This document shows, one piece after another, positions 1 through 64,000 of a DNA stretch of 64,000 bases. The translations under genes were made by a program, and so were the position numbers. The stretch spans positions 18,600,001 through 18,664,000 of the forward strand of contig CM097887.1 of the NCBI GenBank assembly GCA_044892525.1, read 5' to 3'. Under the pieces are notes generated by a model that saw only the letters and a list, made by a program, of their open reading frames with translations, was not told the DNA's origin and did not search any database. Origin of the DNA: Schmidtea polychroa (Eukaryota). How positions within the stretch are numbered: the first letter of the stretch is position 1; the number at the start of each line of letters is the position of its first letter.

Positions 1-3000
1 GCAATCTTTTCTGACTCTTCAAGGTACATGTTATGTTTCTCAGATTTTAATTGATGAACTTCAACTATTTTATCTTTATAGTTTTCTCCAAGTGTATCTT
101 TATAATCTTGATGTGTGATTTTTTTGGATATCACCCTTTGAATCCCTTTACATTTATTATCTTTAAAGACTTTTAAATCTAAAGGATCCTCAGGTATTTC
201 AAATGTATAATCTAATACCTCTCCAAAATCTCCAATAATTTTTATTGTATGATTTTTCATTTTTAGAGCTTGAATACTTTCTAGTGAATACTGTTTAGAT
301 CTAATGAAAACAGCATCCACTATTGGGGTATTTGGTTTTTCATCTTTAAAAGTGAAAAGCTCTACAGATGAATTTATTAATTTTGAGAGTATTTCACTTT
401 CTTGGATCTCCTTGTTTAGATTTTTAGTATAGATCTTTAGAAACATGCTGTCGGTATCCATAGCATGCATGGAGATTCTTTCTTTGAAATGAGGCACTAG
501 GACATCATAGTATGTTTCATACATCTGAAGCTTTGAAAGTTCTAAAATAGTGAAACCTATAAAGATTGGTTTATTATAGGTTTTTTCACTATTCTGAATT
601 TCAATAGCTAGCAGATTCTGAGAAAATACTTGGGCATTTTTAAATGTAGGTTTCCCAAGTATTCTATTATATCTCTTCAAGTCTTTGGGGGTATTTGTTA
701 ACAACTCTATTCGAGTATACTTGTCAACATTCTCCATGGTCTTTCCAAAGACTGCATTATTTAAAAGCTTGTATATCATATCTAGAAAAGCATTTCCATT
801 TCATTTTGCTTCATTTCTAGATTTAATATTTCCATCTATGAAACCTTTCATGAATGGAGCTTGTCGGAACTTTATAATGGAATGAATCTTCTTCAAGACC
901 ATTCCATGTGACAGATAAAACTGTAATAACCTATAGTGACATAGGTAATAGGTTTTATCAGTTTGGTCACACAAAAGTTTCATGGTTGTAGGTCTGTTCT
1001 GGGAGATCTGCCAGGGTAAAAGCTCGTCTTGATTTATTTTCCTTCTTACTGGCGCGAAAGGAAAATATTTGGTATTATGCTTTATGTGATCTGGATATTC
1101 AAGATCACATTCTATAACATATCCAAATTCTGAATCTTTTTAATATTTAATATCCCCTTAGTGTTTGGGTCTACCCATTCAAAACCTTCAATTGGAAGAT
1201 ATTGAGTCATCACTCCTGCATATAGAGCTGTTGCATCTATATATATTATTTCACTTGGGTTGGATAGACCTTCTGTTATTAATTTAAAATCTTCAGAGGT
1301 TTTTATTTTTACATAATCTGGGGGAACCTGTTGGACTGAAAGTGGGGGGGGTCTCTGGGACCGAAAAGAATTTCCTATAAAGGGTGATCTAATTATTTGT
1401 TGATATTTCTCTACTACCCATTACAGAGCTCACACCCCCTCGGATGTTATTTTTAAATGTATTAAACATATCAAGATCGGTTAATAATTCTATAATTTTG
1501 CCTTTAGTCTCTATATCTTTAGTCCAAATATTATACAACAATATATCCCAAGCTAGGGATGGAGCAGTTATATAATTGTATGGTTTTAATTCAAAAGCTT
1601 TGGTGAAGACTTCGAAACAGTCTGTAAGGATATAAATATCTAAACTTAAATACATGTCAGTATATTCTCCAATATCCTTACATTTAAAAAGCTTAAACAT
1701 TTTTTCTCCTCGAGAATATTCTTCGTCTGAAATGTTTGATGAGGATAATTTTGAAAAGAATTCCTCTTTGGGAGGTAATTCAGTTTCTTCATATTTATCA
1801 TATGAATTTATGTAATCATAGGGGTAGATGCCTTTTGCTAAGCATGTTTTATATTCCTCTAGGGGTATGTTATTTTTTACCAAGACTTTTTCTATTGTGT
1901 ATTTAAAGTCTTCAGGTTTCATTGTCTTTGCTATTTGATCTAAAGACATTCCCATGAAGTTTAGCGAGTCAATGAATTTCAAACATCCATACTGCACACA
2001 TTTATATTTCTCTTTTGTAAGACCTATAACCTTGAAAGAGTTTTTAGCATCAATAGCAAGATGTTTTATAAATAAATGGATGTCATACCCAAATAGATTA
2101 TGGAATATAACTGGTATAAACTTTGGTTTTATACAGTTTAAATTACAGTTTTTATGGGCTGCACCTCTATAATTATTAAACTTTTTAAAATGATCATGAT
2201 CAGGGACCTTTATATTTTCAGTTAATCTTTGGTGATATATTCTTTGTTCTAATTCTTCATAATTCAAAGATTCTTCATCTGAAAACTCTAGGTTTGATAT
2301 TGGGAGGATTTCATGTTTACACATCCAACAGGTAGATGTGTTTTCATATTCCTCTTGTTCTTCTGAAAAGTTTAATATATTTTTTGTTCTTAATTTTTTA
2401 AAAAGCATGTGTTCTAAATCATTTATATCTTTTACAAAATGATTTAGAACCTCTTGTTCTGAATTACCCCTAAATGAATATTCTTTAGAGTTTATAATTT
2501 TAGGATAGTTGCTTTTAAAAAATAATTTGTATGCAGATGGAAGTTGTTTGGTTAGTTTTACTGTATAAGATTTATTTTTTGATTTTAAAAAGTTTTTCAT
2601 CTTCTCATGATTAACTGGTTCATCTATGAGATACTCATACCAAGAATTTAAAAGATTATTTCTTTCTATTATTTTTAAATATTCTTTTTCTAAATCTTGG
2701 TTAATGTTTATAGCTTCAAAATCACCATATATAACACCTAGAGATTCTAATAGATTGGAAAAGTTTTTAAAATGCATCTTAGGATCTGTAGGCATTCTAA
2801 TTAAAGCTGGTTGGTTTGTACAACACAATCTTTCATGTTTAATTGCTGCTGCTTTAGATGTTGAATAGTAAAGACATCTTTTACATGTTGTTCCCCCTCT
2901 AATATAAGTTCTTTTACGCATAAAGCTTTGAAAGTATTTTATTAGAATATAATGTTGTATTGTTTTATCAGAATGACTTTCAGACTTTAGACTTTGTAAC

Positions 3001-3824
3001 TCTTCACCCTCAAACTCTAGACTTTGTATCTCTGAACATTCAGAATCTATATCGTTGGACTCTGTACCTATATTCCCTGGAGTATATGTCTCTAACCCAT
3101 ATGCACAATCATTAATCTCTGAGTTGTTTAATATTAAAAGATAAATCTCTCTAGACTCCTCTGGGACTTCCATGTTTGAAATATATATTGGTGTAATGAT
3201 TTCACCACCTATATATTCATAAATATTAAGTTTTAAGTTGTTTAATCTTTCAAAAGTTGGTATATTTTCTATTTTCATTGGATGTATGAAACCTTTAGGA
3301 TATATTAATTCCCCTTCATATTTTATATATTTTGAAACCCTTTGTGGATTTTTTGCTTGAGGGTGTAAATGAGCAAGTATTGACCATTGAAAGCATTTGT
3401 TGTCTTTATTTTGTACATTTATAACATATTTTGATATAAATGGTGTTGGGATATAAGTTTTAGGGTTTGGTGGGGCTGCTCTCCAAAATTCAATCTCTAC
3501 TCCTTTAAATGAGTGGAATTTTAAATTTGATTCACCCAACTGCTGTTCTTGAATGTCTTGAATCTCTTCCACTTCTTTTATTATATCTTTAATAATTTTA
3601 TTTATTCCCTTTGTTGAGAATAAATATTTAAAACATGTTTCTATATTACATTCTAAAGGAGTAGAGTTTGTATCCCCTCTCCAATATGTTGTTAAAATTC
3701 TTAATCTATATTTTATCACATTGAATCTTGAATTACCAAATTTTTGTAAAGCAAGATCCATTGATGCCTTAATTTTTTGTTTATTTGTCCTAATGTATTC
3801 TGTACATGTGTGAATACCAAACAT
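1..3824 (-). pseudogene. polB: Polinton/Maverick-type protein-primed family B DNA polymerase, disrupted; runs off the window start
   Basis: 811-aa ORF has INVQNKDNKCFQW, YGDFEA, DHDH..HxxCN, FHNLFGYD, FIDSLNFM and KGIYPYDY. After a frameshift near 1390 the frame continues with YIDATALY (motif A), KLLNNAVFGKTMEN (motif B, after an in-frame stop near 800) and AMDTDSMF (motif C, ~445-465). Confidence 0.92.
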
Positions 3825-4004
3825 TTGTTCTCCAAATGCATCTATATGATTGAAGTTATCCCAGTTATATTTTTCTTTTTCAATATATTCTGCTTCTTCA
3901 CCTTCAACACACTCTTCTACATCAGAGTCTTTTTTACAATCTTCTTGTTGTCTATGAAGTATAGCACATTCTTGTATATGTTTTAAGTAGTAAAATTTTA
4001 TATT

Positions 4005-7000
4005 GAATTGGCAAGATGAGGCGGGAGTGTACGAAGATCTTATAGTACATCAGCTTCTGAGCCGGGTGCAGGAAGGATTGGAAGATAAGTTTCGTGTCTT
4101 TCAGTGCGTTTTCAAGTCTGTCGTCGATGTTGTGCCCATTCTTGTGTGCGAAGTCAACGCCCAGGTATCTGTAGAGGTTCGCGTCATCAATAATTGGTAA
4201 TGTTTCGCCATACAGAATGACTGGAAGGGGTGTGCCGGCTGTGTTAAGCGAAAAGTAGCCAGATTTGGATGGTTTAAACCGAAGATTAACCTTTTGGGCC
4301 AGTCGGACAATCTCACCAAGAGCGTCGGTAATGGAGGAGAAGGAATCGGAGATAAGGACAATGTCATCGGCATATGCCATGATGCTTATGTTGTACTCGT
4401 GAAGAAAGAAGGGGTGGTCCCGCAGTACTGCCCTTAAGATGAAGTCAATCGAGAGGCAGAAGAGGGTCATGGAGAGTGGGCATCCTTGCTTAACGCCCTT
4501 GACGATTGGCACCGAACTGGACAATTCGCCTTCGCATTCAAAGATAGTGCTGACGTTGGAATACATATGAGGTTGATGGTCTGTTGCTGAAGGCCCATGA
4601 GTGTCAAAGTGTGCCAGATAAGATCGTGGGGTAAGGAACCAAAGGCGTCAGTGATATCAAGCCAGATGATATGAAGTTCTGTTTTATTGCGGACAGAGTA
4701 GTCTTTGATGAGGTGGAGAGTCAGGTTATGTTCGGCGCAGCCATCCGGGGTACCAATGGCTTTTTGGTTGGTGGAGAGTAGACTGCCCGGCCTGATCCAG
4801 GACAATATACGGTGATTAAGGACAGAGGAGAAGATACGGTACGCTGTGTTCATGACAGATATAGGGCGCCAAGAGCTAGCTTCATGGCTCGTTTCGTGCT
4901 TCCCCTGTTTTAGGATCAGTTGGTTCTAAAAGTCTTCCAGCTGGAGGGGTATACCGAGGTCGAGAGTACGCTGTTACAGATAGCAAGAAGGAGTTCCATA
5001 TCAGGACATATTTGCTTCCAGTCGGCTAGGGTGATTTTGTCGATACCCGGCGCAGTGTTGTCCAGTGAGGCAATAGTGGAGCGAAGGTCATCAATGTCAA
5101 AGTAGGTAGAAGATGTATTTTCAGGAAAAGCGGCGAGTGAAATATCAGTCAGGTCAGACGTGGGTATAAGTGCAATCCCGAAGATACGAAGGATATTGGC
5201 CATAGTGGGTCTATGTATGGGTACGTCTGCCCCAATGAGTTTCATAAGCTCTTCCTTGGGTCTCATGTGGAATCTGGCTCGTTTAACGCACAGAAGCTCG
5301 TTCACCGACTTGAGTTTTTTGTGTGTGGCATCTGCGGGTTTCACACGCTTGTACCTGTCCGGGTTGACGTTGCCGTTGATCCGTTCAATCTCTCTAAGGG
5401 CAGATTGGGCGTCGATTTGGTTTTGGGACAGTTGTTCAGTTAGGTTTAGGAGGAATATGTGATACTTCCGCAAGTTGTTAATGGGCAGTCTGTTATGGGT
5501 GAAGGTGGAGATGATCTCCTTCATTTCCCTCAGCATGTGTGGTAGGTCAGGTGCGGTAAAGGGGATGTGTAAGTTAAGGCATTTCAGTATGTGGCACACA
5601 TATGGAGCAGATTCGAGCGGTGTCGAGCATCTTGGGTATTCCAGAGTTGTTAAAGATAGAGTGACTTGGCTGACAAGATTTTGGAAACTCAGAATAGTAT
5701 CCGACAGGTTGGTGGCAATATCCTGATGTAGAGAGAGCCTATCATCTCGCATTTGGTCAATTACCAGTGCTAGCCGGCGGTGTTTATCTAGAAAGAAGAA
5801 GAACCAGCTGTCCCTGCCGTTGGACATTGGTATGATAATCTCGTTCCAGTCCGCGAAGTCTTTGAAGGGGAAGGAGGCGAAGAAGGTTTTGTAGTTGTGT
5901 TGAATAAGTGCATTGCCAATGAAGGGATCTACAAATATGGTTGATTTTTTTATTGCATATTTGAAGAGATAGGCTTTGATCGCGTGCTGTGACCATCATG
6001 CCGATTCCTGGTCAATGTCATTGCTGAACAGGACAGTGTCAGGGAGTGGTAGCTCAATGATCTCACCGGGTGAATAACGAAGTTCTTCCTCCCCAGTAAA
6101 CATGATTTGCCTTATTGCATCAAAGGAAGGTGTGTGCACATCGATGCGGGCTGAGGTGGGGTCCGCAATGGTTTTTGAAGTCGTGGGGTGTTGCTGCGCA
6201 ACATGAGATTTGATGGCTTGGACGGGGATCCATGAACCACAGAAGCAGTAGAAGTCATCATATAGATCAAAGACAAGGTTCCTGTGAAATTCTTTCATGT
6301 GGGCATAGATGTCAGGGATGGCGGTGTCGATGGGGAAAGTAGTTAGACATTTGCTGCAGTTCTTATTGGCGCTATTGCAGGTGAGGCGAAGAGAGGGAGA
6401 GACCCTAAGAGTAACCTTATTGATCAGTTTTTTGTCGATCTGAACCTCGTGCTCACAGTGGTCGATATGGTTGCAGAGATCCCTGAATTTGACGTGGTTC
6501 ATAGAGAATCTGTCATTTCCCTTTTTGGGTCTGCACTGGTAGCAGTCGACGTGGGAATCTTCAGTGATGTCTAATTTGTGGACTTCCCAAGCGTGGGCTA
6601 GGAACTTGACCCTGTCAAATATACAGATGCTGCCGCACCAAGCTGTGATGAACGTAGATCTGCACTCGAGTTTTCCGCGATAGTTCAGGCAAAAACAGAA
6701 TTGGGTCCGCCATGTCTTGGGCCTTCATATTTCGCGGGGTACGTGTTTGGCGCGCCTTTACAGGGGGTGGTGGGGTAAGGTATGCGGGCGTGTTAACCGG
6801 GATTCGGTCGGTGATGACCCGTTACTGCCATTTGGGAGTCAACCGCAATGAGGTCATGAAATTCGTTGATGATTGAGGTTGTGATAATCCCGGTGTCTCG
6901 AGGAGATGGTGGAGTGATCAGCTGTTCATGAGGGGTGGGTTGGGCTTGGATGGCCTTTGAAATAGGTGGGCAAGTAATTTCATCACTCTGGTGTAAATTG

Positions 7001-8500
7001 GACGTCGTCAATATAAACATCATCATTAGTGGCAGTAGGGGACAGAGTGGGGTGGGTGCGCTCATGGTAAGGTTCGACTACAAAGGTGTGTGGGGAGAGT
7101 GAGGCCTGGATAGTGGGTGTTGGGGGGCACATAAGATTTGTAGGTGGGGTGTGTAGCGTGGTTGGGGGGCATAGGGCATAGGTGTTGGTGCATGGGGCAT
7201 GTCAGAGGTTGCGATGTTACTTGCGGTCATTTCGATGTCTGAGTCAGTGTTAGATGAGGAGGGGATGGGGTGCATTGGGGACATTTCACGCCTGTCTGAC
7301 GTTAGTTTATTGAGATGGTGCGCAATTTTAAGTAAAGCCTTTTCCATCTTATCGATCCTGGTACTGATATTACGCCTACATTTAGATTGTAGTCTGTAGC
7401 AACGGGCGATTCTAGGCTTGTGATGGATTTTTTTCAGATGTTGGGGTTTCTCTGTGGGCATAGAGCTATCGGAAGAGCTCGATTCGATTTTGCCCGAGTC
7501 CGAAATGTGCAGCTGTGTGTCGGTGCCAGAGAACAGGTGGTCGGAGCTATCAGGATGGCGTTCGGGTTGGTGGAACTGAGGCGGGGTGTTGTTGCTGGTC
7601 CTTTCTGTGAGTGACGAGAGTATGGTAGTCGTGGTCCGGGCATCTGTCATTTGAGTGATAAGACGAGTTTGGCAAAGGTCTATTGGCGTGCATTCAGGCT
7701 GATGGAATTTGGGTGGTGTATTATTGTAATGAAGAATGTCAGAGGTCTCGCGGGGGGGGTTGTGTGCAGAAGGGACTTAGTGTAAGATTGGCCTGTCGTG
7801 TCATTAGGCCGTTGTCGATTGTATTGGTGTCGGAGGATAGGGTTCGCGTAACGATGGGGTTGTGGGCCTTTTGCGGTGGGATATTGCTTCCCACTGCTGT
7901 AGATGTATTGGTAAGTGGAGTGAGGGTGTCAGAAGGAGCTGAGGGGAAAGACAGTGTGTCGTTGCGCGGTGACAAACAGGCAGTGTCAAGGGAGGCGGGT
8001 TTATTCGTGGAGAAAGCGGTGTTTATGTCGCGAATGTGTTTAAATTGAGTTGGGTCCGACTTGAACTTGTGCCAATAGTATTTGTTTAGCTTCCGCATTT
8101 CACGACGGAACTGGAGATTGTAAATTGTCTTGGGCAGTGGTGTATCAGCTGTGCCGTCATTGGCTACGTGAGGTGAGGTGGGATGGGCGCCTATGCAGGG
8201 AGCAGGGCAAAATAAAGCAGTTGGACAGTCAATTTCATTATCAGAGGCCTTGTTACTGTCTGTGTACGCGAATCGGCCGCAGGCCGATGAGCTGCGTCTG
8301 ATTTTTTTCCGACATATTTTGTTTTTTTAAAAAGAGTGAAATTGGATACGAGTTTAAACAACGCTATATTTTTGTCATAGAAGGTATTTAAATTATTTTC
8401 AATATTATTTTTTAAATTTTGGAAATTAGCAGTAAATTTTCCTTCATTCGGTTTCTCAAAAGAATTTTTATAAATAAAGCTTTTATTATTTGCATTATTA
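4005..8500 (-). mobile_element. R2-superfamily (RLE-type; NeSL/Utopia/R4-like) non-LTR retrotransposon, fragmented, 3' end with endonuclease missing
   Basis: RT motifs across frameshifted ORFs: TAPGIDKI, WRPIS, QKAIG..DGCAEH, WLDITDAFGSLPH, GVKQGCPLS, YADDIVL, YRYLG. About four C2H2-like motifs at 6150-6720. Distinctly GC-rich block relative to the flanks. Confidence 0.88.
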
Positions 8501-8509
8501 ATAGAATTA

Positions 8510-10501
8510 CACCTATCCCCCGATTTACACGGTAGATACGTTCCTGAGAAAAACGTGTAAATCGAAAATTAAAAATTTTCAAGTCAAAACCGTGTAAATC
8601 GAAAAGCTTGCAGAAAATGCATAATTTTGCTATTTAACAGTTGTGATTTTTTTCAATATTTTTAGGTGTACACAGAAATAAAAATAAAATGCATTGACAG
8701 GTTTAAATATGTAATATATTACGGAAACACTGTTTTTTTATTTAATTACAATACATTAAACAGAAGAACAAAAAATAAAATCAATGGTGTTTTATTATCC
8801 TTCATCACTATCAGAAATTACTCTCATTCTTTTTTCGGAATCGAAGGTTGGAATTGATTTTCATCACCGAAGTTATTTGTGCCGATTCGATGTTTGAAGC
8901 AGAAATATTTACATTCTGAGAGGTGGTAATAAAATCGGTTATTAACAATTGCTTCGAATTTTTTGTAAGATCTTTGTAAACTTCTTCATATTGAGCCAAG
9001 CAGCGATTTATGTCACGTTGGAATCGTAAAGCCCTTTCTACGTTTGTGTCATTTTGTATAAAATGATTACCCAGCTTTCTTCTCAATGCGAGTCCTTCGC
9101 GGATGACTTTAGCAGTGAATGTTACTGGTACTAATTCCTCTTCATCAGATTTTTCAGACTCACTTTCGCAAACTAAGTTAACTAAATCATCCTCACTTAG
9201 TTCTTTATCAGCCATTAACTCTGCGATATCATCATCAGTAAAATCATCAAAACCTTCTCCGCCCAATGAATGCGCCATCTGTACTATCTGCGAATATTCA
9301 TCATTTAACGTTGAAATGGAATATTCATTTTTGACTACATTTGGCCACAATTTTTTCCAACAGCTATTGAGCGTTGTTTGCTTAATCGCAGTGTATGATA
9401 AGGCGATATGCTTCACACAGTCTAATATTGTAAAATTTTTCCAAGCACTAATAACTGTTAAAGATTCGTTTTTCTCCATTTGTTCCAAAATATATGTAAA
9501 GGCTCGTTTTATGTACAAAGCTTTAAAAGTAGAAATTATGCCTTGGTCTAATGGTTGTAATAATGAAGTTGTATTTTTTGGTAAAAATTTTACTTCAACG
9601 TTCTCATATTCTAGATCTTGTGGGTGACCCGGCGCATTGTCAATTAACAAAAGCACTTTAAAAGGCAATCCCTTTGAACCTAAATATTTTTTGGCATCTG
9701 GGATAAAACATTCATGAAACCATTCAGTAAATATTGCAGCAGTAACCCACGCTTTCTTATTAGCCCTCCAATAAACGGGAAGATTTTTGATTTGTTAATC
9801 ACTAATGGTTTCATAATAAAATCTCCTGAAGCATTGCTACAGAAAAGAATTGTTATGCGATCTTTTGCTGACCACTAGCCGATTTATAAAATTTTGAGAC
9901 ATAAGTCCTTTCAGGCATTTTTTTCCAGAATAACCCTGACTCATCAGCATTGAAAACCTGATCAGGGGTGTATGAATTGTCGTTAATAATTTCTCCAAAA
10001 TTTGCTGGATATTCTTGGGCTGCATCTACGTCGCCAGAAGCCAGTTCACCTTTTAATTTTTAGCTGTGTAAAGAATGTCTTATTTTAAATCTTTCAAACC
10101 AGCCATGACTTGCCAAAAAATTTGACTTCTTTTCAGTTGAAGAAGAAGATGGTAATTGCTCTACAATTTTTTCGTAAATTCGTACCGCTTTATTTGTTAT
10201 AGCGGCCGTATCAATGGGTACTCTTTTTTTGTGTTTGATCTTCTATCCAAAGCATTAACGCTTTCTCAATTTTTTCCATTGCGATATTTCTGGTGTATGA
10301 TGTTGTGCCCATACTCGTGGTATTGCCAGCTGCAACACTATTTCTAATTGTGTTTTCATTTGTTCTAATAGTTCTTATTGTAGCTTCGTTCATGCTATAT
10401 GATTTTGCAACATCTACTACTCTATCTCCCTTTCGTAAGCGATCCAAAATTTCGATTTTAGTTTCTAAAGAAATAACTTTTCTTTTAACTTCTTTCGACA
10501 T
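8510..10501 (-). mobile_element. Tigger/pogo DNA transposon, disrupted transposase (HTH-psq, CENP-B HTH, DDE_1)
   Basis: KRKVISLETKIEILDRL N-terminus; ASHGWFERF at ~10090-10115; LLLIDNAPGHP and LLQPLDQGII DDE_1 motifs. One TIR-like end TA-CACCTATCCCCCGATTTACACGG at 8508-8532; the other end was not found. Confidence 0.9.
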
Positions 10502-11047
10502 TATAAGCCTATAATTTTTTTTAATTTATGTTAATTTATAATATGTAATCTAAATTATGCACTCACTTTAAACTTTAAAACTTTAATTTTATGCGAAGAA
10601 ATACAGACACAGTGTGCATTTCTTCACGTTGGAACTGTACTGTGTCGGCGAGACGCCAGTAAGCAGGTGATCCCCTGCCTTAGGACTACTCCTTACTGAG
10701 GCCTCGACTTCCTTTCCCTGACTGCCGTTGGAAGGACTTACGTCTGATCGCATCATCAAACCCCTCATTTCTTTGAATCGGATGCTAATCGACTATTGCT
10801 TGTTGGACTTCAAAAAACTTTAACCCTATTCATAAAATCTACACCGCGCTTATTACCGAAAGAAATAATTGATTCAAAAGCAAAATTGACAATCAAAATT
10901 GGATTTATTCTCTCACCATAATACAATATACAGATAAATTATATACAACACGCGCCATTTGGTGGATAACAGGCCAGGGAAGAGATAAAATAGAGAGAGT
11001 TCAGTTCGACAATTGATACACAGCAAGATTATTCTACAGTGAGACTT

Positions 11048-11805
11048 TCATTTCTCCCATTCCGTGTCAGCCAGCAATTCGTCTAAATCGAAGAACTCGG
11101 AGGCATTTTCCTCCCAAGTCACACCAGCGGCAGAGATGATTCGTCCTGGGATCCCTACTGTCAGATCGATCGTTACCGGGGGATCGTCGAGAGTAGTTGG
11201 GTTGTCCGAAGATGGTTTATTCTGTTTGGCGACTGCCCGTTCACGTTGCTTCCTTTTGCGTTCCGCCCTCGACAGTTGGCGACGCTTGGGTTTCGAGACG
11301 ATCGTAGTATTTGATGACGCTACAGAGGTGGTCGTAGACAATGGTAACACCTTACTAGTTCCGGTAATAGGCATATCGGATGGCCTGGGAGAGAGGTCGG
11401 CTTCCACGCACTCACGACAAGTCTTCTTGGATAAAGGTGGTGAACTGAACGAAGGATCGTGGTGGACGGGAAAGATATTGTCCGCTTCGCTAATAGGGAT
11501 ACTCACGATCTTCCGGGTGGTAGCCGCCTGCAAATAGACTTTATGAAGAGCCTCTGACTGCTCTTTTATCAAACTGCGTTGTGATCTGCTTTCATTGATC
11601 AGGGCATCACGGTAATGCTCAATGCGGTACAGCTTCTTCTGTACCTCTTTCATTTGTACTGGGCTAAACCATGTACCTTCCAGATCGTCGATTTTCTTTT
11701 TGTATCGACCGATCTGGGTCTGTAAATCTTTGATTACGGCGTTTTTATTTGCACAGGAGAAACAGGGTTTGAGAAGCGATTTCGTGCTTTGTAACATATT
11801 GGAGA
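11048..11805 (-). CDS. Orphan 249-aa ORF (coiled-coil N-half, S/T-rich and basic middle, acidic C-tail), probably a terminal exon
   Basis: Open 249 aa; minus-strand polypyrimidine tract plus TAG (ttttatcttttctttatag) just upstream of the ATG; AATAAA on the minus strand at ~10904-10909. No recognisable family. Confidence 0.4.
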
Positions 11806-14471
11806 CTATAAAGAAAAGATAAAAGTAAACATAATTCGACTAGATTCATTCAACCGTATGATCGGTGCAATCATTTATCAGTCACTACAATTCTCATACT
11901 TTATTCTCACGAGTTCAGCCACAAAATAGGTCGGCTGCCGTCGAAATTCCCCGGTGTATGATAACCATCTGTACATCATTTACTTATAAAACTGGTTGGC
12001 CATATATGACGTCCCCTTAACTTGATGTGATAATTCGTCGCTGGGAAAAGAAAATCTTATGGTTATATGATCGTGGTAATGTTCTAATGTTCCTCAGGAA
12101 TATCTGTCGCGTTTCAAAATGAGCAAAACTAACAAATTGATTTAATAACTTGAAATTTCTTAAAACTAATCCCTTATTTTAATGTTCGAGCATTATATAT
12201 TACACATGGCTAATCATTACCGTAATCTAACTAAATTTTGATTAAAATTCATCAGGATTCATGTTGAGAACTCTAAAATTCGTGTTTGATGTATGTGAAC
12301 TTATTCTACAGCCTATCAGCTGCATTGATATCTCTGCCGCCTTAGCTATCAGCAACCTGATTAGAAAATTCGGAATCGCCATGTGCATGCACTAGAATCA
12401 ATTTTCTCACTACAGTTAACAACTAGCGAGTTTCACCTACAGCAGTGTCAAAATAAAGGATGATGCTAACAGCCGTGAACTAAGGCGTGTGCCGGGTTTA
12501 GTGTGTATTGTCGAATGCGATTTGTCATAAGCGTGCTTACGTTATCTAGATTTGCTGTCTATCCCGATTACACACGCTTGGACGGTGTATGCTCACATCT
12601 GTCTCTGTTACTAAAACGTGGATTTTTCTGATGTTTGGAGTTAGATTATTCAGCCGTTATACTGCCTCGTGTTTATTCTCATCAAACTTGGAAATTGGAT
12701 TTTTTTAGGTACGACGTGCAACCTCTCTCGTTTCTCATGTTGGAATGTATCACTTTATGGATGGTTCTATCGAACTATGCAAAGACGACGACTTATCGGG
12801 GGTGGATTTAAGCAAATAATCCTTCATGTTCCAGCCAATGGCAATTCAAAACTATTCAAAAAAAGAAAATGAAGGAATTTTATGAAATTTTTGTCTCATT
12901 GATTAAATATAGTTAATAATTTTCCTTTCATATTTACTACACTGTCGTATGATACAAGAGTAAGTATCTCAATAGCTAATCCATTATCTAAGACAAAAGT
13001 GAACTAAATGTTGACGTAAAAGTGATTTGTAGGTAGATGAAGGTGAAGTTGTCGGTATTGGTGAACGACTTGGATTTCTTAAGACGACAAATGAGCAGTT
13101 CCAAGGTGCGGTGTCTGAGAATTATTGACTTCTAGTAGGAAGAAAGTTTGTAGCCACCTCAGTCACTTGTCAATTACGATTATTCCTACCTTCTAGAATT
13201 CGGATTACTTTCCACCTCACTCTCGACAGTTCTTTGCAGCATTTTATGACCTTCAGCGACGGACCCGTGAGGAAGCCCCCACATTACGGCCAACGTCAGC
13301 TGCGTGATTGAAGAGGTCCACACCCACCGGCTGAGCCCCCGAAGGCTCCTCACACCATGGTATGGATCTCCTCAACTCCACGTTCCTCATTGTAAATTTA
13401 TCATAAAATAAAAATTCAAAATATAATTGTATATTACAAATACTTATTTATCGTTCACGTTTAAATTTAACCATTACTATTCAGTATTATTAAGAGATCA
13501 AATAAAGAAAATCGTATTAAAACTTTTAATTTAATATAATAAATATTCTAACATTATTATCCATTAATACAATTTATAAACTAAAACACGTTCTTACCAA
13601 CTATCTTGAACTAGTGATTCCAAAGGCTGAGTCGAAACATTAAATTAATGGCTATGACTTCAAATCTGGAATTGTCTCTGAATATCTTCTGCTTCCTAAT
13701 AGTCTGATTTTGTCCTGGTGTCTTGATGGTTGAGTACCTGTGAATTTTTAGTTTTAACAGTATAGAATTTTCATCATTTTCCTACCTGTGAATTTTTAGT
13801 TTTAACAGTAACCATAATGAGTTTACTGTCTACTTATATATGAATTTTTCGTTTATGCGGACCAATCAGAATTGAGTACCGCTTATTTTCTAATTTAGTT
13901 TACTTTTTCCTGTTTTTTGGTTATTTTCCTTAATTTTCTTTATTTTTATTATACTTTTTATTTGTTTTATTAATTTCCTGATTATTTATTGCATTTTTCG
14001 TTATTTCATGCGTAATTCCATTTTCCTATTTAAATTTTCTTAATTTTATTTTTTGTTTTAATCCTTATTTTCTTAGATGATTGTTTCTTTGTATGTGATT
14101 ATAGTTTATTTTTAAATTTATTTGTTTTATTTTATTTTATTTTGCTTCCTAATTTTCTGAATACCTTTCGACTCAGCCCAACAATTGCTATCATCATTAA
14201 TATTACCAACATTAGGGTCTCTATTCTCCCCATCATCATTCTACTATTACCAAATCTAATTATTATTATGTCGACTTTTTTACTATTTTACCACTATTTT
14301 ACCATTATTAATATGATTAGTANNNNNNNNNNNNNNNNNNNNNNNNNNNNNNNNNNNNNNNNNNNNNNNNNNNNNNNNNNNNNNNNNNNNNNNNNNNNNN
14401 NNNNNNNNNNNNNNNNNNNNNNNNNNNNNNNNNNNNNNNNNNNNNNNNNNNNNNNNNNNNNNNNNNNNNNN

Positions 14472-14830
14472 NGCAGCATTTATTATTTAAAACAATAAAA
14501 TGATAATTTAAGTCTTTTGCTGCAAATAATGTATTTAATGAAAAAATTTTCGACTATAAGGTAGTCCTTGTCAATTGAGAAGGACTTGTAAAATTAGTAG
14601 AAGACGATACATTTGCCGCCCAAAATTTACGTTTTATGAAATATCACTGCATAGTACATCAGGAAAATTTATGCGCAAAATGTTTAAAGATGAATAACGT
14701 GATGCCGATTGTCATCGACGCTGTAAAATTTATAAGAGTCAAGGGATTGAATCATCGTCAATTCCAGGAATTTCTTAAAATTATGGATGCGGAATATGGG
14801 AATATTTTATTTAAAGAAAACAGATTTGAA
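14472..14830 (+). pseudogene. hAT (Buster/GTF2IRD2-like) transposase fragment
   Basis: YHCIVHQENLCAK...KFIRVKGLNHRQFQEFL is the hAT CxxH region. Adjacent to an N-gap. Confidence 0.8.
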
Positions 14831-15303
14831 TGTGATTTGTGAATATTATATTTAATGCTGTGGGATGTCTAGCATATTGGACATATAAAGTAGTTGATGC
14901 CATAGAATGTATGACCGTAGTATTTTTATGGCATATATTTGTATGATCATTTGATGACACGCAGTAGCGTGGATATAATTTACCTGATGAGTTATAAATA
15001 TATACAAAATATATTAATAGATCTAAATATTAGTAATAAATAGTTATAAAATATTGCATTTATAATTTAATCTCCATAAGAAACGGGGGCATGATTAATT
15101 TCCTCCTCAATAGATATGAAATCATATTCATCAGAAACATCATTAATATTTGGGGCATATCCAACATTTGAGGTATCATCACTTAAAGTCTTTGTAAATT
15201 CATTAATTAAATAAAATGAATTTACCCGTTGATTCCATGATAATATCTTGGGTATCGTCATCAATAACATTTTCACCATCATTAATTGTCTGATCAACTA
15301 GAT

Positions 15304-18114
<2,811 letters not shown>

Positions 18115-18466
18115 GACTAGATAATTTTTAATTTCAATTAAATTTTAAAAATAAATTTGTCACATCTTTGTCACTAATGATAATTAGCACATCTTGATTA
18201 TAGTTGTCGACCTCGGTGACTTCATACTATAAATTCTCTAAAATAATTTACTGTTCTCTCCTGCCAACATGGCGCGTAAAATTTGATTTTGTTCTCCGTC
18301 CATTTTGAAAAATTGATTTTATAGAATTATTTTTTTTAAAGTGACGAATTTAGAAATTGTAAATGTTTATAAAGACAATGAATATTTTCCTGGCCATTCA
18401 GAATTTACACATACACACAGAAACTCAAAATTTCCGTCTCAGCCAATCATATTGCATCTACACATA

Positions 18467-20076
18467 CCGGATAGTCTCGAAAGTAAGACCAGGTCTTACT
18501 TTCGAATTTTTATAGATTTCAACGCGAAATAAAGAAATCGAAAGTAAGACCGGTCTTACTTTCGAGTGGAGAATGATACCCCGACCCTTGTTATGCCCTC
18601 GGTAAATCAATAAAAATGTGAGGAAATTAAGACATAAAAATAAAATTGTAAAACAAAATACACTTTAACAGAACATAAATAAAGGTAAAACATAGAATAT
18701 GAATTCACAGTGTTTTTAATGAAACATGATTTCATTTTTATTCACCAAAATCAACATAATCCTTCTCTTCCGATAATTCTTCTTCCACAACCAAACCATC
18801 GTCTGCTTCCACACTTATCAATTTTTGTTTAAGATTGTTATTAAACAAATCCCCGTTAACTCCAAAAATGACACAACAAACAATTGGTCTTTTGTATACT
18901 CTCGGTCTTTATTTGATCAACCGATTCATATACCCATTTGAATATAATTTCCCAACAGGGTTTCTGCCTGTATCCCATTTTAGTGAAATTTGCATCCCCA
19001 TTTGCCATCCATTCCGACCATCTTTTTCTATATTCGTTTTTAAAAATAAAATTAATAACAACATCAAGAGGCTGTAAAAATGCAGTTGTTTTTTCCGGAA
19101 TTTCAATTGTTTTCACATTAAGTCGAGTGAAAAGATCTGTAACTTCATTTCTTGCATGTGCACTAAACTTATCAAAAATAATTACAGCTTTCCTGTTTTG
19201 CCCAAAAATATTATCGCATGGAAAACAATTTTGGATACACGTTTTCATTATTTCTGTTGTCATCGTTCCAGATTCAGATGTAATTACCATTAGATTTTTT
19301 GGAATAAAGCATTTGGGAACTTTACGCAATTTTTTAAGAATCACAAGAGTTCTATGAAGTTTTCCATTGGCTGAAATAAGTAGCACGACTGAAAAACGTG
19401 TTTTGCAGTGCCCAGTTCCCTTTGCTTCGACATTTTTTTCACCTTTGGTAGTTATAGTCTTTGATGGCATAGTATCTATATAAATGGGTGTTTCATCCAT
19501 ATTATAAATATTACTTTCATCATACATTTGCAAATTTTCACTTTTTCTAAATGGTTTGTAATTATTTCCTTTATCTCGGAATGACTTCGATTATCCTGTT
19601 GTCCAATGATTGTTATTTTACGATAGGATAGATTGTTTCTTCTAAAGAAATTATGAACCCAACATTGACTTAATACAAGCGACAAATTGTTTGCAGTTAT
19701 ATATTCCATTGCTTTTTGTCTCAAAAGGTACACGAAAACTGCTCGTTTGAAAACCATCCTTTCGAATTTAACATATTCAACCAAAAGTTTTTCCAATTCT
19801 GGAAATTCGGCTTTTCTTCCACATCCCACTTTCTTTAGTACATTTTTCCTGGTTACGCTCAAAAGAGTATCCTTCTGGTATAACCAATCACGCAACATTT
19901 TGGATGTTATATTGTTTTCACGTGCCGTCTTACTGATGTTTCCCTTGTTCACAATCAAGCGTTCAAGTATATCCAGCTTAAACTTAACTGTATATGATCG
20001 TCTTGTATTTGTCATATGGATATAAAAATTTTGGATATATAATGGATATATAATGGATATATAATGGATATATAAT

Positions 20077-20124
<48 letters not shown>

Positions 20125-20201
20125 ATATATGATTTTTTAATGGAAATCAATTTTATTTGTCTCGAAAGTAAGACCATGGTCTTACTTTCGAGACTATCCG
20201 G
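18467..20201 (-). mobile_element. pogo-family (BrkDBD/Tc5-HTH/DDE_1) DNA transposon with both TIRs, one frameshift
   Basis: TIR CCGGATAGTCTCGAAAGTAAGACCA at both ends, flanked by TA. Transposase RRSYTVKFKLDIL..GRKA..NMDETP..DKFSAH..LQPLDV is split near 19530. Confidence 0.92.
20030..20125. repeat. GGATATATAAT repeats followed by a (TA)n microsatellite inside the pogo element
   Basis: Directly visible. Confidence 0.9.
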
Positions 20202-20939
20202 TACATGCATGCATTGTTAATAGCACTAGTTTCCATGTGACTGTCTTTATTAGTCAGTGCTTTGTTAAAATGCACTGAGCATGCATCGAGCAATTAATTT
20301 TAAATATAAATTATGTGAATATAAACTTTAAAAGTTACTTTAGCCATGCGAAAAATACTAATTTATCATAAAATCATGCGTGTGTGTGTAAAAAATACAG
20401 AAGAAACATGCAAATTTTAATTTGGGCATTTTATATAACAATGAATTGCATTCATACAATGAGAATAAAAAGTTATGTTATCTATATGAAAATACATATT
20501 TTAACTCTACGTAATACGAATACAAACTCTAAAAGCTTATGTTAACTATGATAAATAATGATTTAGTATTAAAAATGTGTGTAGTGCACGTAAAAAGTAC
20601 ATAAAAATATTAAATGAATAAAATCCCAAGAAAATGACTTTAACTGTATGAAAAATACAAATTTATCGTAAAAACATGTGTGTATTACACACAAAACAAG
20701 ATACATAATTTTTAATCAATCCATTTTATAGAAAAATAAAATTTCGTTAACTGTATGAAAAATACAAATTTATAGTAAAAAAATCTATGTATTACACAAA
20801 GCGACAAATTGAAATTGTAATTCCGCCATTCGAGAATTAAATTTTGCTTATACATGGTTACACTTAAATCCCGATCGGACATGTGAAAACGTACAAAAAA
20901 GAGAAAAAACAGTATAGTAAGTAGAAGTGTGAAGCCGGG

Positions 20940-21070
20940 AACAAAAACATATGACTCATCATTTCACGGAACAAAGACATACCGCCGTGGAAGGGTATGA
21001 TCATCATACTCATCTATCAATTACCTTTTGTTTGACATATATCGTAATATTTTAAAAAATTTGTAACTTC
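20940..21070. repeat. Isolated remnant of the Polinton-like terminal-repeat family
   Basis: ATGACTCATC, ACAAAGAC and GGTATGATCATCATACTCA..TTACCTTTTGTTTGACAT match the modules at 30.5-34.5 kb, including the 33140-33600 repeats. Confidence 0.6.
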
Positions 21071-22062
21071 ACTATTTAAGGTTTCTTTAATTATATAAAA
21101 AATATAATTATATTTTTATAAAATATATAAGATTTTTAATAATTTTGGTCAACAAAAAAAGGTCACAATTAGAATCAATGTGCAAGTGAAATTGGTGATT
21201 CTTTAAATATTCACGAAGCGATTGAAGAATTTGCTGCTAAAAATCACGTAGAATTAATTTTTGGTTGTGTTATGCACATTATATGTAATTATATAATAAC
21301 AAACATTAAAGATTAAGACTTTTTTCTTATGTCATCTCTGAGGCGTCCATATAGACTGGCACACAGTCTGTCATTCATCCAGACATGGTACGGACTCTGA
21401 CTTTAACTCAATAAATAATATAATGAACAAGTGGTTTCCACTAGCCATTGCAAAATCTTTTCAAAAATAAACATCCTTAAAATATACAGTAATAACAAAT
21501 TGAAATTTTTAATTATAAATGTGCATTCTTTTAATTAAAATCATTAAAAAGCTATCTAATATGAAACCTTTCAATCACAACTTTCAAGATATGCTGAAAC
21601 AACAGAAAATAGTATATACTAAGAAAATGCCTCTAATTTTTTTTCTGTTATACCGCAAACAAAAATCGTTCGATAAATTTGATAGCATACAGAAACAGTA
21701 TACGGATAATAAATAACTAAAATAACTTCAATTTATTTCAAATATAAATCATCAAGTGTTTCAAATTTACATAAATTGTAAGTCACAATACTACATTATA
21801 TGAAGTTTCAATGTCATAAACATTACTCGTGTTTAACATTGTAGCTACATTACATATTTAACATTTTATAAAATATTGGAAAAAAATCAAAAATTTTATT
21901 TTTTAATTATTGTTATCGCGCCATTCAAACAACATCAATGTAATATCCAAATTTAACTCAACACAGTTAAATAATAAACAACTAGAACAAATGTTAATTA
22001 AAATTACTAGAAATGCATCAAGTAGAACACAAAAATTATATAAAATTAAAATTAAGAATTAA

Positions 22063-24096
22063 CACGTTGCGTGCGACTTGCCTACCGTTGGTGCACTAAG
22101 TGTATTTTTTGTTGCGGGGTGCCCATTAGTGATGCACATAACTTACCTTTTGACCAATTTATTTTTTAATTAAATTTAAGAAATTTCGTGAATATATAGT
22201 TATTATGAAACTTAAAGGATAATATAAAACTCACAGAAATTTTCATAACAATTTATTAATTTAAAACCATATATTAGTAACATGGAAATAGTTTCATGAA
22301 AATGATTTTTCTGGGAAAAAAATTGAAAAAATTTTTTTTTCTACCTTGATATGACATAAAATTTTATTTCAAACTTAAACATGAAAATATAAATTTATTA
22401 AACATTTAATAGAACCTATTTTTAGGTACTAACTATCATTTTTAGTATTTTATATTGAAGCAACTAAGCGAATATATATGGCTTGCCCTCACATGAATCG
22501 CAAAAAGTGGATATTTATTCAGCTTTGACCTAGCTTCTTTTGTCCCTTCATTCGCTGCAATCATTTCATAACAAGAACAACATCTTTTACCGGATGTTTA
22601 CTTTGGTACAGGTACTTCTAGCTTATGAGCTGAATTTGGTGTATATATTGTTTGATTACTAGTGATCTGTTGTTATGGTTGATTTGAACTAGATTCACAG
22701 ACAATTCCAATATTCTTTCTTTTATTTCTAAAACTGATATTTTACTGACATATTTGTAGAACAATACCCAGGTATTTACAACTGCAACTCCAGTTAGTTA
22801 TTCAATAGCAACTTTCCTGGTTTTTTGAAGGGCTGTATAATAGGAAATCATTTGATCTGACATATCAACTCCTTTCTTTGCATTATTGTAAGCACACACA
22901 TACTGGTTCTAGAACAGGTTCAACAGCTCTGTTATTTTCTCGGTATCACGACAAGTGGTTAACTGACTTATGGTTCATCGACAAATGGTTCACGACAAAT
23001 GGTTCACGACAATTGGTTCACTATATTTTGTCTGTGTTCTCGTAGACCTTCTGAAATTTATAACCTGCAAATATGACAATGTTACTAAATTGGATAAAAT
23101 TACGTATGACTGTGATCGCTATTTTCAAATTGTTATTGCCACACAATCGTGAACCAAATGTCGTGAACCAAATGTCGTGAACCAAATGTCGTGAATCAAA
23201 TGTCGTGAACCAAAAGTCGTGAACCAAATTCCGTGAACCAATTGTCGATGGACCATTTGTCAGTGAATCAGTTGTCGTGGATCCTATTTTTCCCTATTGG
23301 GATAGCCCCATTTGTGTTCTGGAATACTAGTGAGCATGAGGAAACATCTTTTGTCAATCCAGTTATATACCTTCACACCATTTTTATTTTCTTTTGAGAC
23401 ACAGTTTCCTTAGCAAGATACTTGTGATTTTTTCGGAGGGTACCACAGTACTAGATTTTCTTTGTCATCAATAATTCAGTCAAAGGAAGACTAGAATAAA
23501 AATTGTCTGCATAAAAATTGACTTTCCTGCTAGCTGAATTACTACAGATTCAGCATGAGAATAAAATTGTAAATTTGAAGAGCTTCCAGTATATATTTGA
23601 AAGTTCCATGTGTATGCTTCTGGTGTGCACAATTTATATAGTTTAACTCCATATCTGTGAGCTTTGCCTGGAATATATTGTCGAAAACGCAAACGCCCTT
23701 GAAATGGTATTATCGATTCATCCACAACTAAGGATTCACCAGGCTGATATATAGATTGGAAATTCTGCAAAAGGGCATCAATAAGAGGCTGTAACTTGTA
23801 CAACCGATTTGTAGAGGTTGTAAGATTGTATATGAAAAATGTAAAAAGTGTAACTGGATCTGAAATCTGTCACTTTTCATGTTCTTGTAGACAAAGGGAT
23901 AATCATAAATTGGTGTCCTTGACCAGTAGAGATGCAATTCTGGCTTACCTACGATTCCCATGCACATAGCAATGCCTAAAAATTTCTTTATTTCAGTTCT
24001 ATTTGTTGATTTCCAAGAATTTAATCGTGAAGAACGTGTTAGTGTGATATTTTGTATGACCTGTTCTGCATATTTATTTTTCTCTTCAACGATCAT
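22063..24096 (-). mobile_element. piggyBac (PGBD4-like) transposon relic, 5' truncated
   Basis: TTAA-CACGTTGC terminus at 22059-22070; VVDESIIPFQGRLRFRQYIPGKAHRYGVKLY; C-terminal Cys-rich region at ~22480-22600. Confidence 0.88.
22942..23284. mobile_element. MITE with long TIRs built from 14-bp TGGTTCACGACA(A/T)(A/T) repeats, inserted in piggyBac; possibly Mutator-like
   Basis: Left arm ggtatcacgacaagtggttaactgac versus right-arm reverse complement ggatccacgacaactgattcactgac. Flanking 9-mers TATTTTCTC/TATTTTTCC (7/9) suggest a 9-bp TSD. Confidence 0.7.
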
Positions 24097-24109
24097 ATAA
24101 AAAAATCAG

Positions 24110-25346
24110 TCACTTAAAACTGATACAATTCATGTAATAAATTTCTATTATTTGGTAAGCTAAAATGAATCAAAGAATCGAGTATTGTTGTACAAGGGTC
24201 TTGAAAAATGCAAAAATGTAAGCAAAGACCGGCAAATGTTAATAAAAGCTACAGTATATAATACACTTTTGGAAACCTGGTACTTTTTTCTAAAGTTTGA
24301 CTTATTTTCCGTTGAAATTGATGCATTATAAACCTCAAGGAGAACTTACTATGGACGAAAGTATTATTCCATGGAGTGGCTGATTATCTTTTAAGGTTTA
24401 TAATGCATCAAAAATTATAAAATATGGTATACTGGTGAAAATGGTATGTGAAGCAACGTCTGGGTATATTTGTAATTTAGACATTGCGCGAAAGGAATAA
24501 AACTCAAAGACACTGTTTTAAACGTAATTTCTCCATATTTCAATTTATGTCACTTATATATAGATAATTATTATAACAGTGTGGAATTGAGTGAACTTCT
24601 GATAAAGCATAAAATAAGAATATGCAGCACTATTCGCGTAAATAGAGGTTTACCCGTGTGTCTAAAAACTGTAAAATTAAAAAAAGGAGAATCTGCCTCT
24701 CGACGTAAAAACGATGTATTGATACAGATTTGGAAATCCAAAAGAGATGTTAGAATAATCTTTACCATTCATTGTGCCGAAATGAAAGAAAGTCGAAATA
24801 CGGATTGTACTACAAAAGAAAAGATTATAAAACCCGTTGCAGTAATTGATTATAATAAATATATGAAGGGAGTGGACAGTGCTGATAAATATATTTCATA
24901 CTTTAAAATTTTAAGAAAAACAAGAAAATAGACACATAGAGTGTTTATATTTATGCTAAACTATGCGTTTTTTAATTTGTATCGGATTTATAATATTATA
25001 AACAAAGAAGATGCGATATAAAAAATGTTTACATGAGGTCGCGCGAATGTGGATTACAGATGAAATTGAGGAAATAAGCGACAATGAAGAACCTGGACCA
25101 TCTGGTTTTCAAGCAAAACGTACGCGAAAAATTGATCCACCTACCAAATTATCAATGGATATGAAAAAACAGGTTCCAGAAAAAATAATAGGCACTGGAA
25201 AAAATCGCCACCCGCAAAGAAAATGCCGTGTTTGCTCCAAACAAAATAAACGGAGCACACCAATTTACATTTGCAAACTTTGCAATGTACCCCTTCATAG
25301 GGGTAAATGCTTTAATATGTACCACACACTTAAACATTATTATTAA
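24110..25346 (+). pseudogene. Second piggyBac (PGBD4-like) transposase relic
   Basis: MDESIIP..KYG..VKMVCEA, ICSTIRVNR, YNKYMKGVD; Cys-rich tail RKCRVC..ICKLCNVPLH..CFNMYH. Confidence 0.9.
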
Positions 25347-25699
25347 TTTTGTAATTAAAATAAATAAATAAAATATTCTGAATATTCTAAAACATTTTAT
25401 AATAAAATATTTTTAAAAAGTATAGAAGTATTTATTTTAATTTTAAATGTTTTAATTTTTCAAAAGTTTATTATATAGAAGTATTTGTTATTTGTTTGGT
25501 AGTAATTATTTAAAATTTTATTAAAATCTATTCACTATTGTTAAAGTTATGCCTAACCCCTAAAAGGTTAGATTAGATATTATGAATATACGTCAAATAT
25601 TTATTATAAGTAATATTAATTTTAAATGAAAGAGAAACAAATTTTATAACTATACAAAAACTAGAATATATGTAAAAATTAATAAAGCATAATTGTATT

Positions 25700-28450
25700 T
25701 TAATGGTGTAATTGATGTGCTTGTTTTTCAGCACATATTTTCTCAAATCGCGGTATCATTGTAGATGTCGCAGTTCTTGGTTCCTTTACAATCACTAAAC
25801 GCGATCGATACTTCGTCTACAAAACAGCTACTACCGAAAAACCGGTTTCACATAAGTATGATGTTACAAATTGTAATAAAATTTCTAGAGCTTTGTTTGT
25901 TAATAATATTGTTTTTTTTTTTAAAGTTTAAATAAACCAATGAGTTTATTAATCGACACGTTAATAGTTGAAAAATAACTTATCTGTTGTGCGACGCAAT
26001 TGACTCTTCGGTAGCCAGTGTAATGATAACATAATAATCGAATAATTTGATTAATTTCATCATAATCTTTGGGATCACACCACATTTACTGATTCCTCTT
26101 TACAATTTAAAAGGTTATAAACTATAAATTATGTAATATAAATTTTACAACAATTCGACATTTTCATAATAAATTTTGATGTACAGTAAACCCTCCAACT
26201 GCGCGGTAGATACGTTCCACAAAAACAACGCGCAAACCGAAACCGCACACTGTGAACCCGATTTTATATGTAATTATGGGGTTAGGTTCCAGATATTACA
26301 AAAATATAATAAAAAGTCTTTATTCAACGACTAATATACATATTTACATTTATATAAACATAAAAACTAATAAAAACAGTCTCAATTCATTGCTTTTACA
26401 TAATTAATATTACTATTATAAAAATTAATAAAAATTTAACATAAATAAAAAATTTTTCGCCATTTTCTAATTGCTTCACAATTTTAAGTTTTGCCTCTAA
26501 CGTCAATATTTTTCTTTTCCCAGCTTTTTCCATTATTATATATAAAGTGTAGAAATTATTAAAAACCTATTAAATCAAAATGAGTATTAAATCAAAAATC
26601 AAAAATTTTATTTATACTTACTTTATAACAGTCTTTAATTGATGTAATAATTTTTTATTACGGTTATATCTAATGCACACGAATAAGATTTTTTTGAATT
26701 TAATACTAATATATTTTTAATTAATTAAACACTTGTATAAATATCTATTAATTAAAACTATGTAATTTTACATCATAATCCTAACCACATCACTAGAAAA
26801 ATGAAACTGCCTTTATTATTTTTATATAAAAAATACAGTGCATTGAAATACGATGAATCACTATTTTCACTACCATATGTATTCGTAGTTTTACGGGATT
26901 CACCATAAAAAATTAAATTGACATGATTTTTCTTGTTAAAATAGACAAAAACAAAAAAAAACCGCACAGCTACGAAATTTTTAGCGCGCAGATCGAAATT
27001 TTGGTATTAAAGGTTTGGCCGCGCAATTGCGAAACCGCGCAATGAAAAACCGCGCAGTTGGAGGGTTTACTGTACAATTATAAAACTTCCTGAAATATAA
27101 AAAATTTTGCGAGAAGAAAAAAAAATTATTAACAAATTTTAACCTGTTCCTTTTGCATTGAAAATGTCTATTTTGTTTTACATGTTCGTTTTCAACATCT
27201 GCTTTAATGTGCTGTCACAAGTGAATTATCCTTTTTTGCTCTGCCATCGAAAGATCAAAATTTTCAATCAAAAACTGGTTTTGTATCCATTTGTATTTTG
27301 ATATGTCAACATCTTGAAAGTAAAATGAGAATTGCTTCCGCAGACTAGTCAAGTGATTATTAATAATAACTTTACTACATCTATTTCATCGGAAGGACAG
27401 GTCACTTGTCACAGGTGGCTTTAAAATTTGGAAACATGTCAAAATTATTATTTTTCAAACTTGTTTCCCAGAGTTTCAATTTTTTCCTAAATGCAGTAAT
27501 TATGTCTTTCTGCATCAAATCATGAATATGAGGTCCTTGCATTGATTTATTCAAAGTACTGAGTTTTTCAAAAATATCCACTAAATGCGTAAGTTTTATA
27601 ACGAATTTTATGTCATAAAATACGTTTGCTTCATATCTTTTATTATCAGTCAAAAACAAAGCGATCTCTTTTTTTAGCTCAAACACTCTCCGAAGTACTT
27701 TGGAACGAAAAAGCCAACATGCCTCACAATAATACAGAAGTGCTCTATACTCTGCATCCATGTCATCACACAATTTTGCAATGGACCTTCTTAATGAAAT
27801 TTATAACTTTTATAATAATTTCAAAACTGTTAGTAAATATTCGCAAATATCTTTTGAACTAGTGCCCATAGACCAGCGTTTTTTCCTGCCATCGAGTAAG
27901 TTGCATCTGTACATGCCCAATACAGTTCTCCCACAAAATGACTTTCTCATTAAAAAATGTATCAATCATATTAAAAATTTCTCTTGTAATATTGCCTTCA
28001 ATAGGTTTACAAAATAACAAATCTTCTCTAACGTCAGTTTCTAGAACATATCTTACATATGTAATCAAGATGGCAACTTTACTGACATCCTTTGCTTCAT
28101 CCACTTGCAACGCAAAATAAGATGGTTTTAATATTTCTATTAATTGATCGCAAAGATCTTCAAATATATAGGAAATTCTTCTCACCGCATTATCTGCAAG
28201 TGAAATCATTCTAAGCTAATCATCATATGATTCGCCGAGCATCGTGGCTACCATGTCAATAGCCACTGGCAACACCAAAGTTTCTCCTATTGAATGGGTT
28301 TTTTGCACTTACCATATCTATAAGAAACCTTGTATGATGTTACAGACATGGTTTTGTAAATGTTTTTTTGTTGAAATCAACCAAAACTTTCGTTGGCGCT
28401 GCACCACAGTTATTTGGTTGTATGAATTACATTGTTTTGTTTTTCATTAA
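25700..28450 (-). pseudogene. hAT (ZBED5/Buster-like) transposase relic interrupted by a Tigger MITE
   Basis: FALQVDEA..., EACWLFRSKVLRRVFELK, WIQNQF (27270-27290), and C-terminal FVTSYLCETGFS..TKYRSRL..KQAH at 25700-25890. Confidence 0.85.
26184..27072 (-). mobile_element. Internally deleted Tigger element (MITE-like)
   Basis: Perfect 24-bp TIR CAGTAAACCCTCCAACTGCGCGGT, TA on both sides. Residual HTH-psq start KRKILTLEAKLKIVKQLENG at ~26455-26520. Confidence 0.93.
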
Positions 28451-31244
28451 GCAATAAGACTGAATTTATTCCATCAACAAATGCCAAATAAATTGAATAA
28501 AGCTGTAAAATCACGGTGAGTACAAGTGCAAAGGTTCCATAAGCAATCCAGGATTAAGGTCGAACTCATTCAAAATTGGGATCGACAAGTGCTTACGGCA
28601 ATTCATTGTTTTCTCTGTCCAGCTTTCGTCAGTTCGTTATGATGTTGCTATAGAACGATGTTGATTGTTGCACGTGTCAGAAGACCCATGACAGTAATAT
28701 CGGGTAAAGTTTCAACTACGGCTCCGTGAACAGTACTTGGAGTAACAAATATGTCTGACATTTTCTCCTTAACCGATCTTTTGATGTTACTTAGATCCAT
28801 CTCTGGGTATACTGCGAATTCTTCTCTGTTACGATTGTGTTTCTCTTCGTTTTGCAATGGAATTTCACGTCTTTTGTTCTATTTGCGATTTCATGATGCT
28901 TTCCATATTAGAAATATCCGTCTTTCTTTTACTGGTTACTTCAAACACCGAAGCCATATTTCTAACTACATGAACTTTCACAATTTTTCACTACTGTCTC
29001 AGAATTAAAGTTACGGGTTACGAAGTTAATAGATCTTTTGACAACACTTGCGACCAAATATACTAATAGTGAAATGATTTAAGGTCTGAATGGTATAAAT
29101 TTGAAAGATTTGACTTTAAGATGGTCAAGCTTGAAATGAATTCCAATAGTCCTTAATTCAACATTAATTTAAATAACTTTTTTCGTTTATTGACGAGATT
29201 CATACAAATATGTCAGTTTATCACTTTATTAATGAAAATAATATCCCTCTTGCGCAAGGCTATAAATTACAATTTTAAATGACAATAATCTGAGTGAAAA
29301 TGAAATAGTGTAGTGGGCGTGTAGAATTAATAAGGCAACTATTTCCGATCATATTTAAACTTATATTGAAATTTCAAATAACATCAATGATGTAATTAGT
29401 TATTTCAATATTATGAGTAGGCGAAAATTATCTTCCGAATAATGAAATTTTAGTTTTAAAATGTATTAAAGAAAAAGCTGTAATTAAAAAATATTTGTAA
29501 TTTGTATCTTAAATAATAAATTTATATATTTAATTAGCAAAAACCCATCATTTTTTAAAGGTTTTTAAGTTGAATAAATCTGTGTTGGAATGATGTTCAA
29601 TAAAATTCCGATTCCCCTTTTCTACAAAAGTTACTTTTTCTGTATATGAAACTTTTTTATTCAAATTGATTTAGAGGAGTTGCTTACATGGAGCAGTTAT
29701 TATACTTATAACTTATTGCACTTATATCATGATTTGGTTTGAATCACACCATTATATATTTGCATGTGAGTAATTAATGATTTAAGTACTTAATTGAAAA
29801 TCTCAATCATGTCTAATACAAATTATTCTAATATTTAAAGAATACCTTTAAATTTCAAGAAAATCTAAATTTAGTATAATTTGATATTGGATTAATTAAG
29901 GTGATCTTGAAATTTAATAATGTTATTATTTGAATGTTTATTTAAATTTCTGTTATTAAATCTTAGATAAAGTTTTAATATATGTCAATTGATTGTTTAT
30001 GATTATTTCCAAACAAAATTATTTATTTTTATTATAAATAATTAACACAATCAAATTAAAATAAACACTATTAAATTAGAAATTAACACAATTAATTGTC
30101 AAGGTCACATTAATAGATGAAAACCCCCTATATCGATGGTTCACGGTGAATAATTTTAGACCTATTTACATTCTCAACGTGACCGCATAACATTACATTC
30201 AGCATTCGTCACTAAGCAACGTTAGTAATGAATCATGGGTAGGTGGTCGTCAGTTACAGATGAGTTACGCCATCAGAACTAAATATTTTATGAAAAATCA
30301 AGGGTCCATCGACCACCACAGAGGATTTTTTGCCATACTAGCAAAACAATATCTTGTCAATTAATATTGGTGGGTCGCAAGTAAACTAAATTTTACCTTA
30401 ATGCATTTAAGGCTATTTTATTGTTAAAATACTCATTTGTGTTTTGTCATTTTTTTGGCACTACAACCGATGACTCATCACTAAACAAAGACATTTGACT
30501 CATCCATAGCAACCGCGGTAACCCGGTCAAGGACATGTGGCTCATTGATGACTCACCCATAGTAACTAGGTCAAGGTCATTCTATTTTTAGCAACAGGGT
30601 CGTGTGAAGTTATAGATGACTCATCAAGGTCATTAAAGTACATATGACTCATCAATTAAAACAAATACTCATCGTTTAAAATGGGAGGTACTTTTTATTT
30701 CTGCACACTCACCCCCTGTGTATAACTCATCGACGCCTCATCCTTTTTAAAACAAAGACTTATCACACGATTTATCATCTACTTTTTAGAACAAAGACGT
30801 CTTTTTTGGTAAACCAAAAAATTATTGTATGACGCTACAAAATAATAATAATAATAAAATAAACATACTCATTTCTTCATAAAAAATTGGTTTCATAAAA
30901 TTTGTTTTCATAAAAACTGGTTTCATAAATTATTTTCATAAAAATTGTTTTCATAAAATTTGTTTCATAAAAAATTAAAAAAATTGATCATAAAAAATTT
31001 AATTATAAAAAATTTAAATCATGAAAAATTTACAAAAATAATAATTTCCTCTCGATCATTTGAAAAGATATAGAAATCATCGATAACATCTAACCAATCA
31101 GAATACCGATTGGATAGAAAATATTATCGATTCTTTGTTAACTTAATATGACTCATCGATGAGTCATTGTTACTAAGTACGTAACTTCTACTCACTTAAA
31201 GACATCTTTGTTAAATTACACGTTTATGAAATGTTTTTATGTGA

Positions 31245-31245
31245 C

Positions 31246-31308
<63 letters not shown>

Positions 31309-31711
31309 AAGACTACAGGTAGTGTATGGCATATTTTCCTGGAAAGATTACAAGTGTTGCAAGCAGCACCAACGAATTGACTGGTAAAGTGATCATTATC
31401 CCTGACTGGATTAACTAATAATTTTTTACACAAATGACAGTTTGTGCTGTTATTAAAATTAATTTGATCATTTTCTTATTTTTATTTTTATAATAATAGG
31501 GAGTTACAATGTTTTTAGCGATATCATTAATTTCTTTTAAAAATTCGTCTATACAAGAAAGGCCTACGAATGATTTATAAAATTTTACGCCTGTATAATT
31601 ATTTATACATAAAAGTCCAACCGAAATGAGTAAATGTTTCTGATAATATTTCAAATCTTTAGGAAGGATTGCCTCAAAATCGGCATAAATAACAAAAGGA
31701 GGAGTAATCAT
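31245..31711 (-). pseudogene. polB: Polinton PolB N-terminal fragments
   Basis: PPFVIYADFEAILPK; DNDHFT..AACNTCNL..PVVFH; ends in a (TAA)n microsatellite at 31247-31305. Confidence 0.85.
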
Positions 31712-33139
31712 TTTACTCTAGTCTGTAAATTCTAATAATGNNNNNNNNNNNNNNNNNNNNNNNNNNNNNNNNNNNNNNNNNNNNNNNNNNNNNNNNNNNN
31801 NNNNNNNNNNNNNNNNNNNNNNNNNNNNNNNNNNNNNNNNNNNNNNNNNNNNNNNNNNNNNNNNNNNNNNNNNNNNNNNNNNNNNNNNNNNNNNNNNNNN
31901 NNNNNNNNNNNNNNNNNNNNNNNNNNNNNNNNNNNNNNNTTAATAAAAATCAACTATAAACCATATACATAAATATATAAATCTTTCAATCTTCCATTTT
32001 TAAATATTATTCAATATTTTATCCTCGTGTGATATATTGAATGACAATCATAATTGTGGCCCTAAAGAGGGCCGATTGTTCGTTCTCAATATTCTTTAAA
32101 CAACATTCATATAACTATAAATCTTCAATTTTTTATTCTCATGTGATATATTGAATGTCAATCATTACTGTGGCCCCTCCCCTAAAAATGAAAAGTCTAA
32201 AAGTACATTTTCAAGGTAATTGGATGACTCATCAAGGTCATTAGAACACAGACAATGACTCGTTCAAGGTCATTGGAAGACTCACCAAGGCCATTAGAAC
32301 AAAGACCATTTTTTAAGGCCAAGGTAATATTTTTAAGCTCAAGGTCAAAATGTTACTAAAAATAGATGTCTTTGTTACTTAAAATATAACGACCTTAATG
32401 GCTCAGCGGGTGTCGTGGTCTTTGTCTAAATGACTTTGATAATTGAAACTTGATGATAATAATCATAATAATATTATTGATAATAATTTTTGAAATATCT
32501 GATGAGTCATATGTACTTTATTGATGAGTCATGGATCAGAGATCGGATCAAAAATGTTACTAAAAATAGATGTCTTTGTTACTAAAAATAGAACGACCTT
32601 GGCGAGTCATTGGATCAATGATAGGATTTAAATGTTACTAAAATAGAACGACCTTGGCGAGTCATCGGATCAATGATAGGATCTAAAATGTTACTAAAAA
32701 TAGATTCAAAATGTTACTAAAAATAGATGTCTTTGTTACTAAAATAGAACGACCTTGGCGAGTCATTGGATCAATGATCGGATCAAAAATGTTACTAAAA
32801 ATAGATTCAAAATGTTACTAAAAATAAATGTTTTTGTTACTAAAAATAGAACGACCTTGATGATTTAGCGGATGAGTCCTGGTCTTTTTAAATGACCTTG
32901 ATAATTAAAACTTGATGATAATAATCATAATAATAATATTAATAATAAATGTTGAAAATATCTTCGAAAATAATAATAATTAATAATAATACTATTGATA
33001 ATAATAAATAATATTGAAATTAATAATAAATAATAATACTATTGATAGTAATAAATCCCATGGGCGCGTCATTGTCTTTGTTCTGAAAATGATGAAGCAT
33101 TGTCTTGTTCAAAAAATAAATGAGTCATCGATGAGTACT

Positions 33140-33600
33140 TTTGTATTGCCGTTTGTTTGATATGTATATTATAAGGTTTGAAAAATTTAAACCTTGGATC
33201 TTTGACCTTCCAACTTCGACCATCATACTCATTTTTGAATTACCTTTTGTTTGATATGTATACTATAAGGTTTTAAAAAATTTGAACCTTGGTTCCTTTC
33301 GAAGGTATGACCTTTGAGGGTATGACCATCATACTCACCTTTGTATTACCTTTTATTTGACATGTATATATCTATATGTATAATTTTTAAAAGTTTTGGA
33401 CCCTTTGAAGGTTTGAAGGTTCAGGACCATTCATAAACCTTTGAAAGTATGACCATGATACTTACATCTCAAATACCTTTTGTTTGATATGTATATTATA
33501 AGGTTTTAAAATTTTTGAACCTTCGACCCTTAGACCTTCGAACTCACAATCAAAAGTCCTTTTGAATGATATATATATTATATGGTTTGAAAAATATTTT
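33140..33600. repeat. About four imperfect ~110-130 bp tandem units (ACCATCATACTCA..TTACCTTTTGTTTGATATGTATA..ATAAGGTTT)
   Basis: Directly visible. Confidence 0.75.
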
Positions 33601-35326
33601 AATTTTGTACATTCTTTGAAGGTTATATATTTTTAGAAGGACACACCATTTTATTGTATAATAAAATTATTATTAATAATTAATTTTATTATTATTCACA
33701 TTATAATGACATGTCACGTGTAAATTAAACAAAGACACAAAGATGTGAGTAACAAAAACATTATTTATTACAATGTGAGTAATCGATGACTCATCAAAGT
33801 ATAGAGTATGTCTGCGTATCCTATCAGCATTCTGATTGGATAGACGTTGCATATACGTTATGCTTTTTCATTTTTTCAAAATGCTCGTGGTTAGATAAGT
33901 AAATTTTAATTATTAATTTTTTAGGAATTATGAAATCAATTTATGAAATTTTGTTATGACGAATATGAATATATGTTTTTATGAAGAAAATTATGACACC
34001 TATATCATAAATGGTAATGTTTTTTATGAAATTATTATGTAATTACTTTGAAAATAATATTTTGAAATAATATTAATTTGATAATAATTAATAATAACAT
34101 CTTTGTCCTAGCGGAGTCCTGTCTTTATGAGTCATTGTCTTTGTTCTAAAAGATAGACGAGTCTTGTGATGAGTCTTTGTTTTAAAAATGAATGATTTGT
34201 CTTTGTTCTAAAAAGGATGAGTCATACACAGGAGGGAAGCGCAGAAAAAAGAAAGAAAAAAAGTGCCCCCCATTTAAAAATGAGTCTTTGTTTAAATATT
34301 TTTTAAATGTCTTTGTTTAAAGAATGATGAGTCATATTTACTTTAATGACCTTGATGAGTCATCGACCTTTTTACTAAAAATAGAATGACCTTGACCTCG
34401 TTACTAAAAATAGAATTATCTTGATGAGTCACGTGACCTTGACCTGGTTACCACGGTTGCTATATGTGAGTCTTACGTCTTTGTTTAGCGATGAGTCTCG
34501 CGGGAGGTATATGATGAGTCATGGAGCACACTTCATACTACTCTCAATAATGAGTAGTATGATGTGAGCACTCCAGGACAATTACAAGTTCATGGTCATG
34601 AAATAGGTCTAGATTAAATATAGGTCAATTGAATCATTTTATTTTTTAAATTTTATTTAATTATTTCTTTTTAATTTTATTAATTAATTATTTTATTATG
34701 TTTTTATTTTAATTACTTAGTTTAGTTAATTTTTAATTTATCACATTTATTTAAATAATTATTTTATTAATATTTTATTTTAATTACTTACGTTATTTAA
34801 TTAATTTTTTTGGTCTATATCTTCATAAATTTTAATTATTATTAATATTATTATAATATTTATTAATATTTGATTGTTAATATTATTTTTTTTTTACTTT
34901 TTCAATAAATTTTTAATTATTTATTTTATTTTAAATTTTTTTATTATTATTTTACATTTACATTTAATATATTCTAACAATAGCGTAAATTGTAACAATA
35001 ATATTTCAATTTGAATAAAATTTTAATTAGTAACTATTTGAATTATTATAAAATAAAGTTGTGTTAATTTTAAATAAAATGGGCATTAATTTTTCTTAGA
35101 AAAAAAACAAAACAAAGTTTTTCATGAAAAATAATAATTCTTACTTAAAACTAATTATCTAAGATAATTAGACAAATGAATTATTAAATAAATACATGGC
35201 AATGATTTAATTATAAGATAACGCCAATCAAACATTCTTTTCACGATTAATTTCGACAGTTTTCCTGTCATCATTAGGTGGGATATAATAACTCATTAAA
35301 TTAAGGATTTTAAACAAATTTAATTA

Positions 35327-36690
35327 TATTTAAAAAATTTTTTTTCATTTTATAAAAAAATATATTATTTTTTTTAAATTTTAACATTTAAAATTTAATT
35401 TAATAATTTAAAAAATATTTATTAATTATTTAATTTAACACAACAATCAATACATACAATACACAAATATCAACAAATAGATAGTATCAACAAATAGATG
35501 GAGTTGCTATGGGTTCTCCTTTTGCACCAACGATGGCTTCAATTTTTTTAACAAGCTTAGAAAAGAAAATTGCATTTTTCCAAGGTATGAAACCCACTGT
35601 TTATAAACGGTATGTGGATGATATTTTTCTTATATTTGAAAATCATAGGCATATTGACCCGTTTTTGCATTATATGAATAGTCTACATAAAAATCATCTC
35701 TTGCTGTCTTGGATCTGTTAATACAACGCAAAGAGAAACACTATGAGACACAGATTTATAGAAAAACAACTGATACTGGTCTCTATACTTCTTCCGAAAG
35801 TTTTTGTGAATTCAAGTATAAAAGAAATATGGTGAAGGGGTTGATTTATCGTGCATGGTCTTTCTCTTCTACTTTTAAAAATTCAGTATGTGTTGACATA
35901 TTGGTTGAATTGTTAATGAAGAACGGTTATTCAAAATCCTTTTTAGTAATTGTGGTGAAAGAGACTGTTGACAAATTTATTATAAATTCTAAGGATCCAT
36001 GTTTGAGAAGATCTGGGTGTGATCTTGTTGAGATGTTTGAGTCTGATGAGTGAAATAAAATAAATAGTGTGAGCAAAGATGATGAGCCTAAATTTGTGTT
36101 AGTATTGCCGTACTCAGAAGGTTTTAAGGATTATAAAGTGAAGATAAGAAAGCAGTTAGGGAATTGAAACTATAGGATAGTGTCAACTTCATGGAAAGTA
36201 CGCAATATGTTTATTAATAAGTCAAAAACTCCGGTCGAATTGTGTTCCGATCTCGTTTATCAGTTTACATGTAATGGGTGTAATGCCACATACATTGGAG
36301 AGACTTCCCGTCATCTATGTATTCGAGCTCGAGAACATTGTAGACCGAAGGCTTTGACCCATATTGGTGAGCACAATAAAGGCTGTAAGATTAAAATAGG
36401 TATGTCTGATTTTAAAATTTTATTAAAAAATTTCGATAATTATTGGGAACGTGTGATTTGTGAGGCGTTGTTGATAAAATCATTGAATCCGAAAATTAAT
36501 GTTCAGAATGCAGTAAATACTTGTGTGTTGAGTGTTTTTAAATAAGCTTTTGTGTATTGTATGTATTGATTGTTGTGTTAAATTAAATAATTAATAAATA
36601 TTTTTTAAATTATTAAATTAAATTTTAAATGTTAAAATTTTAAAAAAATAATATATTTTTTTATAAAATGAAAATAAATTTTTTATATAT
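35327..36690 (+). mobile_element. Penelope-like element, 5' truncated, with inverted copy of its 3' end (inverted pseudo-LTR)
   Basis: YQQIDGVAMGSP, YKRYVDDIF (RT); VYQFTC..YIGETSR..RAREH (GIY-YIG). About 140-bp inverted repeat at 35327-35467 and 36548-36690. Confidence 0.9.
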
Positions 36691-38449
36691 AAATATAAAA
36701 GCAAATTTTATAGTTGGTTTTTTAAATTCAAAGTTATTTTGTATATAAAATAATTTTATAACTCTATTTTAGAACACAATTTCAAAATTATTTATTCAAT
36801 ATTATTTGTGATAAAATTTTAGTGGCTTTTATGAAAATTCTTTCGTTTCTATCCAGAGAATTACAGTTTATTTTTTGCAAAACTTTATCTCAGTCATTAA
36901 TGGGTAGTTTAACTTTAAATTACATTAATTTAATTTATTTATTTAGAAGTTATTACTTTAATTTACTTATTTAACTTTTATTTAAAATTTTGAACCTATA
37001 ATTTACTTAATTATTCTTAACTTATTTATTTATACTTTTCATATTTAACCAATAATTCCATGTAGTGAATGATTAATTCACAAAGATTTGCATCTAAAAT
37101 TAACATTGAAAAATATTTCATAAAAATTTTCATTTAAATTTGCCTTTGAAAATTATTCCATTAAAATCTTCATTAAAAATTAACTAAAAAAAATTTCTAT
37201 TAAAATTTTCATTAAAAATTGCGTTTCTCAAAAAATTTGGTGGTTATTCAATCTTTTAATAATAAATTTAAAAAATATTACTTTAATTTACTTATTTAAC
37301 TATAATTTAAATTTTTTGACCATTGATTACTTAATTTTAAATATTAGCCATTAATTTACTTATTTATCTTAATTAACTTAGCCATAATTTACTTTAATTC
37401 AATTTTTAGAATCTTGATTTACTTTAATTCCAAATTTTAGACCAAAATTTACAATAATTTTAAAATTTGGACTATAATTTACTGTAATTAACTTACCTTG
37501 CTTTTTTAGTGAAGACCCACTTTTTCTATTGAAAATCCCAGGACCAAGGAGACCCCCTCACTATAGTCAGAAAATTCTTGGCATTTTTTCTAGAGGCCCT
37601 TTCTATTTGTATTGAAAAAAATATGAAAAAAATAATCAAAAAAGCAGAAAAAAATTACTGCAGCAGACCCCCTCTTCCCGGCGGACCCTTTGCTGCAGTG
37701 CGCTACTAACTACCTACTTATGTTAAATGTTTTTTATCAGTAGTACATAATCGTAGATTCATTCTTCTCTTCAAGTTCTCCACAGTTTTTCGATACAAAC
37801 TATTATTTTACTTGTAATAGTTTTTATCTAACGTGTTTGTACTTTCGGCTCTTAACCCTGTATTGGTGTCCAGATATATTTTTAAAAATAGGAGTTTGTT
37901 TAAACTCTACAGTTTTATTTACATGTGTGACTTTAAGACTTAGAGCCAAGTATAACTTCAATAATCTCTAATGAATCACATAATTCATTTTTGGGTTATA
38001 TGTTAATAACAATTTTTCTACCTTTGACCCAAATGGTTTCTTTTTTTCAGCTGCAACAGGTAAATCGTCCAACTTATCATGAAGCTCAGAAGGAATCACA
38101 AGATCTACTTCAAGACAAAGATTCGAGATTTAAATTTAAACATTCAGCCAGTATAAAATCAAATCCATCCCAACTAAATTCACAACAAGACAATGGTTGA
38201 TTTAAAGCCCAACCGTAAAGATTATTGATGCAAATATAAAGCAAATCTGTGTTTTCATCAGTTTTGACAAAATGTTTATTTACAAAAATAAGACCTCTAA
38301 TTCAACACTCAAAAAAACTAAACTTTTCGTTTTTAGTAATCAATGCTATTGGCTCATCTAACGACATTAAAGAATACCAAGACATGTCAGGAATTCCAAA
38401 ATAATTCAATAGTTCTAACCTATTGTGAACTATAAATTTCAATCGGAAT

Positions 38450-39790
38450 TTTTGAAAGAAATCAACAAACAGAAAACAATCGAAGTTTTAAGTATATAAT
38501 CATATTGTCAAGTAAATTTATACATTTAGTTTCAATCCAAATCTCCTGAGCTTTTTCAAAGTCGTCTTCAGTGACACCATCTTAGCTTGGTGGTAACTCG
38601 TAAGTAATTTCAAGAACATCTAATGAAGTGACAAAGTTGTTAGGAAAGAGACCTTTTTCTGAAACAATAGTACTAGTAAAAACAGAGTTGGTCAAAGGTA
38701 AAGTATTCAAAGTTTTCACAACTTTTGCCAAAGAATTATTGACAAAGTGATAAGAATCAATGAATCTTAAACAAATTTTTACCTAAATGACCTATCAACG
38801 AAATAAATTTTTCTAATGTAATAGGAATACAACCTAAACACCAATTTTTAAATTTATTTAAACCATATTTAAGGATGTGGTGCATGTCATATCCCTTCAA
38901 GTTGTGGAATACAATAGACAAACTTTTATTAATTTTTCTATTTACATTGCATATACTACAAGAAGCACCCAAATATTTCGAAATAAAATGATCATGATCT
39001 CTAACATACAAAGATAACAAAGAATGCTGTTATTAAATTCACTTTGTTCTATTTCAGTTAACATATTAATTGTTTTTATACCCATTTTATAATAATAAGG
39101 GAGGACTCTAAGTACCGCTATATTTTCTACAGCTTCTATACAATCTAAACCTATAAATTGCTCGTTCGATTTTGAACCATCAAAATATTTTATTAATAAT
39201 ATCCTGTGGAAAGAGGCAAATGAATTTGATGGTTTACATTAATTTTAGGTAAAATAGATTCGAAATCTGCCTATATAACAAATGGTTGAGTAACAGTTTT
39301 GGACTAATCTGTAAATTTTATGAGATTATTTTCAGGGAAGGTGTAAAGAGTTGTTCCTAGTTTATTCCTTTTAAATAAAATTTTATGTTTTTTCAACGCG
39401 ATTTTATTTCAAAATTTATTTAAGCATCGTTCATACCTTAATGATCTAATTCTATTATTACAACTAATGTTTTCATGGTAGTTCATTAACCTATTTAAAT
39501 TGTATTGACATAATTGTATTGATGACCTTTTTTCATCAATAACAATTTTATAATTTTTCCATCGTTTATTTTTGACCTATGTATAATATCCAAATGTGGA
39601 TGTTTCAAAACATATTCGTTTTCGGTTATCTGGTTTGTTTATAACTAAATTCATTTATTATTAACTCTGGATTCTTAACTTCAAATTTTTTAATACAATT
39701 TAATTTCATTGGCATTTCGATAATATCGTAATTTAATTCTCTTAAAAAGTTAGTATAACTACTACATCTAATACTTAAACCATTAACAAC
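38450..39790 (-). pseudogene. polB: Polinton PolB fragment; target of the large Gypsy insertion
   Basis: PFVIYADFESILPK (~39190-39290), DHDHF..CSICN..VFHNLKGYD, FIDSYHF..KGLFP. Confidence 0.85.
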
Positions 39791-40858
39791 TGTTGGGGTT
39801 CAGTAGGAACCGGAATTAAAGGTTTTGAAATTAAATAATAATTAATTACTAAAATTAGAATTATAATATAAATAGTATTTAAAAATTAGTAAAATTGGAA
39901 CTAAAATATAAATAGTAATAAATAATTACTAAAAATAGAATTGTAGAAATTATTTAAAAATATATAATAAAAATAGTAATTAAATAATTACTATTAATAG
40001 ATCTAAAATAAATAAATTTATATAAATACTAGATGAAAAATTAGATGAGGGACGAATTAGAGACAAGTAGACCAGAAAGAAATATAGCCGCAGTAGTTAA
40101 ATTTAGAAAAGAAGCAATTGATTTGATTTGAAACCAATTAGCGTCAGTTGACATTTATATTGCAGTCTAATTAGGAATTCAACAGTAGACAGAATTTCAT
40201 CCTAAATATTAATCGATCGAAAAATTAATTTTTGCAATTCTGATTTTGGAATATTCTTTATTCATAATTACAATATTCTCTGGAGATATTTAAATCGAAG
40301 AAAGAAAATTATTAGAAGTTAATTCAACAACCAGTCTGTGGTTTTAGCTATTTTCCGGAAGAAATTTAAATAAGCAGGGAATTATATTAGTTAGTATTTG
40401 TTATTCTTATCTAAATAATTATAAATATAAATAGCTATATAGAAATTATTTTATTAATTAAAAGTTAAACTAGGGAAAACAGTAACGTCAGCACGTAATT
40501 TTTGTGTTGTTTCGTTGCTATTATTGCTTGAAAAAGGGTTAACCAATTTCTGGGTTGACTCCATCGCGTAAAATTTGGTAAACTTTCCTATCTCTTTTCC
40601 GTTCACTTATATCGGGCTGTTGGCGCATTTAGGGCCAGCCTTGATCCTTAGTAATACTCTTTAGGGCGGTTTGTATAACCGTTTTCTGTACTTTTAGAAA
40701 GCAGCGTGTTTTATATAAACAATCGTGTAACTAACTTTTATTGTTAATAAATATTTAAAACATATTTCTTATTTACTTACCTACGCGCATTATAAATTAT
40801 TTGGAGTCAGATTAAACGTTTTTGTGTTAGTTCGAATACATACCCATCGAACCTAACA
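39791..40858 (+). repeat. 5' LTR (1068 bp)
   Basis: TGTTGGGG...CCTAACA; matches the 3' LTR except for 4 substitutions seen and an 80-bp extra segment (39851-39930). Confidence 0.98.
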
Positions 40859-40861
40859 TTT

Positions 40862-40879
40862 TGGTGAGCCCGACGTGAT
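40862..40879 (+). promoter_or_regulatory. Primer-binding site, tRNA-Trp type
   Basis: TGGTGAGCCCGACGTGAT 3 nt after the LTR; one mismatch to the classical tRNA-Trp PBS TGGTGACCCCGACGTGAT. Confidence 0.9.
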
Positions 40880-40957
40880 AAAATTATCAGCGGGTAGAAA
40901 TTGAAATAAAACAAAATAGCGTTAGGAACTAGAGCCAGAGTAAAACTGGATAATCAA

Positions 40958-42199
40958 ATGGCAGAGGAAGCTAATGTAAATGCATTTGCCAGATATTCCA
41001 CTCTGCCCGTAAAGGCATTCAGCGGTGATCCGGGAGAATTCCCAGAGTTTATGTCCGAATATTATCAGATGGCCAAAGCATATGCTTATCCAGATAATAT
41101 CATGATACAAAGGCTACCTATATATTTGAAGGGGCTGGCAAGAGAAAAATATAATGACATTATGGCATTACCAGTTGCTCAAGCACCGAAAACATGGGCC
41201 GAAATGAGAGAAGCAATGACTGCTCGAATATTGCCCGGAGATGCGGGAAGAATATTTAGACAACAATTTTATCATCGAAAACAGAATGCCAATGAACATG
41301 TGGGGGAATTTGCACACCAGCTATCATTAATTGCTGAAAGAGCATTTGGTCCAAAAACCACATGGGCAAAGCCGACAGAATTGTTAGTTAAGGATCAGCT
41401 ATGGGCAGGACTTACGCATACAATGAGGAACGCTCTGATATTACATACTAGTGATGATTTCGACGAATTGACACGGAAATCTGTCGTAATTGAAAGCAGC
41501 TTGGAAAAGTCAACCATGTTCCTTGTAAACAGTGAGAGAACACCGGTAGAGTGTTTCAATTGCCATAGAAAAGGGCATATAGCGAAAGATTGTACCAGCA
41601 GGAAAATTATGGACAATCGCAAAAGTATACAATGTACCAAATGTGGGCGGAATAACCACGGTGCGGAAAATTGTAGAGTGCAGAATTTGCAATGTGAAAA
41701 ATGTAAACGAAAGGGACATGTTGCTGCGGTCTGCAAGACTAGAAGTCCTCAGAACAGCAATAATTTTAGTACAATTAAAAGAGATGATGTAAATTCATCA
41801 GGAAAGATAAAATGTCACGGATGTGGGAAATTCGGACATATGATGAGGTCATGCCCTCAGAACCAGAGTGGAAACACGAGTGAGTTCAATAAAAATACCG
41901 ATAAGGGTAATGTGAACAAGCCTAAGACAACTTTTATGGTTAACCAGGATCAAGGATTAACTTATCTGCAACAACTGGAAATGGAAATCCAGGAGGAAAA
42001 GAATAGGTTGGCTAGATTGACCGACCAAGAAGGCACCATCTTCATGGTAGAAGTTGGAAGAGATATATTTCTCAGAAAAAAGGACTCCGTTAGAGAGGAC
42101 CTTCAGGAAACAGAATCAGAGGAGAGTTCCGATGATGAACCTAGTATGGCAACCATACTAAGCGAGTTCGATAGAACCTTCCAGGGAAAGCAAAGGTAA
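40958..42199 (+). CDS. gag: Gag, intact, 413 aa, capsid-like domain plus four CCHC zinc knuckles
   Basis: LPIYLKGLAREKY..TWAEM..FYHRKQNANEHVGEF; CFNCHRKGHIAKDC, CTKCGRNNHGAENC, CEKCKRKGHVAAVC, CHGCGKFGHMMRSC. Confidence 0.95.
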   Translation: MAEEANVNAFARYSTLPVKAFSGDPGEFPEFMSEYYQMAKAYAYPDNIMIQRLPIYLKGLAREKYNDIMALPVAQAPKTWAEMREAMTARILPGDAGRIFRQQFYHRKQNANEHVGEFAHQLSLIAERAFGPKTTWAKPTELLVKDQLWAGLTHTMRNALILHTSDDFDELTRKSVVIESSLEKSTMFLVNSERTPVECFNCHRKGHIAKDCTSRKIMDNRKSIQCTKCGRNNHGAENCRVQNLQCEKCKRKGHVAAVCKTRSPQNSNNFSTIKRDDVNSSGKIKCHGCGKFGHMMRSCPQNQSGNTSEFNKNTDKGNVNKPKTTFMVNQDQGLTYLQQLEMEIQEEKNRLARLTDQEGTIFMVEVGRDIFLRKKDSVREDLQETESEESSDDEPSMATILSEFDRTFQGKQR

Positions 42200-42663
42200 A
42201 AGAAGGGTCAGATACCCTAACAAAATGTTTAAAACTGGTGGATTCCAGATATGAGTACCAGCAGAAGCTGGCCAGACAATTGGGAAAATTGGAAGAAACA
42301 GAAATTAAAATTCACGAAATCGATACAGTTGTAAAACTGATATCGCAGGTCGAAGATGATCCAAAGTATCATAACGACACGTACAAAATCCTAAGGAAAT
42401 TGGGAAAACTCATGGAACATGAATGGGATCTCCAAGATGCCCAACTTAATATAAAACTCCCACAGGATAAAGAGTATAATCTCGATATAAATGTAAGAAG
42501 TCGAGCCGATAAATTAACGGAAACATTGACAAGTATTAAGCATCAAGGATATGACTTATACTTATGTGGAACAAAACTAGAAGCAAATCAAACACTTCTA
42601 CAGAACGGGATACTCCCAGGTAGAGTGACGAAGCTCACAGCAAAGAGAGCACAGAGAATTTAA
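42175..42663 (+). CDS. Accessory ORF2: helical region plus C-terminal ubiquitin-like domain; overlaps the gag end in the -1 frame
   Basis: Frame opens at ~42175. YDLYLCGTKLEANQTLLQNGI resembles the ubiquitin [20 protein letters not shown] pattern. Confidence 0.6.
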   Translation, partial: NLPGKAKVKEGSDTLTKCLKLVDSRYEYQQKLARQLGKLEETEIKIHEIDTVVKLISQVEDDPKYHNDTYKILRKLGKLMEHEWDLQDAQLNIKLPQDKEYNLDINVRSRADKLTETLTSIKHQGYDLYLCGTKLEANQTLLQNGILPGRVTKLTAKRAQRI

Positions 42664-42664
42664 A

Positions 42665-43245
42665 ATGTCAGAAAAAATTCAATATAACATTCATAGCACC
42701 GGGCAGATATCGAATCTGCCAGGGGATTGCAATCTTAGATCGTGGCCGGAAAAAATAATTTTTAATATATCTAAAGTAAAATATTTTTTCTCTAGAAACG
42801 ATTCCCCATCCGGTCTCATAATACAAGATTGGACCTGCATCTGGAGCCTCCTGAAGAACCCTGAATCTGCCAATGCTTCATACATTGGAAAAGCAATCCG
42901 GGGAGATAGGTCGCTCTACCTACAAGGATAGGAGAGCACTAGCCCTGCTGGAGAAGATTGACCAACTATGCCTCATAAAGCTTTCTCACATTGACCTTGA
43001 ATTAATATATAATATATTTAATAGAGTCGGAGCCAAAATTACCGATGAAGCCGGGAAAAGCTGGGGCAGAATGATGCGTCTATATGGAACGAAACAATCC
43101 GAGAAGACCAGATACATCTCCAGCGTTCTTCTTGGAGTGAACGGCCACAATCAGGAGGGAGATGGCATGGCCCTAAGACTGCTCACCTCGATGGCCAGGA
43201 GAACAGAGGAGAACCTCCATATAGACAGGGGAGATTATTTGGATT
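42665..43245 (+). pseudogene. Accessory ORF3 (frameshift ~42915), possible Bcl-2-like BH1 segment
   Basis: Starts 1 nt after the ORF2 stop; IFNRVGAKITDEAGKSWGRMMRLYG. Composition changes abruptly at ~43245. Confidence 0.4.
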
Positions 43246-45530
43246 GTCCTATTTTTAATAACATTAATCATAATAATCGTAATAAAAATTTCAATAATCT
43301 TAACTTAAGTATTCATAATAGTAATTTGGATAATTGTAATGATAACTTGAATAATCCTAACTTAAATACTCGTAATTGTAATTTAGATAATCATAATAAC
43401 AATTTAAATAACCATAATAATAAATTAAATAACCATAATAATAAATTAAATAACCATAATAAAAATTTGTATAATCATAATAATAAAAGGAACTTTGAGC
43501 AAGACAAAAATGACTATAAAGGCATTATAGACAGTTTCACAAATCCTACCCTGCAATATATGCCTATTGACAGAGGAGGTACAGACCCAAATCCGAATAA
43601 ACCCAGCTATAGAGATGCCCTCCTTCGAAGAAATGTATCATATAATAGACCCCCCTCGGGAAAGTCCTCTTTTATACCAAATAATAAGCCGATATCTAAT
43701 ACCCTCAAAGGCTTCGAACTTTATCCTACCTCATATAGCACTATCGCTGATGAAAATAATAAATCATTTAACAACACTAACTCAACCAAATATCTTGATA
43801 AACCAATTTATAATAACCAAACTGCCTTTTATAATGCTCCCAATAATACGCTCCCCTTGATTTCTAAAACAATTTCTATTAATTATAATAATAACCAAAA
43901 TCCTACGCAATATAATTTAAAAATAGACTCAAAAAATTACTCAAAAACAAATAATAATAATCTTATTTTTAACGATAATCAAATACATCAAAATTTAAAC
44001 TCTAATTCCAAATTCAATGAAATAAATAATAACAATGAAATTAATAATGATAAAATTACTCTAAAATGCTTTGAAAATTTAATTATTTTCATTAATAATA
44101 AATTAATCTTAAATATTGAAAGTAAAATAAACAAATATTTGTTTAAATTAAATCAATTTATTAAAATTTCAGAATTTAAAATGTCAGAAAAAAGTTTTTG
44201 CCCTCCTCCGGAGGGCAAAGCTATTGATAGAAGACGCAGCTCATCGGCCTGCGGCCGATTCGCTTACCTTGACACTACCCATAACAACCTAGACCATAAA
44301 AACCTTGACCATAACAACCTTGAACTATCCCTATGCATTGATGAGTTTAAAAATGGTGTTGTTTCTGTGTATCGCGTATAAATGGATTATTTTTTAATAA
44401 TAGCAGCAGGATCCTTGATACTGGTAATCATAATATTAATAATAACAATGAGAACAATGAGAACAATAATAATAATAGTAATAATAATAATTATAATAAT
44501 AAGTATAATAATAAGTATATTAATGATTATAATAATAATAATTATAATAATAATGAAAATAGTAACATCTCCTTATCTTATACCATACACCTCCTCGGGC
44601 AACCGACTTATTTAGAACGGACCCACCATACTCAACTGCCAATATTCAAAAATATAAAGAGGGCGAATGGACATGCCTTCATCAAAGGGCATTTGGCACA
44701 CCTGCCCATCAATCCAGCCGGACTGCGGAACACAAACACGACCCCAGCGACCTCAAACCAGTCAATCCAACCTGAAGATCGATGCTTATACCCACAACCC
44801 AATCAAGCCAACAATAGACAACAATCATCAATCATTCAATATAGCCGAATATCTATGCCTAAACCAATCACAACCAATCCAAACATGACCTCAATCCAAC
44901 CTGAATATAATTAAATCCGACCAGCATATACTTACCCCCAGAAGCCATAATCCAATCAAACCAACAATAGCCAACAATCAACAATCATCAATCACTCAAT
45001 CATTCAATATAGCCGAACATCTATGCTTAAGCCAGACACAACCAATCCAACCAGCCTATACTAACCCCCAGAAGCCACAACCTAACTCAACCAATCTTTT
45101 TGTCTTATGTGTGATTAACCATGACTGATCTCTACGGCAATCCGGACCAGTCAAGAGTCCACCCTATTCTCCTTTGTTGTCTTGCCTCATTCCCATATTT
45201 ATATTTAATTTTATTTAAAACATTTATAACCCTACCAACCTATACCTTACAACCTCTAGCTTCCAACTCTAGCTTCCAACTCTAGCTTCCAACTCTACCT
45301 TCCAACTCTACCTTCCAACTCTACCTTCCAACTCTACCTTCCAACTCTACCTTCCAACTCTACCTTCCAACTCTACCTTCCAACTCTACCTTCCAACCTA
45401 TACCTTCCAACCTATACCTTCCAACCTATACCTTACAACTCTACCTTCAAACCCTACTCTGAACTACAAAATCCCTCTATTATATCCTATATATAATAAT
45501 GTATGTCCATGCATAACCTTATCTATACCA
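43245..45530. other. A/C-rich low-complexity spacer inside the Gypsy element (Asn-rich read-through, (ATA)n, duplicated ~150-bp unit)
   Basis: AAT/CAT repeats at 43260-43490, ATAATA at 44400-44560, imperfect duplication at 44760-45100; very G-poor plus strand. Confidence 0.7.
45238..45452 (+). repeat. 13-14 bp minisatellite (CTCTACCTTCCAA), about 16 copies
   Basis: Directly visible, with variants CTCTAGCTTCCAA and CCTATACCTTCCAA. Confidence 0.95.
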
Positions 45531-45714
45531 AACATATTTTTATTATAGAATTGGAGCCCGTCTAAAGAAGCTCTAACCAATCAGATCTCCCGTTTAACGC
45601 TTGAGCATCTGCTCAGCATTCTCCAGATTACAGATTACAGCTTTAGATTTCGAGGGTCGAGAATCTCTCCCCTAATGCCCGATGGGCCTAACTATGTAGT
45701 ACAATAAAATTTGA

Positions 45715-47058
45715 TTTTTTTTTTTTTTTGATCAAGATAGCGTATTCTTGATTACTCAAATGGAAATAGAGAGATTGGAGGAAACTCAACAATTAAGCCA
45801 ACGACTAGGGTTGGAATTAGCGAAATCTCCACGAGATGGAGAAACTATAAAGGAAATACTTGACTGGATGTTAGTATTACGAATACCAGTAGATTTGTTG
45901 GAAGCAATAATTCCACTTCTACTACCAGTGGTAAAGGAAACAAGCCCATTCCAGACGCAAATTGAAGCACTGATGAGGAAAAATGGTAAAGCTATTCGAA
46001 GTCAGCCTGATAGACAAGGCAACATTAATCTAGACGTAAGAATGATGGGAAAAGAACCATTAACAATGATTTATAATTGTTATATCAAGGTTAAAATATT
46101 GAGGAGAGATGTAATTGCCACCGACCAAACTACAGGTATATTCCTGATAATGGTCCATGGCAGGCAAGTGGATGATGATGAATATCTAGTGGATGTGGGT
46201 TGTCTACCGTTGGCAACAACCACGGTAATGATCATCCCAGTAACTCCACCAGAGTCCCAGTGGTCATTAATGAGACTGCCAGATAAAGCAAACGAATTTG
46301 CGGAAGAGATTGAGGAAATAAGTCTAGAGGAAATTAATCCCTGTCAAATGGTGGACATTGACGAGGAAGATTACTTCTCAGAATACGTCAGATTAAATCC
46401 AGGAGAAACAAACGTAGGAGCTACTACGTCAGAAGCTATAACAAATCCGGAGACTGAAAAACCCCCGGAGAAAGTGAAAAAAGATGGACGAGGACGTCCC
46501 AGAAAGGATAAAATGAAACCTACACCCAAGGAGCAGTTAAATCCGGAAACGATTCGGAAAATTCAGCTAAAAACATTAGCAGGGATAGCTCAAGAAATGG
46601 ACGACCAGGCGGGAGATGAGACAACGCCAGAGAGGTCGTTATTGTGGCAACGTATACAACAAATAATCGGGATTATCAGGCCTGAATGGAGAATTCCAAA
46701 AATCAAGGGTATCGAAGTGAAAAAGATAACGAAGGAGGTCAAGAAGACAATGGACAGAGTATCCAAAGATGTATCAACAGGAGATATTCAGGATGCCATA
46801 GAAGCATTCGTACAGCAAGGATTACCAAGAGGGAAAGTGGTAACATCACTATCATTGTTAATTCAAAATGCCTTAGCCCGAGTAGGGGATGATAAAAGGC
46901 TTATAGAACGAGAAATCGATCAAATAGTCGAAATGGTAGATTATTACCTGGAGGTATGGATGACCGTAAACAAATTTTGGGAAAAGGAAACGATTCCAAA
47001 ACCACGATATGAAGTCGTGGAAGAAGCCATAGATAATGGTAGTTCAGGCACAGGAAAC
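45715..47058 (+). CDS. N-terminal cytosolic part of the env-containing ORF: helical domain, ubiquitin-like domain, acidic tract, AT-hook, Bcl-2-like region
   Basis: LIMVHGRQVDDDEYLVDVG (UBL-like); GRGRPRK (AT-hook); EAFVQQGLPRGKVV and EVWMTVNKFWE (BH1/BH2-like). Confidence 0.55.
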
Positions 47059-49535
47059 ATGACAAGCATGATCCTGATGTTCCTAGTAATGATGGGCATA
47101 TTAAAACAAACAAATTCATTAACAGTATTTGACTGTGGACATCCTAAACTATCTCGGGTATATTCGCTAGTAGATGCAATTGAGTGCAAAGAGGCGTATC
47201 CCGAGAAGGTTCATCAAGGGGAAAAGGTAGAATATTACGTCTACCAAGAGAGTGAATTTTATAGAACCACGATAAAGGAATGTAGAATCCAGAGAGCTAC
47301 ATTTGAATATTATTGCGGTAGTAATAGCTATTCTGCTTTTCTATCTGCAACATTAATACCAAGGCCGGTAAACATAATGCCCGAAGATTGCTTAGATGCA
47401 TTTCGAAAAGGAAGTGTGAGGATAGACAACGAGGTATCAATCTCAGCAGAAATTGGGAAAACATTGGGAATAACAATCACTCGAGGAGGAACAATTGCCT
47501 CAGATGGAACCTACGAAGGTAGAAAGAAAATTCGCGGCAGCAATTTAGTTTCCTATTTGGTAGACATAGAAGATTACTCAGTGGAGCTACGAGAATACGA
47601 GGGAATATTCGATGTGGCCACAGGAAAATTGATGGCACATCCGCAATGCAATGCCAAGTTCGGTAGTTGTAAAACGGGAACCACTACATTAATTTACGAA
47701 CAAATGAGAGATCATTGTGAGTTGGCTTTCCTCAAGAAAATTCCTTTTAGAAAATTAAATGGAACTAAATATCGGGACTCCCAAAATCCAGAAAAGGTTG
47801 TGGATAAAGCAAAAACGTTGAAGAAAATCAACAAACAAGAGAAGGAAGATATCGGAGAGGAAAACACACCTCTAGTGTTGATATCGGAAGACAAGACGGA
47901 CTAAAGACTAAATGTGGAAAAAGAGTATACGAGACGAACTACAAAGGAATCTTCCTGTCAAGAGAATATATTCGAAATTCCAAGGTCCTACACGTAAAGG
48001 ATATCAAAATCACAAATTATATAAATAATAAAGTAGATTATTTATATCATGGTCTGCAAAGAAAAATGCAAGATATGTATCAAGAGGTGATACTAAACGA
48101 TTGCAAGCTAAATCGTGAAATAGTCCGAAATAGATTAGCAATATCTATCGTTAACCCAGAGTTGGTTACTCCAATGTTATTGGAAGATGGAATGTTTGGC
48201 AGAATCATGGGAGAAGCTATATATAGCTACGAGTGTAAACCAGTGGAAGTACAATTAGCCAGATTTAATCAATCCACTCTAGAACTGCCAGTGTCTTACC
48301 AAGGAAAATTGAGATTTGTTATTTTTTTTTTTTTTTTTTCAAAACCCAAAATAGACTATATCACACAATAATGAGCAATTTGATCTATTGTGCCCATGAA
48401 GAATTCCGGTTGTCTTCATTCAATTTAATATCACCTACATCCCAACCATTAACATCTTCAAGTGGGCCAAGCTGCCCGATCATATCAGTGGAATAATTAC
48501 ATGTGGATATCTTTGCCGGAAAGAAAACCATCTACACAACGGGTAGAGACCTTGGAGGTAACTAAATTAAAAGATAATCTGGAATTCAAGTCATTAGACA
48601 AATTAGCAAAAGGAGGGATCTATACTCCCGACGATATCGAGGAAGCAAGAAGGACATCGCTATTCCCACAAATCAGAGACAGAAGTATCACGGAAATTAT
48701 AAGAACAATTTATCATGATGACTTAATACGACCTGATTACAATCTATTATTTGGACCGGAACACTACAAAGAAGCAGTAAAGAACGTAATGATGAAAATA
48801 TGGGGACGATTTACCAATTTTGGTATTTTCGTCGCCGGATGTTCAGGAATCTACGCAATATTTGTAATTTTAAAGTTGATAATTACACAACTGATGTCAA
48901 CATATAGCATATTCAAAATTGGGGGATGGTCATGGAAACTGCTATTAGGACTATGTCCTATGTGTGCAGAGTTTGCATTATTCAAACATCACAGAAAAGA
49001 AATTAAAGAAATTAGACAGAAACATTTGGTCAAACATGAAGTAATTGGAACAGAAATGGAGGAGTATTCGAGTTATCGGGACTATAACAATTCAAAGGGA
49101 GGAGGTAATGGAGGCTCTCGTGAAACATCTTCAAGATCAAATCAATCACGAAAACAGAACTACGACAAAAAACCGATTCAGCAACAAAGAAAATCGAGAT
49201 TTAAGGAATATCTTTCTCCATATGACCAATCAAAGGAAATCTACGTGAGAAATCAGTCCTCAGAAGGAGAATATGACAGTTCCGACCAAAAATTCGACAT
49301 AAGGTCACCCAGATTCAAGAGAAGTCCAAGATATGTACAATTGCCAACTTTGAGGAGTTTACCATCCGCACCAAACGAGGGGCGGGAACATTCAAGGGAA
49401 ACAACACTCAGAACAGGACGACACCAATGGAAAATCGGTGAAGATACCATATTTAATAATCTGACATGTTCAACATTGCCAAAACTACCTAAAGTACACT
49501 ATCCAAAGGAAGCGTTAGGGTCAATTAAAGCTTAA
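47059..49535 (+). pseudogene. env: Env-like class III fusion glycoprotein resembling chuvirus G, disrupted
   Basis: Internal signal MILMFLVMMGIL then LTVFDC..SLVDAIEC..KECRIQR..YYCG; after a frameshift at ~47905, YINNKVDY..MYQEVILNDC..NRLAI..GEAIYSYECKPVEV..LELPV; GGIYTPDD..FP; TM at 48818-48895. Cysteine/motif spacing matches chuvirus glycoproteins as recalled. Confidence 0.8.
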
Positions 49536-52500
49536 TTTAAAGAGTATAATCCTCAACTGAGTGATCCTGAATTACTGGAAGCAGAACAAACGAGAGCCAA
49601 TACAATCGGTATCTCGCACGATACTATCTTGATGGTCAATAACCCAGTGAATTTGGATAAAAAGCCAATGATAAAAATAAGAGTGAACCGGCATACAGTT
49701 AATGCGGTGATAGACTCAGGAGCAGATGGTACCATAATTGAAGCTAAATTGTTAAACCATCATGAACTGCAGTCGCTAAAACCAGCAGGAGTAAAATTAA
49801 CAGGAGCAAACGGATCCTCATTAAACGTAATAGGGTCATTATCATGCCAGATTAAGCTATGTGACCAGGAGCTCCATCACGACATCATAGTGATGAGAAG
49901 TCTCCCAGCCGTATGTCTATTGGGTATGGACATCCTAAAAAGACTACGAGGAGAAGTATTCGATTGTGCATCTGGATTGTTAATCCGAGCACGAGGTATA
50001 AAGAGAAAAAGTTACAATGATGATACACCTTATATTGATCATACAACTATCATACCACCCAGAGCAGAAACAGTATGCTTTGTAGCTACAAGCAATAATT
50101 GGGAAGGTGAAGTTGTATTTGAACCAGACGAAAGATTTTCGGAGAAATACAATATACCAGTTACGCATAGCGTAGGTTTAATAGTCAATGGCAGAATATC
50201 AATCAGGGTAGCCAATCTGGACATTAAACCACTTTACTTATATCCAGATACCAGAGTGGGCAGAATCTGGAAACAAAACGAACCACAAACCACGGGAGAA
50301 GGGTCGATACTCACCGTAAAGGCAGAAGAAAGAGATCCAGACATTGAGTACTACGATGCACCTACAGCAAATAGCAAAGTGCTAACCAGAAAGGAAAATA
50401 TTCAAGTAAATATGCTATTGAGGAAATACGACCAGGTATTCGCCAAACATGAATACGATCTGGGAAAAACAAACCTGTTAGAACATGAGATTGTTCTCAC
50501 CAATACAAAACCTATAAAGTTGAGACCATACCGTATTTCATTCAGTCTGGAGGAATCAGTAGATAGACAGGTGAAATTGATGTTAAAACACGGCATAATC
50601 AGGCATAGTAAATCACCATATCAATCACCAATGATAGTGGTGGCCAAGAAGGATGGATCAGTACGATTATGTAACGACTATCGCATGGTTAACGAAGCAA
50701 CATGCAAAGATAGCCATCCATTGCCATTGTTAGATTATATCTATGGACGCATGAGAAACGCTAGGTTCTTCCCAGTAATGGACGCCCAAAGGGATTTTAT
50801 CAAATTAAGTTAAAAGATAAGATTATACCAATAACAGCGTTCTCTACGAGTATGGGTCATTACGAATATAACGTAATGCCATTTGGACTCACAGGAGCTC
50901 CAGCCACATTTCAAAGAGCAATGAATTTGATGCTCATGGATGTACATCATGCGATGGTATACATTGACGACGTCATAGTATTCTCGCCAAATTTTGAAAA
51001 ACACTTGGAACATTTAGAAGATGTATTCAAGAGGTTGATCAACGCAAACATGAAAGTGAAACCAACCAAATGTAAATGGGCTGAACCAGAAGTGGTATAT
51101 GTTGGCCATATCATATCACGAGACGGAGTTAAACCCGATCCAGCTAATGTTGAAAAGGTAAAGAATTTCCCGGAGCCTAAAACCGTTAAACATATTAAAG
51201 GGTTTTTAGGCCTAGTTGGATATTAGAGAAAATTCATTAGAAACTTCTCGGTTATAGCCTTTCTACTCACGCAGTTAGAAGGCAAAAACGTCAAATTTGT
51301 GTGGGGAACAGAACAGCAGGAAGCATTTGATATGCTCAAAGAAAAACTCGTCAAGCCTCCTATATTGCGATTTCCAGACTTTGAAAGACAATTTTTGGTT
51401 ATGACAGATGCCAGCACTCGGGGCATAGGTGCTGTGCTAGGTCAGAGAGATGACCTAGGAGATGAGTATGCAATTGAATACGCTAGCAGAGGATTAAAAC
51501 CACACGAGAGAAACTACGCAGTGATAGAACTAGAGGCTTTAGCAATTGTGTATGCTATAACCCAGTTTAGGACTTATCTATGGGGTCGGAAGATCATAGT
51601 ATACACCGATCATAGACCATTACAGTGGCTGACAAAACACACAATGGATACTTCAAAACTAGTCAGATGGGCATTAATTTTACAGCCATATGACATAGAA
51701 ATCCATTATAGAAAAGAGATCATAATGGAAATGCAGACGCTTTATCGAGAATGGACCAGGAGGAAGAAGCAGAAGATGTGAAGGAAGGACGTCTCAAAGG
51801 GACTATCTTCACATTGACCAGAGAAGCCAACCGGCTAGCTGATTTAATGGAGGCACAAAAATCTGACGAAGAAATCAATGTTATTCGTCAAGCCTTAGAA
51901 GCAAAATACGTGCCCACAGAACTCACGAAATACTGGGAAAAGAATAAAGACAAGTTTGTGCTGGAGGAAGGATTAGTTAAATATTCAGATGTAAGAGATA
52001 ACGTTATAATGGTTCCTAAGAAATACCGTGAAGCACTCATATTGCAGTATCACGATGGAGCCTTAGGAGGCCACCTGTCATCTAGAAAACATTATAGAGG
52101 TTAAAACAAAATTATTATTGGCCTGGTATGAAACAAAATGTTAAAACCTGGTGTCAGACGTGTAAGATCTGTATCACCAGAAGAAACACCGGAAAGAAAC
52201 CACACGTGCCAATGAAGCCCATGCCAGTACCATCTACACCTATGGAGATGACGGAAATTGACGTGTTGGGGCCATTTAAAGAATCCAATAGCGGAAACAA
52301 GTACATATTAGTGTTCTGCGATTACTTGACTAAGTGGCCAGAAGCCTACCCGATGCCTAATCACAAAGCTGATACAATAGCTAAAATCTTTGTTGAACAA
52401 ATTGTCTTTAGGTATGGAGTACCTACAAAGTTATTAACAGATCGGGGAGCTGATTTCATGAGTAATTTGCTCAAAGGAATAAACGATTATTTCAGAGTTT

Positions 52501-53200
52501 TAAAGTTGAATACTTCCCCATATCACCCACAGATGGATGGGCTAGTAGAACGATTTAATGGAACATTAGCTAATATGTTAGCTTCATATGTAAATTCAGG
52601 GCAAACGGATTGGGACATCCACATCCCCTCCTGTTTATTTGCATACAGAAATGCAGTGCACGAGGGAACAGGTGAAACACCATTTTACCTAATGTATCTA
52701 AGGCAAAGTAAAATGCCAGTAGATCTGTTGTTTGCCCTAAAGCAACACAGTATTTAGATCAAGAAAATTATCTAATAGAAATGAGGGAAAGAATGCAGGA
52801 AGCATGGGCTAGAGCAGGTCTTAGTATAAAATATAATCAGGAAGCATCCAAAGATTATCATGACCGAAAAGCCAAAGATCATGGCATAATGGTTGGAGAC
52901 CAGGTGATGTTGGAAAGCCATTATAACAAGAAAGGCTTATCACCAAAACTCATGCGGAACTTCAAAGGGCCATATGAGGTATTGAGAACCACGGATACAA
53001 ATCTCATATTACAACTTGTAGCCAACAGAAAAGCAGAACCAATAATGGTACATGCTAATCTGTGTAAAAAGTGCGAAATCTCAACAAAAGGAACCTCTGA
53101 AAATTCAAAAGTAAAAACACCAGAGAAACATGTGAAACCAAACACTACCGAAGAACCACAAAAACACCGATACCTATTGAGATCACTGGGTGTTCCAAAA
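49536..53200 (+). pseudogene. pol: Pol (PR-RT-RNase H-IN), multiple lesions
   Basis: IDSGAD protease; MPFGLTGAPATFQR and YIDDVIV RT; TDASTRGIGAVL, ELEALA, TDHRPL RNase H; HDGALGGH..CQTC, IDVLGP, TDRGADF, GLVERFN integrase; GPYEV module. Confidence 0.97.
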
Positions 53201-53203
53201 TCG

Positions 53204-54133
53204 GTAACCTTTGTGTTGATAATAAGCTGTATGATGACTTTGGCAATGGCAAAAAGAGATAAAAAGGCATATTTTCAGCCTATGGCTATGCAAGTGGAAC
53301 ACTTACATTTTATAAGAACGTATCACGGAATTAGCATACTCACAACGTGCGATAATGCTACAAAATTCAATTTACATTTCTACAACAAGTACTTGCGGAT
53401 CCGCCAACTCAATTCAGAAGAAAAAGAGTAGGATTTAAATGATTTAAAAGCCGAGACGGATTATAAACTGCATATCGCAGCATCAAGGTTATATCAGAGT
53501 GGTTGGTATACCTATCACGTATCAAATTGGATCCTAAGGACGGCGGATTTCACAAATCGCATATCGATATCCTACGAAAGGGATAAAGTAAAGTTTAGTC
53601 AGCAAATTAACAGGGAGGAAAAGGTGAAAGTCTGTATTCTAGACGGACCAACCACGAGAGAAACATTATGGTTAGACCAGAACTCTCCCTCCCAAGAAAT
53701 GTATCTAAATCAGTCCGTAGATTACTCAGTTCTAGTTATATACTATAGTCCGAGGAAACGGCAGGACGATAGGTGGTTCGAGGTATTCGAGGAGATATTA
53801 CCTCTGAAACAGCCAGTTATAACGAAAACACCTCCAAAAGTAGTCAGGGAAAACATGGTGATACATCCCGCAATGTGGCAACATCTTAGTCAGTTGCCAC
53901 CTATCAAACAAATATCTTGCCAAACGCCCCCTAACCTGACAAACTGTTGTGATTGTAATGCCATCACGAACTTTAATGCAGGATACATTCTGAAAATACC
54001 CATAGGAGTATGGATTACGGTATCAGCCGTACTATCACTAGTAACTACACTGATAGCTATGGGTATTTGGACCAAGCTATATTTTAGACAAGCCATAAGG
54101 GTTTACGATCGAGTACTGATGTCGCAATTATGA
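53204..54133 (+). pseudogene. Second type I membrane protein continuing from the integrase C-terminus (signal, FN3-like ectodomain, TM); one in-frame stop
   Basis: VTFVLIISCMMTLAMA; single TAG at 53429; LNDLKAETDYKLHIAA and LNQSVDYSVLVI resemble FN3 strands; TM IGVWITVSAVLSLVTTLIAMGIW. Confidence 0.6.
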
Positions 54134-54259
54134 CAATTACAGACTCCCCTGAGGGAAAAATCATATATAAATATTTATATATATCTTAAAATCTATATTT
54201 ACGTAGAGCTCCAGGTAGCATTAAAATTCAGCATATGTAGATCTTTTATAATAAGACTC

Positions 54260-56419
54260 ATGCATATCTTTTTAGCCTATTATGGCATATCAGTATATCT
54301 GATATTATGGTTAATGATTTTTATTTCAGGAATGCAGAGCCATCCAATATCCCAATACCAAGGAAGACATAGCATTATACGTGCTACGACCTTACTAAAG
54401 GAAAAACTTATTTATAAAAACCTGGAGAAGCAGGTAATGGAGCAAAGCAGGAAAGGACAAAGGCACTGGTTTTACGGACATTCCTCAGGTATACCCAATA
54501 ATTTCAAATTTGACGAGGCCCCAAAGCGCCAAATGATTATTTCAAGAATCCCGGGCAAGCATAACGGCAGTATTAAGCTTACCGAGGTCATGCCTGAGTT
54601 TGGCAGACATAGTCTGACCAACCACCTGTGGATACACGCCATTAACAAACCATTTACGGTTTATGTTCCTGGTGCCACAAACCCCATTTTGCTGCAAAAG
54701 CATACAACCCTGGAAATTGAAAACGGGGATGGAAAGGAAAAGAACATCTCACTGTTATGTGAAGGAATAGATACCATCGTAGCAATGGAAATACTGGAAC
54801 CTCACAGAGAAACACAAACGAGATGGGTTAATGATCCGAATTGGACATATAATGTTAATGATAACGACATTAAAACGTTTAAGTCTTTCGTAAGACAGCG
54901 CTTGAACCCTAGACAAGAGGATAACCTCACCATTTTCGTATCAGCTCACTACGCTACACTACGACAATTCCTGAAACCGGCAATTGTGGCCATCTCAATC
55001 TCACATTTCAATGGCGATCTGATACTCAACACTAGAGTTACCCCCAGAGCACAGGTCAAACCTTACCAATCGCATGCGCATGGTATGACCGAGAGAGAAA
55101 TAACCGGACAGTTCGACGGAGAAGACTGTGCCGAAAGAATTAGGAAAATCTGCGATAGGAAAATCATCGTGGGATTGCTAGTAAAGGACCTATTTGAAGT
55201 AATCAGATTCCCAATGCATCGCGCACTCGGAATCCGTGAGTTAGGCGTAGCTAAATGCCTCGAAAGTAGGGACTTAAAGAAATGCAACGAGTATTACCGT
55301 TTGGCATATTTGGCAAAAGCAGTCACCGGTAAAGAGGCACATCACTTCTCGGACCTTCAAACGGAGAATGATGTAACAACCATTAAGGAGATATACGACA
55401 GTTTACGAGATATCTGGGTTGATGACATTTCAACAGACACCCGGAAAGAGGTGGTGTCTTCACAAATAAAGCAGATGGAACCTAGTACCTCAAGCATGCA
55501 GAAACCTTTAGCTATGGAGAGCTATGTAAAAGAAGTTATTCCCAGGTCGACGCTGCTGAAAATAGTGGAAGAGGATTCCTTGTCGCCGCCAGCCATCTCT
55601 ATTGCTGACGAAGACGACTATGCCACTTGCAAGAGCGCGGATGATAACTGCCTCCAAGTCACCCTCACCAATGACGGTAGAGTGGTAAATTCGGCTAAAA
55701 TGGAAACAGAAAAACCACCGCCACCAGAAAAGTTAGTTGAACGGGTCACCAAGATCTTGAAAGCATTGGCCCGGTTGAGTGAACCCAAACAAGGAGCAGA
55801 AGGAGGAGCATTACCCCAAGCTGTAGCACCACTACTTAAGCTACAAGATTTAAAATTTAAAAAGAAAACAACAGAGAAACCCACCCAGAAAGAGGACAAG
55901 GAGAAAGATGTCCCTACCTCTACGAAAAGGAAAAAGGAGATTCCTAAGAGTACAAAAAAGAAAATGCCTAGGATATCCATCCAGGATGAGGATGACGATC
56001 TCTTAGAAACCCACTATCAGCCACCAGATCCTGCATTGACCAAGATATTGGCAACAAAGAGTGAACCCACGATTGCAGGAGAGCCTATCGTCGTGAAGGA
56101 AGGAGAGTTCGTCGGAAGGGGCAACTCAGGCAAAATACGGGAAGACCTCGACAGAGAAGATCCTAGTTGGTGGCAGAGACCCGACAGCAAATGGAAATCG
56201 CGTATCACGGAATACGACGGAGGCCCAATCCATGAAGTAGCCGTATCCAATTTCCCCGATTACGGAGTATTGGAGGCTAATGAGGGCTCGTACATCATCT
56301 CCTCAATCGTGTACAGAGGTAGTACACGGGAGACTTTGGTGGTCAGTTACAGACCAGACATAGTAGAACAAAGGATCCGTAACGAAAGTGCCAAGGTCAT
56401 GAAAAGGAGAAAATACTAG
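54260..56419 (+). CDS. Intact 719-aa accessory ORF with degenerate REX4/ISG20-like DEDDh exonuclease domain and C-terminal basic (NLS-like) tail
   Basis: AISISHFNGDLILNTRVTP..VKPYQSHAHGMTEREI..RKIIVG..RLAYLAKAVTG..NDVTTIKEIY follows the REX4 pattern; TTTCAG/G acceptor at 54324-54330. Confidence 0.65.
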   Translation: MHIFLAYYGISVYLILWLMIFISGMQSHPISQYQGRHSIIRATTLLKEKLIYKNLEKQVMEQSRKGQRHWFYGHSSGIPNNFKFDEAPKRQMIISRIPGKHNGSIKLTEVMPEFGRHSLTNHLWIHAINKPFTVYVPGATNPILLQKHTTLEIENGDGKEKNISLLCEGIDTIVAMEILEPHRETQTRWVNDPNWTYNVNDNDIKTFKSFVRQRLNPRQEDNLTIFVSAHYATLRQFLKPAIVAISISHFNGDLILNTRVTPRAQVKPYQSHAHGMTEREITGQFDGEDCAERIRKICDRKIIVGLLVKDLFEVIRFPMHRALGIRELGVAKCLESRDLKKCNEYYRLAYLAKAVTGKEAHHFSDLQTENDVTTIKEIYDSLRDIWVDDISTDTRKEVVSSQIKQMEPSTSSMQKPLAMESYVKEVIPRSTLLKIVEEDSLSPPAISIADEDDYATCKSADDNCLQVTLTNDGRVVNSAKMETEKPPPPEKLVERVTKILKALARLSEPKQGAEGGALPQAVAPLLKLQDLKFKKKTTEKPTQKEDKEKDVPTSTKRKKEIPKSTKKKMPRISIQDEDDDLLETHYQPPDPALTKILATKSEPTIAGEPIVVKEGEFVGRGNSGKIREDLDREDPSWWQRPDSKWKSRITEYDGGPIHEVAVSNFPDYGVLEANEGSYIISSIVYRGSTRETLVVSYRPDIVEQRIRNESAKVMKRRKY

Positions 56420-56818
56420 CAATTCGGCTATGTGTTCAATGGACCTAGCAATTTGTATACGTCCTCAATCCCAGCACCTTCGACAATTCAATCCAATCCA
56501 GTTATTCAAATTGACAGACATTTACTTTACGAACAATATTTGATTAATTTGATTTCGGTGTTGATTTTGTTTATTTTAACATTTTTTTTATGAACAATCT
56601 CTGATTATTTTNNNNNNNNNNNNNNNNNNNNNNNNNNNNNNNNNNNNNNNNNNNNNNNNNNNNNNNNNNNNNNNNNNNNNNNNNNNNNNNNNNNNNNNNN
56701 NNNNNNNNNNNNNNNNNNNNNNNNNNNNNNNNNNNNNNNNNNNNNNNNNNNNNNNNNNNNNNNNNNNNNNNNATTGTCTTGTCTTTACCGCTTTAATTTT
56801 CGGGACGAAAATCTTGTT

Positions 56819-56828
56819 AGGGGGAAGA
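56819..56828 (+). promoter_or_regulatory. Polypurine tract
   Basis: AGGGGGAAGA 2 nt before the 3' LTR. Confidence 0.9.
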
Positions 56829-56830
56829 CA

Positions 56831-57818
56831 TGTTGGGGTTCAGTAGAAACCGGAATTAAAGGTTTTGAAATTAAATAATAATTAATTACTAAAAATAGAA
56901 TTGTAGAAATTATTTAAAAATATATAATAAAAATAGTAATTAAATAATTACTATTAATAGATCTAAAATAAATAAATTTATATAAATACTAGATGAAAAA
57001 TTAGATGAGGGACGAATTAGAGACAAGTAGACCAGAAAGAAATATAGCCGCAGTAGTTAAATTTAGAAAAGAAGCAATTGATTTGATTTGAAACCAATTA
57101 GCGTCAGTTGACATTTATATTGCAGTCTAATTAGGAATTCAACAGTAGACAGAATTTCATCCTAAATATTAATCGATCGAAAAATTAATTTTTGCAATTC
57201 TGATTTTGGAATATTCTTTATTCATAATTACAATATTCTCTGGAAATATTTAAATCGAAGAAAGAAAATTATTAGAAGTTAATTCAACAACCAGTCTGTG
57301 GTTTTAGCTATTTTCCGGAAGAAATTTAAATAAGCAGGGAATTATATTAGTTAGTATTTGTTATTCTTATCTAAATAATTATAAATATAAATAGCTATAT
57401 AGAAATTATTTTATTAAATAAAAGTTAAACTAGGGAAAACAGTAACGTCAGCACGTAATTTTTGTGTTGTTTCGTTGCTATTATTGCTTGAAAAAGGGTT
57501 AACCAATTTCTGGGTTGACTCCATCGCGTAAAATTTGGTAAACTTCCCTATCTCTTTTCCGTTCACTTATATCGGGCTGTTGGCGCATTTAGGGCCAGCC
57601 TTGATCCTTAGTAATACTCTTTAGGGCGGTTTGTATAACCGTTTTCTGTACTTTTAGAAAGCAGCGTGTTTTATATAAACAATCGTGTAACTAACTTTTA
57701 TTGTTAATAAATATTTAAAACATATTTCTTATTTACTTACCTACGCGCATTATAAATTATTTGGAGTCAGATTAAACGTTTTTGTGTTAGTTCGAATACA
57801 TACCCATCGAACCTAACA
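56831..57818 (+). repeat. 3' LTR (988 bp)
   Basis: Direct repeat of 39791-40858. Confidence 0.98.
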
Positions 57819-58235
57819 CAACCATCTATTTGTTAAGTATAACCAAAACATTAGAGGAAATATAAATTGTCGTTATTTTTTACTTTAACTAAACATTTTT
57901 TATTTTTCAGTTGTTTTGGTGTTTTTTTATATAACTTCTTCCACTTAATCTACTGATGTTACTTATTTTGGGTGATTGTAAAATGAGTTCTTGTTATTTT
58001 ATTAATAACTCAACTTCTTCCTAGTTCTGCTATCGTTTCTATTTTTTGTTCAATTCTTTTATTCATTCATCAAAAAACGAATCAACTAGAGGTTTCGTAG
58101 TGTTCCCCATCATTTTCAAGCTCAATTGAAATTCCAAATTGAATTTTTACAAAACCTAATTCTATAATAATTTCTCTTAATTTATTTATTAAAGAAAGTG
58201 GAAATACTATTTCTTTAATATTTAACTCCGTTGTG

Positions 58236-59510
58236 TTAATACGTAATATCATTCGACATATCAGTCAATTTACATTCATTCATACTGCGATCCTTAGCAT
58301 TATTCATACATTTGTCAACAGCCTCTTTCAACGTTAACAATAAAAACCGTTTTGAGTAGCCATTCTTCACCAGTAATTCAACTAATTTATCTACACTTTT
58401 TACTGAATTTTTAAAAGTGGAAGATAAGCACCATGATCGATAAACCAATCTTTTCACTATGTTTTATTTATATTTAAATTCACAAAAACTCTCTGGGTAG
58501 TATAGAAGCCGGTATCTGTTGGTTTGCTGTAAATTTCTGTCTTATATTGTTCATCTTTGCGTTTAATTAACAATTCAAGAAATGCTATGGATGAATCCTT
58601 CTCAGTTTCACATGAGAATTTAATGTTCTTATGCAATCCATTCATGTAATGCAAAAAAGGCTTCACATGTCCCTTATTTTTAAATATTAGAAAAATATCA
58701 TCAACATACCTTTTATACACAATTGGTTTTTCATATTGAAAAAAAGCAATTTTCTTTTCTAAACATGCCAAAAATATTGACGCCATTGTTGGTGCTAAGG
58801 GCGGACCCATAGCCACTCCATCAATTTGTTCATACCATTCATTATTAAAAAGAAAATTAACTTTGTAAGTTGCAAACTCTAAAAGCGTCTTAAATGCATT
58901 TCCATCACACATATTATGCGCATTAATATTTTCATTCCATAATTCACAACATAAATCGATTGTTTCTTTCAACGGGACATTAATAAATAAACTAAATACA
59001 TCAAACGAAACCATATACTCATTAACATTATTTTTATTATATTGTACTATACATGATGCAAATTCAAAACTGTCCTTACATTCAAACTCAGATTTTATTA
59101 AGGGTTTTAATAATCCATCCAAATACTTCGCTATTTTATGCTGAGCTGTTCCGACCATATATAAAACAGGTCTTTATGCACTTTTGGAAGTCCGTATAAT
59201 TTAGCTGGCTGTGAAACTTTTGCATGAATTAATTTTGCTATCTCTTCATCAATATGATTATTCTTAACCAAATCACACAACATAGTATTCAAAATCACTT
59301 CATCCTTTAGAGGTGGCAATCTCCCTTTTTTTCGAAACTTATCGATTTTTGAAAATTAGGAATGTCTGATTTTAAAATCTTATCAAAAAATTTTGATAAT
59401 TGTTTTGAGCGTGTGATATGTGAAGCATTATTGATAAGAACTTTTAATCCTAAAATCAATGTGCAGAATGCAGTGAATACTTGTGTGTTGAATGTTTTAA
59501 TTAAGTTTTT
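58236..59510 (-). mobile_element. Second Penelope-like element of the same family; RT on the minus strand with an inverted 3'-end copy at 59361-59510
   Basis: PAKLYGLPKVHK, SFDVFSLFINVP, YEQIDGVAMG, YKRYVDDIF. Plus-strand MSDFKIL..CEALLI..KINVQNAVNTCVL matches 36400-36540. Confidence 0.9.
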
Positions 59511-59589
59511 TATGTTGATGTATATTAATAATAGTTTGTTAAATAATTAGAAAAATATAGTAATGAGTTATATTGTAAAATTAATATTA

Positions 59590-59820
59590 TTGCAGGTGAT
59601 ACGGATTCTTTTTCCTTGAAGTTAATAACTGTAAGCTTGATGTTCTTTTACCAGCCATCTTATTATGATACTTGTCATCCCTTATACAGTAATAACCTTG
59701 ATTCTGTCATTGAGAAGTTCAAAGGCGAGAATAAAGGTCTTAAATATAAGGAATTGGTTTTTCTTAGACTTAAATGTTATAGTTTGTTAGGTGATGATGA
59801 GGCTAAAAAAGTAAGGTAGT
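59590..59820 (+). pseudogene. polB: Polinton PolB C-terminal fragment
   Basis: AGDTDSFF at 59592-59615 (motif C); CHPLYSNN..EKFKGE..ELVFLRLKCYS. Confidence 0.75.
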
Positions 59821-60399
59821 GACATAAAACATCAGTCATACCTGGATTGTTATAATACTAACCAAATTTTTTCTGTACCGCAAAATAGAGTAGTTAGCAA
59901 AAATCACCAGCTATTAACCATAAAAAATGAAAAACTGCACTTACTAAATGATAAAAGGGGTTGGGTGGGGAAAAATAAAAGTTATGTATATGGGCATTAT
60001 ATGGGAGGTGCCTCATTTGCTGTTTAAATAATTCTATCCGGATCCATCATTCTCGCAATTCATAGAATCAGCTGAAGATATACCAGATATTATTTAAATA
60101 AATCTTTGTTAAAAAAATTTGTTTTTATTGATTTTCTTTTGAATTAAATGTATATTAAGTTTGACCAATATATTTTTATATTTTGAACATTTTTGTCTCA
60201 GTTTACGTAAATTAGTAAAAAAAAGTATTAAAAATAACAGATAAGAATTAATAATTTAAATTTAAACTAAAATAAATTAAATAACAGAATAAAGAAATAA
60301 AATTATAATAATTAACTAAATAAAAATAATAAAATAAAAGGAAATAATCAATGAAAATGTTTGTTAAATTCTTATTAGTAAAGGGGTACCAAATTGTTG

Positions 60400-61180
60400 C
60401 CGTAAGCTCATATCTACCTACTATAGTCAAAAGAGGAAAACTACGACAACACGAACTAGGGAGAAAATTTGCAAAATTCCGGAACCAGGTTTATTTGAAA
60501 CAATATTTATAGATTTTTGTGGTCCACTAAAACAAAGTCAGTATGGAATGAGATATATCGTAGGAATTATCGATAGTTTTAGTAAATATGTGGCACTACA
60601 CACAGTGAAATCACAAGATGAAAATACCGTGCCAACAATTTTAAGAAATAATTGGATTTTAAAATTTGGTGCGCCGAGATTTCTACATTGTGACAGGGGT
60701 AAAGCATTTGAGAGCAAAGCTATGGATAATTTAATGAAGTAGCACAACCTTCATTTAGTAAATGGCCTAATCGAAAGACAATTCAGAACAATTAGAAACG
60801 CCATTCGTATCACTCTTAAAGATAAAGACCACAAGAATTGGGTAGAGTTATTACCAGAAATCGAGTTTATGTTAAATTCTACATTTCAGAAAACAATTTG
60901 ACAAACTCCAAGTGAAAGAGTTTTGGGAAAAAATATATAAAAAATGATCTACAAAAAAGTTAGTTGAGAATATGGGTTTTGACGAAATAACAGAAAGAAA
61001 ATTCAAAGTAGGAGACATAGTGCCTGTAAAAAGGAATGATAACAATAAAGACAAGGATCGATATGTTGGACCTGCCGCAGTAATAAAACAAATACACGAG
61101 AGAAGTTATGAAGTAAAATTTGAGAATGGAAAAGGGCTTATAAGAAACAGAGTGGCTAAAGCTTTCTAAAACTAGGGGAT
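60400..61180 (+). pseudogene. Integrase remnant of an unrelated Gypsy element, with PPT (AGGGGA, 61174-61179) and probable LTR start TG at 61180
   Basis: IDFCGP, IIDSFSKYV, LHCDRGKAFES, NGLIERQFRTI, YVGPAAVIK. Confidence 0.85.
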
Positions 61181-62076
61181 GTGAGAGTAATTAAATTGAA
61201 TTAGTATTTAATTTCCAGATTTAAATAGATTTAAATAATATAATTAAAATAGAAAATAAAATTATAAATTAAAATAATAAATTAAATATATTTAAGAATG
61301 ATTGAAAATTAAAATATAAAATATTCATTGAATGCTTGTGTACGAATATTCCCTATTCAAATATTAACTCATGCTTGAGAAAATATCCTCTAAGCTAAAA
61401 ACAGAGATTGTTTTAATAAGAGAGATTTTTGTGTTGTTTTAAAAAATATAGCTTTGTTTTGTTTTTAAAATATGGTTGTGATTAATTTAAGAAACCAAAC
61501 ATCTAATAAAATGTAACATATAAATATATATTAAGCTAAAATTGACAATAATTTTTAAAGTTTTTGCATTTGAATTTCTAATCTTTCGATGTCATTGGGA
61601 ATAAAGATAAAGTGTTAAAAGAAGTATATGGGTATAGGAACACGACCATTACCCGACTACCAGTACCCTTAGTGACAGTACCCCTATTTATTGAACATGT
61701 AGAGGCATTAATTTTTGCGTCCCGTATACTTTATGTTACTCCTAAATAAAAACAGTCAGTCAAAAATAGTGATTATTATACCGAAATTATCAAAAAAGCA
61801 CCACAGAAAAAATTTCCTAATCCTTCCATGGCCATCAAATTCCTTTATCGTTTAAAATATAAAAAATTTCAATTTTTGAAGCATTATTTCTATTCGTATT
61901 GTCAAGGGCTTGGGCAAACAAAGGTTGGTAAATCATGTTTTCAAAATATGAATTCGACCAAATGAAAATTGTAAAAAATAATAAAAATTAAATTCTTATT
62001 TCATCTATTTATGGAAAAAATTTCAATAAATCTATCAACATAAAAATTTTTAAATCCCTAATAATTGGAGCTGAAC

Positions 62077-62625
62077 CTAGAGATTCTCAGTTTTATTGAA
62101 AATTCGGTTATACAGCTCCAATAATGTCGGGTTGTTTTTCGAGTGATTTTGCATAAAAAACTCCCTTCGGAAATCTTTTACATTCACTCTACTTTTTATC
62201 ATATCAGGGTATTCATAGTTTGGTAGGCTCAACCTTCGGTAAGCAGATTCATTGGCCTCCTTTCTGATTGAACTATCAACGTGTTTATTAGGTCTTTTTT
62301 GAGGTATTATTGTCAAATTGTCATAATCTTCGGAACTAATCCTGGAATACCGACTATTCTTGTCTTGATTAGACATTTTCCGATGATCAATAATTTTTCC
62401 TTTTTGCAAATTAAGAAACTCTTTTTCTTTTGAAAGAAGGATTTTCAAATCTTTAAGCGTATTCATTTTCTCTAAAAGAATGGATTTTTCTTTCATTATC
62501 CTCCTATCCAAAAGTTTCTGGAAATGTTTATTTTGTCTCCATGCGATGTTTTGGCGCTTATAACTGCTCAAATAATTGATGTTTCTATCATGGAATCCCG
62601 CCCCATCAATCCGAATGGCCTGCAT
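62077..62625 (-). CDS. Unassigned 182-aa basic ORF, possible host exon
   Basis: Long for such AT-rich DNA; possible acceptor tatgcag/G near 62620; no recognisable motif. Confidence 0.3.
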   Translation of the reverse strand: MQAIRIDGAGFHDRNINYLSSYKRQNIAWRQNKHFQKLLDRRIMKEKSILLEKMNTLKDLKILLSKEKEFLNLQKGKIIDHRKMSNQDKNSRYSRISSEDYDNLTIIPQKRPNKHVDSSIRKEANESAYRRLSLPNYEYPDMIKSRVNVKDFRREFFMQNHSKNNPTLLELYNRIFNKTENL

Positions 62626-63423
62626 AATTATTTGAAAATTATTATTTAATTGATTGTCAAATAGATTAGTATTATTATTATGTCATTGGAGAAATCGAAT
62701 GTCAAAGGATAAAGTTATAAACGGTTTACCTTTAAAGTTATGAAGTTTAAAACGGTTTTTGGAAAGATTTTTTGAAAAAATTAAATTTTTTTTTAATTTC
62801 GGCTTTTATTTTAAATAAATGACTGTTGTTGGTATTTACAAGAAAGAACAGAGAAAACGGAAAATTTATGTGTTCGTAAGTCTCTCATAACGAGTAAAGT
62901 GCGAAGCGTTGTTAATTAGATTTTTAAATCCTATAATTAATATTCAAAGTGCCCAGTCTACAAGATTTTGAATGTATTTATTTTGTACTTGTATATTTAA
63001 TATTTGGGATGATGTTGTTTGAAAAAATATTTTTGTATAAAAACAAATTTTAGTTTTTAATTTATAAATTTAAATTTATTTTTTATATTAATTAAAAAAA
63101 GATTTTTTGTATGACAATGTTATTTTAATGTATGTTAACGATTTTTGTGCGTTTTTAAAATTTAAATAAGTTTTATGATTAAAAAATGTTTTTCAAAATT
63201 TTATTAAAATATATTTTTGATACAGTTTGATTACCATTATAGTTGTTAATTTGTTATTATTATTTTCGTTTATATGTTACTACGATTCTTAACCTGAAGA
63301 ATAATTTTAAACTGTCGAAATATATAGCAATGTTATATTTTGATATACTTTGTTGGCGATTTTTTATAATAATAAGTTTTTGATCGTTCTTATTTTTATT
63401 ATTTTCATTTTAGGTTCCAACCA

Positions 63424-63622
63424 ACAGATCGCCGAAAAAAGACAAAAATAACAAAAAATATCCCTTTAACCATGACTAAGAATGATATTAGATTGCGATC
63501 AGTCGACCAGTCAGAATTAAAACACAAACTAAAATATTATCGTCTGATCGCCATCTAATATCATTCTTAGTCATGGTTAAAGGGATATTTTTTGTTATTT
63601 TTGTCTTTTTTCAGCGATCTGT
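63424..63622. repeat. Foldback/MITE-like inverted repeat (~78-bp arms, ~41-bp spacer)
   Basis: Arms 63424-63502 and 63544-63622 differ at 2 positions seen. Confidence 0.9.
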
Positions 63623-64000
63623 GTTATTTAAGTGCATTTAAAATAAGTTTTGTGTGTAACTTATTGCTTTTTCTCGATTTTATTACTTTTGTTTTAATTA
63701 TTGTTATTCGTGTATTATTTTATTCTTGCTTTACTTGGTAATATTATTGATTTTGAATATTCTTGGTGCATTTTGTTTGTTGTGTGGAGTCATCTCATAC
63801 TGTTGGGCTAGAACCGAGAATCGAGAGCTTGTTTTAATGAATCAAAAATACATAACATAAAAATCGCACCAAGTTAAATTAAAACACCAATCAATACAAA
63901 TTAAAGTACATAACACATTGATGATAAATAAGACCCGGGTGATAAAATACAGGAACGAAAATAAAGGTCGCAATCACTAACACAATTAGGAGAAACATCA

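Follow-up and report, generated by a model that had tools for sequence, protein, structure and literature searches.

In a family of Ty3/gypsy LTR retroelements from Schmidtea polychroa, the Gag-G-Pol polyprotein continues past the integrase into a second membrane protein. This post-integrase module is predicted to comprise a signal-like segment, two FN3-like domains, a stalk, a transmembrane helix (TM) and a short cytoplasmic tail. The gag-env-pol layout of such elements is already published; the module was not found described in full-text literature searches. New here is a class I PDZ-binding motif at the very end of the polyprotein, present in nine of ten lineages. With a probability of roughly 45%, the module is tentatively read as an adhesion-like accessory protein that would dock budding at cell contacts organised by PDZ proteins, thereby enabling the fusogen to pass particles to the neighbouring cell.

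The window, i.e., the whole stretch of 64,000 nucleotides that was analyzed, comes from an AT-rich animal genome of 781 Mb and contains an LTR retroelement at 39791-57818. The traits of Ty3/gypsy GAG-ENV-POL elements were found, namely TG...CA LTRs, a primer-binding site and a target-site duplication, together with the order PR-RT-RH-IN and a gB-type env between gag and pol (Pfam). The element is composed as follows:

39787-39790: target-site duplication of 4 bp, 5' of the 5' LTR, with the second copy directly after the 3' LTR
39791-40858, plus strand: 5' LTR with TG...CA ends, matching the 3' LTR in 984 of 992 aligned bases
40862-40879, plus strand: primer-binding-site-like sequence, read from the sequence, with tRNA-Trp as the presumed primer
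40958-42655, plus strand: Gag (Pfam Retrotrans_gag, three CCHC knuckles) and linker, the start of the polyprotein in uninterrupted copies
42655-45730, no strand assigned: insertion of about 3.07 kb in the window copy, missing from all four long-ORF copies fetched
47060-48950 (approximate limits), plus strand: class III (gB/Monjiviricetes-type) fusion glycoprotein G, containing an internal signal and a TM; disrupted in the window copy
49671-53077, plus strand: PR-RT-RNase H-integrase with GPY/F module, in the window copy interrupted by several stops and frameshifts
56831-57818, plus strand: 3' LTR, from the alignment to the 5' LTR

Three pieces of G in the window matched Pfam PF24664 with E-values of 1e-17 to 2e-24 (7e-87 in L064), and G also gave weak BDV_G and Glycoprotein_B matches. 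The window copy is decayed through stops, frameshifts and the 3.07-kb insertion; without the latter, the element measures about 15 kb, and the ORF of the family has 3369 aa. The insertion holds an Asn-rich ORF and 13-14-bp tandem repeats, and a 46-nt arm within it is an inverted repeat of 8254-8299. Beyond the 3' LTR, an unrelated non-LTR reverse transcriptase fragment (58457-59173, minus strand) and an integrase fragment (60368-60742, plus strand) were seen by eye.

The frame 52712-54133 runs through the GPY module, a linker, the hydrophobic segment, the ectodomain with its stalk, the TM and the tail to a stop at 54131. The features of this region and of the sequence behind it are:

53168-53182, plus strand: the integrase tail finishes with a [RK]Yx[LF]R motif, seen in 10 of the 11 tails inspected and reminiscent of the foamy-virus chromatin-binding motif
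53204-53251, plus strand: internal signal-like hydrophobic segment (13-aa hydropathy 2.47), with a signal-peptidase cut predicted at its end; dN/dS 0.24
53300-53548, plus strand: predicted FN3-like domain 1, seven strands (model block pLDDT 66-94); dN/dS 0.11
53552-53812, plus strand: predicted FN3-like domain 2, seven strands (AlphaFold, Foldseek, VIA); dN/dS 0.26
53813-54001, plus strand: Pro/Cys-rich stalk, whose Cys cluster also occurs in the sister family F1b; dN/dS 0.24
about 54002-54070, plus strand: transmembrane helix predicted from hydropathy; dN/dS 0.17 together with the tail
54071-54130, plus strand: cytoplasmic tail of 20 residues, ending in the class I PDZ-binding motif S-x-L-stop (54122-54130)
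54131-54139, plus strand: polyprotein stop with CAR-YYA readthrough context, in 30/30 loci of the window family (F1) and 2/2 F1b loci
54134-56419, plus strand: in-frame downstream ORF of 761 codons, DEDDh/ISG20-like exonuclease family; dN/dS 0.15

The original prediction had placed a signal-like segment, a Pro/Cys-rich stalk and a TM in this region, all of which were recovered. Its ectodomain of about 250 aa corresponds to the 251 residues found for ectodomain and stalk together, which divide into two domains of about 185 aa and a stalk of about 65 aa. The frame that it had traced to 54133 contains, as it had claimed, a single TAG at 53429-53431, within domain 1. N-glycosylation sequons were present in 9/9 ectodomains checked. 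In 8 of 11 tails, the signal segment sits 2-28 residues past the [RK]Yx[LF]R motif. Such closeness to the integrase tail would suit a module that chiefly keeps Pol at the membrane for packaging via its signal segment, the ectodomain being a folded spacer, and with env between gag and pol, Gag does not carry Pol. However, the TM of G already tethers the N-terminus of Pol, and an anchor needs neither selected, glycosylated FN3 domains nor a PDZ-binding motif. This explanation is considered improbable.

The relation of the module to the integrase was assessed across genomic copies. A DNA search of the genome, with 40 of 169 candidates scored, gave at least 30 loci, window counted; in a protein search, 146 of 308 candidates were scored and gave 149 matches, and the genome thus carries at least 146 scored matches. 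The terminal stop was kept in 30/30 loci, and the frame 53204-54130 was stop-free in 22/30. A frameshift near 52731, which splits the integrase core from its tail, was private to the window (0/29 other loci); thus, the integrase fusion is a property of the family that is broken in the window copy. A stop-free single ORF of 3366-3369 aa was found in 4/149 protein matches, and one long-ORF copy carries a Gag knuckle, G, PR, RT, RH, IN and the module in a single frame. From these frames and their order it follows that the module is the C-terminus of one Gag-G-Pol polyprotein, so the second membrane protein proposed to lie in frame with the integrase does so in the long-ORF copies. The frame is accordingly shared with the integrase in other copies, whereas the TAG is not: at 53429, a stop was found in only 2/30 loci and the position was open in 28/30. 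Programmed readthrough of this TAG was rejected on that count, and the stop is attributed to decay.

For the dN/dS analysis proposed earlier, 25 loci were compared pairwise after five near-duplicates had been dropped; one or two more were dropped where regions were unaligned. The module as a whole gave a dN/dS of 0.20, compared with 0.06 for the integrase core and 0.56 for the linker. Variants common to at least three copies comprised 38 synonymous and 20 non-synonymous changes, with 3.5 times more non-synonymous than synonymous sites. Purifying selection thus acts on the module. The broken window copy and the lack of a Pfam family or stand-alone homologue might suggest that the frame is captured debris evolving neutrally, or is open by chance. 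This was ruled out by this dN/dS and by the PDZ-binding motif relative to controls; the conserved stop and a layout kept in eight families and three outside proteins also speak against it, and next to no weight is given to it. Among the copies, identical inverted pairs lying 7-23 kb apart (genome G000, C2:168994744/169017840, C70:89983/108382 and C1:191557473/191564856) represent duplication or assembly artefact. Two copies, L093:7573-9999 (minus strand) and L098, have lost most of pol through internal deletions and still encode both G and the second membrane protein; in L093, a single open frame covers the two.

The fold of the ectodomain was approached by sequence and by structure prediction. 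Pfam fn3 (PF00041) gave no match at E-values up to 0.1-10 for the window, the members of alignments A1 and A2, the other families or the outside proteins P0007-P0009, and a PDB sequence search with the ectodomain gave none either. No usable stand-alone homologue of the ectodomain was found, including by word-index searches; P0001, the sole match of a profile run against 1.84 billion representatives, was dismissed as a tandem-repeat artefact. An AlphaFold model from six close rows reached a pLDDT of only 39, with domain 2 alone ordered, and VIA on this model was not decisive (Z 7.0-7.7). A second model was built from 12 rows that included distant families, with a natural copy 91% identical to the window as the query. 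It reached a pLDDT of 76.9 and a pTM of 0.56, and it predicts two seven-stranded beta-sandwiches of about 90 residues each. In Foldseek searches against the PDB, the top rows consisted solely of tandem FN3 pairs (E 7e-6 to 2e-4), and 178 matches were obtained at E up to 0.001. The best partners were CD45, fibronectin, DCC, LAR, NCAM, integrin beta-4 and cytokine receptors, at 6-15% identity, and no single solved structure stood out among all the matches (5-16%); the TM-scores were low because the inter-domain angle differs. Viral structural matches were themselves FN3-bearing proteins with similar E-values. VIA on the 12-row model gave Z 8-9, with FN3 level with bacterial Ig-like domains, so that the FN3 subtype rests on Foldseek. 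Thus, the FN3-like repeats anticipated by the original prediction, and with them a beta-sandwich fold, were recovered in the model.

The prediction had also cited the FN3 signature L-x-P-x-T-x-Y-x-V-x-V-x-A. At 53435-53482, in domain 1, its Leu, Thr, Tyr and alternating hydrophobic residues are kept, but its Pro is absent. The Leu and the Tyr are two of just four near-invariant columns in the 12-row alignment of relatives. By eye, the strand-B Trp is absent from both window domains and present in domains 1-2 of families F2-F4. On the predicted structure, the module is FN3-like in fold, yet it is not a member of Pfam fn3.

Its capture as a host receptor fragment, as first proposed, found no support in the comparisons made. 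The module resembles host proteins combining FN3 domains, a TM and a PDZ-binding motif (CD45/LAR-type RPTP, DCC, NCAM, FNDC5/9) in its predicted tandem seven-stranded sandwiches, stalk and single TM, and differs from them in its 5-16% identity, the missing Pfam fn3 match and the lack of an identifiable donor. Atlas scores of 0.86-0.88 to host FN3-type surface proteins are leads only. From 90 listed host FN3 stretches, 30 were fetched and 28 compared. Domain 1 of the three-repeat families reached E 5e-5 in the profile comparison (0/20 shuffles as high), window domain 1 reached E 0.012 (1/20 shuffles) and domain 2 gave no link. These sequence links are weak, and no donor gene was recognized among the 28 stretches.

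These comparisons also bear on whether the module imitates a host FN3 receptor of the adhesion, guidance or phosphatase type, as a decoy or with dominant-negative effect. Such a mimic would compete for a ligand or a PDZ scaffold or block superinfection, joining other host-manipulating cargo. The fold matches do include CD45, LAR, DCC, NCAM and cytokine receptors, and sister families bear Bcl-2-like, ubiquitin, ankyrin, MATH/TRAF and BIR-RING cargo; polarity proteins are, moreover, often disturbed by viral PDZ motifs (PMC4810129). A mimic would, however, be expected to keep the likeness of its model, and neither the solved matches, none of which stands out, nor the 28 host stretches with their weak links provide one. 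The WSXWS motif and paired cysteines are features of the class I/II cytokine receptor homology region; by eye, neither WSXWS nor a paired-cysteine pattern was seen in alignments A1 and A2. Finally, the other cargo differs among families, while the module slot is fixed. The decoy is therefore regarded as rather unlikely.

The module was found well beyond the window family. A post-integrase arrangement of signal, one to three repeats and TM was present in 8/8 families sampled and in three outside proteins. Families F2, F3, F5, F6 and F7 had been found by G or BIR profile searches blind to the module, and in all five the integrase is followed in frame by a signal-like segment, an ectodomain and a TM. 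F1b and F4 were found via the module, and the outside relatives were reached through the integrase alone. The sister family F1b shows about 41% identity and the same order. Three repeats occur in F2 (ORF of 3334 aa), F3 (3419 aa) and F4 (3437 aa), and one in F5 and F6; the Burro-like F7 has ankyrins followed by about three Cys-bearing repeats. P0007-P0009, from other public assemblies, have the three-repeat form, with P0008 cut short and the signal-like segments of P0007 and P0009 below the hydropathy threshold of 2.0.

The three repeats are mutually related, repeat 3 being the one to which F1 domain 2 corresponds (E 7e-6); the F1 ectodomain was linked to those of F2 and F3 at E 4e-5. Between the repeats of F1-F4 and F5-F7, no significant link was obtained (hhalign E 0.008-0.7), the FN3 nature of the latter being judged from motifs seen by eye, and the ectodomains of F1, F2-F4, F5-F6 and F7 are barely alignable to one another. 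The integrases of the module families are 49-67% identical to that of the window. In a quick integrase tree of the sequences of the present analysis alone, all 11 module-bearing rows fell within one 16-row group (SH-aLRT 93). The five other integrase relatives of this group, P0010-P0014, have no TM after the integrase, and thus the module is not universal there. It is nevertheless clade-wide and old, not a fresh fragment.

Several relatives differ in the cargo around this slot. In P0010 and P0012, the place of the membrane module behind the integrase is taken by one or two aspartic-protease domains, and the more distant Pol P0015 has a post-integrase signal-like segment followed by what may be the beginning of an Ig-like domain, where the record breaks off. 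A Bcl-2-like domain lies between Gag and G in F2-F5 (L091, L126, L127, L128), accompanied in F2 by a ubiquitin-like domain. In F7 (L108:4148-9371, L109:103-1281), ankyrins lie between the integrase and the membrane module, followed by separate TRAF/MATH and BIR-RING ORFs; the BIR ORF of 392 aa is highly multi-copy. For the window family, no Bcl-2, MATH, BIR or ankyrin match was found with Pfam.

At the cytosolic end, sequences fitting the class I consensus S/T-x-hydrophobic-COOH (PMC4810129) recur as [ST]x[VIL]-stop in F1, F1b, F2, F3, F4, F5, F7, P0007 and P0009, although the lineages are related and these nine of ten are therefore not independent draws. Within F1, the motif was present in 30/30 loci. 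F6 has S/T-x-C at this position in all but one of 12 related loci, the exception having an earlier stop. As controls, the motif was found at 0/118 other Pol match ends, many of which may be truncated, and at most at 25/409 ORF ends as background, element ends included. In F2, a PPxY motif directly precedes the PDZ-binding motif (L090:5350-5392). The motif persists past alignable ectodomain similarity, and the cytosolic end is the most conserved cross-family feature. This conserved, putative PDZ-binding motif, which the original prediction had not noted, suggests that the protein acts at the membrane of the cell that makes it. The motif would indicate scaffold binding at best, and its role could instead lie in trafficking or in virion incorporation.

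The stop that creates this end may be leaky. The CAR-YYA sequence after it was found only in F1 and F1b, and the frame behind it is then open for 761 codons in the window. CAR-YYA is the TMV-type (type I) readthrough context (PMC13517186), and by its sequence the terminal stop is a putative readthrough signal of this kind; where readthrough occurred in F1 and F1b, the PDZ-binding motif would be buried in part of the molecules. The downstream exonuclease-like ORF is common to F3-F5, its F4 homologue matching ISG20L2 with E 2.5e-9, and its first acidic motif is degenerate in F1. The spacer 54134-54331 shows low diversity at all codon positions, with two shared variants, both non-synonymous. A splice-acceptor-like sequence just before 54332 offers an alternative route to the downstream ORF.

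A mechanism for adhesion-like docking at cell contacts can be proposed from the predicted topology. First, the polyprotein would cross the membrane four times, at a signal, the TM of G, a second signal and the final TM, which would leave Gag and Pol cytosolic, the G and FN3-like ectodomains luminal and the tail cytosolic. Second, signal peptidase and the protease of the element would release the parts, and the module, made 1:1 with G, would thereby become a free type I membrane protein that combines two FN3-like domains with a tail for PDZ binding. Since G lies inside the polyprotein without a natural free C-terminus, the last protein would supply the PDZ-binding end. Third, the tail would hold the budding site at cell contacts by docking on the PDZ scaffolds there, and the ectodomain would bind a partner on the next cell. 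Against this mechanism, the variable repeat number (1-3) and sequence fit receptor-binding or decoy roles equally well.

In the two-component entry first proposed, the module would ride on the virion beside the class III fusogen as an attachment protein, bind a receptor and trigger G, while the PDZ motif would merely sort it to the budding site. Herpesvirus gD and gH/gL act so for gB. Module and G do come from the same ORF, the module was found in every G-bearing family sampled, and the ectodomain is variable, constraint being weaker on domain 2 than on domain 1 (dN/dS 0.26 vs. 0.11). However, it is the cytosolic end and not the ectodomain that is most conserved across families. In addition, for most gB-type errantiviruses the text of PMC13524379 describes no envelope component besides env, so that this fusogen type is not generally dependent on a partner. 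A virion attachment protein is judged less probable than docking at cell contacts, though more so than a decoy.

That source (Chary and Hayashi, eLife 2026, PMC13524379) describes GAG-ENV-POL errantiviruses with an HSV/gB-type env from Platyhelminthes, Nematoda and Bryozoa, and its supplement holds six Smed_errantivirus entries of about 14.5-18 kb. The window element shares with them the Ty3/gypsy LTR organization, the gB-type env before pol and a similar size, and, judged by these described traits, very likely belongs to the same clade. A difference is the second membrane protein, which is not described there: the main text, figures aside, mentions no fibronectin, immunoglobulin, PDZ, attachment or accessory protein, and the seven supplementary files mention neither fibronectin nor FN3. 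The giant planarian Burro/GYPSM1 elements (Arkhipova and Yushenova 2019, PMC6431247) likewise encode a single polyprotein with an env, of mononegavirus-like type, in frame between gag and pol. They exceed 30 kb, with an ORF of about 4900-5100 aa and MATH/BIR/ankyrin/BCL2 cargo, none of which applies to the window family. The available text of PMC6431247 lists no post-integrase membrane protein and does not mention fibronectin, whereas the Burro-like F7, with its ankyrin, MATH and BIR cargo, also has a post-integrase TM module.

Two systems illustrate how retroid membrane proteins may act at cell contacts. In HTLV-1, Env carries a class I motif through which it binds DLG1 at virological synapses, and this motif promotes cell-cell fusion (PMC4810129). 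The module resembles it as a retroid membrane protein whose cytosolic end fits the same consensus; in HTLV-1, however, the fusogen itself bears the motif, while here a separate FN3-like protein does so. The accessory TM protein sORF2 of Drosophila MDG1-group retrotransposons serves direct cell-to-cell transfer (bioRxiv 10.1101/2025.03.14.642691). Both are accessory transmembrane proteins of LTR retrotransposons, but sORF2 is a short FAST-like fusogen that replaces Env, whereas the module has predicted folded FN3 domains, is part of the polyprotein and coexists with Env.

Taken further, the clade as a whole might make a two-glycoprotein envelope from one polyprotein, consisting of a class III fusogen and an FN3 adhesion or attachment protein whose PDZ tail builds a virological-synapse-like contact, with a leaky stop switching the tail between PDZ anchor and nuclease-like extension in the F1 family. 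This extended proposal is more speculative than docking at cell contacts, if less doubtful than a role in attachment only. To our knowledge, accounts of retroviruses and errantiviruses feature just one envelope protein; if the proposal is true, this would be, as far as the literature searches show, the first retroid lineage with a separate attachment protein. A second surface protein would imply an undescribed step in the cell-to-cell movement of these abundant, recently active elements, and the PDZ-binding motif could explain their access to the stem or germ cells of the host.
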